Shown in pieces: positions 1 through 64,000 of a DNA stretch of 64,000 nucleotides. Where the stretch lies: assembly GCA_964016885.1 (NCBI GenBank), contig OZ024742.1:371070001-371134000 (forward strand), in the 5' to 3' direction. The stretch is from Eledone cirrhosa. Taxonomy: Eukaryota. The position numbers were made by a program, and so were the translations under genes. The notes below the pieces were generated by a model. It ran no database searches. It had not been told where the DNA came from and saw only the letters and a program-made list of their open reading frames with translations. Numbering within the stretch: the first letter of the stretch is position 1; the number at the start of each line of letters is the position of its first letter.

Positions 1-3000
1 ACATCTAGGACTACATACAACACACAATCAAGTAATACATACATCTAGGACCACACACAACACAAGCATGTAATACATACATCTAGGACTACATACAACA
101 CACAATCAAGTAATACATACATCTAGGACTACATACAACACAAGCAGGTAATACATACATCTTGGACTACATACAACACACAATCAAGTAATAAATACAT
201 CTAGGACTACATACGACACAAGCAGGTAATACATACATGTAGGACCACATACAACACACAATCAAGTAATAAATACATCTAGGACTACATACAACACAAG
301 CAGGTAATACACACATCTAGGACCACATACAACACACAATCAAGTAATACATACATCTAGGACTACATACAACACAAGCAGGTAATACACACATCTAGGA
401 CCACATACAACACACAATCAAGTAATAAATACATCTAGGACTACATACAACACAAGCAGGTAATACATACATCTTGGACTACATACAACACACAATCAAG
501 TAATACATACATCTAGGACTACATACAACACAAGCAGGTAATACATACATCTAGGACCACATACAACACACAATCAAGTAATAAATACATCTAGGACTAC
601 ATACAACACAAGCAGGTAATACATACATCTAGGACCACATACAACACACAATCAAGTAATAAATACATCTAGGACCACATACAACACACAATCAAGTAAT
701 AAATACATCTAGGACTACATACAACAAAAATCAAGTAATACACACATCTAGGACTACATACAACACACAATCAAGTAATACACACATCTAGGACTACATA
801 CAACACAATCAAGTAATAAATACATCTAGGACTACATACAACACAAGCAGGTAATACATACATCTAAGACTCCATAAAACACACAATCAAGTAATATATA
901 CATCTAGGACTACATACAACACAAGCAGGTAATACATACATCTAGGACCACATACAACACACAATCAAGTAATACATACATCTAGGACTACATACAACAC
1001 AAGCAGGTAATACATACATCTAGGACCACATACAACACACAATCAAGTAATCCATACATCTAGGACCACACACAATACGAGCAGGTAATACATACATCTA
1101 GGACTACATACAACACACAATAAAGTAATACATACATCTAGGACTACCTACAACACACAATCAAGTAATACATACATCTAGGACCACACACAACACAAGC
1201 AGGTAATACATACATCTAGGACTACATACAACACACAATCAAGTAATAAATACATCTAGGACTAAATACAACACAAGCAGGTAATACACACATCTAGGAC
1301 TACATACAACACACAATCAAGTAATACATACATCTAGGACCACACACAACACAAGCAGGTAATACATACATCTAGGACTACATACAACACACAATCAAGT
1401 AATACATACATCTAGGACTACATACAACACAAGCAGGTAATACATACATCTAGGACTACATACAACACAAGCAGGTAATACACACATCTAGGACCACATA
1501 CAACACACAATCAAGTAATACATACATCTAGGACTACATACAACACAAGCAGGTAATACATACATCTAGGTTCATATACAACACACAATCAAGTAATACA
1601 TACATCTAGGACTACATACAACACAAGCAGGTAATACATACATGTAGGACCACATACAACACACAATCAAGTAATCCATACATCTAGGACTACATACAAC
1701 ACAAGCAGGTAAAACATACATCTAGGACCACATACAACACACAATCAAGTAATCCATACATCTAGGACTACATACAACACAAGCAGGTAATACATACATG
1801 TAGGACCACTACAACACACAATCAAGTAATAAATACATCTAGGACTACATACAACACAAGCAGGTAATACACACATCTAGGACCACATACAACACACAAT
1901 CAAGTAATACATACATCTAGGACTACATACAACACAAGCAGGTAATACATACATCTAGGTTCATATACAACACACAATCAAGTAATACATACATCTAGGA
2001 CTACATACAACACAAGCAGGTAATACATACATCTAGGTTCATATACAACACACAAGCAGGTAATACATACATCTAGGACCACATACAACACACAATCAAG
2101 TAATAAATACATCTAGGACTACATACAACACACAATCAAGTAATACATACATCTAGGACTACATACAACACAAGAAGGTAATACACACATCTAGGACTAC
2201 ATACAACACAAGCAGGTAATACATACATCTAGGACTACATACAACACAAGCAGGTAATACACACATCTAGGACCACATACAACACACAATCAAGTAATAC
2301 ATACATCTAGGACTACATACAACACAAGCAGGTAATATACACATCTAGGACCACATACAACACATAATCAAGTAATCCATACATCTAGGACTACATACAA
2401 CACACAATCAAGTAATACATACATCTAGGACCACACACAACACAAGCAGGTAATACATACATCTAGGACTACATACAACACACAATCAAGTAATACATAC
2501 ATCTAGGACTACATACAACACAAGCAGGTAATACATACATCTAGGACTACATACAACACACAATCAAGTAATAAATACATCTAGGACTACATACGACACA
2601 AGCAGGTAATACATACATGTAGGACCACATACAACACACAATCAAGTAATAAATACATCTAGGACTACATACAACACAAGCAGGTAATACACACATCTAG
2701 GACCACATACAACACACAATCAAGTAATACATACATCTTGGACTACATACAACACAAGCAGGTAATACACACATCTAGGACCACATACAACACACAATCA
2801 AGTAGTAAATACATCTAGGACTACATACAACACAAGCAGGTAATACATACATCTAGGACTACATACAACACACAATCAAGTAATAAATACATCTAGGACT
2901 ACATACAACACAAGCAGGTAATACACACATCTAGGACCACATACAACACACAATCAAGTAATACATACATCTTGGACTACATACAACACAAGCAGGTAAT

Positions 3001-6000
3001 ACACACATCTAGGACCACATACAACACACAATCAAGTAGTAAATACATCTAGGACTACATACAACACAAGCAGGTAATACATACATCTTGGACTACATAC
3101 AACACACAATCAAGTAATACATACATCTAGGACTACATACAACACAAGCAGGTAATACATACATCTAGGACCACATACAACACACAATCAAGTAATAAAT
3201 ACATCTAGGACCACATACAACACACAATCAAGTAATAAATACATCTAGGACTACATACAACACACAATCAAGTAATACACACATCTAGGACTACATACAA
3301 CACACTATCAAGTAATACACACATCTAGGACTACATACAACACAATCAAGTAATAAATACATCTAGAACTACATACAACACAAGCAGGTAATACATACAT
3401 CTAAGACTCCATAAAACACACAATCAAGTAATACATACATCTAGGACTACATACAACACAAGCAGGTAATACATACATCTAGGACTACATACAACACACA
3501 ATCAAGTAATACATACATCTAGGACTACATACAACACAAGCAGGTAATACATACATCTAGGACTACATACAACACACAATCAAGTAATACATACATCTAG
3601 GACCACACACAACACAAGCAGGTAATACATACATCTAGGACTACATACAAGACACAATCAAGTAATAAATACATCTAGGACTAAATACAACACAAGCAGG
3701 TATTACACACATCTAGGACTACATACAACACACAATCAAGTAATACATACATCTAGGACTACATAGAACACAAGCAGGTAATACATACCAACTAGGACTA
3801 CATACAACACACAATCAAGTAATACATACATCTAGGACCACACACAACACAAGCAGCTAATACATACATCTAGGACTACATACAACACACAATCAAGTAA
3901 TACATACATCTAGGACTACATAGAACACAAGCAGGTAATACATACCAACTAGGACTACATACAACACACAATCAAGTAATACATACATCTAGGACCACAC
4001 ACAACACAAGCATGTAATACATACATCTAGGACTACATACAACACACAATCAAGTAATACATACATCTAGGACTACATACAACACAAGCAGGTAATACAC
4101 ACATCTAGGACCACATACAACACACAATCAAGTAATACATACATCTAGGACTACATACAACACAAGCAGGTAATACATACATCTTGGACTACATACAACA
4201 CACAATCAAGTAATAAATACATCTAGGACTACATACGACACAAGCAGGTAATACATACATGTAGGACCACATACAACACACAATCAAGTAATAAATACAT
4301 CTAGGACTACATACAACACAAGCAGGTAATACACACATCTAGGACCACATACAACACACAATCAAGTAATACATACATCTAGGACTACATACAACACAAG
4401 CAGGTAATACACACATCTAGGACCACATACAACACACAATCAAGTAATAAATACATCTAGGACTACATACAACACAAGCAGGTAATACATACATCTTGGA
4501 CTACATACAACACACAATCAAGTAATACATACATCTAGGACTACATACAACACAAGCAGGTAATACATACATCTAGGACCACATACAACACACAATCAAG
4601 TAATAAATACATCTAGGACTACATACAACACAAGCAGGTAATACATACATCTAGGACCACATACAACACACAATCAAGTAATAAATACATCTAGGACCAC
4701 ATACAACACACAATCAAGTAATAAGTACATCTAGGACTACATACAACACAAATCAAGTAATACACACATCTAGGACTACATACAACACACAATCAAGTAA
4801 TACACACATCTAGGACTACATACAACACAATCAAGTAATAAATACATCTAGGACTACATACAACACAAGCAGGTAATACATACATCTAAGACTCCATAAA
4901 ACACACAATCAAGTAATATATACATCTAGGACTACATACAACACAAGCAGGTAATACATACATCTAGGACCACATACAACACACAATCAAGTAATACATA
5001 CATCTAGGACTACATACAACACAAGCAGGTAATACATACATCTAGGACCACATACAACACACAATCAAGTAATCCATACATCTAGGACCACACACAACAC
5101 AAGCAGGTAATACATACATCTAGGACTACATACAACACACAATCAAGTAATAAATACATCTAGGACTAAATACAACACAAGCAGGTAATACACACATCTA
5201 GGACTACATACAACACACAATCAAGTAATCCATACATCTAGGACCACACACAACACAAGCAGGTAATACATACATGTAGGACTACATACAACACACAATC
5301 AAGTATTACATACATCTAGGACTACATTCAACACAAGTAGGTAATACATACATCTAGGACTACATACAACACAAGCAGGTAATACATACATCTAGGACTA
5401 CATACAACACACAATCAAGTAATAAATACATCTAGGACTAAATACAACACAAGCAGGTAATACACACATCTAGGACTACATACAACACACAATCAAGTAA
5501 TACATACATCTAGGACCACACACAACACAAGCAGGTAATACATACATGTAGGACTACATACAACACACAATCAAGTAATACATACATCTAGGACTACATT
5601 CAACACAAGTAGGTAATACATACATCTAGGACTACATACAACACAAGCAGGTAATACATACATCTAGGTTCATATACAACACACAATCAAGTAATACATA
5701 CATCTAGGACTACATACAACACAAGCAGGTAATACATACATGTAGGACCACATACAACACACAATCAAGTAATCCATACATCTAGGACTACATACAACAC
5801 AAGCAGGTAAAACATACATCTGGGACCACATACAACACACAATCAAGTAATCCATACATCTAGGACTACATACAACACAAGCAGGTAATCCATACATCTA
5901 GGACCACATACAACACACAATCAAGTAATAAATACATCTAGGACTACATACAACACAAGCAGGTAATACACACATCTAGGACCACATACAACACACAATC

Positions 6001-9000
6001 AAGTAATACATACATCTAGGACTACATACAACACAGCAGGTAATACATACATCTAGGTTCATATACAACACACAATCAAGTAATACATACATCTAGGACT
6101 ACATACAACACAAGCAGGTAATACATACATCTAGGTTCATATACAACACACAAGCAGGTAATACATACATCTAGGACCACATACAACACACAATCAAGTA
6201 ATACATACATCTAGGACTACATACAACACAAGAAGGTAATACACACATCTAGTACTACATACAACACAAGCAGGTAATACATACATCTAGGACTACATAC
6301 AACACAAGCAGGTAATACACACATCTAGGACCACATACAACACACAATCAAGTAATACATACATCTAGGACTACATACAACACAAGCAGGTAATACACAC
6401 ATCTAGGACCACATACAACACACAATCAAGTAATCCATACATCTAGGACTACATACAACACACAATCAAGTAATACATACATCTAGGACCACACACAACA
6501 CAAGCAGGTAATACATACATCTAGGACTACATACAACACACAATCAAGTAATACATACATCTAGGACTACATACAACACAAGCAGGTAATACATACATCT
6601 AGGACTACATACAACACACAATCAAGTAATAAATACATCTAGGACTACATACGACACAAGCAGGTAATACATACATGTAGGACCACATACAACACACAAT
6701 CAAATAATAAATACATCTAGGACTACATACAACACAAGCAGGTAATACACACATCTAAGACCACATATAACACACAATCAAGTAATACATACATCTAGGA
6801 CTACATACAACACAAGCAGGTAATACACACATCTAGGACCACATACAACACACAATCAAGTAATAAATACATCTAGGACTACATACAACACAAGCAGGTA
6901 ATACATACATCTTGGACTACATACAACACACAATCAAGTAATACATACATCTAGGACTACATACAACACAAGCAGGTAATACATACATCTAGGACCACAT
7001 ACAACACACAATCAAGTAATAAATACATCTAGGACCACATACAACACACAATCAAGTAATAAATACATCTAGGACTACATACAACACACGATCAAGTAAT
7101 ACACACATCTAAGACTACATACAACACACTATCAAGTAATACACACATCTAGGACTACATACAACACAATCAAGTAATAAATACATCTAGGACTACATAC
7201 AACACAAGCAGGTAATACATACATCTAAGACTCCATAAAACACACAATCAAGTAATATATACATCTAGGACTACATACAACACAAGCAGGTAATACATAC
7301 ATCTAGGATCACATACAACACACAATCAAGTAATACATACATCTAGGACTACATACAACACAAGCAGGTAATACATACATCTAGGACTACAGACAACACA
7401 CAATCAAGTAAAAAATACATCTAGGACTACATACAACACAAGCAGGTAATACATACATCTAGGACTACATACAACACACAATCAAGTAATAAATACATCT
7501 AGGACTACATACAACACAAGCAGGTAAAAAATACATCTAGGACTACATACAACACACAATCAAGTAATAAATACATCTAGGACTACATACAACACAAGCA
7601 GGTAATAAATACATCTAGGACTACATACAACAGACAATCAAGTAATAAATACATCTAGGACTACATACAACACAAGCATGTAATAAATACATCTAGGACT
7701 GCATACAACACACAATCAAGTAATAAATACATCTAGGACTACATACAACACAAGCAGGTAATATATACATCTAGGACTACATACAACACAGGCAGGTAAT
7801 ACATACATCTAGGACCACATACAACACACAATCAAGTAATACATACATCTAGGACCACATACAACACAAGCAGGTAATACACACATCTAGGACCACATAC
7901 AACACACAATCAAGTAATAAAAACATCTAGGATCACATACAACACAAGCAGGTAATACATACATCTAGGACAACATACAACACACAATCAAGTAATAAAT
8001 ACATCTAGGACCACACACAACACAGGCAGGTAATACATACATCTAGGACCACATACAACACACAATCAAGTAATAAATACATCTAGGACTACATACAACA
8101 CACAATCAAGTAATAAATACATTTAGGAATACATACAACACAAGCAGGTAATACATACATCTAGGACCACATACAACACACAATCAAGTAATAAATACAT
8201 CTAGGACTACATACAACACACAATCAAGTAATACATACATCTAGAACTACATACAACACAAGCAGGTAATACACACATCTAGGACCACATACAACACACA
8301 ATCAAGTAATCCATACATCTAGGACTACATACAACACACAATCTAGTAATACATACATCTAGGACCACACACAACACAAGCAGGTAATACATACATCGAG
8401 GACCACATACAACACACAATCAAGTAATACATACATCTAGGACTACATACAACACAAGCAGGTAATACATACATCTAGGACTACATACAACACACAATCA
8501 AGTAATACATACATCTAGGACTACATACAACACACAATCAAGTAATACATACATCTAGGACCACACACAACACAAGCAGGTAATACATACATCTAGGACT
8601 ACATACAAGACACAATCAAGTAATAAATACATCTAGGACTAAATACAACACAAGCAGGTAATACACACATCTAGGACTACATACAACACACAATCAAGTA
8701 ATACATACATCTAGGACCACACACAACACAAGCAGGTAATACATACATCTAGGACTACATACAACACACAATCAAGTAATACATACATCTAGGACTACAT
8801 AGAACACAAGCAGGTAATACATACATCTAGGACTACATACAACACACAATCAAGTAATACATACATCTAGGACCACACACAACACAAGCATGTAATACAT
8901 ACATCTAGGACTACATACAACACACAATCAAGTAATACATACATCTAGGACTACATACAACACAAGCAGGTAATACATACATCTTGGACTACATACAACA

Positions 9001-12000
9001 CACAATCAAGTAATAAATACATCTAGGACTACATACGACACAAGCAGGTAATACATACATGTAGGACCACATACAACACACAATCAAGTAATAAATACAT
9101 CTAGGACTACATACAACACAAGCAGGTAATACACACATCTAGGACCACATACAACACACAATCAAGTAATACATACATCTAGGACTACATACAACACAAG
9201 CAGGTAATACACACATCTAGGACCACATACAACACACAATCAAGTAATAAATACATCTAGGACTACATACAACACAAGCAGGTAATACATACATCTTGGA
9301 CTACATACAACACACAATCAAGTAATACATACATCTAGGACTACATACAACACAAGCAGGTAATACATACATCTAGGACCACATACAACACACAATCAAG
9401 TAATAAATACATCTAGGACTACATACAACACAAGCAGGTAATACATACATCTAGGACCACATACAACACACAATCAAGTAATAAATACATCTAGGACTAC
9501 ATACAACACAAATCAAGTAATACACACATCTAGGACTACATACAACACACAATCAAGTAATACACACATCTAGGACTACATACAACACAATCAAGTAATA
9601 AATACATCTAGGACTACATACAACACAAGCAGGTAATACATACATCTAAGACTCCATAAAACACACAATCAAGTAATATATACATCTAGGACTACATACA
9701 ACACAAGCAGGTAATACATACATCTAGGACCACATACAACACACAATCAAGTAATACATACATCTAGGACTACATACAACACAAGCAGGTAATACATACA
9801 TCTAGGACCACATACAACACACAATCAAGTAATCCATACATCTAGGACCACACACAACACAAGCAGGTAATACATACATCTAGGACTACATACAACACAC
9901 AATAAAGTAATACATACATCTAGGACTACCTACAACACACAATCAAGTAATACATACATCTAGGACCACACACAACACAAGCAGGTAATACATACATCTA
10001 GGACTACATACAACACACAATCAAGTAATAAATACATCTAGGACTAAATACAACACAAGCAGGTAATACACACATCTAGGACTACATACAACACACAATC
10101 AAGTAATACATACATCTAGGACCACACACAACACAAGCAGGTAATACATACATCTAGGACTACATACAACACACAATCAAGTAATACATACATCTAGGAC
10201 TACATACAACACAAGCAGGTAATACATACATCTAGGACTACATACAACACAAGCAGGTAATACACACATCTAGGACCACATACAACACACAATCAAGTAA
10301 TACATACATCTAGGACTACATACAACACAAGCAGGTAATACATACATCTAGGTTCATATACAACACACAATCAAGTAATACATACATCTAGGACTACATA
10401 CAACACAAGCAGGTAATACATACATGTAGGACCACATACAACACACAATCAAGTAATCCATACATCTAGGACTACATACAACACAAGCAGGTAAAACATA
10501 CATCTAGGACCACATACAACACACAATCAAGTAATCCATACATCTAGGACTACATACAACACAAGCAGGTAATACATACATGTAGGACCACATACAACAC
10601 ACAATCAAGGAATAAATACATCTAGGACTACATACAACACAAGCAGGTAATACACACATCTAGGACCACATACAACACACAATCAAGTAATACATACATC
10701 TAGGACTACATACAACACAAGCAGGTAATACATACATCTAGGTTCATATACAACACACAATCAAGTAATACATACATCTAGGACTACATACAACACAAGC
10801 AGGTAATACATACATCTAGGTTAATATACAACACACAAGCAGGTAATACATACATCTAGGACCACATACAACACACAATCAAGTAATAAATACATCTAGG
10901 ACTACATACAACACACAATCAAGTAATACATACATCTAGGACTACATACAACACAAGAAGGTAATACACACATCTAGGACTACATACAACACAAGCAGGT
11001 AATACATACATCTAGGACTACATACAACACAAGCAGGTAATACACACATCTAGGACCACATACAACACACAATCAAGTAATACATACATCTAGGACTACA
11101 TACAACACAAGCAGGTAATACACACATCTAGGACCACATACAACACACAATCAAGTAATCCATACATCTAGGACTACATACAACACACAATCAAGTAATA
11201 CATACATCTAGGACCACACACAACACAAGCAGGTAATACATACATCTAGGGCTACATACAACACACAATCAAGTAATACATACATCTAGGACTACATACA
11301 ACACAAGCAGGTAATACATACATCTAGGACTACATACAACACACAATCAAGTAATAAATACATCTAGGACTACATACGACACAAGCAGGTAATACATACA
11401 TGTAGGACCACATACAACACACAATCAAGTAATAAATACATCTAGGACTACATACAACACAAGCAGGTAATACACACATCTAGGACCACATACAACACAC
11501 AATCAAGTAATACATACATCTAGGACTACATACAACACAAGCAGGTAATACACACATCTAGGACCACATACAACACACAATCAAGTAGTAAATACATCTA
11601 GGACTACATACAACACAAGCAGGTAATACATACATCTTGGACTACATACAACACACAATCAAGTAATACATACATCTAGGACTACATACAACACAAGCAG
11701 GTAATACATACATCTAGGACCACATACAACACACAATCAAGTAATAAATACATCTAGGACCACATACAACACACAATCAAGTAATAAATACATCTAGGAC
11801 TACATACAACACACAATCAAGTAATACACACATCTAGGACTACATACAACACACTATCAAGTAATACACACATCTAGGACTACATACAACACAATCAAGT
11901 AATAAATACATCTAGGACTACATACAACACAAGTAGGTAATACATACATCTAAGACTCCATAAAACACACAATCAAGTAATATATACATCTAGGACTACA

Positions 12001-15000
12001 TACAACACAAGCAGGTAATACATACATCTAGGACCACATACAACACACAATCAAGTAATACATACATCTAGGACTACATACAACACAAGCAGGTAATACA
12101 TACATCTAGGACCACATACAACACACAATCAAGTAATCCATACATCTAGGACCACACACAACACAAGCAGGTAATACATACATCTAGGACTACATACAAC
12201 ACACAATAAAGTAATACATACATCTAGGACTACATACAACACACAATCAAGTAATACATACATCTAGGACCACATACAACACAAGCAGGTAATACATACA
12301 TCTAGGACTACATACAACACACAATCAAGTAATACATACATCTAGGACCACATACAACACAAGCAGGTAATACATACATCTAGGACTACATACAACACAC
12401 AATAAAGTAATACATACATCTAGGACTACATACAACACACAATCAAGTAATACATACATCTAGGACCACACACAACACAAGCAGGTAATACATACATCTA
12501 GGACTACATACAACACACAATCAAGTAATAAATACATCTAGGACTAAATACAACACAAGCAGGTAATACACACATCTAGGACTACATACAACACACAATC
12601 AAGTAATACATACATCTAGGACCACACACAACACAAGCAGGTAATACATACATGTAGGACTACATACAACACACAATCAAGTAATACATACATCTAGGAC
12701 TACATTCAACACAAGTAGGTAATACATACATCTCGGACTACATACAACACAAGCAGGTAATACACACATCTAGGACCACATACAACACACAATTAAGTAA
12801 TACATACATCTAGGACTACATACAACACAAGCAGGTAATACATACATCTAGGTTCATATACAACACACAATCAAGTAATACATACATCTAGGACTACATA
12901 CAACACAAGCAGGTAATACATACATGTAGGACCACATACAACACACATTCAAGTAATCCATACATCTAGGACTACATACAACACAAGCAGGTAAAACATA
13001 CATCTGGGACCACATACAACACACAATCAAGTAATCCATACATCTAGGACTACATACAACACAAGCAGGTAATACATACATGTAGGACCACATACAACAC
13101 ACAATCAAGTAATACATACATCTAGGACTACATACAACACAAACAGGTAATACATACATCTAGGACTACATACAACACACAATCAAGTAATACATACATC
13201 TAGGACTACATACAACACAAGCAGGTAATACACACATCTAGGACCACATACAACACACAATCAAGTAATACATACATCTAGGACTACATACAACACAGCA
13301 GGTAATACATACATCTAGGTTCATATACAACACACAATCAAGTAATACATACATCTAGGACTACATACAACACAAGCAGGTAATACATACATCTAGGTTC
13401 ATATACAACACACAAGCAGGTAATACATACATCTAGGACCACATACAACACACAATCAAGTAATAAATACATCTAGGACTACATACAACACACAATCAAG
13501 TAATACATACATCTAGGACTACATACAACACAAGAAGGTAATACACACATCTAGTACTACATACAACACAAGCAGGTAATACATACATCTAGGACTACAT
13601 ACAACACAAGCAGGTAATACACACATCTAGGACCACATACAACACACAATCAAGTAATACTTACATCTAGGACTACATACAACACAAGCAGGTAATACAC
13701 ACATCTAGGACCACATACAACACACAATCAAGTAATCCATACATCTAGGACTACATACAACACACAATCAAGTAATACATACATCTGGGACCACACACAA
13801 CACAAGCAGGTAATACATACATCTAGGACTACATACAACACACAATCAAGTAATACATACATCTAGGACTACATACAACACAAGCAGGTAATACATACAT
13901 CTAGGACTACATACAACACACAATCAAGTAATAAATACATCTAGGACTACATACGACACAAGCAGGTAATACATACATGTAGGACCACATACAACACACA
14001 ATCAAATAATAAATACATCTAGGACTACATACAACACAAGCAGGTAATACACACATCTAAGACCACATATAACACACAATCAAGTAATACATACATCTAG
14101 GACTACATACAACACAAGCAGGTAATACACACATCTAGGACCACATACAACACACAATCAAGTAATAAATACATCTAGGACTACATACAACACAAGCAGG
14201 TAATACATACATCTTGGACTACATACAACACACAATCAAGTAATACATACATCTAGGACTACATACAACACGAGCAGGTAATACATACATCTAGGACCAC
14301 ATACAACACACAATCAAGTAATAAATACATCTAGGACCACATACAACACACAATCAAGTAATAAATACATCTAGGACTACATACAACACACGATCAAGTA
14401 ATACACACATCTAGGACTACATACAACACACTATCAAGTAATACACACATCTAGGACTACATACAACACAATCAAGTAATAAATACATCTAGGACTACAT
14501 ACAACACAAGCAGGTAATACATACATCTAAGACTCCATAAAACACACGATCAAGTAATATATACATCTAGGACTACATACAACACAAGCAGGTAATACAT
14601 ACATCTAGGACCACATACAACACACAATCAAGTAATACATACATCTAGGACTACATACAACACAAGCAGGTAATACATACATCTAGGACTACAGACAACA
14701 CACAATCAAGTAAAAAATACATCTAGGACTACATACAACACAAGCAGGTAATACATACATCTAGGACTACATACAACACACAATCAAGTAATAAATACAT
14801 CTAGGACTACATACAACACAAGCAGGTAATACATACATCTAGGACTAAATACAACACACAATCAAGTAATAAATACATCTAGGACTACATACAACACAAG
14901 CAGGTAAAAAATACATCTAGGACTACATACAACACACAATCAAGTAATAAATACATCTAGGACTACATACAACACAAGCAGGTAATAAATACATCTAGGA

Positions 15001-18000
15001 CTACATACAACAGACAATCAAGTAATAAATACATCTAGGACTACATACAACACAAGCAGGTAATAAATACATCTAGGACTGCATACAACACACAATCAAG
15101 TAATAAATACATCTAGGACTACATACAACACAAGCAGGTAATATATACATCTAGGACTACATACAACACAGGCAGGTAATACATACATCTAGGACCACAT
15201 ACAACACACAATCAAGTAATACATACATCTAGGACCACATACAACACAAGCAGGTAATACACACATCTAGGACCACATACAACACACAATCAAGTAATAA
15301 AAACATCTAGGATCACATACAACACAAGCAGGTAATACATACACCTAGGACCACATACAACACACAATCAAGTAATAAATACATCTAGGACCACACACAA
15401 CACAGGCAGGTAATACATACATGTAGGACCACATACAACACACAATCAAGTAATACATACATCTAGGACTACATACAACACAAGCAGGTAATACATACAT
15501 CTAGGACTACATACAACAGACAATCAAGTAATACATACATCTAGGACTACATACAACACAAGCAGGTAATACACACATCTAGGACTACATACAACACACA
15601 ATCAAGTAATACATACATCTAGGACTACATACAACACAAGCAGGTAATACATACATCTAGGACCACATACAACACACAATCAAGTAATCCATACATCTAG
15701 GACTACATACAACACAAGCAGGTAATACATACATCTAGGACCACATACAACACACAATCAAGTAATCCATACATCTAGGACTACACACAACACAAGCAGG
15801 TAATACATACATGTAGGACCACATACAACACACAATCAAGTAATAAATACATCTAGGACTACATACAACACAAGCAGGTAATACACACATATAGGACCAC
15901 ATACAACACACAATCAAGTAATACATACATCTAGGACTACATACAACACAAGCAGGTAATACATACATCTAGGTTCATATACAACACACAATCAAGTAAT
16001 ACATACATCTAGGACTACATACAACACAAGCAGGTAATACATACATCTAGGTTCATATACAACACACAAGCAGGTAATACATACATCTAGGACCACATAC
16101 AACACACAATCAAGTAATACATACATCTAGTACTACATACAACACAAGCAGGTAATACACACATCTAGGACCACATACAACACACAATCAAGTAATACAT
16201 ACATCTAGGACTACATACAACACAAGCAGGTAATACACACACCTAGGACCACATACAACACACAATCAAGTAATAAATACATCTAGGACTACATACAACA
16301 CAAGCAGGTAATACATACATCTTGGACTACATACAACACACAATCAAGTAATACATACATCTAGGACTACATACAACACAAGCAGGTAATACATACATCT
16401 AGGACCACATACAACACACAATCAAGTAATAAATACATCTAGGACTACATACAACACAAGCAGGTAATACATACATCTAGGACCACATACAACACACAAT
16501 CAAGTAATAAATACATATAGGAATACATACAACACAAGCAGGTAATACATACATCTAGGACCACATACAACACACAATCAAGTAATAAATACATCTAGGA
16601 CTACATACAACACAAGCAGGTAATACATACATCTAGGACTAAATACAACACACAATCAAGTAATAAATACATCTAGGACTACATACAACACAAGCAGGTA
16701 AAAAATACATCTAGGACTACATACAACACACAATCAAGTAATAAATACATCTAGGACTACATACAACACAAGCAGGTAATAAATACATCTAGGACTACAT
16801 ACAACAGACAATCAAGTAATAAATACATCTAGGACTACATACAACACAAGCAGGTAATAAATACATCTAGGACTGCATACAACACACAATCAAGTAATAA
16901 ATACATCTAGGACTACATACAACACAAGCAGGTAATATATACATCTAGGACTACATACAACACAGGCAGGTAATACATACATCTAGGACCACATACAACA
17001 CACAATCAAGTAATACATACATCTAGGACCACATACAACACAAGCAGGTAATACACACATCTAGGACCACATACAACACACAATCAAGTAATAAAAACAT
17101 CTAGGATCACATACAACACAAGCAGGTAATACATACATCTAGGACCACATACAACACACAATCAAGTAATAAATACATCTAGGACCACACACAACACAGG
17201 CAGGTAATACATACATGTAGGACCACATACAACACACAATCAAGTAATACATACATCTAGGACTACATACAACACAAGCAGGTAATACATACATCTAGGA
17301 CTACATACAACAGACAATCAAGTAATACATACATCTAGGACTACATACAACACAAGCAGGTAATACACACATCTAGGACTACATACAACACAAAATCAAG
17401 TAATCCATACATCTAGGACTACATACAACACAAGCAGGTAATACACACATCTAGGACCACATACAACACACAATCAAGTAATACATACATCTAGGACTAC
17501 ATACAACACAAGCAGGTAATACATACATCTAGGTTCATATACAACACACAATCAAGTAATACATACATCTAGGACTACATACAACACAAGCAGGTAATAC
17601 ATACATCTAGGACCACATACAACACACAATCAAGTAATCCATACATCTAGGACTACATACAACACAAGCAGGTAATACATACATCTAGGACCACATACAA
17701 CACACAATCAAGTAATCCATACATCTAGGACTACACACAACACAAGCAGGTAATACATACATGTAGGACCACATACAACACACAATCAAGTAATAAATAC
17801 ATCTAGGACTACATACAACACAAGCAGGTAATACACACATCTAGGACCACATACAACACACAATCAAGTAATACATACATCTAGGACTACATACAACACA
17901 AGCAGGTAATACATACATCTAGGTTCATATACAACACACAATCAAGTAATACATACATCTAGGACTACATACAACACAAGCAGGTAATACATACATCTAG

Positions 18001-21000
18001 GTTCATATACAACACACAAGCAGGTAATACATACATCTAGGACCACATACAACACACAATCAAGTAATACATACATCTAGTACTACATACAACACAAGCA
18101 GGTAATACACACATCTAGGACCACATACAACACACAATCAAGTAATACATACATCTAGGACTACATACAACACAAGCAGGTAATACACACACCTAGGACC
18201 ACATACAACACACAATCAAGTAATAAATACATCTAGGACTACATACAACACAAGCAGGTAATACATACATCTTGGACTACATACAACACACAATCAAGTA
18301 ATACATACATCTAGGACTACATACAACACAAGCAGGTAATACATACATCTAGGACCACATACAACACACAATCAAGTAATAAATACATCTAGGACTACAT
18401 ACAACACAAGCAGGTAATACATACATCTAGGACCACATACAACACACAATCAAGTAATAAATACATATAGGAATACATACAACACAAGCAGGTAATACAT
18501 ACATCTAGGACCACATACAACACACAATCAAGTAATAAATACATCTAGGACTACATACAACACAAGCAGGTAATACATACATCTAGGACCACATACAACG
18601 CACAATCAAGTAGTAAATACATCTAGGACTACATACAACACAAGCAGGTAATACATACATGTAGGACCACATACAACACACATTCAAGTAATCCATACAT
18701 CTAGGACTACATACAACACAAGCAGGTAAAACATACATCTGGGACCACATACAACACACAATCAAGTAATCCATACATCTAGGACTACATACAACACAAG
18801 CAGGTAATACATACATGTAGGACCACATACAACACACAATCAAGTAATAAATACATCTAGGACTACATACAACACAAGCAGGTAATACACACATCTAGGA
18901 CCACATACAACACACAATCAAGTAATACATACATCTAGGACTACATACAACACAGCAGGTAATACATACATCTAGGTTCATATACAACACACAATCAAGT
19001 AATACATACATCTAGGACTACATACAACACAAGCAGGTAATACATACATCTAGGTTCATATACAACACACAAGCAGGTAATACATACATCTAGGACCACA
19101 TACAACACACAATCAAGTAATAAATACATCTAGGACTACATACAACACACAATCAAGTAATACATACATCTAGGACTACATACAACACAAGAAGGTAATA
19201 CACACATCTAGTACTACATACAACACAAGCAGGTAATACATACATCTAGGACTACATACAACACAAGCAGGTAATACACACATCTAGGACCACATACAAC
19301 ACACAATCAAGTAATACTTACATCTAGGACTACATACAACACAAGCAGGTAATACACACATCTAGGACCACATACAACACACAATCAAGTAATCCATACA
19401 TCTAGGACTACATACAACACACAATCAAGTAATACATACATCTGGGACCACACACAACACAAGCAGGTAATACATACATCTAGGACTACATACAACACAC
19501 AATCAAGTAATACATACATCTAGGACTACATACAACACAAGCAGGTAATACATACATCTAGGACTACATACAACACACAATCAAGTAATAAATACATCTA
19601 GGACTACATACGACACAAGCAGGTAATACACACATCTAAGACCACATATAACACACAATCAAGTAATACATACATCTAGGACTACATACAACACAAGCAG
19701 GTAATACACACATCTAGGACCACATACAACACACAATCAAGTAATAAATACATCTAGGACTACATACAACACAAGCAGGTAATACATACATCTTGGACTA
19801 CATACAACACACAATCAAGTAATACATACATCTAGGACTACATACAACACGAGCAGGTAATACATACATCTAGGACCACATACAACACACAATCAAGTAA
19901 TAAATACATCTAGGACCACATACAACACACAATCAAGTAATAAATACATCTAGGACTACATACAACACACGATCAAGTAATACACACATCTAGGACTACA
20001 TACAACACACTATCAAGTAATACACACATCTAGGACTACATACAACACAATCAAGTAATAAATACATCTAGGACTACATTCAACACAAGCAGGTAATACA
20101 TACATCTAAGACTCCATAAAACACACGATCAAGTAATATATACATCTAGGACTACATACAACACAAGCAGGTAATACATACATCTAGGACCACATACAAC
20201 ACACAATCAAGTAATACATACATCTAGGACTACATACAACACAAGCAGGTAATACATACATCTAGGACTACAGACAACACACAATCAAGTAAAAAATACA
20301 TCTAGGACTACATACAACACAAGCAGGTAATACATACATCTAGGACTACATACAACACACAATCAAGTAATAAATACATCTAGGACTACATATAACACAA
20401 GCAGGTAATACATACATCTAGGACTAAATACAACACACAATCAAGTAATAAATACATCTAGGTCTACATACAACACAAGCAGGTAAAAAATACATCTAGG
20501 ACTACATACAACACACAATCAAGTAATAAATACATCTAGGACTACATACAACACAAGCAGGTAATAAATACATCTAGGACTACATACAACAGACAATCAA
20601 GTAATAAATACATCTAGGACTACATACAACACAAGCAGGTAATAAATACATCTAGGACTGCATACAACACACAATCAAGTAATAAATACATCTAGGACTA
20701 CATACAACACAAGCAGGTAATATATACATCTAGGACTACATACAACACAGGCAGGTAATACATACATCTAGGACCACATACAACACACAATCAAGTAATA
20801 CATACATCTAGGACCACATACAACACAAGCAGGTAATACACACATCTAGGACCACATACAACACACAATCAAGTAATAAAAACATCTAGGATCACATACA
20901 ACACAAGCAGGTAATACATACATCTAGGACCACATACAACACACAATCAAGTAATAAATACATCTAGGACCACACACAACACAGGCAGGTAATACATACA

Positions 21001-24000
21001 TGTAGGACCACATACAACACACAATCAAGTAATACATACATCTAGGACTACATACAACACAAGCAGGTAATACATACATCTAGGACTACATACAACAGAC
21101 AATCAAGTAATACATACATCTAGGACTACATACAACACAAGCAGGTAATACACACATCTAGGACTACATACAACACAAAATCAAGTAATCCATACATCTA
21201 GGACTACATACAACACAAGCAGGTAATACACACATCTAGGACCACATACAACACACAATCAAGTAATACATACATCTAGGACTACATACAACACAAGCAG
21301 GTAATACATACATCTAGGTTCATATACAACACACAATCAAGTAATACATACATCTAGGACTACATACAACACAAGCAGGTAATACATACATCTAGGACCA
21401 CATACAACACACAATCAAGTAATCCATACATCTAGGACTACATACAACACAAGCAGGTAATACATACATCTAGGACCACATACAACACACAATCAAGTAA
21501 TCCATACATCTAGGACTACACACAACACAAGCAGGTAATACATACATGTAGGACCACATACAACACACAATCAAGTAATAAATACATCTAGGACTACATA
21601 CAACACAAGCAGGTAATACACACATCTAGGACCACATACAACACACAATCAAGTAATACATACATCTAGGACTACATACAACACAAGCAGGTAATACATA
21701 CATCTAGGTTCATATACAACACACAATCAAGTAATACATACATCTAGGACTACATACAACACAAGCAGGTAATACATACATCTAGGTTCATATACAACAC
21801 ACAAGCAGGTAATACATACATCTAGGACCACATACAACACACAATCAAGTAATACATACATCTAGTACTACATACAACACAAGCAGGTAATACACACATC
21901 TAGGACCACATACAACACACAATCAAGTAATACATACATCTAGGACTACATACAACACAAGCAGGTAATACACACACCTAGGACCACATACAACACACAA
22001 TCAAGTAATAAATACATCTAGGACTACATACAACACAAGCAGGTAATACATACATCTTGGACTACATACAACACACAATCAAGTAATACATACATCTAGG
22101 ACTACATACAACACAAGCAGGTAATACATACATCTAGGACCACATACAACACACAATCAAGTAATAAATACATCTAGGACTACATACAACACAAGCAGGT
22201 AATACATACATCTAGGACCACATACAACACACAATCAAGTAATAAATACATATAGGAATACATACAACACAAGCAGGTAATACATACATCTAGGACCACA
22301 TACAACACACAATCAAGTAATAAATACATCTAGGACTACATACAACACAAGCAGGTAATACATATATCTAGGACCACATACAACGCACAATCAAGTAATA
22401 AATATATCTAGGACTACATACAACACACAATCAAGTAATAAATACATCTAGGACTACATACAACACAAGCAGGTAATACATACATCTAGGACCACATACA
22501 ACACACAATCAAGTAATAAATACATCTAGGACTACATACAACACAAGCAGGTAATACATACATCTAGGACTATATACAACACACAATCAAGTAATACATA
22601 CATATAGGACTACATACAACACAAGCAGGTAATACACACATCTAGGACTACATACAACACACAATCAAGTAATACATACATCTAGGACTACATACAACAC
22701 AAGCAGGTAATACATACATCTAGGACTACATACAACACACAATCAAGTAATAAATACATCTAGGACTACATACAACACAAGCAGGTAATATATACATCTA
22801 GGACTACATACAACACACAATCAAGTAATAAATACATCTAGGACCACACACAACACAGGCAGGTAATACATACATGTAGGACCACATACAACACACAATC
22901 AAGTAATACATACATCTAGGACTACATACAACCCAACCAGGTAATACATACATCTAGGACTACATACAACACACAATCAAGTAATACATACATCTAGGAC
23001 TACATATAACACAAGCAGGTAATACCAACATCTAGGACTACATACAACACACAATCAAGTAATCCATACATCTAGGACTACATAAAACACAAGCAGGTAA
23101 TACACACATCTAGGACCACATACAACACACAATCAAGTAATACATACATCTAGGACTACATACAACACAAGCAGGTAATACATACATCTAGGTTCATATA
23201 CAACACACAATCAAGTAATACATACATCTAGGACTACATACAACACAAGCAGGTAATACATACATCTAGGACCACATACAACACACAATCAAGTAATCCA
23301 TACATCTAGGACTACATACAACACAAGCAGGTAATACATACATCTAGGACCACATACAACACACAATCAAGTAATCCATACATCTAGGACTACATACAAC
23401 ACAAGCAGGTAATACATACATGTAGGACCACATACAACACACAATCAAGTAATAAATACATCTAAGACTACATACAACACAAGCAGGTAATACACACATC
23501 TAGGACCACATACAACACACAATCAAGTAATACATACATCTAGGACTACATACAACACAAGCAGGTAATACATACGTCTAGGTTCATATACAACACACAA
23601 TCAAGTAATACATACATCTAGGACTACATACAACACAAGCAAGTAATACATACATCTAGGTTCATATACAACACACAAGCAGGTAATACATACATCTAGG
23701 ACCACATACAACACACAATCAAGTAATACATACATCTAGTACTACATACAACACAAGCAGGTAATACACACATCTAGGACCACATACAACACATAATCAA
23801 GTAATACATACATCTAGGACTACATACAACACAAGCAGGTAATACACACATCTAGGACCACATACAACACACAATCAAGTAATAAATACATCTAGGACTA
23901 CATACAACACAAGCAGGTAATACATACATCTTGGACTACATACAACACACAATCAAGTAATACATACATCTAGGACTACATACAACACAAGCAGGTAATA

Positions 24001-25156
24001 CATACATCTAGGACCACATACAACACACAATCAAGTAATAAATACATCTAGGACTACATACAACACAAGCAGGTAATACATACATCTAGGACCACATACA
24101 ACACACAATCAAGTAATAAATACATCTAGGACTACATACAACACACAATCAAGTAATAAATACATCTAGGAATACATACAACACAAGCAGGTAATACATA
24201 CATCTAGGACCACATACAACACACAATCAAGTAATAAATACATCTAGGACTACATACAACACAAGCAGGTAATACATACATCTAGAACCACATACAACAC
24301 ACAATCAAGTAATAAATACATCTAGGACTACATACAACACACAATCAAGTAATAAATACATCTAGGACTACATACAACACAAGCAGGTAATACATACATC
24401 TAGGACCACATACAACACACAATCAAGTAATAAATACATCTAGGACTACATACAACACACAATCAAGTAATAAATACATTTAGGAATACATACAACACAA
24501 GCAGGTAATACATACATCTAGGACCACATACAACACACAATCAAGTAATAAATACATCTAGGACTACATACAACACAAGCAGGTAATACTTACATCTAGG
24601 ACCACATACAACACACAATCAAGTAATAAATACATCTCGGACTAGATACAACACAAGCAGGTAATACATACATCTAGGACTACATACAACACACAATCAA
24701 GTAATAAATACATCTAGGACTACATACAACACAAGCAGGTAATACATACATCTAGGACAACATACAACACACAATCAAGTAATAAATACATCTAGGACTA
24801 CATACAACACACAATCAAATAATAAATACATCTAGGACTACATACAACACACAATCAAGTAATAAATACATCTATGACCACATACAACACACAATCAAGT
24901 AATAAATACATCTAGGACTACATACAACACAAGCAGGTAATACATACATCTAGGACTATATACAACACAATCAAGTAATAAATACATCTAGGACTACATA
25001 CAACACACAATCAAGTAATAAATACATCTAGGACTACATACAACACAAGCAGGTAATACATACATCTAGGACTACATACAACACAAGCAGGTAATACATA
25101 CATCTAGGACTACATACAACACAAGCAGGTAATACATACATTTAGGACTACATACA
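1..25156. repeat. Satellite array of alternating 38-bp and 40-bp related monomers (78-bp dimer) with higher-order structure; continues beyond the left edge
   Basis: Monomer A ACATCTAGGACTACATACAACACAAGCAGGTAATACAT (38 bp) and monomer B ACATCTAGGACCACATACAACACACAATCAAGTAATACAT (40 bp) repeat head-to-tail, mostly alternating, with only point variants. Confidence 0.99.
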
Positions 25157-25159
25157 TTA

Positions 25160-25790
25160 ATTCTGGACAACCGAGATGGTTCCAAGTTGGTGGGGATGTT
25201 TGACCATGCCAAAGATCTCTTGATGAGGTGTAGCTCAGTGTCATGTGCAAAACGACCAGCATTCAGATGGCAAGATTTACTGTGAATGACTGTGGAGTCG
25301 AGGAGCCTACCACACCAACATTTCAAACCCATACAGACATTGCCTCCCACTCTGAGGGCATTGGAGACACAAAGCATGTCCAAATTGAGTTGGCCCCCGA
25401 TGTTAGCCATGGGTAGGGCATCAATCCAGTCACCTGAGTATTTGACGCTAGCAGATAGTAAGTGCCACCTTGAGAACTAGTCTGACTGGTCGATGAGAGA
25501 GTCAAAGGTGACCTTCGAATGAACATTGTCCCAAACTCTCTGTCTCTGTTTGTCCTCCACATTGTCAGAAACAGACAAACCCAGCTCTCTCCATTATAGA
25601 AGAGTTACATCCAATCCCCTAATGAAACTAGTCCATGTTGGGAAGGAGAGGATGTTGCCCATCAAGGTGGAGTAAGCATGGATGGAGGAAAGGAAGCATG
25701 GGAGAGAGAGACAAACATTTATGTAAACAAGGCTTCCAAATCACTTGGGCAACGTAGCCTGACCACAGTCTGACATTGACCAAGCACTCG
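25160..25790 (-). mobile_element. Degenerate CRE-clade (restriction-like endonuclease) non-LTR retrotransposon fragment abutting the satellite
   Basis: Minus-strand peptides QATLP...LPCFLSS and CWCGRLLDS..HSKSC...AGRF.H.....IKRSL...NIPTNLEPSRLSR match the post-RT/CCHC region of CRE elements. Stops and frameshifts are present. Confidence 0.75.
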
Positions 25791-26339
25791 AGCCTCTTAA
25801 ATATATATATAATTTGTATTGGTGCTCCAACACAGTGTTATACACATATATGTATGTGTTGTATATTGAATGATATACAGGATGTTTATAAAAAACTTTT
25901 GAGAGCCTTTTGCTATGAATTTTTAAGTTTGTAACCAATGTCACATACATAACCTCGGCTAAAGGGAAGTATATATATGTATATAATAAAATAAGATGCT
26001 GAGGTTAGATATATCGTTTAATCATAATTATTTTTACGGTTCTCCATGCAATCGAGATGTCCTTCATGCATTTGCTGTTGATTATGAGAACGGTTTCCTC
26101 AGATGAAGATCAATTTATTTGATATGCCGCTGGCAGGAAAACACATCCTAATGCCTGCGCCCAGCATACATGAGTTCCTTGAAAGGTTTGCCAGCCGTCA
26201 CGTTTGTTAGAAAAAGCTATCACCGAATAAAGACGAAAAGAACGAATATATATATATATATAGTGGCAGAACACTGGTGCGTTATGTCCACTGTGGTAGA
26301 GCACTCAGTCCATGGGACGAGTTTGGTAGAATTAGTTCC

Positions 26340-26457
26340 ACAACAGTTAGTACACCATTTCTAAGGACAACTTATTTCACCTTAATGGATCATCAGCTCG
26401 GTTTAAATCTCTTGAGGTGAAATAAATTTTCCTTGGAAACAGTGTACTAACTGTTGT
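26340..26457. repeat. Imperfect ~46-bp inverted repeat (MITE-like hairpin)
   Basis: ACAACAGTTAGTACAC...TTATTTCACCTTAA pairs with TTGAGGTGAAATAA...GTGTACTAACTGTTGT. Confidence 0.7.
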
Positions 26458-26464
26458 CAAACTA

Positions 26465-26466
<2 letters not shown>

Positions 26467-26538
<72 letters not shown>
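26467..26538. repeat. (TA)n microsatellite
   Basis: Direct inspection. Similar runs at ~59107-59149 and ~63314-63366. Confidence 0.95.
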
Positions 26539-26542
<4 letters not shown>

Positions 26543-26599
26543 TAGGAATTACTTCATATATATATATATATATATATGAAGTAATTCCGTCGGAAAGGT

Positions 26600-26880
26600 T
26601 CAGGAAAAAAGAGTGCTCAATTCATCAAAGATGCATGTATAGTACATAGAATAATGTACAAATGTCAGGAAAGTGAACAATGTATGAGTCATGATATACA
26701 CACAGATTCATGTGTGTGTGTGTATGGAGGGGGAATATCAGGTGTAGTGTTGGTGAATTTCAGGAGCATGGAGGTTTTAAAGGATGCAGTGTCCTGACAA
26801 CTAACAACTGATGCAGGGAGTTTGTTCTATGCTTCAGCAACTCTGAGCATGAAAAAATGTTTCCAAAAGTCACTAAGCCT
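26600..26880 (-). mobile_element. CR1-like LINE 3' end (ORF2 C-terminus plus 3' UTR)
   Basis: Minus strand reads KHFFMLRVAEA*NKLPASVVSCQDTASFK, the F..RV...WN.LP..VV......FK signature of CR1 ORF2 ends. Confidence 0.8.
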
Positions 26881-27489
26881 CACAACAACAATGACTAAAG
26901 ACCACAAGGGCTGGCATATACAGTGTTGAGGAAGACCTGACCTACAACATACAATGTGACCTGACCTATCCCCATGTCCCCCTCCACTAGCACTCCCCAA
27001 CATTACTACATCAACCCCACCGCGCCTGCTCTGCCTCCTCTTCTGTGAAGTGGCTGGTGATGAGTAGGGCATTCAGCCATGGCGGGCTAAACAAACAAAA
27101 GATTGAGAGGACCTATCAGCCATGTCAAAGACATGGCAGGCTCCCTAGTGTGTGTTGGCCTACATGATAAACACAACCAGTACATGCTGTAAAGTGGTTG
27201 GTGATAGGAAGGGCATCCAGCTATAGAAATCTGCTCAGGCAGAGAACCTCAATGCTCTTCTTGTTCTTCATTCACTATTCCTAGGAGGGTCATGGGGGAG
27301 GAGTCCTCAGACATGCCTTCCTGGTGGTACCTGAGATTACCTAAAGTCAGGACTTTACTTGTCATCTGGTTTAAAATCCTTACCTGGTTTCTAGGTACCT
27401 TTGCAAGAGTCCACTCTGTTGCAAGCACCCAGATCATGTTTCTGGTTTGAAGATACCTTCTTTCCCTTCCATATGTCAGAGGCCACTGA

Positions 27490-27640
27490 AAAGGGCTATC
27501 AGCAATGCCTTCTCTTCTCTGATGACTTAGTGATAAAAAAGGGTTATGAGCAATGTCTTCTCCTCTCTGATGACTTAGTGATAAAAAAAAAAGGTTGCGA
27601 GCAAGGCCTTGCTGTCTCTGATGACTTAGGATAAAAAAAA
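27490..27640. repeat. Three-copy ~50-bp degenerate tandem repeat
   Basis: GCAATG(C/T)CTT...CTCTGATGACTTAG(T)GATAAAAAA occurs three times. Confidence 0.8.
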
Positions 27641-28872
27641 ATTAAATATTTTGAAATTATGAGATCCATCTCATAAACATATCAAGTATATGTTATATGA
27701 AATTACTAGACCAATCATCATCATCATCATCACTGTTTAACGTCCATTTTCCCTGCTATGAAGGGTTGGATATATTGTCATAGACCAGTCTGTACTCAAG
27801 TGGATCCTCTGATCTCCACGTGAGCTGAGTGTATTTTATCATGACACTCACATTAGGAAAGTTATCATGTCTTTGACACAGCTAAAGAGTCTTCCTGGCC
27901 CTTTCTTTGGCAAAGTTTTCTGTAACTGGATGCCCTTCTTATCAGCAACCACTTCACAGAGTGTACTGGGTTGTCAGTTATAGTATTGATCACCAACACT
28001 ACTGAGGTTGTCACGACAATGACACAGCTAAAGAGGCTCTCTGACTCTTTGTTTGGCTTGGATGCCCTTCTTACCAGCAACCACTTTACAGAGTGTACTG
28101 AGTGCATTTATTGTGTAGATTCATCAACATCTAAGGGTTCTCTCAACCCTTTTGGCATGGTTTCTACAGTCTGGGGCTCTTTCTATCACCAAGCAACTTA
28201 CAGGGTGTATTGGGTGCATTTATCATGGCACCAGCGCCTGAGGGAGACATTAAATCAATTGAAGAGCTGTCCCCCACTTCTGTAGTAGCTATTCTCAGCA
28301 TCATTGTATACCCCCACCCCTACTTTATCCAGGGTCACTTCCACTCCTCCTAAATCCTAACACCCACACTGTACCCAAGGTCACCACCTACCCTCTACCC
28401 AGGGTCACCTCCCTTCCAATCTACTCTAAATACTGCTGCCCTAAACACACCAGCCTCGTAGTAGTTATCACCACAGTACCTCCCAGAGGTACTTTCCCTT
28501 CACACCCACAGCAACTTACCCAGTCAAATCCTGTCACACTTGGTAGCACCCCAACTCCCATCCATAAGGGAGAGAGGGTTCTTCAGTTAAGTCAATGATC
28601 ACAACCTCCATCTTATAAAAATATCAAATATGTGGTTTTGTCTAAATCTTTATACCTAAAAGCTCATATTTAAAAAAACAAAATAAAAACAATTACCCTC
28701 GGGTCTCGAATAACACCCCACCTATCCCGCTTATTAAATTTTGCTAATCTATCTCCAGTGAAATTTTATTTTCAGTGGTAGCATTCCTGTGACAGTTAAT
28801 TTTCTTTAGGCATTAAAAAAACACTATACATGACAAAAAAAATAAGGACATTACTAGAAATCCCATACGTTA

Positions 28873-29128
28873 TGTGGTTAGAAAAAGCTATCTCACTTAC
28901 CACTTTTCATAGGCGCCGCTAAATCCCAAGGCTGGTTTCTCCTCTTCCACATGCGTCCAACTCATTAACACCGGGAGCTGCCAAAACTCGCGTCCACACC
29001 GTTCCTGGTCACCACTAGAGAGAGGCCGATCTGCTGGCCCTTCCGGTCGAGCACCCTTCCGGCCAAGCACCCTTCCGGTCAAGCACTCTTCCGGTTGAGC
29101 ACTCCCCAGCTTCCGGCCACCGCACGCC
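28873..29128 (-). repeat. 3' LTR
   Basis: Near-identical to 32788-33031. Has four copies of a 16-bp CTTCCGGTCGAGCACC-like unit and lacks the terminal TGT on the PPT side. Confidence 0.93.
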
Positions 29129-29136
29129 CCCCCTGA
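29127..29136 (-). promoter_or_regulatory. Polypurine tract (plus-strand priming site)
   Basis: Minus strand TCAGGGGGGG lies immediately before the 3' LTR and just after the pol stop. Confidence 0.6.
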
Positions 29137-29138
29137 TC

Positions 29139-31910
29139 TCAAGGATCAATTTCCCCCTCGTCCTTCTGCATATGAAAGTCTGCTGTCCAGGTTGGTGGTT
29201 TGCAACTTCTTTGCGATCTCCGCAGTGTTGGGGCGGCACTTTGAGTTTCCTCTTCCTCGGAGTCCGTTGACACAGTGATTCTATGGACATCCAGGACATG
29301 ACGTGGTACTCCGTCCACGGACACATTGTTCTGGGAATTTACGGTCATCACCCATTGAGATGTGCAACGTGCATCTGGGGGCTTAACCCAGACTTCTTCG
29401 CCCACCTGCACGAATGCACTCTCTCTCCCCATTGGCCATTGTGGTGGCGTGCATGGGTGCCGCCACTCGTATCTGAATACTGCTCTGTGTGGCACTGATT
29501 CCTCGACCTGTTCCACCCGAGGGGACATGTTGTACCAGAACACTGCCTCCATTGGTGAGATATGGCCCCGCTCCGCCATTGCCTTGATCGTCCAGTGGTG
29601 TCACTCCACAATTCCATTCCCGCTCGGCCTGTGTGCTGCTCTGAAGAAACGGTTCACCTTCCATCCATCGAGCATCTCCCTCAGCGCCTCCGAGCGGAAC
29701 GCTGCGCTGTTGTCCATCAGCAGTTCGTCCACAGGGCCCCGCTCCAAGCAAAACTCTCTCAACGTCCACATGATTTCCTCGGCCGTTCCAGTCTTCATCT
29801 CCCTCCATATCGCCATCCGTCCTGGTCCACAGTCGACCATCGAGAGGTACGTTCCCCGTCGGTAACGCGTTACATCCACCGCCAATCGCTTCCAGTCACG
29901 ATCCACCGGGAGGCTTCCCGTTTCGTGCACACCCGGGGCGGGATCAATGGACTGACATCAGACGCAGCCTCTAACCACTCTTTGAACACTGTGTCTGTTA
30001 ACGCCCGAGTCGATTCTCCTGGCTAGGAACAGGCTCCTATCCACTCCCATGTGATGCATGTCATGCAACCCTTTCAGCCGACACACGGCAGCTATCTCAT
30101 CTTCTACCTCCTCCGGCGCTTCCATCCAGGCTTTCTTCACCCTGTTTAAGACGTCCGCCCTATTTTTCTCTGAGGGCACGAAAACTACGCTCAGCCTCAG
30201 GTCGAACTCGGTGGCCAGCTCTCCTAAAGTTCCTAGGCGGCACTTTATCAGCATCTCCGCCGCCCCTCTCTTCTCACTGGTGAGCACTGATCTCACCCAT
30301 CCGAGTACAGTAGCTGAGTCGGTGCATATCTTGATGGTGCGCAGTCCCCACTTCAGGGCGAGGTTCACCCCTCTCAACACTGCGTCCAGTTCGGCCACAT
30401 TGATGTGGTTGCAGTCGTCCTTCTTCCTAAGCCAGGCTGCATCCTCGACCTCAACACCTCCTATCTCCAACGTGACACCCAGCGGTATGCTGCTGGCATC
30501 GCACCATACGGTCCCACTCTGCGATTTGGGAACATACCAGCGTCCCCGCACTGGGTCGTCGGCCTTCACCCTCCCCACGATCTCCTGCATCATGGCCACC
30601 GTCCTCTCTCCCACTCTGTCACTCCAAGTCACTCCTCCCGCTCGTCTCTTGACATAGCTGCATGCCGTCCGGAGCCACCCAGCGATCGGGTAGTGACCCA
30701 CCAACTTTCCACACACCGAGAAAAGCTCCCGGCTACTCATACTTGGGCCCAGTTCTGGAACTTCATTTCCCCTCTGGAATACCAAGACGCCCGTCCTGTC
30801 TCGCCGTAGCCTAAGTCCCAGCGCGGCTCCTCCCTCCAACGCTTCTGATGGCTTCGCAGCCAGTCCATACCCCTGTAAATGGCTCGTAACCTCTGCTGCC
30901 GACACCACAGACTCGTCCACTAGGATGTCGTCAATGTAGGAGTTAGTGGCCCTCTTCATCTTGTCGGCCTTTCCCAGAATGGTCTTAAGGACCGCCGCCA
31001 TGATCTTCGGTGCGGAGCTCAGCCAGAAACCGAGCCTGGTCAGGCAATATGTCCGGCCCTTATACCTGACCAGCTGATACTGCCAGAGCTTCTCATCTAT
31101 ATGCAATTGCAAGTATGCCGACTTTATATCTACGATTGCTGAACCCCCAGTCATGCGTCTCCACTCACGCAGGGTTTCCCCACAGACATCCGTGACCTCG
31201 CCACCCGTGTGGCATGACACGTGCTCGTTCAGCTCCCGAAAGTCCAGCACCGGCCTCACCTTGTTCTTCGTGGGTTGCGCCACCGCCATTAACAGCAATA
31301 CTTCGCACTTCACCTCCTCTTTCCAGTGAAGCAGTATGCCCTCCTCAATCCATCTCTCTACCTCTTGCTTGAACTCGCTCCTAATGTTTCCCTTCAATGT
31401 GTGTTGATAGCAGCCCACTTTGGTCTTCAGTGTTGGTGGTTCTCCCTTCCAGTACCACTCAACAACCCATCGCTGCCATTCGAACACGGCCTTGAAGTCT
31501 TTGTCCTGCACAGTGTAAGCGGGGTATTTCTCCTCGTGGGCCTTCTGGCTCTCCTGTCGCGTACTCACAGCGCATACCGATGCAGCGCCGCCAAACGACA
31601 CACCGACATTGTTCACTGTGACGCCTCCTAGACGGCCAATTGTGTCCATGCCCATAACCACGCCAATCCCATCCACCATGTTGTCAACTACGATGGCAGA
31701 AAGCCTTATTTTCCTTCCCCGTACCGCCATCTCCACCTCGCTGCGACCTCGGCATTCAATTTTCCTGCTGTCGACTGCCCTTACACTGCTCTTCCCTCTC
31801 CACCGCTGCGCCACCCCTGCGGTCACCAGTGTCGTCGTACAGCCCGTGTCCACGAGGGCTCGCTGTGGCTTTCCCCTCACGAAGACTTCCAACACGGGCA
31901 GCGCCTCTAC
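29139..31910 (-). pseudogene. pol: pol polyprotein (protease, RT, RNase H, integrase) with two internal in-frame TGA stops
   Basis: ALVDTGC (protease), LDFRELN and YIDD (RT), WCDAS/HINVAELDAV/TDS (RNase H), H-x3-H...C-x2-C, then AVDVT/LMDN/GNGIVE (integrase). ORFs 29958-31895, 29601-29930 and 29139-29579 share one frame, separated only by TGA at 29958-29960 and 29601-29603. Confidence 0.92.
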
Positions 31911-31958
31911 TCATAAGGGGCAACTACCGGCGCAGTAGTTCCCCTTGGATCGTTTCCC
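31901..31958 (-). promoter_or_regulatory. -1 programmed ribosomal frameshift signal (G GGA AAC plus stem-loop/pseudoknot) at the gag-pol junction
   Basis: Heptamer GGGAAAC is correctly phased in the gag frame (31958-31952). A 5-nt spacer is followed by stem AAGGGG-AACTAC / GTAGTT-(G)-CCCCTT, and loop GCGCC is complementary to downstream GGCGC. pol is in the -1 frame. Confidence 0.8.
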
Positions 31959-32665
31959 TGGTCGCAGTTAGTAGCGATGTGGCCTGGTCGCTTACACCGG
32001 TAGCATATTATTTCCGGCCTTGACTCTCTACAGTCTCTCGCCATGTGCGGGCCCTGGCACCTAAAACAGCGACCTCTAAAGGTTCGCGGGTGACCGCGTG
32101 CCGTGGTTGCCTCCCTTTCACCATTTCGCTGCCAGCTGTCTTGAGCCTCTGTAGTTGCTATCGCCGTGACACTCTTCTTGGCATCTTCTGCTATGATCCG
32201 GGCTTGTTCCACCAGTGAACACATTTCCATTTCTTTGTAACCCGGGACTTGCTGCAGTTTCACCGCTATGTCGTCTGGAAATCCATTTATGAACGCCAAC
32301 CGCACCGTGCGTTCGCATTCCACCTGATATCCAGCCAACATGGCCAATCGCCGTATTTCCGCTGCGAAAATGTCAACGCGTTCACCGTTCCATCTAATTC
32401 TTGCCAGCTTAGCAAAAGCGGCTAACGGTCCCTCTGCGAACGCTTCCATCATGTGCCTCTCAATCTTTTGCGCATCTCTTTGGCTGTGTTCATCTAACTC
32501 AAGGAAGAGTACCAACGTGCCCCCCTCGAGGTACAGTGCCATGAGGCCAGCCACATCTACCTTCTGTAAGCTTGTGACTAGCCGGACTTTTCGCAGCCAA
32601 GCGACAACATCGCCTTCCCCGGTAAATGCCCTGATAGCTTCGCTTGTTCGTAGTCTCGTTGCCAT
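31907..32665 (-). CDS. gag: Gag-like protein, 252 aa, two CCHC zinc knuckles
   Basis: Intact ORF with CFRCQGPHMARDC and CYRCKRPGHIATNC, lying between the PBS and pol. Confidence 0.92.
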   Translation of the reverse strand: MATRLRTSEAIRAFTGEGDVVAWLRKVRLVTSLQKVDVAGLMALYLEGGTLVLFLELDEHSQRDAQKIERHMMEAFAEGPLAAFAKLARIRWNGERVDIFAAEIRRLAMLAGYQVECERTVRLAFINGFPDDIAVKLQQVPGYKEMEMCSLVEQARIIAEDAKKSVTAIATTEAQDSWQRNGEREATTARGHPRTFRGRCFRCQGPHMARDCRESRPEIICYRCKRPGHIATNCDQGNDPRGTTAPVVAPYE

Positions 32666-32775
32666 ATCCTAATTTGTCTTGCGGTACGTGATAAAAAAAA
32701 CAAAACAGACTCCTCTCTGTTTTTCCAGTAGCTTTTTTTTTTTTCTTTTTTTTTTCAATCAGATCTGTTTCCAGT

Positions 32776-32787
32776 GCCGAAATAGCT
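32776..32787 (-). promoter_or_regulatory. Primer-binding site complementary to tRNA-Phe nt 1-12
   Basis: Plus strand GCCGAAATAGCT abuts the LTR TGT with no gap and equals the first 12 nt of metazoan cytosolic tRNA-Phe(GAA) (GCCGAAATAGCTCAGTTGGG..., recalled). Confidence 0.85.
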
Positions 32788-33031
32788 TGTGGTTAGAAAA
32801 AGCTATCTCACTTACCACTTTTCATAGGCGCTGCTAAATCCCATTGCTGGTTTCTCCTCTTCCACGTGCGTCCAACTCATTAACACCCAGGAGCTGCCAA
32901 AACTCGCGTCCACACCGTTCCTGGTCACCACTAGAGAGAGGCCGATCTGCTGGCCCTTCCGGTCGAGCACCCTTCCGGTCAAGCATTAATCCGGTCGAGC
33001 ACTCCCCAGCTTCCGGCCACCGCACGCCACA
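32788..33031 (-). repeat. 5' LTR (244 bp, TGT...ACA)
   Basis: TGTGG...CCACA termini and three copies of the 16-bp internal unit. Confidence 0.95.
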
Positions 33032-33361
33032 CCATATAAAATAAATAGGATGGGTTGGGGTCTCAATATCTTAACTAAACAACTGATTCTGGTTATAAAA
33101 AAAAAAAAATTTTTTTAAAAAAAAGCAAACAAGGGAGACAACCTAGAAAAATTACCACTTTTTTTCACCTCTAGCCCACCTTATTATTTCGTACCTGAGA
33201 ATACTTTAGCTAGATGTGTAATTATTGTTTAGCATCAGATCAACCTCAAATGATCAGAGGCATTCAATCTATGACCATCCTGTCATTTTGTATATCAGAA
33301 ATTACATTATCCACAATAAAATGTACCTAGTACATTTTATAACGGAGTTGGCATTTTTTTG

Positions 33362-36118
33362 TTTGATACCAAACTGCCTGAAACTACCCCTGGTTCTATG
33401 GTACAAAGCTGTTCATTTTGATACCAAACTGCCTGAAACTACCCCTGGTTCTATGGTACAAAACTGTTCATTTTGATACCAAACTGCCTGAAACTACCCC
33501 TGGTTCTATAGTACAAAGCTGTTCATTTTGATACCAAACTGCCTGAAACTACCCCTGGTTCTATGGTACAAAGCTGTTCATTTTGATACCAAACTGCCTG
33601 AAACTACCCCTGGTTCTATGGTACAAAGCTGTTCATTTTGATACCAAACTGCCTGAAACTACCCCTGGTTCTATGGTACAAAGCTGTTCATTTTGATACC
33701 AAACTGCCTGAAACTACCCCTGGTTCTATAGTACAAAACTGTTCATTTTGATACCAAACTGCCTGAAACTACCCCTGGTTCTATAGTACAAAACTGTTCA
33801 TTTTGATACCAAACTGCCTGAAACTACCCCTGGTTCTATAGTACAAAGCTGTTCATTTTGATACCAAACTGCCTGAAACTACCCCTGGCTCTATGGTACA
33901 AAACTGTTCATTTTGATACCAAACTGCCTGAAACTACCCCTGGTTCTATAGTACAAAGCTGTTCATTTTGATACCAAACTGCCTGAAACTACCCCTGGTT
34001 CTATGGTACAAAACTGTTCATTTTGATACCAAACTGCCTGAAACTACCCCTGGTTCTATGGTACAAAACTGTTCATTTTGATACCAAACTGCCTGAAACT
34101 ACCCCTGGTTCTATAGTACAAAGCTGTTCATTTTGATACCAAACTGCCTGAAACTACCCCTGGTTCTATGGTACAAAGCTGTTCATTTTGATACCAAACT
34201 GCCTGAAACTACCCCTGGTTCTATGGTACAAAGCTGTTCATTTTGATACCAAACTGCCTGAAACTACCCCTGGTTCTATAGTACAAAACTGTTCATTTTG
34301 ATACCAAACTGCCTGAAACTACCCCTGGTTCTATAGTACAAAGCTGTTCATTTTGATACCAAACTGCCTGAAACTACCCCTGGTTCTATGGTACAAAACT
34401 GTTCATTTTGATACCAAACTGCCTGAAACTACCCCTGGTTCTATAGTACAAAGCTGTTCATTTTGATACCAAACTGCCTGAAACTACCCCTGGTTCTATG
34501 GTACAAAACTGTTCATTTTGATACCAAACTGCCTGAAACTACCCCTGGTTCTATAGTACAAAGCTGTTCATTTTGATACCAAACTGCCTGAAACTACCCC
34601 TGGTTCTATGGTACAAAGCTGTTCATTTTGATACCAAACTGCCTGAAACTACCCCTGGTTCTATGGTACAAAACTGTTCATTTTGATACCAAACTGCCTG
34701 AAACTACCCCTGGTTCTATGGTACAAAGCTGTTCATTTTGATACCAAACTGCCTGAAACTACCCCTGGTTCTATGGTACAAAGCTGTTCATTTTGATACC
34801 AAACTGCCTGAAACTACCCCTGGTTCTATGGTACAAAGCTGTTCATTTTGATACCAAACTGCCTGAAACTACCCCTGGCTCTATGGTACAAAACTGTTCA
34901 TTTTGATACCAAACTGCCTGAAACTACCCCTGGTTCTATAGTACAAAGCTGTTCATTTTGATACCAAACTGCCTGAAACTACCCCTGGTTCTATGGTACA
35001 AAACTGTTCATTTTGATACCAAACTGCCTGAAACTACCCCTGGTTCTATGGTACAAAACTGTTCATTTTGATACCAAACTGCCTGAAACTACCCCTGGTT
35101 CTATAGTACAAAGCTGTTCATTTTGATACCAAACTGCCTGAAACTACCCCTGGTTCTATGGTACAAAGCTGTTCATTTTGATACCAAACTGCCTGAAACT
35201 ACCCCTGGTTCTATGGTACAAAGCTGTTCATTTTGATACCAAACTGCCTGAAACTACCCCTGGTTCTATAGTACAAAACTGTTCATTTTGATACCAAACT
35301 GCCTGAAACTACCCCTGGTTCTATAGTACAAAGCTGTTCATTTTGATACCAAACTGCCTGAAACTACCCCTGGTTCTATGGTACAAAACTGTTCATTTTG
35401 ATACCAAACTGCCTGAAACTACCCCTGGTTCTATGGTACAAAACTGTTCATTTTGATACCAAACTGCCTGAAACTACCCCTGGTTCTATAGTACAAAGCT
35501 GTTCATTTTGATACCAAACTGCCTGAAACTACCCCTGGTTCTATGGTACAAAGCTGTTCATTTTGATACCAAACTGCCTGAAACTACCCCTGGTTCTATG
35601 GTACAAAGCTGTTCATTTTGATACCAAACTGCCTGAAACTACCCCTGGTTCTATGGTACAAAGCTGTTCATTTTGATACCAAACTGCCTGAAACTACCCC
35701 TGGTTCTATGGTACAAAACTGTTCATTTTGATACCAAACTGCCTGAAACTACCCCTGGTTCTATGGTACAAAGCTGTTCATTTTGATACCAAACTGCCTG
35801 AAACTACCCCTGGTTCTATGGTACAAAGCTGTTCATTTTGATACCAAACTGCCTGAAACTACCCCTGGTTCTATGGTACAAAGCTGTTCATTTTGATACC
35901 AAACTGCCTGAAACTGCCCCTGGTTCTATGGTACAAAGATGTTCATTTTGAAAGTGTTTATACAGATCTAAAAACCTTTCACCATAATTTTATGTAAGAA
36001 CTTTTAAGTTACCTTTAAAACATCGACTTAATAATGAGGAGGTTAAATCCCTTCAAATTCTTATTTTGAAAATCATAGGTAGTGTCTTTCATTAGAAATA
36101 TGATAATGAAAGGGTTAA
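33362..36118. mobile_element. TTAA-type (piggyBac-like) MITE whose left subterminal 55 bp is tandemly amplified
   Basis: The array continues into non-repetitive sequence ending GAAAGGG-TTAA (TTAA at 36115-36118). The body and repeat unit are homologous to the reverse complement of the element at 46991-47233. Confidence 0.65.
33366..35950. repeat. Minisatellite, 47 copies of a 55-bp unit
   Basis: Unit ATACCAAACTGCCTGAAACTACCCCTGGTTCTAT(G/A)GTACAAA(G/A)CTGTTCATTTTG; 2585 bp / 55 = 47. Confidence 0.98.
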
Positions 36119-36569
36119 GAAGGGCATAAAGACATAGAAACCATGCCAAAACTGGAATATATGCAATATATGTCTCCACAAACACCAACAACAACCTGTC
36201 TAGAACAGTAACTTTAATTAAGTACTGGTTTTGTCTTTAGTGACCCATCCAGTCCATGCTAGTATGGAAAGAAGGACATTAAAAAATGATGATGATGAAG
36301 ACAGTAGTGTGATTTGAATGATATTTGGCTGCTATTTCCAGCAAATCGAGAATCTAAGTGGAGTTGAAGAAGGGAGCTATATCTACAGTGGTTAAACATG
36401 GCTCAGTCAGTTACAAGAATTAAATGAAAGCATGTACAAATGATATCTGATCAATATACAAAACAATACATTCATAATTTGTTTATTGCTGCCAATAATT
36501 TCTTTGTCCACTTATTCCTGAGAGTGGGTCCTGTCAGAAGCAACCCTCTCCAACTGATCTGGCTGATTT

Positions 36570-36860
36570 TTAAAATAGGTACAGAATTTCAAATTTGGTG
36601 GGAAGGTAGGGTCGATTACATTGACCCAGTACTTGACTGGTACTTTATTTTATTGACCCTAAAAAGGCCAGCAATTTGAAAGTAAATGGAAAGAAATTAA
36701 ATCAACCCCAGTGCATTACTGGTACTTTATTTTATCAACCATGTAAGGATGAAAGGCAAAACTACCCTTGGCTTTATTTGAAATCAGAACATAAAGGACC
36801 ATAACTATATGCCGCAAAGCATGTTGTCTGACGCTCTACTGATTACTACCAAAATTGTTC
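36570..36860 (-). mobile_element. tRNA-derived SINE fragments (CCTTTCATCC...GATAAAATAAAGTACCAG core family)
   Basis: Same core as copies at ~45880-46050, ~49090-49240, 51350-52135 and ~56760-57235. Family members show a B-box-like GAGTTCAAATCC on the minus strand. Confidence 0.75.
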
Positions 36861-37299
36861 TACTTTGACATTGGTTCAACATCAAGGTGATTATGCTTCT
36901 ATTGGTCTTTTCATTGTTGACATTATCTGCTGGTTGCAACTTCTGGCAGAAGGTGGTGGGATTTGAACTCAGAACATAGAAAACCTGATCAGATCCCCCA
37001 AAGTATATCATCCAGCTCTTTTAACAACTTTGCCAATCTACTGCCCCTGGACTGGTGTTTCAATTATCAACCCCAACACAACAAAAGTCAAAGCCAGAAG
37101 AAATGTGTTGCTCTAACGACTAAACAACTTATGTCATCATCACTGTTTAATATTTATTTTCCATGGGTTAGACAGGTTGTCACTTCACCATGACCGACCA
37201 GTCTGTCGGGCGCCATTCGACGCCGCTGGTCACAGCACGTTGCTGTTTTAGCCATGCGATGACGCCATCCTACTGGCTGGGCGGGCAGGCCGTAAGTCT

Positions 37300-37580
37300 A
37301 AAGTCTGTCTTAAGCCAGAAGGCTCATTTGGCCGGTGCTTATCCCGGTTACATGGCGTGAAGCGACAGAGTACAAGACTCCCCTCTGGATAGGACGCCAG
37401 TCCATCGCAGGGTTAAACCTCCAGCTATTGCTGGTACTCATTTTCAGCTGAGTAAACTGGAGCAACGTGAAATAAAGTATCTTGCTCAAGGAAACAACAC
37501 ATCACCCTGTCCGAGAATTGAACTCACAACCTTTCGATTGCAAGCCTACTGCTCTAACCACTAAGCCATGTGCCTTCACT
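37300..37580 (-). mobile_element. tRNA-derived SINE (second family) with A and B boxes
   Basis: Minus strand GTGAAGGCACATGGCTTAGTGGTTAGAGC...GAGTTCAATTC, followed by a CCTTGAGCAAG central domain and a short repetitive tail. Confidence 0.8.
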
Positions 37581-38849
37581 GGTTGTCACTTACTAAAGCT
37601 AAATTGGTCATGTAATTACATCTTACTCATACAATCCACTTTTGGCTTGGTTTCTACAGCTGGATGCTCTTCCTAACAGCAACTACTTTACAGCGTGTAC
37701 TGGGATTTTATCAGGCCCCTGACACTACAATCTTACATGGTTGGAGCTTTTCCATGGCACCTAACCCTAACTACCACCTTACTGGGTGGACAATGTTTCC
37801 AGTATCTTTGCTGGTCACAACATCTGGTAGAATGAGATAGGATCTGAAATAAAGTATTTTGCTCGAAGACATAAACATGCAGCTCAGTCCTGTAATCAAA
37901 CCCAGTAATCATAAGTCCAACACTAAGAACTAGGCCATGTGTCTTCTGGAGGTTGTGGGTTCAATTCCTGGACCAAGTGGTGCAGTGTGTTGTTAAGCAA
38001 AACACTTTATTTCATGGTGCTGCCTCTACCAAGAGTTGCAACTGGTAGATAGTATCAGGAATAGAAAGACCAATGGAAACATTGTTTCCTTGGTCCAATC
38101 TGATGATCGGCTCCTTTTCCTTTTCTTTCATAGGCCATGTGGTTGGGGGTTATAAAAACAATGGCAACAAAAAACAATTCATAAAAGATAAACACTTGAT
38201 TGTTCTTTATTTTCCTGTGTTAAATGATATGTTCGCGACCAGGCTAGAGCAGCATGGCCATCTTTGAGAGTTTATGTTGTTTGTTTCACTTTGCATATAG
38301 CTCTAGCTCAGTTAAGAGTGTCTCTTCTTCCTTCTCCTCCCCCTGATACTGAGGAAGGAAGACTTATCTTTCAATTGTCATCAACAATGAATAAATAAAT
38401 AAATACAAAGATGTTGACAGGAAGTTATCCCTGATTCTCTCCCTTTCTTTCTTTCTTCATTGCACAATTAATCAATTCACTGCAGCATCCTCTGGTGACA
38501 GCTTCACTAGACACGGTTTATCAGCAAATCAGCAAGTTAAAAAATGATAAAAATAAAGAATCTGAAAAATAAACAAAATAAGGGAAAATAATTAATAGAT
38601 ATAACAAACAATATCATCAACATCAACATCATCATCAATAAATATCTATTTTCCATACTAGTATGGGTTAGATGGGCTGTCATGTTCTGAAGTCAGCTAA
38701 ACATGTCTTGTCCATACAATCTATTTTTGGCCTGGTTGTCTTCCAATATGGCTGACTGAATGCACACGTGTGTTTTTTTTCTCATTTGTTTTCCCATTCC
38801 TTCCTCGCCTTACTCTTTATCTTTCTATCTTATGTAATATTTCTAACTA

Positions 38850-38885
38850 TCTTCTGATGAAGGACTAGTGTCTGAAACGTTAAGA
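38850..38885 (+). ncRNA. Minimal hammerhead-ribozyme-like motif (Penelope-type)
   Basis: TCTT-CTGATGA-AGGACTAGTGTCT-GAAA-CGTT-AAGA: conserved core, 4-bp stem I, short stem II, palindromic ACGT stem III. Confidence 0.5.
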
Positions 38886-38931
38886 CTCATTTCCTGCTAT
38901 TTTAAACATTATCTAATATGTTTCTTCAATG

Positions 38932-38962
<31 letters not shown>

Positions 38963-39397
38963 ATGGCAGCCACCCCATGATTGGGTATGGCTATCAAACA
39001 ACATCAGTTTGTGTATTGTGTTAACTGTCACCCATTCAAAGATCCAATGTTATCGAGTAATGCCTGTCTATGAAACTTTTTATAGCAAGGAAGGGCTTTG
39101 CACTGGACCAATCCCACTCACTGAGCAACAGTAGATATAATACTAAGAGAACAAATCAACATCATTGGTTACTATTGAGCCAGAGATTTTACATCAAAGT
39201 TTCTCTCTCCTAGAGAGATATCCTAACAAGGATGAGGGGTCTCTCATTGCTGTTGGGTTTACTGTGCACCCACAGGGTATCCAATATCACACTCCTCACC
39301 AAGCTTGGTAGGGTTGCCAGTTTAGTTGCTGATGACCCGACCATGTGAGAAGCTGTACTGGGTTATATATTACCCATGGCACTAATACACACACACA

Positions 39398-42090
39398 CAT
39401 CATCATCATCATCATCAACGTTTAACGTCCGTGTTCCACGCTTGCATGGGTTTGGACGGGGGTAGTCCCACTTGAGGCAAGAGTGATTGTCTTGCTCGCA
39501 TAGGACTGTCTGGCAGGTTTTCTACAGTTGGATGCCCTTCCTAACACCAACCACATTTACAGTGTGGGTCTGGGAGGTTTTTACCGTGTTGCCTACACGG
39601 CCACATTACAGCGTGGACTGTGTGTTTTTTTGTCGTGACACCTACACGATCTCATTTGTTTCGGCCTGGATGGCGCGGCACCAACATAACTTTACATAGA
39701 ACGGGGTGGTGTGGATGGGGTGGGGGTGGCGGCGGGAGGGGTGTATTTTGTTAGATATGCCTACTGGCAAGGCGGGTCTTCTCTGTTACTGAGTACCGCC
39801 AAAGGTCACGGTCCAGTGACATTGTCTTGGAGAGGTGTAAGTGTGTGAGGTCGGAGTTTATCAGCTCATCCCATGTTTTTCTAGGTCTGCCTATTCCGTG
39901 GCTACCGTCTATCTTTATTGCCCTGCACTTTGTAATACAGCTATCGACTTTCATGCGCATCACGTGTCCATACCAACGCAGCCTTCTCTCGAGTAAACAA
40001 CATCTGATCCCTCTTATCTCTAATTTTTTCCTTAGTTCGTTTATGCTTTGCCGTTCACGTATATTACTGTTACACATCCAGCGGAGCATGCAAGCTTCGT
40101 TCCTCTCTAGTCTGCGTATATCCTCTGCACACAATGCCCAGGTCTCACTACCATGCAACATTGCTGTTTGTATGCAGGCATCGTACAACCTGCCTTTCAT
40201 TTTTAGGGAGAACCCTTTAGCAGCTAATAGTGGTATAAGCTCTCTGAACTTTTTCCAACCAGTTCTGACTCTAGCTACAGTACTTTCAGAGCACCCTCCC
40301 CCACTGCTGATTTTATCGCCCAGGTAACGGAAGCTGTCCACTATTTCTATAGAACCCTCTGCGCAATTGAAAGAGCTAGTATTTTGTGGGCACTTGCTGC
40401 TACTTATTGCACCAGAACACCGGCCACATGTAAAGTCTATGTTCTTAGTTAGCTTACCTGTGATCCCACTACATCTTTTATGCACCCATACTTTGCATTT
40501 AGGACATAAGATGGAGTTTCTACCTACGCCTTTCCTACATACCGAGCACGACCATTTCCCAGAAGGGACCGCCGCCTTGTTTTCTTTCCTACAAACTAGA
40601 ACTTTGGTCTTAGCCAGGTTAATTTTAAGTCCTTTTGACTCTAGGCCGTGCTTCCATGTTTGGAATTTCTTCTCTAGCTCGGCCATTGATTCCGCTATGA
40701 GTGTCAGGTCGTCTGCGTATAGGAGTTCCCATGGGCAGCCTGTCTTGAACTCCTCTGTTATAGCCTGAAGGGCAATAATAAATAGTAGGGGGCTGAGAAC
40801 AGAGCCCTGATGGACGCCAACTTTTACGCTAAACTCTTCACTATATTCGTTGTTAATTCTAACCTTGCTGACTGTTTCTTTATACATGGCTTGTATAGCC
40901 CTCACAAGCCATTCGTCAACGCCTAGTTTTCTAAGAGCCCACCAGATAATGGAGCGGGGGACTCTGTCGAAGGCTTTCTCCAGGTCGACAAAAGCTAAGT
41001 AGAGGGGTTTACCTTTAGCTAGGTACTTCTCCTGTAGTTGTCGTACTATGAAAAGAGCGTCTGTGGTGCTTTTGCCTGACACAAACCCGAACTGCATTTC
41101 ATCTAGATCAATTCTCTCTCTGATTAGTTGCGCTATTACTTTTTCCGTGACCTTCATGACCTGGTCGATTAATTTAATGCCTCTATAGTTACTCCTATCT
41201 AGGGCGTCTCCTTTACCCTTATAACAGTTAACGATGATGCTGCTATGCCAGTCCTTCGGAACAACCCCATTCTGTACGACTTGGTTAACTATGCGGGTGA
41301 CCATGGTGTGTCCCACCGTGCCAGATGCCTTCAGCATCTCAGCAACTATTTCCGAAGGCCCAGCCGCCTTACCAGTCTTCATATCCTTGATTGCCTTACT
41401 TATTATACTCCCCTCGACTAACACTGCTGGTCCCTCTATCGGGTCGATAAGGGGGAGACTGTCTTTCTCCCATTTATTCTCCTCGTTTAGTAGCCTTTCA
41501 TAGTGACACTTCCAAGCTACCTTCTTATCAGTGTCGGTGATGGCAAGTATGCCATCATCGTTAAGTACACACTTCTCCCCGACAATATCACGGTTTTCCT
41601 TGACGCATTGCCTGGCAATCCTGAACACCTCACGTTTTTGGTCATCGCGTTGTAGAACATGCTTGAACTTTCTTTCCTCAGCTTCCCTTCTTGCTAAGTA
41701 CACTTCTCTCCTAGCTTCCCTCCTGGCCACTTGATAGTCTACTCTACTTCCCCCATCCCGCCATACTTTCCAAGCCTGCTTTTTGGCCTTAATTGACCCC
41801 TCCACCCTATTGTTCCACCACCATGTTACTCTCCTCCTGCCTACAGGCCTGCTCCAGCCACAGACTTCGTCTGTCGCCAACAGCAGGTTTGCTTTCAGAA
41901 ATTTCCACTGTCCCTCTATATTGTCCGATTCTAGATGCTCTTCCTTACTGTCGAAAGCATCAAGTAATATGCTTTGAAATTTATTTCTGGCTGTGGGGTC
42001 CTTTAGTTTCCATATTTTCCTCCTGAGGATAGTCCTCTTCTGCTGTCGAGTACGTCTCGTCCTGACTATGAGGTCGCTAATTATCAGTCT
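39398..42090 (-). mobile_element. RTE-clade LINE copy A, 5'-truncated, young, (GAT)n tail
   Basis: Uninterrupted ORF, a 3' UTR and a (CAT)n run on the plus strand at ~39398-39417. Confidence 0.95.
39751..42090 (-). CDS. RTE ORF (end of APE linker, RT with embedded PHD-type finger); no true start, 5'-truncated
   Basis: KAAGP, NYRGIKL, QFGF, FVDLEKAFD, GVHQGSVLSP, LYADD, FRYLG, RRLRWYGHV. The frame stays open 70 codons upstream of the listed start (RLIISDL...WKLKD). Confidence 0.92.
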   Translation of the reverse strand, partial: RLIISDLIVRTRRTRQQKRTILRRKIWKLKDPTARNKFQSILLDAFDSKEEHLESDNIEGQWKFLKANLLLATDEVCGWSRPVGRRRVTWWWNNRVEGSIKAKKQAWKVWRDGGSRVDYQVARREARREVYLARREAEERKFKHVLQRDDQKREVFRIARQCVKENRDIVGEKCVLNDDGILAITDTDKKVAWKCHYERLLNEENKWEKDSLPLIDPIEGPAVLVEGSIISKAIKDMKTGKAAGPSEIVAEMLKASGTVGHTMVTRIVNQVVQNGVVPKDWHSSIIVNCYKGKGDALDRSNYRGIKLIDQVMKVTEKVIAQLIRERIDLDEMQFGFVSGKSTTDALFIVRQLQEKYLAKGKPLYLAFVDLEKAFDRVPRSIIWWALRKLGVDEWLVRAIQAMYKETVSKVRINNEYSEEFSVKVGVHQGSVLSPLLFIIALQAITEEFKTGCPWELLYADDLTLIAESMAELEKKFQTWKHGLESKGLKINLAKTKVLVCRKENKAAVPSGKWSCSVCRKGVGRNSILCPKCKVWVHKRCSGITGKLTKNIDFTCGRCSGAISSSKCPQNTSSFNCAEGSIEIVDSFRYLGDKISSGGGCSESTVARVRTGWKKFRELIPLLAAKGFSLKMKGRLYDACIQTAMLHGSETWALCAEDIRRLERNEACMLRWMCNSNIRERQSINELRKKLEIRGIRCCLLERRLRWYGHVMRMKVDSCITKCRAIKIDGSHGIGRPRKTWDELINSDLTHLHLSKTMSLDRDLWRYSVTEKTRLASRHI

Positions 42091-42420
42091 CTATATATAT
42101 AAACAGGACACAGGGATACATTAACACAGTATTATTAGTTTCATGTGCTGAAAAAGGAAAATGAATGTTTCAACATACCAGATGTTAGTCTTTCTTTGGG
42201 AACCAGCAAAATTCAGTAGGAAGGATGGATGGGTGTGGTGGGGTGTGTATGTATACCATCGTCATCATTTAACGTCTACTTTCCACACTAGCATGAGTTA
42301 GACACACACACACGTATACACGCTCCCCTTCCATACACATGCACACACGTGTGTGTGCATGTGTGTATATCAAAACTGATACACTGTTCACTTTCCTGAC
42401 ATTTGTACATTATTCTATGT

Positions 42421-44166
42421 AGCTAGGTACTTCTCCTGTAGTTGTCGTACAAGGAAAAGAGCGCCTGTGGTACTTTTACCTGGCAGTTTGGGTTTGTGTC
42501 AGGTAAAAATACCACAAACACTCTTTTCCTTGTACGAGAAGTACCTAGCTAAAAGTAAACCCCTATACTTAGCTTTTGTTGACTTGGAGAAAGCCTTTGA
42601 CAGGGTCCCCCGCTCCATTATCTGGTGGGCTCTTAGTAAGCAAGGTGTTGATGAATGGCTTGTGAGAGCTATAGAAGTCATGTATAAAGAAACAGTCAGC
42701 AAGGTTAGAATTAACAACGAATAGAGTGAAGAATTTAGCGTAAAAGTCGGTGTTCATCAGGGCTCTGTCCTTAGCCTCCTCCTATTTATTATTGCCCTTT
42801 AGGCTATAACAGAGGAGTTCAAGACCATGGGAACTTCTATACGCAGATGATCTAACGCTCATAGCTGAATCAATGGCTGAACTAGAGAAGAAATTCCAAA
42901 CATGGAAGCATGGCCTAGAATCAAGAGGCCTTAAAATTAACTTGTCTAAGATTAAAGTTCTAGTATGTAGAAAGGAAAATAGGGCACTGGTCCCATCTGG
43001 GAAATGGCCATGCTCAGTGTGTAGGAAAGGAGTAGGCAGAAACTCCATTTTATGTCCCAAATGCAAAGTATGGGTGCATAAAAGATGTAGTGGGATCACA
43101 GGTAAACTAACTAAGAACATAGATTTTATATGTGGCTGGTGCTCAGGTGCAATAAGTAGTAGCAAGTGCCCACAGGATACTAGCTCCTTCCATTGCCCAG
43201 ATGGTTCTATAGAAATAGTGGACACCTTCCGTTACTTGGCTGACAAAATCAGCAGTGGTGGAGGGTGCTCTGAAAGTACAGTAGCTAGAGTCAGAACTGG
43301 ATGGAAAAAGTTCAGAGAGCTTATACCACTATTAGCCGCTAAAGGGTTCTCTCTAAAAATGAAAGGCAGACTGTATGATGCCTGCATACAAACAGCGATG
43401 TTACATGGCAGTGAGACATGGGCATTGTGTGCAGAGGATCTACGCAGACTGGAGAAGAATGAAGCTTGCATGCTCCGCTGGATGTGTAATAGTAATATAC
43501 GTGAACGGCAAAACATAAATTAACTAAGTGAGAAATTAGGAATAAGAGGGATCAGATGCTGTTTACTCGAGAGAAGACTACGTTGGTATGGTCACGTGAT
43601 GCGCATGAAAGACGACAGCTGTATAAAAAAAGTGCAGGGCGATCAAAATTGATGGAAGCTACGGAGTAGGCAGACTCAGAAAAACCTGGGACGATTTGAT
43701 AAATTTCGACCTTACACACTTACACCTCTCCAAGACAGTGTCGCTGGACCGAGATCTTAGGCGCTACGCAGTAATACAGAAGACCCGTCTTGCCTAAGTA
43801 CAAAGCGAAACCTACAGTCAGTAGGCACCTCCTAACCAAAAATACACCCACATCCCACTACCCCCATTTCTCTGTAAAGTTATGTTGGTGCCACAACATC
43901 CAGTCCTAAACAAATGAGGTCGTGTAGGTGTCACGACAAAAAAAACACAGTCCACGCTGTAATGTGGACATGTAGGTAACACAGTAAAAATCTCCCAGTC
44001 CACACTGTAAACCTGGTTGGTGTTAGGAAGGGCACCCAGCTGTAGAAAACCCGCCAGACAGTCCTGTACGAGCAAGACAACCAATCTTGACTCACGTGGA
44101 ACAATTCCTGTCTAAACCCATGCTAGCGTGGAAGATAGATGTTAAACGATGATGACGATGATGATG
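42421..44166 (+). mobile_element. RTE LINE copy B (same family as A), decayed, with a 5' fold-back, inserted into a CR1 3' UTR
   Basis: Close match to copy A in the opposite orientation, with stops and frameshifts and a (GAT)n tail at ~44148-44166. The flanks join to give the CR1 UTR seen intact at 26620-26680. Confidence 0.93.
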
Positions 44167-44785
44167 TACTATACATGCACCTTTGGTGAGTTGTAGTGCA
44201 CCTGAGCACTGTACACAATAATTTCCATTATTATATGATATTAGAAAGAGTTTGGGCCCGACGTTTCAGCTAGCTGTGGAAACGGCTAGAGCTCAGCCAC
44301 CGGGACCTGGTTCTTCCTAATATACCATCCTACCTCTGTTGAATAATGGTTTAACAAGTTTAATACGGGTTTAATCCTCATACATACAAATAAATATATA
44401 TATATATGTGTGTGTTAGGTAATTCCGAAGGAAAAGCAAAGGGAAAAAGAGTGCTCTATGTCTAGAACAGAGCTATTTAATTAGAAAGTGAAGGAAAAAA
44501 AATTCGTTTTCAAATATAAAAACTGGAAAGGTGAAGGTGAAAAAGTTATATCAGCTCAAAATACAGTAATTTCTTATCATAAACTGTACACATGTCTACA
44601 TATAATTAAAACAACATTTATATGAACTCCTATTGTGTTAGATTAATTACACATGGAGCTAATTATTTATTAAAATATGTTACTGAACACTTATTCTCAT
44701 CATAATTTGATTTACACACACACACATATAATGTTTAATATGTAATATATAACATTTATAATTCTTTACAGAATGAAAATATATA

Positions 44786-44928
44786 CAGGTAAAATTCCGT
44801 TATAACGAATACCATTATAACGAATTTTTCAGTATAACGAAATTTCTTTTTTAGTCCCCCAGTCACACGCTTGATGTGTTAGGTCGATCTCGTTATAACA
44901 AATTTTTTGTTATAACGGAATTTCACTG
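44786..44928. mobile_element. pogo/Tigger-like MITE
   Basis: TA-CAGGTAAAATTCCGTTATAAC ... GTTATAACGGAATTTCACTG-TA: TIRs with a TA TSD. Confidence 0.85.
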
Positions 44929-45328
44929 TATACATATATATTATGTGTTATATAATGCAGGTTTTAAATGATTCAAGAGAAATTTATTAGCTGTTTCTAG
45001 CATGCTGAACAACCACATAGAGACCGTGTAGTTAATTAAAGAAGCCATATGTAAAGGTTTTATCAACAATTACTCAAAAAACCTATAAGACTTCATGTAG
45101 GAGAAGAGCGAGATTTAGATAGATAGACATATACAAGAAGAGAGAGAGAGATAGAAAGAGAGAGAGTCTTGGCATGTAAGATCAACAACGTTAGCAATCT
45201 GGATATTTTCACGTGAATATTTGCATGTGTTCCACTGATGATGTGTGTGTGTGTCTGTATGTGTGTGAGAGAACGGAAGTGGGTGCTTGTGTGAGCGGGA
45301 GTAAAGGTGTGTGTGTGTAAGAAAGAGA

Positions 45329-45391
<63 letters not shown>

Positions 45392-46112
45392 TGTGCGCGT
45401 GTGTTAAAAGTTATTTTAAGTCACAGTTAAGCGATTTCTTAGAAATAAAACACTAAATAGAGAATTTTAAATATCTGTCCACTGCCGTTTGAATTTAATT
45501 AAGAACAGAAAGAGAAAAACTTAAACTTTCGGATCAAAGTTTTCTAAAGAAAATACATACACACGCATATACATACATTGTTATGCTTTCTGTTTTTGAA
45601 AGCAAAAAAGAAAACAGCTACACTCTGGTATATCATCACTACCATCACCTTTAAAACGAAAACACTTGTTAGACGTAGATTATTCGAAAAGTACCTTGGA
45701 GATAAGCAACCTAACTACGCAATTTTGATTTGAAGAACTCTATAAAATTATGTCATGCCACCCATTGACCAATAACTTCTGAAGTTGTAGGGGAACATTT
45801 GTGACTTACCGTGTAACTTGGTGGCACCCATCCCTTTCTACGTCTGAGATTTTTGTCACCGAGTTAGAAAGACAGACCGAAAGAATTGATCCCCAGAACT
45901 GGACTGGTGCTTTGTTTATTGACATCGAAAGGATAAAATGAGAATTTGACCTCGGCAGGATTTGAACTCATAGAACAAGAGAGCCGGAATTAAAACAGTC
46001 CACACATCGTTCTATCCGACGTTTTAACGACAGCTAATTCGCCACCTACAACTTGTAAAAAATAAAAATCAGGAAGAAAAGTACTCGAACATTCGTTCCC
46101 ATCCTGAAAACT

Positions 46113-46994
46113 ATGGCGATTTTCAAAGAACTGTTTCTGTCAACGAGACCATGGTCCTTTTCGGCCTCAGCTATTCCGAGTATCATTGGGATAATCCTGG
46201 CGACAAAAGATCACAACTCCAGTCCGACTTTGTCTCTTATTAGCAATACATTACTCACGGTAATTTTTATACATGCTGCCGGTAATTTGAACAATACTTT
46301 CTGTGATTTCATAAACGGAGTTGATAAGAAAGATTCCACACACGACCGAACCCTCACTGAAGCCAAACTAACCAAAGACCAGCTCCTATTGTTGTTAATC
46401 ACTTGTTATATTGATTCTCTTTTCTCATTCTCCTTCATCGTGGTTTATTCCTCGGCTTCTTATATCACCTTGATTATTCTGTATAGCCTGGGAATTGCTA
46501 GCAGTTTCATCTACACCGGTTGGATAGCCCTCAAATACAGAGCACTTGGCGATTTGTTGGTCTTATTAACGTTTGGACCTTTAGTAGCGGAGTTTTCTTA
46601 TCTCAGCTGTAGTGGAGTGTTGTCCGGAAGGACAGTAGTTCTAGTCCTTCCAATGGCAACTAATGCCGTTGCTATACTCAACGCCAACAACATGAGAGAT
46701 ATAACAGCAGATAGAAAATCAGGAATTCTCACTTTGCCCATGATACTTGGAACACACATTTCCCGTTGGATGATGATAGTGTTGCTTTTTTCGTCTTACA
46801 TAAATTTTCTCCTCATAATTGGAGTCACACATAACCTGCTCTTTGCTTTGCCGACGTTCACTGCACCTGTTGCGGCCCAGCTTTACAAACGTGTACATAG
46901 ACTTGACATGGTCGGACTTCCCGAGACATTGGCCAAACTAAATTTAGTGCAAGGTTTGCTCTACTGCTTCGCTCTTCTTCTTTCAAACATTTAA
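46113..46994 (+). CDS. UBIAD1/MenA-family prenyltransferase, divergent paralog, single coding exon, 293 aa
   Basis: RPWSFSAS, HAAGNLNNTFCDFINGVD..HDRTL, YTG..LKYRALGD, NNMRDITAD..GILTL motifs and many transmembrane segments. Confidence 0.93.
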   Translation: MAIFKELFLSTRPWSFSASAIPSIIGIILATKDHNSSPTLSLISNTLLTVIFIHAAGNLNNTFCDFINGVDKKDSTHDRTLTEAKLTKDQLLLLLITCYIDSLFSFSFIVVYSSASYITLIILYSLGIASSFIYTGWIALKYRALGDLLVLLTFGPLVAEFSYLSCSGVLSGRTVVLVLPMATNAVAILNANNMRDITADRKSGILTLPMILGTHISRWMMIVLLFSSYINFLLIIGVTHNLLFALPTFTAPVAAQLYKRVHRLDMVGLPETLAKLNLVQGLLYCFALLLSNI

Positions 46995-47233
46995 CCCTTT
47001 CGTTAACATATTGATAATGGCATGCATTGTATTTCATTTAACCACCGAAGAACTTGTCGGGATTTGCTAAATTTATTTCATTATCAAGACGGTGTTAGTA
47101 ACTTAAAAGTTAGAAGTAACTTATATAAAATTATGTTTGGAGGCTTTAATTTAATTAGGAACCCTTTAAAACAAGTGGTTTTGTTTTATAGAAGCTGAAG
47201 CGATTTTGGACTGGTTCGTCTCAAAAGGATTAA
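46991..47233. mobile_element. TTAA-type (piggyBac-like) MITE inserted at the stop codon of the upstream gene
   Basis: TTAA-CCCTTTCGTT...CAAAAGGA-TTAA. The left TTAA contains the TAA stop (46992-46994). Confidence 0.75.
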
Positions 47234-47905
47234 ATAGTATTTAGCTTATTCAAACCGAAATCATGCCATAAGAAACTACTGTTACGTCAACCGTAATTTT
47301 CAATAAATAGATTAAAATAAAGAAAAAACCCCAATTACACAATGGACGAATCGTCTTATTTAACAAACATTAAATCATAGAAAAAAATACAACTAAAACT
47401 GTCACAAAGGATAAAACCCGATATTTTCCTAGTATTCGATGTTCACTGTACGTTGATGACAAAACCAATACTTCACAGTCAGACCCTTCCCCCATCATCG
47501 AAAAAATAGACCTTAATTCCAAATTAATTCGACAACATGTCCAAGTATTTAGAGCAACTTTGACACAAAAACTTACTGAATAAGTTATTTTAACCCGTTT
47601 TCTATATTTCCGATAAGAAACAAACATATACAGCACATATCAATATTTTACCTTCCTTCGTCGCCATATTTCTAATGAAAGACACTGCTTATGATTTTCA
47701 ATAAATTTTTGAAAATAATCAAAACTTTGGAAGGATTTTATAATATAAGTTTCTCTTTATCAAGCTTCAAAATCAACATTAAGGAACATATATCTAGCAA
47801 AAACACTTGCGAATAATGATAGTGAAAATTTCAACCTTAAAAAAAATCATCTCTAAGGTTGTATTGAACAAACACTACTGCTACCACCATTACAGCAAAT
47901 ATATA

Positions 47906-48706
47906 TAGTGCCCCCGACATTCAAGGTCCCGGTTATTCGCGGAATTTTCCTTAGAACCTAACTAATAATTGTTCGTGGAAACCACAGCATATTCGTGGAA
48001 TCGTAAATATCTTCCGCGATTTTTTAATGGCTTTTTTCGTGGCAATATTTTTCACATTTTTTAACGCTAAATTATTAATAACAATATACCGTATTTACCA
48101 GCCTATCTTTTACGTGATTGTGGATAATAATTGTAGAATCCTATAGGATTGGCAACAGTAGGGTAACTATATAAAAGTAGGTGACTACACAATATATAGG
48201 ACTATTCAACAGAATTTGTAATATAATTGGCTTGTCCCCCCCACAGCATCGGCGGACAGAATGGAGGACGGCGAGGGAGACGCGCTGGAAGAGCCATTCC
48301 AACTCGCGGGACTCACACCTGCGGCTGGCCAGCTCAGCGCCTATGGTGGTGGGTAGGGAGGTAGCCTTAGGGCCGAGGACACCAAAAGTCTCCACTGCCA
48401 AGGGTACAACCGCAAACCTGTCGGAGAGCGACCGATATTTAAAGAGTTTGGCCTCCTCAGCCCGACGTGCAGCAGAACCTGGGTTAGTCGCAGACTGTAC
48501 CGGGTTGCGGCTGCAGAAAGTGTCGGTGCAAGTGGCATCCCAGACGAGGGGTTTGCTACCGCGGAACGGGAAGATGGTCATGCCATCTTTTACGTTATGT
48601 TGTGACGTTTATAGGCATTTTTCTGGACCACGTCCAAAATTCGCTGTTTTTCACTCTTCATGGGTGCTCAAGGAACATAAACCCCGCGAATACCGGGAGA
48701 CAACTG
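47906..48706. mobile_element. pogo/Tigger-like MITE interrupted by a CRE LINE fragment
   Basis: Degenerate TIRs (left TAGTG..CCCGGTTATTCGCGG; right CCGCGAATACCGGGAGACAACTG-TA). Confidence 0.55.
48141..48590 (-). mobile_element. CRE-clade LINE 3' fragment (restriction-like endonuclease domain)
   Basis: DGMTIFPF..SKPLVWDATCTDT...AARRAEEAKLFKY...FAVVPLAVETFGVLG...LFQRVSLAV. Confidence 0.85.
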
Positions 48707-48743
<37 letters not shown>

Positions 48744-49951
48744 CAAGCCCCACTAGACAAAAGTCCAACCCTACCAAACAAAAACACGACAGTAAAAATA
48801 ATACAGAATTGGAATGTATAGTTTTTCGGAGCCCGGACTGCTGACCTCCTCCGTAAAATCGAATCAATAGCAGCCCGACAGAGGAAGGACCCCTGTTGCA
48901 GCGTGTGTCGCTGGTCCGCAGGGCACATCCGAAATACCACTCTGATCTAGGTGTAGAGTTAGTAAACCCCTCTCTTTCTTTGTCTAATAGTCCTTGCTCT
49001 TCCCCTCCTTTCCCCTCTCATTTATGACATTTATAATCCTTTCCAATACTGCTTTCTTTTTTCTTTACCAGGTAAATTACATTTAAATAATTGTTTCTAC
49101 TTTAGGCACAAAACTGGTACTTTATTTTATCGACCCCGTAAGGATGAAAGGCAAAGTCAACCTCGGCGGGATTTGAACTCAGATCGTAAAGGGACATAAC
49201 TATGCTGGAAAGCATGGCGTCCGAACCTCTACCGCCCTAAATTACATTTAAATAATGTTAACTATTAAACACTATAAATAGATTTGATTTATCTTATAAT
49301 GTTTTACTTTTTACTGTCTGATAGGAGTCGGGATTTTGTCTGGGAAGAAAGCAAAGCAAAAAGCAGAAAGAAAGACATGCACACTTCATTAAACACTATA
49401 ATAGGTAAAAGTGTTTTCCTCTAATAAACAGTTTTCAGGCAAACCAAAACACGCGAGATAGGTTAACCCCCTTTAACCTTTTGTTATCTAACAAGTTTCA
49501 AAGAGATTCTTCCACATTTGTCATCTCAAAGGACCGCGAGCATCCATTGTAAAATAAAATAATTATTAGATTCTCCAGTGAATCAATAGGAATCACAAAA
49601 TTTCGCCGGAGTTAAATTAGCAAATTTGGCGATATCCAATTTTAGCGGCCTAAATGCTGCTTACTTGAATGTATGAGGCTATTCCAACAAATTTACATTC
49701 CCCTTTTTTTAGCCGTTAAAAGAAATATAAATTTATTTATTGTTTTTTTTTTTGCGATTTATTTGCCACTGGGGCATAGATTTCTTTATTTGCCACGTTT
49801 TTGTTTGTTTGTTTTTTTGCGACCTTTCTGCCAGGGAGTACAGAGAGAGGGGGGTGCTCCCTTCTTCTCTTACCTGTACAAACCATTTGTTGGCCGGCGA
49901 CATATCCCCACAGTTTCCTCGTTCTTTCATACTTATCCTCTTCAACTACAC

Positions 49952-50090
49952 ATGGATATTTGTCTTACTGTGGAGAAGGAATTAGAAACAGTTTTATCAA
50001 AATTCACTGCTATTCGGGAACATACAAAGCGAACTTTGGGTGACATGCCAACTTCTGTTGATAATATAAGGAAGGTATTTATAAGTGAAG
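49952..50090 (+). pseudogene. RMND5: Captured first coding exon of an RMND5 (GID2/CTLH E3 ligase subunit)-like gene
   Basis: MDICLTVEKELETVLSKFTAIREHTKRTLGDMPTSVDNIRKVFISE(G) resembles the RMND5A/B N-terminus (recalled MDQCVTVERELEKVLHKF). It ends at a phase-1 GT donor (50091) followed by AT-rich intron-like DNA. Confidence 0.8.
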
Positions 50091-50144
50091 GTATTTATTA
50101 CATTTTGATTGCATTTTTATTACAACCACTAATACTTACTATTA

Positions 50145-50424
50145 TACCGAGGGGCCCTGCCCGTTCGGGAAAGGCTCTACAGACACGGATTCCGGGACGG
50201 AAACCCCTTGGAAAAGAAATGTCCCAGATGCGTTTGCAACGAGGAAACTGTGGGGATATGTCGCTGGCCAACAAATGGTCCTCTTCTTCCGATACCACTT
50301 CGAAAGAAGGATCAAGGTGGAGAAAAAGGCACTCAGTCCCAGCCAATTCCATGAAAGATGGGTGAAAGTAGCAATAATAGCCTGTGTAAGTGGGCCATCT
50401 CTCTATATCGGCTTGTACAGGTAA
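50145..50424 (+). mobile_element. Internally deleted L1/Tx1-like ORF2 C-terminal fragment inside the fold-back element
   Basis: YRGALPVRERLYRHG...CPRC..NEETV (zf-RVT start) is joined to LFFRYHFERRIKVEKKALSPSQFHERWVKVA...LYR* (stop 50422-50424). Confidence 0.75.
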
Positions 50425-51142
50425 GAGAAGAAGGGAGCACCCCCCCTCTCTCTCTCTGTGCTCCCTGGCAGAAAGGTCGCACACTTTCTACGGGGGTGTG
50501 TGTGACCCCAAAAGGCTAATAAATCGCAAAAAAAACAAACAAACAAAAAAGGGGCAAATAAAGAAATCTATGCCCCAGTGGCAAATAAATCGCAAAAAAA
50601 AAAACCAATAAATAAATCTATATTTCTTTTAACGGCTAAAAAAAGGGGAATGTAAATTCGTTGGAATAGCCTCATACATTCAAGTAAGCAGCATTTAGGC
50701 CGCTAAAATTGGATATCGCCGCAAATTTTAATAAGCGGGGGAGGGGGGCATTATTCAAGACCGAGGAGTAGCTGTGAGGAAAAAAAAACAAAAAAAACGG
50801 TGCTTCCGAATGAAGCCCTTCCCGGTATTTGCTTTGCGTCGAGTTACATACCTTTCCTTATCACTCTCGCCGTCAGCGAAAACCTATAAATAATTGTGAT
50901 ATAAAATAACATTCATCGTTGAAACCGACGAAAGCCTAGTCCATTCCAAATAATTAAACAGAGTTATGCCCCTTGTATCATGCCCATGAAAGTGAAATCC
51001 GTAAACGTATGCTAGTTAAGTTGGGATCCTTATTTCCCCGTGTTATTTTTGTTTTTTTAACATTATTGTCTCTAATCTCCCAGGTTTTTTCTAGTTCTAC
51101 TCCAGTAAACCTACAATCAAGACATTTTAGCTGTATTAATCA

Positions 51143-51323
51143 TGTTGTACTCACAGCAGTGGCACTATGGGTCGCCGAGTTACCTCTCAAATTACCACGG
51201 TTGGGATGGAGATGGATAGCCACAAAAACGAAACACGCCACGCGAGGTAAACTGGGTCTTTCGGCTACGCCGTATCTACACATGGTTGGACTCCTAGGTT
51301 TTCAGTCATTTGGGGCCGCCACA
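51143..51323 (-). mobile_element. Possible isolated LTR (TGT...ACA, 181 bp)
   Basis: Minus strand has purine-rich AGGTGGGAGG, then TGTGGCGG...GTACAACA. GC-rich island in AT-rich DNA; no partner LTR in the window. Confidence 0.35.
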
Positions 51324-51349
51324 CCTCCCACCTAATCTTTCACACACAC

Positions 51350-52135
51350 ACTATAGCAATAACAATGGTATTTGATTTAGGCACAAGGATTAAATCGACC
51401 CCGTAAGGATAAAAGGTAAAGATAACCTCGGCGGGATTTGAACTCAGAATGGCAAGGGCCGTAACTCTATGCGTCAAAGCATGGCGTCCGGCCCTCTACC
51501 GATACTGCCACTATAGCAATAATAATTGTTTCTACTTTTGGCACAAGGCCAGCAATTACCTAGTACATTACTGGTACTTTATTTTATCGACCCTGTAAGG
51601 ATGAAAGGCAAAGTTGACCTCGGCGGGGTTTGAACTCTGAATGGAAAGGGCCGTAACTCTATGCGTCAAAGCATGGTGTCCGACTCTCTACCGATACTGC
51701 CAATCCACCGCCACTATAGCAATAATAATGATATCTGATTTAGGCACAAGGCCAACAATTTGGAGGGAGGAGAAAGTTGATTAAATCGACCCCAGTGCGT
51801 TACTGGTACTATATTTTATCGACCCTGTAAGGATGAAAGGCAAAGTTGACCTCGACGGGGTTTGAACTCTGAATGGAAAGGGCCGTAACTCTATGCGTCA
51901 AAGCATGGTGTCCGACTCTCTACCGATACTGCCAATCCACCACCCTTATAGCAATAATAATCCACCGCCACTATAGCAATAATAATGATATCTGATTTAG
52001 GCACAAGGCCAACAATTTGGAGGGAGGAGAAAGTTGATTAAATCGACCCCAGTGCGTTACTGGTACTATATTTTATCGACCCTGTAAGGATGAAAGGCAA
52101 AGCTCACCTCGGTGGGATCTGAATTCAGAACGTAA
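51350..52135 (-). repeat. Tandem array of ~4 SINE copies (~240-bp unit duplications)
   Basis: GACCCTGTAAGGATGAAAGGCAAAG...TTTGAACTC...CACTATAGCAATAATAA recurs, with near-identical adjacent units. Confidence 0.9.
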
Positions 52136-52539
52136 ATTGATTTGACAGGTGTTAATAATACATTCATACCAAAAATGTTTTGGCCAGAGCCTAACAATTA
52201 TCAGTTATGCATAAATCCCATTTGTATAGATATATGCTTAGAATATATGATCCCTTCAAGACTTCAAGAGTATGTGTAAGCGTGTGAGAATACGAACCAT
52301 GACATTTATCTGTGTCTTTGTATTATTGTGTATATATATCTAAAAATAGTTTTTTTTAAAAGAATCCCTGTTATTTAAAATCCCTTCGCCAATGACCCCC
52401 CCCCCCCACACACACACACACACTAACAGAAAACAACAGTTTTACAAGGATTTCTTTTGAATGAAACAATTCTAGTCCTGTAGAAGTCATTTCTATATTG
52501 AACTTCATGTTTACACTCTACTAATGTATTGAATACCTT

Positions 52540-55180
52540 ACTAACTGTGGTTAAAGTGCTCAAATGTTGCAAAGCCGCTGGGGAAGATGAAATCCGGCCC
52601 AGGATGTTAAAAAGGTACTCTCCGTCTAGTGTGCATACTGTTACTTCTGTTCATTATTACATGAACCGGATTGACATGCACAGCCAGGTTGGAAGTGATA
52701 TCATGACTGGCAGGTGTAAAATCAGTCAGCTGAAATTTATAGATGACAATAGCACAGTTGATTAGGGACTGGGTGAAACTAGATGAGATGCAATTTGGGT
52801 TTGTGCCAGGAAGAGGCACCACTGATGCCCTCTTCCTTGTGAGGCAGTTACAGGAAAAGTATCTAGCTAAAAGTAAGCCACTCTACCTGGTATTCGTCGA
52901 TCTCGAGAAAGCCTTTGAAAGAGTTCCCCATGCTATAATCTGGTGGGCTCTTAGAAAACTAGGAGTAGAAGAATGGCTTGTGAAAGCCATGTATAGGGGA
53001 GCAGTCAGCAAAGTTAGGATTAGCAATGAGTATAGCGAGGAATTTAGCGTACAGGTCGGTGTCCACCAGGGCTCTGTTCGTAGCCCTCTCCTGTTCATCA
53101 TAGTCCTGCAGGCAATAACAGAGGAGTTTAAGATCAGATGCCCATGGGAACTCCTGTATGCAGATGACCTCGCACTTATAGCTTAATCTATGGTAGAACG
53201 AGAGAAGAAATTCCAAACTTGAAAACAGGGACTAGAAAGAAAGGGTCTCAAAGTCAACCTGACAAAGACTAAGGTCCTTGTAAGTAGACAAGAAAACAGA
53301 ACCCAGATCCCCTCAGGGAAATGGCTTTGCTCAGTATGTAGGAAAGGTGTAGGTAGGAACTCCATTCTCTGCCCCAAATGCAAACAATGGGTACACAAGA
53401 GATGTAGCGGGATCTCAGGAAGCCTAACTAAGAATGTAGGCTTCACATGTAGCAGCTGTGCTGGGACAGCAAACAGCCACAGGAAACAAGTACCTCCAAA
53501 CTCTGGGAGGGCTCTGTAGAAACAGTAGACAGCTTCTGTTACCTAGGTGACCGAATTAGCAACGGAGGTGGGTGTTCGGAAAGTACAATAACTAGGGTAA
53601 GAACAGGATGGAAGAAGTTCAGAGAGCTACTGCTAGTGCTAGCTGCAAAAGGCTTTTCCCTCAAAATGAAAAGCAGACTGTATGATGCGTGTATACGAAC
53701 AGCAATGTTACATGGTAGTGAGACCTGGGCGCTGAAGGTGGAAGACTGACGTAGATTAGAAAGAAACGAAGCCTGCATGCTCCGATGGATGTGTAATAGT
53801 AATATTATACGTGAATGGCAAAGCATAAATGAATTGAGAGAGAGACTGAGCATAAGAGGAATCAAATGCTGTGTGCAGGAGAGGCGGTTGCGTTGGTATG
53901 AACATGTGATGCGTATGAAGGATGACAACTGCATAAAAAGGTGCAGAGCAGTAGAAGTCGATGGAAACCGCGGAGTAGGGAGACCCAAGAAGACCTGGGA
54001 TGAGGTGATAAAAGCCGACCTTACCCAATTACACCGCTCAAAAGCGATGACACATGACCGTGACCTCTGGCGTTACGCAGTAATACAGAAGACCCGACGC
54101 CCCCACGGGTACAAGCCGAAGCTGAAGCATATAGACAATACGTCCCCACACCCTCCCACTGCAAAGTGGTCGTGGAGGTGCCACGGCAAAAAAGCACCCA
54201 GCCCACACTGTAAAGTGGATATGTAGGCGCCACGGAAAAAAAGTACCTAGCACTCACTGTAAATGAGATTGGTGTTAGGAAGGGCATCCAGCTTTAGAAA
54301 TCAAGCCAGAATCAGTTTCCGTATGAGCAAGACAAGGTCAGCCGACTGGACACTGCCCACAACAGGACAGCCCACCTAACCCATGCTAGCGTGGAAGAAC
54401 GGACGTAAAACGGTGTTGATGATGATGGTGTTATTTAACACGACAGGTGATTTCTGACTTGCACTTGATAAGTTTGATGCTAAGCGCTGCATGGCAGGAA
54501 CGAAAATCAGTGCTGCAAAAACTGAGACACTTGTCCTCTCAAGGAAGTCACACAATGCACTCCACATGTGAATGGAGTTTCACTGAAGGAGGTGGAGATG
54601 TTCAAGTATCTCAGGGCTGTGTTCATGAATGATGGAATGGAGGAGGCTGAATTAATTGCAAGAATTGCAGGGGATAGTGCAGTAATGTATCAGCTTCAGC
54701 ATTTACTAATCAGAAGAAGGGAGATAGGTGTAAACGCCAAACCTCTTTAATTCAGTATTCGTGCCAACTCTTACTTATGGTCATGAATCTCAGATAATGA
54801 CCAAAAGGATTCGATTGCAAGTGGCTGAAATGGGGTTACGCTGAAGGGTCTTTGTAGTAACGTTACTCAATAGAGTGTGTAGCTTGGAGATCAGAGAGTC
54901 ACTCCAAGTAGATCCGCTACTTCTCTGAATTGAGAGATCACAGCTCCGATGCTATGGGTATGTGGTTAGAATGTCCCAGAAAAGAATCACTGGACAGATT
55001 TTGTGGGCAAAACCAACTGGGGGTAGACCCTGAGCAAGATGGTTGGATAACATCTATGAGCTTTGCTTGTCTTGCTTGGGGATCCAGCTGGATCAGTTGG
55101 AGACAGTTGCTTCTGACAAGACCTGCTGGAAGGAGTGTTTGAGGACTCTGCTCCCATGACCCTCTCTGGAATAACTGGAC
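52540..55180 (+). mobile_element. Old RTE LINE (different family, no PHD finger) split by RTE copy C
   Basis: KAAGEDEI...FIIYMNRI...LKFIDD, then the insertion, then VLF...KTETLV...VEMFKYL...PTLTYGHES...RSQLR.YGYVVRM. Confidence 0.8.
52749..54427 (+). mobile_element. RTE LINE copy C (PHD-containing family), decayed, 5'-truncated
   Basis: IAQLIRD..LDEMQFGF...LYADD...CSVCRKGVGRNSILCPKC...RRLRWYEHV, with several stops and a GAT tail at ~54418-54427. Confidence 0.92.
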
Positions 55181-55737
55181 AAAGAACAAGAACATTAGAA
55201 AGAGTCGTGTCCGACGGCTGAGCTCTTGCCGTTTCAACAGCTAGTTCCAGGCGCCTATAACATATATAACTTTGACAGGTTTGGGTCAGTACTGGCCCAG
55301 GCAATGTCTAACTTAATAGCACCACCTAGTGAAGACTTTCAGATCATGATTCACACCTCAGTCATCGTTTGGACACCACCATGCTACCTAAAACAGCCCC
55401 TATCTCCCACTCCCCTTCCTATACATCTCCTGTATTAGCTCTAACCCTATATAGTTTTCCAAATAATGTCCTTACTTCACTATATTACCTACTGACCCTT
55501 TAAACCACCAAAGTTAGCTCCCTTTATGTATCAATTTACACAACTAAACGGGTAAAAAAGATTACACTCCTCCCGCATACACACCTAAACCCTAATTATC
55601 CCCCTTTCTCCAGGGCTCTCCACCACGAAGGGACCGAAAATGCAACTAGCTAAAGATGGGCAAACAGAAAATTTGACAGTCGAAAGTCGACGAGACACGT
55701 ATATCTGTAAGCACGATTTGTAGATGTAATAAATAAC

Positions 55738-55794
<57 letters not shown>

Positions 55795-57526
55795 AAGTAT
55801 AGACCGTAAATTGTTGAACTCCCAACTTGGTCCTGAACTTAAAAAACAGTATAGCATCAAGTCTATCGTAAGATTTATAATGATCATATGTAACCAATAT
55901 ATTTTATATCACAAAAATATATGATCAAAGCGAGAAGAAAAAACAAACAAACAAAAACGAACACCAAGTGCGACAATCGGCCACACATGACAAGGGTCAA
56001 CGGAAATGTTTGAGACAAGCCAACACGCTGGCAGCATTACCACGGGTGATGGCCAGGCTAAGTCGCCGAAACAACCAGGCACCCTCACGGGCATCACCTG
56101 ATATCTCGGTAAGGCGAAAGTCAAGGATGTTATTGTTGTTTAACCCTAGGTTAGACCTAACAGGGCAGAACCTTTGGTTAAAGGCATTTCACCTTAGCGC
56201 ATCCCACCTATTTATTCAGGCAACGTAAATCTAAAAATAGGTTTGTTATTTCAAATGTTTATACTATCTTTACTGGTGAATAGATCGCCGTGAAAAATTA
56301 CAGTAAATTAAAGTGAAGACTATAATTTTCAAATGTGATGTAGTCATAGTGCATATTTTTCAAGAATGTCTTACTAATGTAGCTTCTTGTGGTACTGGAG
56401 TTTAAAATGTTGAGTGTGAGGTAAGATTTGGCGGAGATATAGCTATTATTTCTAGCAAGTTAAAAAAAATCATGTATTGGTTCCTTCGCTGCTTCGATAT
56501 ATCGGTGTGTAGTATATTACTGGAATTTGTTCTAATTTATTCCGAAGAGAGCATGGGCAAAAGATACTGCTACTAATATAACAATTATTTCTTATATCAA
56601 CACCAAGACGGATAAGTTTAATCAATTGTATCGACCTAAGTTTTTTAAGACAGGCCCTTTTTTTGGTTATCAACCTTGAGATTTTGAACTTCAAAGGACC
56701 AAACTAAATATCACAACTCGTTCAATCTACCGCTTCACTCACTCCACCCCCGCATTAACAATTCCTAATATTGGCATAAGGCCATATGCAGTTGATTAAA
56801 TTTAAAGTAGTAATGGCTGGTACTAATGTTATTGAGCCCTGAATGATAAAAGAACAAAGTCGGTCCCGTCGGAATTTGACCTCAGAACCTAACTAAAGAC
56901 CGCAAGGCACTTTGTTCGTTACTTTACCAGTGTTTTCTTTCCCTCACCACAACAATAGTTCAGCAAACAGCTACTCATATTTTGGGGGTAAGGTATACAA
57001 AGACGATTATATCGATCTCCAGTATTTAATTTGGACTTTATTTTATCCAAGCCAGAAATATTGCGAGATACAAAGTGAAAGTATAAAGGGACGTAGACAT
57101 ATTGTAGAGTCGTTAGAACGTCAGATATAATGATTCGTGGTATTTGTTCCGGCTCTCTCAAATCCCGCCGAGGTCAACTTTGCCCTTCATCATCCCAGAT
57201 CGATAAATAAAGTACCAGTAAAGTACTAAGACCGATTCTTCGTCTCTCTCTCTCATATATATATATATCATACTTCCTCTCTCTCTCTAGGCGAAATCGG
57301 CTGTGTTCAAACCGGAAGAAGGCTGGACTTAGCCAGGTTTAAATGCCCAAGACACGACGTATGTTACGACGGCGCCCCTACGACTCCATCAGAAGTTAAG
57401 GGACCATGACATGATAGGAGGCATACAGTCTGTCACCACTCTTCCAACTTTACTTCTTCACAGCTATAATAACAATAACAATAATAAATACTTTGCCTTT
57501 AGTTGAATCTTGCTGCGAACGTTTGG

Positions 57527-58471
57527 TCAGTGTTTTAGTGCAAATATACAGGCTAGAACATAAAGTAGTCCAAAAATAAAATTCAGCCGTGCCACTTTCC
57601 TGGGCAATTGTTCCAAGTGGCGGTAACGAAAATATCTCTCTAATTTAAAGGATTCAAACACTGTTAAGAGAGGTAGGAAATACCATTTGGAATAGTGTAG
57701 TCCCATGTAGACAAAGGCAATATAAGGCAAGAATAAAAGAGTCACAAACAATATATAGGAGCCAGTATGGCCCAGTAGAATGGCTAAGGTAACAATCCCA
57801 GCAGCTGTATCACTCTCCATGTGTCGAGTATTATTGCAATGAAGAACTGCTTCAGCACTGATAGCTAAAGGAATGGCGTAAAAAATGAGTTCGTTCGACA
57901 GTTTGCCGGTTTGTGAAAGAAAGGCGAACACAACAGTGAGAGGCCCGAATGTGAGGAATACAACCACATCTCCTAGAGCGATATACTTGAGTCCGAGACC
58001 TCCTGTGTAGAGGAAACTTCCAGATAGTCCTCCAAAGTAAATGAGAGCTAAGTGTTCCATACGAGCAGGTGACATATAGGCAAGCAACAAAAATCCACAA
58101 CATCCCAACACGTAAGAAAACCCTCCCAACCAGGCAATGTCGCCCGGCGTCAATACACAATCAACTAACGTGTTATGACTAGCATCTTTCTTTTTCTTGG
58201 AGTCGATTCCTCGGACATAATCGACATATGTGTTGACAAGGTTTCCAGCAGCGTGGACAGAGAGGGCTGTTAGACAAGTGACCAGTGATATAAGAAGGCT
58301 AAATTCGGCATGTTCCACATAAGCAAGGGCGCTTCCGAGAGCAACTGGTGTGAAAGATGACGTGAAGGACCACGGCCGCAGAGCTGCCAAGTATTTAGAC
58401 AATTCCTGTGAACGAGATGTTTTCTCTGGACGGTAGTGATTCTCATCTTTAACATGGCTATTATTTTGCAT
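57527..58471 (-). CDS. UBIAD1: UbiA prenyltransferase domain-containing protein 1 (UBIAD1/heix ortholog-like), single coding exon, 314 aa
   Basis: Long near-identical blocks to vertebrate UBIAD1 (ALRPWSF..TPVALGSALAY, EHLALIYFGGLSGSFLYTGG.G.KY.ALGD, AGIVTLAIL). ATG at 58471 with an in-frame upstream TAA. Confidence 0.95.
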   Translation of the reverse strand: MQNNSHVKDENHYRPEKTSRSQELSKYLAALRPWSFTSSFTPVALGSALAYVEHAEFSLLISLVTCLTALSVHAAGNLVNTYVDYVRGIDSKKKKDASHNTLVDCVLTPGDIAWLGGFSYVLGCCGFLLLAYMSPARMEHLALIYFGGLSGSFLYTGGLGLKYIALGDVVVFLTFGPLTVVFAFLSQTGKLSNELIFYAIPLAISAEAVLHCNNTRHMESDTAAGIVTLAILLGHTGSYILFVTLLFLPYIAFVYMGLHYSKWYFLPLLTVFESFKLERYFRYRHLEQLPRKVARLNFIFGLLYVLACIFALKH

Positions 58472-59102
58472 CACTTCAGTAGAAGTTTTTTAGCTTATGT
58501 AGAGTGTGGGATAGTGTTTCTAACACGTCCCTCTAATTGTGAAAAGCCACATATAACAGCGATCACTCAATAGAACTGATGATTCAGAAGAAACATTTAA
58601 AGAGGTGAGGGAGAGAACTATTAATAAATTTAAACACTTGATATTACAAAAATAGGAAATGACAAAGAAACGAAACGAAAAACGAAAATTAATATAACGC
58701 AAAGTCAATATAATAAAATTAATTATGAAACCAATCAGAATTGATCATTGATTAAAATAGTTTTTAAATATTATATCAATTATTAGAACCTAATACATTT
58801 AAACTCTATTAATCTTGAGTTTGAATAATGTTTAATGGAAAAATCAACGCAGTGTGTTTATATGGTAAATGTATATATATATATATGTGTGTGTGTGTGT
58901 ATAAATGTATAGTGAATACGTTTATGTTTCTGTGTATGTGTTGATGTTTGTATGTGTGTGTGTGTATGATAAATTGCCCGTCTGTGTCAATGTACGAATG
59001 AGTGTAAAAAAAGCACACATACACAAATATATATACATACAAATATATGCATATTTATATAAATCTCTATATATATATATGTGTGTGTATACATACATAT
59101 TA

Positions 59103-59153
<51 letters not shown>

Positions 59154-59177
59154 CACACACACTAATATATATGTATT

Positions 59178-59221
<44 letters not shown>

Positions 59222-59641
59222 AGAGAGAGAGAGATAACGTGTGAACGAGACTTGAGTGAGTGAATGTGTGACTTCCAGACGAGACCTCCTCTACCTCCCA
59301 TTAATCTATGGTATAAGTAAACAAGAAAGATATATGTGTGTTTATATGTCTGCAATGCAATGTCTACTAACGTTGATAGAAGAAACCTTTTAACACAAGC
59401 GCCTTGCCATCACAAACTCTATCTATCATCTGTTTATCCCAGGGAATATTAAACTCAGATATGTTAATTTGGAAGACATGGGAGGCCTGTAAGGTAAGCT
59501 ATGGAATAATTATTGTCTCCTGTCTATATGCTGGTAAATGTGTGTCTTACATCCATCTCATCACATATACATACACATATATTTATATACTGTACCCATT
59601 TAAAGGGAGAAGAGAGATTTAATATATATATATATATACCG

Positions 59642-59860
59642 CACAAACATATATATATATATACATACGTTCATAAACATATATACATACGTTCATAAAC
59701 ATATATACATACGTTCATAAACATATATATATATACATACGTTCACAAACATATACATACGTTCACAAACATATATATATATATACATACGTTCACAAAC
59801 ATATATATATACATACGTTCACAAACATATATACATACGTTCACAAACATATACATACGT
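59642..59860. repeat. Minisatellite CATACGTTCA(C/T)AAACA(TA)n, ~8 copies, within a compound microsatellite field
   Basis: Direct inspection; unit length varies with the TA count. Confidence 0.9.
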
Positions 59861-60500
59861 ACACACATATATAAATACATACATACACACATAAATACAT
59901 GCATACACACACATACATACATACATACCCATGTAAATACATACACATACAAATACATACATATGCACACAAATACGCTCACATATTTACGTACACACAC
60001 ATATATGTGTGTGTGTGTGTGTGTGTGAAGTTTTTATCGTTTTTATTGTCTTCTCTCTATTAAATGCTTGCTCTGCTGCAAATTATTTAATTTAAATCTT
60101 TCAGTAAAAGGACATATGAAGCAGTTGAAAATAAATAAAAAGGGTCAAACAATAAAAATATTAGCCACACACACCCACACATACACATGTAGATCCCGGG
60201 TTCAATCAGAGGTCAATAAGCTACTCAATACAATAGCAGAGTGGACATAATTGTTTAATATAGAAAGGGCTTCTACAGGACTTGAACTGTTTCATTCGTA
60301 TGAAATCATCTTATATATACACGTGTAAGTTGAAAATATTTCTATATTATCAGTTTGACTTAGTTTTGTATTACCAGCTTCTCCATTTCGAGAAATGACT
60401 CTTTTTTTTTTATCGCATCTGAATAAACTGTTCGTATTTACGATCAGGAAACTGTTTTGTGATGTCAAAATAAGTCAAGCTGTTAATAATAATAACAATG

Positions 60501-60536
<36 letters not shown>

Positions 60537-60609
60537 GAAAGGCTTGTTGAACACACAATCCGAAACCGCTTGGCGCCGCGGTTGGGATTTTACATCTTTC
60601 TCTCGCTCA

Positions 60610-60677
60610 TTCTACAAGACTAGAACTGTTTCATTCGAAAGCTTTCTTTCGAATGAAACAGTTCTAGTCCTGTAGAA
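60610..60677. repeat. Hairpin with 32-bp arms (1 mismatch), 4-nt loop
   Basis: TTCTACAAGACTAGAACTGTTTCATTCGAAAG-CTTT-CTTTCGAATGAAACAGTTCTAGTCCTGTAGAA. The arm is a dispersed repeat also found at ~52455-52500 and ~60255-60300. Confidence 0.9.
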
Positions 60678-61101
60678 GCCATTTCTATATTAAATTTGAT
60701 ATATATAATGTGTGTGAGAGAGAGAGAAAGATCTGTGGTTAAAGGATAGGAAAAACGTTTATCATTATCATTATTATTATCATTAAGTACTGGGGTGTTA
60801 TAATCGACTTCCCGTTCCTCTAAATTACTGGCCTTATGTCTAAATTATAAACCATTATTATTATTAAGGAATAGTCGTCGGCCTTAGGTTATTAAATAAA
60901 AATTAAAAACAGTAGGAACCATAAACTAGATCTAATAAATCCCATTGCTATCCTCTCGTTGGCATAGAAAGAATAGACTGACTCCTCCTTAAACTGTTCA
61001 CTGCATGTTGCCACACAGATGATGGACACTTTCAATGTATTATTACACTACCCGGGGAAGCCGCTTATTAGAATCACCAATAATGTAATGTTATCAATGG
61101 G

Positions 61102-61286
61102 TTATCGGTGATTATAATAAGCGACTTCCAGTGTTGTAATACACTGAAAGTCTTCATTCATACGAAGGCTTGCAGATTGGGACCCATTATTATTACAATA
61201 ATGGGTCCCAATCTGCAAGCCTTCGTATGAATGAAGACTTTCAGTGTATTACAACACTGGAAGTCGCTTATTATAATCACCGATAA
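61102..61286. repeat. Perfect inverted repeat, 90-bp arms, 5-nt loop
   Basis: 61102-61191 is the exact reverse complement of 61197-61286; loop ATTAC. Confidence 0.97.
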
Positions 61287-61992
61287 TGTTATTAATACGG
61301 ATAATTTAATGTGGTTATTGATGCGTCTCTCCAAACTCTTTATTTGCTTAATGTTATCAGGCGGTTATTCTTATCGAATATATATATAGGCATATATTTA
61401 TGTGTGTATTTATAGGTCGTTTGACCTGCTAGAAATGACAGCTAAATCCCTCAATCAGCACCCTAGTGTATCAATGATTGATACACTGAAAGCCGCTTAT
61501 CATAATCACAGATAATGTTAACCGGTTATTATTGTATCAAAATTAATAGGTCCCTTTAAACTCTTGATTTGCTTTATTAGTCGGTTATTGTTATTGAATA
61601 TATTATTGAATATATTTTTTTTTTCCAGTGACCAAACGACCTATATATATATATATATATACACATACATACATACACGGTGGGGCAGACACGCTGGATA
61701 ATGTATGAATCCCTGATATAGTCGAGATAGTCACGGCTAGAATGTCTTTAATTATAAGTGTGTTCTATCAGGATTGACTTGGGACTAAACACACACATAT
61801 AGGTCGCTCGACCTGCCAGAAATAGCAACCAAATTTCATCCAAATCACACCGTAATGTATTTAAAAAAACCACAACATTCTTCAAATATTATGCTGGATA
61901 ATCTTAACTTAGAAATATATATTGTCATGGTTGGAGAGCCTTTTACAATAGGCGTGTCCTATCCGAGTTTGATCTGAGACTTGTGCTTGTAT

Positions 61993-62485
61993 TTAACACT
62001 TTCGTTACCATGTTTCTAGTGAAATACAGTATTTCAGTTACTGTATATGCTCAAATATGACAACCCCACTATTTTAAGAAATGGGGCAAAAATATAAACC
62101 TTGTTTACATAGAATTTGAAGTTGGTGAAAGTCGTCAAAATATTGACCCCGAATATAAGTCGACCCCTTCTGCCTTCGTTTTTTTTTTTTTTTTTTTTGT
62201 CACGTACATAATCCTCGGTTTATATTCGAGCATATAAAATGATTAATGAAACATTTGGAGAGATTTACTAAAATTATAATTTCATTAAGATTATAAGTAA
62301 CTCAAATTATGTTGGAATCTTTAAATTTAGATAGGAACCCCTTAAATGGATGATTATTACATTATTTCCTCATGCTTAACAAAAGATTCTTATACAAAAT
62401 TGTTAGGTTATAATTTAAATAGGAGCCTTTTAAAATGTGTGGTTTTGTTTCATAGAATCAAGGTCAGGTTGGAAACAAGGGTTCA
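61993..62485. mobile_element. TTAA-type MITE copy (same family as 46991-47233) with a nested Tc1/pogo-like MITE (~62040-62236)
   Basis: Starts TTAACACTTTCGTTACC, and its 3' part matches 47060-47230. The nested piece has TATATGCTC(A)AATAT / ATATTCGAGCATATA inverted ends. Confidence 0.55.
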
Positions 62486-63309
62486 TGTTTTTTCTTGTTC
62501 CTCTACTTTCTGACTTTGTTAATGAAAGATTAGTGTGACCCACAGTCTAAACTGTATATTAAAGATGGATCTAGTTCAGTGGTTCCTAAAGTGGCTTCCG
62601 CAGAATCCAAATGTCAGGGGGTCCCTGAAAAATGTAGAGGAGTATATTTAAATTACGACTATATAACGGTGGGTTCCTTCAAAAGTTTCTGAAGCAAAAA
62701 AAGGGAGGTCTGCGTTTGCATAAGTTTAGGAAAACCGTTCATGCCAGACTCCTATAAATATAAAGCCTTGTACTCGTGTAAGAAACAAATGTTTGTGTGT
62801 GTGTATGAGAGTTCCACCGATAGATATATATATATATATACACATACATATATGTACACAGGTCGCTTGACCACGTCTTGACCAAACAAAATATAATATT
62901 TTCACCAAAAACTGCCTTTAAACACATGTCAGATGGATTACAATATTCATTATTACAATTACTCTGACTGTTCCCTGACAACTAGTACCAGCTTCAACAT
63001 AGAATTATTTTAACGAAGTATATTTAATTTGACTTGATTTTCGCCAACAAACCACGTGTGGACATGGACGGGGAAAAAAGAAAAAAAACAAAACAAATCA
63101 CTACATCCCTTAGGGATCGCAGTAAGTACTCCACAAAACATATAAACAACAAAATACACACAGATTTATATACAGATATATACCATATGCATATACACAC
63201 ACGTGAAAAGAGATATTTTACCAATGTACGTAAGATTGGCCGGTATAGTGTCTCACACGAAATAGTGTGGTTTCTCTGAACATTGACTTCGCTTCTAACC
63301 CACATACAC

Positions 63310-63366
<57 letters not shown>

Positions 63367-63660
63367 TAGCAGCTGAAAGTTAATAATCTGAAAAATATTA
63401 TTGAAAGTTTATTATAAAGCAGTATCAGGAAAAAAAACGTTATTTCGCTGTTAATAAACTGTTGCCTTCTACAGTACGTTTCATTTAACTTACGCAAGCA
63501 TATTTATTTGTTTACATGCACAGACTCTTCTGTACACACACAACATTTAGGAAAACGGAAACAAAATACACAAAAAAACAAAACAAAAAACAGACATTTT
63601 ATTTCTATCGTAATCAAGTGCGCTAAACCTATATTGTTTACATTCTGTGTTTTTCTACGG

Positions 63661-64000
63661 ATGGGTAGAAATAACAAAATTACCATGGTGATATCCATCG
63701 ATGAAGTATGCAACAAAACTGGTCGATGTTCCAAAATAGAACATTGCCCAGAAAACCACATCTGCCATATCTGTGCGGAACCTGAAAACTCGTTCCGTAA
63801 TCGCTGGGTCGAATGTGGAACCTGTCACATCTCTGTCTGCCTTCAATGCACCACAGGCTTCCGGAGGATCCCAGGCCCCAAAACGAGACATCATAATGCT
63901 ATGATGGATGGAATCTGGGAGATGGTCCAGCTAAAATCCTGGTCCTTTCAGTGCCTGGCCTGTGTGCCTGCCTCCACTAATGTTATTGAAAAACAACAAC
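63661..64000 (+). CDS. PHD-finger-like ORF running off the window edge, probably ORF1 of a CR1/L2-group LINE
   Basis: 113 open codons from ATG 63661: ...CHIC..WVECGTCHISVCLQC...WSFQCLAC. Absent from the ORF track, presumably because no stop lies in the window. Confidence 0.7.
   Translation, partial: MGRNNKITMVISIDEVCNKTGRCSKIEHCPENHICHICAEPENSFRNRWVECGTCHISVCLQCTTGFRRIPGPKTRHHNAMMDGIWEMVQLKSWSFQCLACVPASTNVIEKQQ

Follow-up and report, generated by a model that had tools for sequence, protein, structure and literature searches.

How an LTR retrotransposon might prime reverse transcription when the sequence behind its 5′ LTR does not correspond to a tRNA 3′ end is the question raised by an element on the minus strand of the 64,000-nucleotide stretch of Eledone cirrhosa DNA analyzed here (the window). 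The element runs from ~33036 to 28873, lineage elements being about 4.2 kb, and is bounded by two LTRs of about 250 nt that are 90% identical in this copy. The 5′ LTR (32788..33036, minus strand) has its terminal CA at 32789-32788, and the family's TG start is unrecognizable over its first ~6 nt; the 3′ LTR (28873..~29124-29128, minus strand) has a CA end and lacks the first ~18 nt of the family LTR. Because the LTR starts are damaged, the window copy is without a TSD. The LTR boundary is nevertheless fixed independently, since the 3′ LTR at the other end of the element matches the 5′ LTR.

Between the LTRs, all on the minus strand, lie a gag ORF (31907..32665) encoding 252 amino acids with two CX2CX4HX4C knuckles and a pol frame (29139..31910) with the order protease, RT (YIDD), DUF7047, RNase H and integrase and no tether domain. 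Two in-frame stops break the pol frame near 29960 and 29603, and the D-E-D-D acidic residues of RNase H are visible in its translation. A polypurine tract (29125..29134) precedes the 3′ LTR, and a leader of ~110 nt that contains a long A tract (32666-32775) separates the primer-binding site (PBS) from gag in the window's family.

Elsewhere in the window, positions 1-25156 hold 322 copies of a 78-bp satellite built of 38- and 40-bp subunits, and 47 copies of a 55-bp unit form a tandem array at 33362-35951. RT and PHD-finger ORFs (39751-42090, minus strand; 42810-43523, plus strand) are located in long inverted arms at 39401-44166, with a further inverted partial copy of this unit near 52748-54310. 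Two intronless UbiA prenyltransferase ORFs are present on opposite strands, at 46059-46994 and 57527-58489.

Directly behind the 5′ LTR, the sequence at 32776..32787 (minus strand) exactly complements nt 1-12 of tRNA-Phe(GAA), with zero spacing between the terminal CA of the LTR and the 12-mer. The initial annotation had assigned the feature to 32776..32790; the PBS does lie inside this interval, but its last 3 nt (32788-32790) belong to the LTR. The proposed complementarity to tRNA-Phe was borne out by the host genome, in which 247 matches to a 15-nt start pattern were found, ARAGORN called tRNA-Phe in nine of ten scanned loci, and the first nucleotides of the tRNA-Phe(GAA) genes are exactly complementary to the PBS. 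Some of these genes (L035-L040; G000:C4:117.36-117.54 Mb) are part of a tandem array of tRNA-Phe and tRNA-Asn genes with a period of about 1.26 kb, in which some T arms are altered. No TGG-type site follows the 5′ LTR, as had also been claimed: the best duplex between the tRNA-Phe 3′-CCA end and the first 40 nt reaches only −8.9 kcal/mol, versus −21.1 kcal/mol for the tRNA-Phe 5′ end with the PBS region. The match covers exactly nt 1-12. Pairing of tRNA nt 13-14 with the LTR end is impossible, which sets the duplex at exactly 12 bp.

Genome-wide, there are 527 occurrences of CA plus the 12-mer but a single one of the reversed control. Among 30 loci chosen by DNA similarity across the junction, a biased set that includes the window itself, 29 gave a junction, 27 of them exact. 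This bias is avoided in a hand-picked set (top-ranked and long-frame) of 40 from the 150 copies found by RT alone; 36 of these have a 5′ junction, which is exact in 35, the remaining one carrying a single change. None of the three findings that the initial annotation had named as contrary to its reading, namely a conventional TGG PBS in other copies, a 12-mer that is not conserved or a host tRNA-Phe with a different start, was obtained.

Intact host copies have TG..CA ends and, in the 25 that could be scored (15 of the 40 could not), a TSD of 5 bp in 17, of 4 bp in two and none in six; their LTR pairs are 83-100% identical (16 copies). A second family (L263 and L265), whose LTR has no DNA similarity to that of the window, likewise shows TG..CA ends, a 5-bp TSD and the same flush PBS. 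Its member L263 (G000:C1:47706500-47712000), at ~1.8 kb and with no pol, has the 5-bp TSD and the PBS and is likely a non-autonomous derivative.

Beyond the host genome, a metagenome scan with protein sequence only recovered 63 related loci at 34-58% identity, whereas a search of viral contigs for relatives found none. The PBS motif is present in 42 of the 63 loci and in 38/38 of those that cover the gag start with >40 nt upstream, a count obtained with a gag profile that derives from 26 loci bearing the motif and might overlook divergent gags. A chance match of the 12-mer, for which the shortness of 12 nt might speak, is refuted: with 60 tRNA starts considered and the position fixed, its probability is about 4e-6, every one of the 38 distant relatives keeps the 12-mer, and the likelihood left to coincidence is negligible.

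In 35 non-redundant junctions from these relatives, the terminal C and A of the LTR are conserved at 0.91 and 1.0, respectively, PBS positions 1-6 and 9-12 at 0.89-1.0, and positions 7-8 at 0.71 and 0.31. At +13, which lies past G1 of the tRNA, conservation is down to 0.37, and +14 is not conserved either. The suggestion of the initial annotation that the PBS mimics the acceptor strand past the duplex ("...GGCAC") therefore failed, and complementarity by itself already makes the PBS resemble the 3′ acceptor strand.

Sorted by type, the 35 junctions comprise TT (9), CG (9), CA (7), CC (2), CT (1), a Met type (2) and five singletons. For the CG, CA and CT variants, exactly complementary 5′ ends exist among eukaryote-type tRNA-Phe(GAA) genes, but as the search patterns were derived from the PBS variants and hosts were unmatched, these matches show only that the PBS appears to vary where tRNA-Phe varies in nature. 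Also in favor of covariation, no site of CG, CA or CC type was present among 24 pattern matches in the element's own genome (the reversed-pattern control, at 1387, is uninformative). In the Met type (L114 and L117), 5 of the 12 positions differ from the Phe type, and the resulting 12-mer is exactly complementary to nt 1-12 of tRNA-Met(CAT) genes found in the genome of the window. The changes include the base at the LTR edge, which covaries with tRNA nt 12. At the level of sequence comparison, the Met type is a putative primer switch through five compensating changes that keeps the rule of 12. The host tRNA-Met(CAT) genes (L174-L187) form a tandem cluster on contig C2 and carry an intron of 21-22 nt after the anticodon.

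Not every variant found a partner. No retrieved eukaryote-type tRNA matches the singletons L088, L090, L109, L112 and L118 or the CC-type L073/L096 among the 35 junctions. The complement of the L109 PBS gave 0 own-genome matches, and a tRNA-Lys assignment for it was dropped. The tRNAs of phages and bacteria (Thr, Ile, Phe, Leu and Met) that start with variant complements are not host-relevant and were not counted as support. The tRNA-Phe genes complementary to the CG, CA and CT variants lie next to A34 tRNAs in genome records and are probable contaminants; eukaryote-type tRNA clusters with A34 anticodons and T-run terminators in prokaryotic MAG records (L273-L277, L281, L283, L297, L299 and L301) probably represent contamination. 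In a tree of 37 rows, which was midpoint-rooted with no outgroup, omits L121 as too short and does not place the lineage, the PBS types are interleaved.

A PBS that is flush with the LTR and of Tf1-like length could also be read as a site for self-priming, the start of the element's own transcript pairing with the PBS and the tRNA match being incidental. In the window's family the LTR end can fold back on the PBS: a U5 stretch (32799..32808, minus strand) is able to pair with the first 9-10 nt, giving a local hairpin of −13.0 kcal/mol over a 60-nt region that is not general across the lineage. When 33 elements were compared, however, the strongest pairing of the PBS with upstream sequence did not surpass that of shuffled sequence (mean z −0.17) and left 3-6 of the 12 positions mismatched, although z is below −2 in two of them (L117 and L118), and the 25 own-genome LTRs show 3-5 mismatches; a PBS complementary to the element's own LTR, the trait of Tf1/sushi elements, was thus absent from both sets. 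The PBS also stays constant while the LTRs are unrelated. Self-priming is in these respects already largely refuted and is very improbable.

We consider it likely that the 12-mer from the tRNA 5′ end is the primer. For this, the PBS, aided by the two-knuckle nucleocapsid, is predicted to invade the acceptor and D stems of the tRNA. In energies computed without modified bases or tertiary structure, opening these stems costs 14.7 kcal/mol and the hybrid returns −21.1 kcal/mol; the cofold is at −45.6 kcal/mol versus −34.9 kcal/mol for the two RNAs apart, which favors the 12-bp hybrid by about 11 kcal/mol. Strand invasion is thus predicted by the model to be favorable. Because nt 13-14 of the tRNA cannot pair with the LTR end, the 3′-OH would have to arise at nt 12. 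The RT would measure from the tRNA 5′ end, with RNase H cutting the RNA duplex, which would amount to the Tf1 reaction in trans. Minus-strand DNA would begin at the terminal CA of the LTR with no spacer, and plus-strand strong-stop DNA would run off the 5′ end of the primer and re-copy exactly 12 nt. Such a run-off would account for the sharp 3′ edge of the PBS, with no need for a modified-base stop.

At the position behind that edge (+13), a single-purine indel is found in 28 of 57 copies and would fit non-templated addition at the run-off end. It is absent in 29/31 copies of one subfamily and present in 26/26 of another; as it mostly tracks these two subfamilies, it reflects few events.

The intact tRNA might instead only be anchored by the 12-mer, for packaging, dimerization or translation control, with priming from another 3′ end such as the CCA at a second site. 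The tRNA is bound in bipartite fashion in Ty3 and Ty1, whose bipartite PBSs offer a precedent, and translation control is thinkable given that 0-22 nt separate the PBS from the first ATG in 34 of the 35 relatives, unlike the ~110-nt leader of the window's family. Minus-strand DNA must, however, start at the LTR edge, where the 12-mer is the sole conserved sequence; there is no CCA-end site within the first 40 nt, and the covariation of the LTR-edge base with tRNA nt 12 also argues against mere anchoring, which we regard as quite unlikely. A conserved splice donor near the LTR end was seen in only 4 of the 35 relatives. In L090, L112, L114, L115 and L117, pol is in the −1 frame and overlaps gag, which suggests frameshift expression; L091 differs.

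The same primer could also have another maker. A host nuclease would cut the tRNA in or near the D-loop, and the 5′ fragment would anneal and have its tail trimmed to nt 12. Host RNases that cut in or near the D-loop to yield 5′ tRNA fragments of 13-26 nt are described in PMC10275265. A free fragment needs no strand invasion, and this route fits all the sequence evidence equally well. The reported fragments are longer than 12 nt, though, so that extra trimming would be required, and the fixed length of 12 in both Phe and Met types suggests a single enzyme measuring from the 5′ end; host cleavage is accordingly judged the unlikelier route, if one with some standing.

Cutting by the element itself has a model in the cleavage of an RNA duplex by the Tf1 RNase H, reportedly described by Levin in 1996. 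By this analogy, the RNase H of the element is the most likely maker of the 3′-OH at nt 12. The full version of the proposal, in which the tRNA is cut after nt 12 and the element's own RNase H does the cutting, seems to us evenly balanced between right and wrong. A little more tentative still is the combined reading, in which an unnamed, superfamily-level DUF7047 lineage has an RT that would open a host tRNA, measure 12 nt from its 5′ end and cut the D stem, and would represent a fourth primer class.

The element belongs to a lineage marked by DUF7047 that is without a name here. No description of DUF7047 was found in the literature searched. The hosts of the lineage include octopods, crustaceans, Hydra and many aquatic hosts; among named relatives, the closest comes from Argonauta (67% over 419 columns) and others from Petrolisthes, Oratosquilla and Hydra. 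In the ESM Atlas, DUF7047 clusters made up of eukaryotic proteins without names rank first for the lineage protein. Its structure is predicted (pLDDT 85) as an RT-RNase H with no tether, which a fold search matched to the RT-RNase H folds of foamy virus, HIV and CaMV, with 12-16% identity to these solved enzymes.

The significance of the PBS depends on its primer being genuine. A survey of plant elements (PMC6317226) recognizes three primer types: a whole tRNA, a half tRNA generated by cleavage in the anticodon stem, and a self-primer. A PBS for the 5′ 12 nt of a tRNA was not described in the literature searched, which lay outside Repbase Reports, GyDB, Dfam and most subscription journals. The proposed priming would be a form of truncated-tRNA priming, and there is a fair chance that it constitutes a primer class of its own, the fourth, within a superfamily that has no name. 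If so, the tRNA 5′ 12-mer would be a fourth primer type, 5′ fragments of tRNAs could prime reverse transcription, and a natural intermediate would bridge tRNA priming and Tf1 self-priming. Fragments from the 5′ rather than the 3′ end of tRNAs would then be predicted to compete for or silence elements of the lineage. Since PBS finders search tRNA 3′ ends, the whole lineage would be reported as having "no PBS", and the 12-mer would serve as a simple tag for finding it.

Comparison with known systems begins with Troyka (Kuafuorterviridae), the lineage for which, according to the initial annotation, this trait had been reported. The link to Troyka did not hold. The words tRNA, primer and PBS have 0 occurrences in the main texts of PMC12440569 and PMC11673190, from which the Troyka features were taken. 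Shared with Troyka are the lack of an envelope, aquatic-animal hosts, a putative position outside the classic LTR groups, the PR-RT-RH-IN order, the absence of a tether and of a GPF/Y motif, and short LTRs. Four features differ: the LTR termini are TG..CA rather than CG..CG, the TSD is 5 bp rather than 3 bp, the Gag knuckle is CX2CX4HX4C (spacing 4 in 77 of 88 matches across the 63 metagenome loci) rather than CX2CX8-10HX4C, and the RT motif is Y(I/V)DD rather than (I/V/L)ADD. Among 216 proteins, YIDD was found in 139, YVDD in 46 and YLDD in 13, with an xADD string anywhere in eight. The lineage motif was absent from the 95-, 80- and 418-RT alignments in the supplement of PMC11673190, in which gaps could hide it. 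The gag and pol frames are separate, unlike those of Troyka, and the PBS type differs too: in the part of that supplement available, three of six Troyka-type records show TGG directly after a TGGCG LTR end, the other three appearing reversed. Membership in Troyka was rejected on these four features and the TGG.

With Metaviridae (Ty3/Gypsy) the element shares the PR-RT-RH-IN order, TG..CA ends, a TSD within 4-6 bp and a polypurine tract, and with Belpaoviridae the domain order, TG..CA ends, a 5-bp TSD and a polypurine tract. It differs from both in the presence of DUF7047, the lack of a Gypsy RT_RNaseH or Pao Peptidase_A17 match, and the PBS type. The GPF/Y integrase motif was found in 1 of 197 long proteins, although it is absent in some Gypsy lineages too. 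Lineage proteins showed no match to PF17917 or PF17919, a PDB sequence search returned no Ty3 RT at E<=1, and the lineage profile matched host Gypsy RTs weakly, at about 45 bits (best 46.6), no reference RT set being included in the tree. Peptidase_A17 (PF05380) was detected in 0 of 6 full-length relatives and not in the window protein; a search of the own genome for Pao gave one weak match, for which reason the tree is without a BEL outgroup. Pseudoviridae (Ty1/Copia) were rejected because the integrase lies downstream of RNase H rather than upstream of RT.

As to priming, PMC4600332 and PMC6317226 describe in Tf1/sushi elements (Tf1, Tj1) a short primer cut from an RNA 5′ end, a PBS by the LTR and cleavage before priming, all of which would recur here. 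The partner in this case would be a host tRNA in trans rather than the element's own transcript, there is no LTR complement, and the element is not a chromovirus. A link to Ajax/Helenus was rejected, as Ajax employs the tRNA-Leu 3′ end according to the available part of PMC10886601, in which only 3′-end and anticodon-loop PBSs are described; the portion of PMC12859917 available adds nothing further. Half-tRNA-primed Ty1/copia elements (Osser, Bryco and Bianca; fungal Copia, Helenus) are alike in that a 3′-truncated host tRNA would prime. In the parts of PMC6317226 and PMC10886601 available, half-tRNA priming, reported there for Copia alone, involves a cut in the anticodon stem and a PBS that corresponds to the anticodon region. 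By contrast, the PBS described here corresponds to nt 1-12 only, it is the D stem that would be cut, and the domains are ordered PR-RT-RH-IN.

Follow-up and report, generated by a model that had tools for sequence, protein, structure and literature searches.

Two convergent UbiA-family genes in Eledone cirrhosa

The window analysed here is a stretch of 64,000 nucleotides from Eledone cirrhosa (contig OZ024742.1, positions 371,070,001 to 371,134,000 of the forward strand), and all coordinates below refer to it. Two UbiA-family genes, named A and B, lie tail to tail with a gap of 10,532 bases. Residues without a gene name are numbered as in mammalian UBIAD1, and the "rows" are aligned homologues.

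46113-46994, plus strand: gene A, UBIAD1 paralogue; uninterrupted ORF of 293 aa with a short N-terminus
46293-46325, plus strand: first Asp-rich motif of A (Asn61, Asp65, Asp71 = N102, D106, D112), intact in 11/11 A rows
46341-46355, plus strand: HDRTL loop of A; Asp118 in all A rows, Arg119 in E. cirrhosa only
46449-46523, plus strand: L3-4/TM4 of A, the HMGCR-contact helix in mammalian UBIAD1; rewritten, with E158 lost and G177 changed to Trp in octopods
46686-46712, plus strand: second Asp-rich motif of A, NNMRDITAD, with Asp196 (= D236, 46698-46700) and Asp200 (= D240), in 11/11 A rows
46995-57526, no strand: A-B spacer with LINE fragments, SINE-like repeats and a palindromic repeat element
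57527-58471, minus strand: gene B, UBIAD1 orthologue; uninterrupted ORF of 314 aa
57821-57823, minus strand: His217 codon (CAC) of B, corresponding to D236 in the second Asp-rich motif
58010-58072, minus strand: L3-4/TM4 of B, the HMGCR-contact helix (Arg137, Glu139, Phe153 = K156, E158, F172), intact
58160-58204, minus strand: L2-3 cap loop of B (Asp90-Asp104), containing four consecutive lysines and 3 inserted residues

Both proteins belong to the UbiA prenyltransferase superfamily, having its multi-helix membrane fold and Pfam UbiA (PF01040) scores of 103.6 and 93 bits against a cut-off of 34.2. The reading frames and these matches bear out the original prediction of two intact UbiA-family ORFs about 10.5 kb apart. 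The spacer holds no third UbiA-family match, and a third UBIAD1 copy is ruled out since a search of the genome with B returns two matches only, A and B. The remaining UbiA exons of the genome resemble, by their motifs, COX10 and COQ2. For B, the window and the next 30 kb showed neither an in-frame extension upstream nor an additional coding exon. A and B also share one contig in O. bimaculoides and in Argonauta, where their accessions are consecutive.

ORF B is fully covered by contigs of runs X1 and X4 with no differing letter. ORF A is covered by X1, X2 and X4 with a single difference, 46869 G>A (Val253Ile), found in X1 and X2, both of which may derive from the assembly's own sample. The X4 contigs (88 million letters) span both ORFs; their cover stops at about 45770 and 58590, and X1 continues past both points. 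The coverage of X4 resembles that of an RNA run, from one study, and is not counted here as expression evidence. Run X5 (organism B) and the RAD run X6 cover only repeats at the locus. Metagenome contigs searched with the B alignment gave 267 pattern matches, of which none was confirmed.

Gene B carries D236H and a remodelled cap loop

Judged by its sequence, B is a conserved, slowly evolving UBIAD1 orthologue in which D236 has become His and the cap loop is basic and remodelled. Its clade nests within the mollusc group (86/87 in a 32-row tree) and its best solved match is UBIAD1 (phmmer against 8djk_B, E 9.5e-94), onto which its model (pLDDT 85.6) superposes with Z 33.0 and rmsd 2.3 over 274 residues. 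B had been described as very close to human UBIAD1. It is indeed an orthologue, but at an ordinary distance, as its 55% identity to hamster UBIAD1 compares with 56% for Patella. The hamster protein (8djk_B; P0460) has the same motifs as those originally quoted for human.

Among 129 non-cephalopod rows, 92 positions are invariant at a level of at least 95%, and 86 of these are unchanged throughout the 8 B rows. Only four (S116, D117, R119 and D236) are altered in every B row, each of them in the cap domain, to which 19 of the 92 belong. Because the loop changes are a single event, the four changes amount to about two events.

The second Asp-rich motif of B reads NNTRHMESD, with CAC at 57823-57821; the D236xxxD240 pattern is lost, and D240, N232, N233 and R235 are kept. 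Histidine occupies position 236 in 13/13 B-type rows (octopods, Argonauta and a sister clade), whereas Asp is found there in 126/128 other animal orthologues. The best 120 matches include four with His at 236, all of B type. The contigs agree with the assembly over ORF B, so the CAC and His-Asn codons, both as originally read, are no assembly errors. For D236H, an assembly error or private allele is refuted by the other species together with the contigs. RNA-editing rescue of D236H is likewise ruled out: the codon shows no other letter in the contigs, and A-to-I editing, as had been pointed out, cannot give GAC from CAC.

The cap loop reads GIDSKKKKDASHNTLVD, with His-Asn at 58177-58172. Its insertion is of 3 residues here and 8 in the sister clade, its net charge is +2 to +3 compared with 0 to -1 in three canonical rows, and residues 93-102 are disordered in the prediction. 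No B row has the usual residue at S116, D117 or R119. At 119, 7/8 rows have Lys and only the E. cirrhosa genome has Asn, and at position 118 the aligner retains Asp in 7/8. Hence the replacement of Asp-Arg by His-Asn that had been proposed is not secure as mapped; it is rather a 3-residue insertion with R119K in most species.

The other metal and pyrophosphate residues of B are preserved. N102, D106, D112, R54, Y174, K181 and Y182 are kept in 8/8 B rows and 11/11 A rows, and B retains 11/12 metal/pyrophosphate residues, including N102, D112, K181, Y182 and N232. In the human enzyme, loss of each of these last five is reported to reduce activity.

Gene A keeps most active-site residues on a divergent background

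Gene A is fast-evolving, with 36% identity to hamster UBIAD1; between the same two species, A proteins share 75% identity versus 95% for B. Its best profile and fold matches are animal UBIAD1. The top structural match of its model (pLDDT 92.5) is 8djk_B at TM 0.81, and the models of A and B both match 8djk_B and archaeal UbiA. Active-site residues are kept in all 11 A rows at 12/13 positions, compared with 32/79 other invariant positions (Fisher p=5.6e-4). HDRTL (46341-46355) and NNMRDITAD (46686-46712) are present in A as first reported, and the D236xxxD240 pattern is found in 11/11 rows.

The cap loop tells a different story from the one first proposed, in which D118 and R119 were lost in B and kept in A. 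Arg119 occurs in 1/11 A rows, that of E. cirrhosa, and is replaced by Pro, Ser or Ile elsewhere. This argument fails as stated because R119 is altered in both clades and the Arg119 of A is private. The canonical SDDRTLV loop is kept in neither clade, B having the lysine run, the insertion and R119K/N, and A having V122T. Near the cavity and cap, A has fixed V122T, K109N and T234M, with G177W in octopods. Three of its changes fall on Schnyder corneal dystrophy positions: V122T in 11/11 rows, loss of R119 in 10/11 and G177W in 5/5 octopod rows.

The HMGCR-contact helix and its partners

The structure of HMGCR with UBIAD1, as described in PMC9314443, names V101, K156, E158 and F172 as UBIAD1 contacts. 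B has V, R, E and F at these positions in 8/8 rows, Arg at 156 being common in canonical rows (28/128), and keeps 12/12 invariant positions of L3-4/TM4 in 8/8 rows. The contact set is lost in octopod A, which has N/T, S, L/I/S and mostly L; V101, K156 and E158 are gone in 5/5 rows and F172 is retained in 1/5. Of the 12 invariant helix positions, octopod A keeps 3 and sister-clade A keeps 5. Sister-clade A is intermediate at the contacts as well (V101 6/6, E158 5/6, F172Y 6/6). In A, TM3, TM7 and TM8-9 are as divergent as TM4.

The genome also carries a gene for HMGCR, membrane domain included. The contacts of this HMGCR were matched by residue spacing to those named in PMC9314443: in TM7, which spans two exons, the residues spaced like N250, V252, V256, V267 and S271 are Asn, Val, Val, Val and Ser, and in the TM5 exon those spaced like V181 and S185 are Val and Ser. 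Genes for INSIG, VKOR and a GGCX-like HTTM protein are all present, so that an HMGCR with conserved TM5/TM7 contacts and an Insig occur in the same genome as A and B. In the literature, we found no paper showing UBIAD1 control of HMGCR outside mammals.

Homologues and phylogeny

In an alignment of 355 homologues, 19/205 with the animal TM4 signature have another residue in place of D236, versus 0/150 without the signature, and the 19 occupy at least six places in a quick tree. The signature is a "face" score over 8 positions, 5 of them picked by us from invariance, and the 150 face-less rows are apparently mostly non-animal enzymes. Degenerate-motif UBIAD1 paralogues similar to B recur in other animal branches, Paralvinella being one of the lineages whose second motif is degenerate, and face-less catalytic paralogues occur elsewhere, for example in Limulus (P0258).

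B is 82-83% identical across its deepest split, with the same His in every row. In the 32-row tree, which left out the long rows P0259, P0258, P0123, P0257, P0103 and others, its branches are short and mollusc-like, and the stem of A is about 3 changes per column long. None of the three trees places A within the mollusc clade; in one quick tree it groups with the long face-less rows P0123, P0257 and P0259, a grouping flagged as long branches meeting. No tree recovers a shared cephalopod origin for A and B, but the AU test does not reject one (p=0.23), and it costs 3.2 log-likelihood units.

Discussion

We suggest, with about even confidence, that the enzyme and HMGCR-regulator roles of UBIAD1 have been divided between the neighbouring paralogues A and B. 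This is because B keeps the HMGCR helix and has lost Asp236, and A shows the reverse. What is observed directly is which residues each gene keeps or loses, that these patterns are fixed in several species, that A and B are neighbours, and that the genome also has an HMGCR whose partner residues are conserved. A split of catalytic and regulatory roles had been part of the original prediction. Cross-species fixation, the helix kept in B and lost in A, the ligands kept in A and the HMGCR contacts speak for it; the pseudoenzyme label is not established, and the loop argument fails as stated.

The label deserves comment. B fits the pattern of a pseudoenzyme in that a conserved catalytic-site residue is lost while the remainder is constrained (D236H fixed; 86/92). 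The name is unproven, since human D236A stays active in one study, in which its activity with GPP, FPP and GGPP, and its MK-4 activity in Sf9 microsomes, was similar or higher (PMC4398444). Thus, D236H need not abolish catalysis, and B keeps 11/12 ligands. Other accounts of this residue differ: GPP binding by the equivalent archaeal mutant, D198A, is only weakened, by 45-fold, and the E. coli MenA equivalent is required for function (both PMC4106721). D236 and R119 are both Schnyder positions (PMC6033878), and Schnyder variants are described as defective in MK-4 synthesis, sequestered in the ER and blocking HMGCR degradation (PMC6402834, PMC9579336).

If the roles are divided, a local duplication would have predated the split between octopods and the sister clade, the latter being most simply squids and cuttlefish. 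B would reside in the ER membrane, bind HMGCR through TM2-4 and shield it from Insig-driven degradation. It would still bind geranylgeranyl pyrophosphate (GGPP) by way of R54, K181 and the first metal site, which is intact, and either turn it over poorly or release HMGCR at a shifted threshold, much as a Schnyder variant does. A would be a working prenyltransferase free of HMGCR control, its product being MK-4 or a related prenyl-quinone. In favour of this division, the fixed changes of B at invariant sites are confined to the cap and include the Schnyder positions D236 and R119, and MenA needs its D236 equivalent (PMC4106721). Against it stand the activity of human D236A (PMC4398444) and the 11/12 metal/pyrophosphate residues of B. 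A is also no clean enzyme, being changed at Schnyder positions 122, 119 and 177, and its TM4 loss is part of a divergence seen everywhere in the protein, with V101 (6/6) and E158 (5/6) kept in the sister clade.

A bolder form of this reading, which we hold tentatively, is that coleoids have physically separated the moonlighting of UBIAD1. B would then be a dedicated sensor of isoprenoids that stabilises HMGCR and has little or no catalytic activity, a Schnyder-like state that has been wild type since before the octopod/sister-clade split, and A a freed prenyltransferase whose product may not be MK-4; the same split would have arisen independently in several other animal branches.

Another possible account, though a doubtful one, is that B is still a bifunctional UBIAD1 in which His217 and the lysine loop are tolerated or retune metal or substrate use, and that A has neofunctionalised as a prenyltransferase, taking up a new aromatic acceptor or prenyl donor. 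The activity of human D236A (PMC4398444), the mild contribution of the second metal site to binding in AfUbiA (PMC4106721), the 11/12 ligands and the short, mollusc-like branches of B would all fit, as would the long stem of A and its fixed V122T, K109N, T234M and octopod G177W near the cavity and cap. However, D236 is kept in 126/128 canonical animal rows and 150/150 face-less homologues, which argues that working enzymes cannot tolerate its loss. In addition, R119G lowers the activity of the human enzyme (PMC4398444), and the fixed invariant-site changes of B are all in the cap.

We consider it improbable that A is an old, fast second UBIAD1 lineage common to other invertebrates, with B partially relaxed because of a back-up enzyme and without regulatory specialisation. 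The position of A outside the mollusc clade in three trees, its quick-tree grouping with P0123, P0257 and P0259 and the existence of face-less catalytic paralogues such as Limulus P0258 point that way. That grouping, however, is flagged as a meeting of long branches and is not settled by the other two trees, monophyly of A and B costs just 3.2 log-likelihood units, and B is not relaxed (82-83% identity over the deepest split, His in every row).

An obligate heteromer, with B as a non-catalytic or scaffold subunit that folds, localises or activates A, is very improbable. Hop has a heteromer of two UbiA-type enzymes. The genes are neighbours in E. cirrhosa and share one contig in Argonauta and O. 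bimaculoides, and pairs of catalytic and non-catalytic subunits are known among soluble and cis-prenyltransferases, as noted in PMC7839719. The UbiA active site, however, is contained in one chain, local duplication alone suffices for the neighbouring position, and A evolves several times faster than B, which would be unusual for tightly bound subunits. Assembly errors, private alleles or gene decay as the source of the substitutions can be dismissed: Asn119 is private to E. cirrhosa, but His217 and the lysine loop are present in Octopus vulgaris/sinensis, O. bimaculoides, Argonauta hians and the sister clade, and the contigs match the assembly.

In mammals, the roles of UBIAD1 in vitamin K2 synthesis and in HMG-CoA reductase control are hard to separate because disease mutations impair GGPP sensing along with catalysis. 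Two natural paralogues whose losses complement each other, on which we found no paper in the literature, offer ready separation-of-function reagents. They could be used to ask whether GGPP sensing needs catalysis, what the true role of D236 is, given the conflict among published mutants, and whether animals other than mammals have the UBIAD1-HMGCR circuit. If the same split is true in several animal branches, HMGCR control by UBIAD1 would be an ancient animal mechanism and not a mammalian one. If A has a new acceptor, it would point to an undescribed prenylated metabolite in cephalopods.

Comparison with known systems

Pairs in which a catalytic subunit and a non-catalytic or impaired paralogue are kept together include NgBR/Nus1 with hCIT/Rer2 and the large and small subunits of GPPS. 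Those pairs have other folds and form physical heteromers, whereas A and B are known here as genes. EcMenA, AfUbiA and ApUbiA have two Asp-rich metal sites, a cap loop and a catalytic Tyr and Lys, and A resembles these single-job enzymes in that none of the set is missing. Both A and B differ from MenA and archaeal UbiA in being of animal UBIAD1 type by sequence and structure; their matches to NCBIfam MenA are weak and below cut-off, as is that of hamster UBIAD1.

The Schnyder variants (D236E, R119G, D118G, V122E/G, G177R/E) are a close parallel to B, which is likewise changed at 119 and 236 with the HMGCR face kept; in humans, this combination gives an ER-retained HMGCR stabiliser. A is altered at 122, 119 and 177. 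The states of A and B differ from the disease variants in being fixed as wild type across species, in having His and not Glu, and Lys or Asn and not Gly, and in being known here from sequence. Animal UBIAD1 (TERE1, heix in Drosophila; PDB 8DJK), an MK-4 synthase and HMGCR regulator, has the same fold and family and is the top structural match to both models. In mammals a single UBIAD1 chain does both jobs and has SDDRT and the two Asp-rich motifs unaltered, whereas here the losses of two neighbouring paralogues complement each other.

Results

Two UBIAD1 paralogues at one locus

The locus holds A, a fast-evolving UBIAD1 paralogue, and B, a slowly evolving orthologue:

46113-46994, plus strand: gene A, uninterrupted UbiA-family ORF, 293 aa
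57527-58471, minus strand: gene B, uninterrupted UbiA-family ORF, 314 aa

They are arranged tail to tail with a spacing of 10,532 bases and share 37% identity (284 columns). Searching the 3.0-Gb Eledone cirrhosa genome with B gave no match other than these two genes. Existing annotation names both as UBIAD1 homologues and nothing more specific. The motifs and codons quoted in the original prediction are present in the window where it placed them, and contigs of sequencing runs X1 and X4 span ORF B with zero deviating letters. ORF A is spanned by X1, X2 and X4 contigs, with a single difference, Val253Ile, in X1 and X2, which are possibly from the same sample as the assembly. Residue numbering is that of hamster UBIAD1 (P0460, 338 aa) and agrees with the human numbers in papers.

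The closest relatives of B are proteins of Octopus vulgaris/sinensis (P0001, 92%), O. bimaculoides (P0241) and Argonauta hians (P0002, 86%), followed by the Logan proteins P0003 (81%) and P0004 (76%). Those of A are O. sinensis P0249, O. bimaculoides P0250, Argonauta P0122, and P0121; profile searches added the A-type rows P0256, P0402, P0407, P0500, P0408 and P0409. Identity to O. bimaculoides is 75% for A and 95% for B, and to the sister clade 48% and 82-83%. In Argonauta a single contig carries A and B under consecutive accessions, and the O. bimaculoides pair is apparently also on one contig. In a careful 32-row tree the A and B clades (each 100/100) both divide into octopods and a second clade, and thus the A/B duplication predates that split. 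From the tree, we infer the second clade to represent squids and cuttlefish. B is placed among mollusc UBIAD1 on short branches; the stem leading to A measures about 3 changes per column, and its position is not settled by the tree. One annotated form of gene B, O. vulgaris P0242 (282 aa), has a C-terminus that differs past TM7 and is shorter.

Changes in B and A

The D-to-H change noticed in B proved to be fixed, with His at position 236 in 13/13 rows of the B alignment (near-duplicates and one isoform included); 126 of the 128 non-cephalopod rows have Asp. In the top 120 hits the residue is Asp in 114, His in 4 (all B type) and Asn in 2. Non-cephalopod sequences (129 rows) have 92 near-invariant positions, at least 95% conserved, and every one of the 8 B rows tested agrees with them at 86 of these. 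Four, S116, D117, R119 and D236, are altered in every B row, and all lie within the active-site cap as the text of PMC9314443 defines it, which contains 19 of the 92. The first three changes are parts of one loop remodelling, in which a run of lysines appears and the loop grows by 3 residues, or by 8 in the sister clade. The loop is predicted to be disordered, and its net charge is +2 or +3, compared with 0 or -1 in three canonical rows. A change of DR to HN had been proposed here; position 119 is indeed changed, with Asn only in this genome, but the mapping is alignment-dependent, since an Asp is still present in the loop in 7/8 rows and 119 is Lys in 7/8. B retains R54, N102, D106, D112, Y174, K181, Y182, N232, N233, R235 and D240.

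A is 36% identical to hamster UBIAD1. All 11 A rows keep 12 of 13 active-site residues (the exception is T175, Ser in one row), compared with 32 of 79 other invariant positions (Fisher p=5.6e-4). At the sequence level, this selective retention is a mark of selection for catalysis. The HDRTL motif reported for A holds at D118 (11/11 rows) but not at R119 (1/11), and so was partly luck. V122T occurs in all A rows and G177W in all five octopod rows. Since both are Schnyder corneal dystrophy positions (PMC6033878), the acceptor or cap chemistry of A may differ from that of the canonical enzyme.

The HMGCR face and partner genes

The text of the cryo-EM study PMC9314443 names V101, K156, E158 and F172 as contacts on UBIAD1, and V181, S185, N250, V252, V256, V267 and S271 on HMGCR; our list comprises these named residues. 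In B the four UBIAD1 positions read V, R, E and F in 8/8 rows. Of the invariant positions within 153-173, B keeps 12/12, octopod A 3/12 and sister-clade A 5/12, with A equally divergent in TM3, TM7 and TM8-9, which cautions against reading too much into the loss of the face. Sister-clade A retains V101 and mostly E158.

Membrane-domain exons of HMGCR occur at one locus in the E. cirrhosa genome. TM7 of this HMGCR, split over two exons with canonical splice ends, carries Asn, Val, Val, Val and Ser at offsets 0, 2, 6, 17 and 21, the spacing of N250, V252, V256, V267 and S271, and the TM5 exon has Val and Ser four apart, like V181 and S185. The genome also has genes for INSIG and VKOR and a GGCX-like HTTM gene of several exons, making the degradation circuit and vitamin K use both plausible. 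Two VKOR first-exon matches (L016 and L017) lie on separate contigs, one with a stop within the match.

D236 across homologues

Enough columns to score D236 and eight TM2/TM4 signature positions (three from the structure, five chosen by us for invariance) were present in 355 of the 369 homologues aligned. D236 is replaced in 19/205 homologues with at least 6 of 8 signature residues and in 0/150 below that; B rows make up 8 of the 19, and the group of 150 seems largely non-animal. The 19 occupy at least six separate places in a quick tree: coleoid B (His); Paralvinella P0414 with P0040 and P0042 (Asn); P0261 (Asn); P0125, P0127, P0129 and P0374; P0280 and P0287; and P0288. Divergent face-less proteins with intact motifs are also recurrent (Limulus P0258; also P0123, P0257, P0259, P0262 and P0472).

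A degenerate second Asp-rich motif occurs together with the TM4 signature in P0414 (Paralvinella palmiformis), P0040, P0042, P0261, P0125, P0127, P0129, P0374, P0471, P0476, P0280, P0287 and P0288. P0280 and P0287 are sister to P0267, which has D236 and D240 without the TM4 signature. These homologues from other animal branches are possibly independent splits like A/B. There are also UBIAD1-like proteins of 198-199 aa (P0128, P0482, P0488-P0493, P0497, P0498); P0128, whose cluster comprises six proteins of equal length, stops just short of the second Asp-rich motif.

Other elements in the window

1-25156: tandem array, 78-bp unit (two 39-bp halves), 322 copies, 92% match, strong strand skew
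29958-32668, minus strand: GC-rich retroelement, two open frames; zinc knuckle, aspartyl protease, DUF7047 and RNase H-like matches
33362-35951: 55-bp tandem array, 47 copies
39751-42090 (minus), 42480-43790 (plus), 52743-54226 (plus): LINE-like reverse transcriptase copies, two with a PHD finger after the RT domain, one with a 779-codon open frame
49628-50720: repeat element, inverted arms 98% complementary over at least 126 nt

Inside the last, at 49952-50089, a 46-codon piece weakly resembles the N-terminus of RMND5A, an E3 ligase subunit (E 0.083), and is followed by GT. It has 115 genome-wide matches, most at 80-98% identity and often in opposite-strand pairs about 300 nt apart. The element is probably a young palindromic transposon that captured an exon of its host.

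Discussion

We suggest, with about even confidence in the mechanism as a whole, that the enzyme and HMGCR-regulator roles are divided between A and B. The direct observations behind this are the complementary conservation patterns, fixation, the adjacency of the genes and the conserved HMGCR contacts. B would bind HMGCR in the ER and shield it. It would still bind GGPP through the first metal site and basic residues, possibly aided by the new lysines, and would catalyse poorly or let go of HMGCR at a different threshold. A would provide prenyltransferase activity free of HMGCR control.

Published mutants conflict on the effect of losing D236. In Sf9 microsomes (PMC4398444), human D236A activity was similar or raised with each of the three donors; N102S, R119G, T175I, N232S, K181A and Y182A had reduced activity, as did D112A/G with GPP and GGPP. 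Passages of PMC4106721 report that AfUbiA D198A (equivalent to D236) raises the GPP KD 45-fold, that N68, D72, R22 and K146 mutants abolish GPP binding, and that E. coli MenA loses function on mutation of the equivalents of both motifs. D236E is listed as a Schnyder allele (PMC6033878). All Schnyder variants are called MK-4-synthesis defective, partly from unpublished data, in a passage of PMC6402834, and are described as ER-sequestered and blocking HMGCR degradation in PMC9579336, PMC4374513 and PMC12107145. The evolutionary pattern sides with the importance of D236, since its replacements fall among face-keeping homologues.

The main rival keeps B as a competent enzyme with both functions and gives A a new substrate. 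It is possible but doubtful; the D236A activities and the altered Schnyder positions of A would suit it, and the evolutionary pattern at D236 tells against it. An older origin of A, with B merely relaxed, is improbable: constraining A+B as a clade costs 3.2 log-likelihood units (p-AU 0.23), which is no rejection and also not proof of common origin, and B keeps most near-invariant positions. An A + B heteromer, which adjacency would suit, is likewise improbable.

Full-text literature searches, covering few subscription journals, found no paper pairing UBIAD1 with a cephalopod or with a pseudoenzyme. A fixed D236H in the conserved copy would surprise a UBIAD1 specialist, and the A/B pair lets an open UBIAD1 question be tested directly. 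The pair stands as paralogues with an apparent division of the roles of a moonlighting enzyme, which in mammals is both MK-4 synthase and HMGCR regulator.

Follow-up and report, generated by a model that had tools for sequence, protein, structure and literature searches.

The window, by which we mean the whole stretch of DNA that was analyzed (64,000 nucleotides, G000:C3:371070001-371134000, from an animal genome of 3.0 Gb), opens with a 78-bp satellite of ~322 units (1-25156). It also holds LTR retroelement gag/pol-like frames on the minus strand (29958-32668, with protease, reverse transcriptase-like and DUF7047 matches), a 55-bp tandem array of 47 units (33362-35951) and a minus-strand LINE reverse transcriptase frame of 779 amino acids with a PHD-like finger (39751-42090). 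Two intronless UbiA prenyltransferase (UBIAD1-like) frames, one of 311 amino acids at 46059-46994 on the plus strand and the other of 320 amino acids at 57527-58489 on the minus strand, face each other, and between them lies the element described here. It is 1093 bp long (49628-50720), has the ends GGCGAT...ATCGCC and carries on both flanks a direct 8-bp duplication, GCAAATTT. The host site is a dispersed repeat, and the 11 paralogous flank repeats that were fetched are all uninterrupted, the left flank running into the right flank across a single 8-mer copy. The window element is therefore a true insertion with a target site duplication (TSD), and the length, the GG...CC ends and the perfect 8-bp TSD given in a preliminary description of this DNA were borne out. 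The features of the element are as follows.

49620..49627, no strand: left copy of the 8-bp TSD, GCAAATTT; a single copy at the empty sites (11/11 paralogues)
49628..49702, plus strand: left Merlin terminus, the terminal inverted repeat (TIR) proper of ~75 bp, starting GG; the same end flanks the PF12762 transposase in L088, L091, L101, L118, L127 and L128
49703..49923, minus strand: remnant of the mirrored left arm, with antisense Tx1 3′-end repeats and ORF2 tail; deletions of 48 nt and ~130 nt
49924..49951, plus strand: last 28 nt of the captured RMND5 5′ leader, directly after the large left-arm deletion
49952..50090, plus strand: captured RMND5 first coding exon, ATG, 46 codons plus G; parent at G000:C5:79536336
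50091..50141, plus strand: GT donor and first ~50 nt of RMND5 intron 1; parent spliced at the same GT in run X4
50142..50517, plus strand: Tx1 LINE ORF2 C-terminal piece and 3′ UTR, internally deleted; 79-81% identity to free LINE copies L140/L141
50518..50645, plus strand: subterminal repeats from the natural Tx1 3′ terminus, and A tracts; free LINE copies end likewise
50646..50720, minus strand: right Merlin terminus, ending CC, from comparison of the arms
50721..50728, no strand: right copy of the 8-bp TSD; same empty-site evidence

The inner limit of the left Merlin terminus (49702) was set from the left end of L129. The two arms match over 126 bp at 98% identity without gaps and over longer stretches (257 + 42 bp on the left) with gaps, in keeping with the long TIRs first described, but only ~75 bp per arm is Merlin terminus and the remaining arm is Tx1-derived cargo. 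The motif of the subterminal repeats, GTGGCAAATAAA...ATCTAT, is also the end of free LINE copies.

Transposase is absent from the window copy, and ~620 bp of its left arm has been lost. The junction of its ~130-nt left-arm deletion is common to short derivatives of 370-460 bp. The junction of the large left-arm deletion carries a 3-nt GTT microhomology and recurs in L025 and L039, and the deleted form must therefore itself have transposed. Cargo in a loop, as described earlier, is not the family norm, full copies carrying the RMND5 exon in both arms. An ATG-initiated exon of 46 codons with a GT donor is present as described, but codon 46 and the additional GT at 50075 result from a local change found in the window copy only, and the parent and the family have 45 codons. 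No family was matched in a Pfam search with three window peptides.

The Merlin family and its transposase

The terminal 22-mer of the window element has 150 exact matches in the genome (75 forward and 75 reverse), against 0 for the control. We scored TSDs at 49 distinct end pairs taken from all fetched loci, a sample skewed to the best-scoring matches and to contig C1, and found a perfect duplication in 33, every one exactly 8 bp. Seven further pairs had one mismatch and nine had at least three, two of these nine being mispairings across nested copies. The TSDs were distinct from copy to copy. The element is thus one of many with these ends, contrary to the possibility that no other copies would exist. 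A count of 553-561 search candidates was rejected as a copy number; from exact pattern matches and read depth, the numbers are ~100 for exon copies and 150 for exact ends.

Elements range in size from 374 bp up to 3.8 kb and fall into three forms, namely, an asymmetric 2.9-kb form, mirror-armed forms with or without transposase (1.7 kb, arms of ~790 bp) and short deletion forms. In the asymmetric form, the order is end, transposase, RMND5 piece, Tx1 tail, end. The commonest cargo-bearing form is ~1.7 kb long, with arms of 764-810 bp that are 92-98.5% identical around a spacer of ~130 bp. We also observed that a Tx1-derived subterminal unit has grown to 73-bp and 57-bp tandem arrays in Merlin copies (L011:1686-3027 and L030:1200-1464, respectively). 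Nested or adjoining copies of the family at L091, L101, L123, L124, L128 and L036/L037 suggest local hopping.

A search of the genome with the PF12762 profile gave 150 scored matches, several of which adjoin cargo copies. The best-scoring Merlin families were rejected as the partner of the window element, having other ends. One transposase lineage lies between the window element's own ends and 8-bp duplications, in L088, L091, L101, L118, L127 and L128. Its 283-amino-acid frame in L118 (4320-5168) matched DDE_Tnp_IS1595 (PF12762) at 46.3 bits, against a cut-off of 27, and the D, D and E motifs are visible; a shorter piece of 222 amino acids had no Pfam match. Of 92 database relatives of the L118 frame, 91 carry DDE_Tnp_IS1595. 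Among 20 family rows there was no open frame of more than 286 amino acids, intact relatives having ~320-340.

In the available part of PMC8101967, Merlin is defined by GG ends, an 8- to 9-bp TSD and a DDE_Tnp_IS1595 domain. The window family has TIRs starting 5′-GG, 8-bp TSDs and a DDE_Tnp_IS1595 transposase between the same ends. On sequence grounds, then, it is a Merlin (IS1595-type) family and not a MULE, for its ends go with a PF12762 transposase. The preliminary guess of Merlin, made from the ends and TSD of the window copy, was correct.

RMND5-derived DNA was present in 14 of the 15 loci with a transposase 84-100% identical to the query, and the remaining one, L135, is truncated before the cargo; no cargo-free member of the window element's Merlin family was found among these 15. 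By comparison, RMND5-derived DNA occurred in 0 of 11 fetched loci of sister families (~55-75% identical), and the ends of those sister loci in which ends are clear differ from those of the window element.

Source and capture of the RMND5 and Tx1 cargo

The best PDB match of the window peptide was to residues 1-31 of human RMND5A, at a weak E value of 0.083. A protein database search with the 46-amino-acid peptide and the Tx1 peptide gave no matches, although blanks from such a search are weak evidence. At the DNA level, the window is 92.7% identical to the real RMND5 locus over 218 bp, so that the peptide's assignment to RMND5 held. A CTLH search located the parent RMND5 gene on contig C5, with exon 1 starting at 79536336, and parent exon 1, exon 2 and the RING exon matched RMND5A with E values of 5e-4, 2e-12 and 3e-22, respectively. 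A 1435-nt contig of run X4, which was judged RNA-like only from this spliced contig, joins the parent exons over four GT..AG introns, the first of which uses the same donor as the cargo. With the parent on C5 and spliced from that donor, the window exon is therefore not the real first exon of RMND5, an alternative that would have undone the original description. The longest forms of the element hold parent bases C5:79536166-79536556 at 86-87% identity, a segment of ~390 bp made up of ~170 nt of leader, the exon and ~85 nt of intron; the window copy keeps ~50 nt of that intron. No Merlin end was found near the parent within the 140 kb searched.

We used the first 28 coding bases of the exon to count its copies and found 100 exact matches at 68 loci, including the parent (67 derived), on 14 contigs, against 0 for the control. 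At least two matches occurred at 30 of the 68 loci, mostly head to head. Read depth in the DNA-like run X1 was 641 over the exon versus 6 to 7.5 over unique flank, in agreement with the copy count. In run X6, which is labeled as another organism, the element-type exon had a depth of 250-517 versus ~14-17 on flank bins. Run X5 (organism B) yielded a divergent parent-type RMND5 contig, with 16 differences in 147 nt, as well as element-type contigs (window 49921-50517) with 1 difference in 129 nt at a depth of 3-9, without coverage of the termini; the latter may reflect contamination or horizontal transfer, and run X5 was accordingly left out of the argument. By the definition of Tan et al. (PMC8277862, as given in the available part), a Pack-TIR is a TIR element holding host DNA with an unlinked parent, as is found here, and with 67 loci besides the parent and distinct TSDs, the family is a multicopy one.

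The piece that follows the RMND5 DNA matches the end of ORF2 and the 3′ UTR of an abundant LINE. It lacks ~195 nt of ORF2 and reaches the LINE's natural terminus, the motif of which, repeated, builds the subterminal repeats. Comparison with free LINE copies thus confirmed a fused Tx1 ORF2 3′ end with a deletion. In the related free copy L145, ORF2 scored over the cut-off for RVT_1 and, at 25.3 bits, just below the 27.5 cut-off for zf-RVT, and its first Atlas match was "Transposon TX1 149 kDa protein family" (0.97). Judged from these matches, the LINE source of the tail is nearest to the Tx1 clade. Free Tx1 copies (L140-L161) end in (CTAT)n, and L140 and L141, of the subfamily closest to the cargo, have one common sequence after the 3′ end, which suggests a target-site preference.

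How the two pieces came to lie together bears on the route of capture. The retained intron had been taken to imply capture at the DNA level. It means that the source was unspliced, but a DNA source is not thereby proven, since a LINE template switch onto unspliced RNA fits too. We lean, by a modest degree, toward capture of RMND5 at the DNA level, by template switching or gap repair. A possible though less probable course is that the Tx1 reverse transcriptase, having begun at the 3′ end of its own RNA, jumped to an unspliced RMND5 pre-mRNA template and placed the chimera into Merlin behind the transposase gene, so that Merlin only amplified it. In line with that course, the RMND5 piece and the Tx1 tail abut directly, both in the sense orientation and with 4-5 nt of microhomology at the junction; the LINE piece is 5′ truncated and extends to its natural 3′ terminus; and the RMND5 piece starts in the transcribed leader. 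Sense chimeras of first exons and LINE-1 have been described in humans (bioRxiv 10.1101/2025.02.02.635956, available part). According to the same source, however, the human chimeras are mostly joined at splice sites and involve long LINEs, whereas here ~85 nt of intron was kept. Moreover, of the duplication that the RNA route predicts on either side of the RMND5-Tx1 block there is an 8-nt candidate that falls short of significance (p ~0.17 by shuffling and AT-matched windows), and at the 5′ junction of the block the 3′ end of the transposase recurs as a small hairpin, which would favor DNA template switching. The hairpin and the microhomology would both suit the FoSTeST origin of Pack-TIRs, in which DNA template switching precedes transposition.

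Mirroring of the arms and fate of the moved exon

The long forms bear on the probable order of events. L127, at 2894 bp with a TSD of one mismatch, is asymmetric and consists of a short left end, the transposase, the RMND5 piece, the Tx1 tail and the right end. L127, L123, L129 and L138 retain intron and LINE DNA that is missing from the mass-amplified form, which would therefore have come after the long forms. A copy of the right arm lies on the left side of the transposase in L084, L101 and L118, and in L088 the mirroring runs through the transposase itself. Sister-family arms extend into a reversed copy of the transposase end, which makes mirroring a habit of this Merlin clade. Other Merlin families of the same genome are likewise mirrored through or into the transposase gene (L086, L087, L089, L120, L121 and L134).

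The arms of one element resemble each other more than they resemble those of other elements. In 16 two-armed elements (32 arms, 744 columns), divergence was 1.6% within elements versus 2.1% between them, and 18 of the 40 variants seen in exactly two arms were in both arms of one element, where 3.2% would be expected. These private mutations common to both arms require arm-to-arm copying or repeated re-mirroring.

A history of the following kind would account for the forms. Some 390 bp of RMND5 would have been copied in behind the transposase stop codon, and a 5′-truncated Tx1 tail would have been joined to it through the short microhomology. Hairpin-templated repair or conversion would then have replaced the left end by a copy of the cargo-bearing right end. 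The 1.7-kb fold-back would have arisen when the transposase was lost, and it presumably multiplied recently, its copies being ~2% apart. The window copy would have lost its ~620 bp of left arm and then moved again, into a repeat between two UbiA-family genes.

All six exon changes from parent to family alter an amino acid, and within the family 16 of 18 are nonsynonymous, with 105 nonsynonymous and 30 synonymous sites; hence there is no purifying selection on the exon. Of 56 full-length exon copies, one or two of which may be counted double, the ATG is preserved in 54, the donor in 51 and an open frame across the exon in 50. Such retention is expected for young, best-scoring copies and may also be compatible with some use. 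A read-through frame of 125-150 amino acids from the ATG is present in 42 of the 56 copies and was rejected, as its exon part is not under purifying selection. The moved exon is likely a passive passenger without a job.

It is unlikely, in our estimate, that the exon is used, whether by splicing of the ATG exon to downstream host exons at some of the ~70 loci or by fold-back double-stranded RNA that silences or edits RMND5 transcripts. The donor and ATG kept in most copies would suit such use, as would the 30 loci with two exons, usually facing head to head. The window copy, on the other hand, does not have its exon within the long stem. In run X4, element-type contigs had a depth of 21-73 versus 99.5 for the parent mRNA. 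Parent introns had a depth of ~1-15 in the same run, and passive read-through of ~100 copies therefore suffices to explain the element depth. One X4 element-type contig (129 nt, depth 31.5) terminates with the exon's final base and another (depth 21.4) runs on into the intron, while in the DNA-like run X1 one contig spans this site. The break at the donor is a weak hint of splicing, and donor base changes in L052, L056 and L057 could give the same break. A wider scheme, which we consider a little more doubtful still, would join this to the LINE route as a two-step relay, in which the Tx1 reverse transcriptase made the chimera of its tail and unspliced RMND5 and put it into Merlin, and Merlin mirrored the exon and planted a first exon with ATG and donor at ~70 sites, some spliced to new partners or giving double-stranded RNA against RMND5.

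Relation to known gene-carrying transposons

The ancestral modules fully cover 47 of the 49 end pairs, with RMND5 and Tx1 as the only cargo there. The other two are accounted for by one SINE insertion and one mispairing across nested copies, and no third cargo was found among the 49. Because these 47 pairs hold no other cargo, a single capture followed by amplification is likely, rather than the shuffling of many exons by the family. A Pack-MULE-like family taking up a series of different host exons would share the long arms, the host-derived cargo and the high number of copies, each with its own TSD, seen here, but with this sole cargo and a transposase of the IS1595/Merlin type we regard it as very improbable. 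The preliminary picture of a Pack-MULE-like family carrying host exons in the plural was thus not upheld; what stands is that a Pack family has spread one host exon to 67 loci in an animal genome. In sum, we give a probability of roughly 85% to the reading that the window element is an internally deleted, noncoding Merlin copy with RMND5 exon 1 and a Tx1 tail, both of which were likely acquired a single time and were likely carried along passively by the family's transposase.

The family resembles the Merlin superfamily (IS1016/IS1595 related; Repbase Merlin-1_DR and Merlin-N5_DR) in its GG termini, 8-bp TSD, DDE_Tnp_IS1595 domain and internal tandem repeats, as far as these are described in the available part of PMC8101967. 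The TIRs of Merlin elements are given there as 24-462 bp, and as 1000 bp for the zebrafish families Merlin-1_DR and Merlin-N5_DR. The long arms found here differ from those of known Merlin elements in being captured host exon and LINE DNA, not transposon DNA. We found no gene-carrying Merlin in literature listings or in the papers named here. For Octopus vulgaris, two recently active Merlin families are reported, with capture unmentioned in the available part of the paper (PMC13282606).

Gene-carrying Pack elements had been thought of as mainly a plant matter; the available part of Tan et al. (PMC8277862) lists 370 Pack-TIRs in animals, 87% of them hAT or Tc/mariner. Four multicopy cases in reference genomes plus Ssk-FB4 are given there, the worked example having three copies. 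The word "Merlin" is absent from the main text and from the 372-row Pack-TIR table of that paper, where it appears only as a column head. Like the multicopy animal Pack-TIRs that it describes (Pack-hAT-N8_XT, with the CAPSL 5′ UTR, and Ssk-FB4), the present family carries 5′ DNA of a host gene whose parent is on another chromosome and was amplified by repeated transposition with distinct TSDs. It differs from them in having at least 67 loci, cargo in transposase-coding members and a cargo mirrored into both arms. Plant Pack-MULEs, as characterized in the same source, likewise have long inverted arms, a gene fragment with an intron and capture in trans, but they belong to another transposase superfamily and have many cargoes, whereas here there is one, AT rich and in the arms. 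With the first-exon/LINE-1 chimeric insertions (bioRxiv 10.1101/2025.02.02.635956, available part) the cargo shares a gene 5′ end fused in sense to the 3′ part of a LINE; unlike them, it has no significant flanking TSD, keeps its intron and owes its spread to the DNA transposon within which it lies. A literature search found no paper on TIR lengthening in Galileo.

Published multicopy gene-carrying DNA transposons of animals are few and have few copies, and we found no Merlin among them. For the present family the parent gene is known and there are at least 67 derived loci, and intermediates survive in asymmetric form, in mirrored form both with transposase and without it, and in deleted form. 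It is therefore a good natural test case for how captured DNA is turned into very long inverted arms and how the likeness of the arms is kept up. For the host gene there is a practical consequence as well, in that ~100 near-copies of RMND5 exon 1 will confound the mapping and annotation of RMND5.
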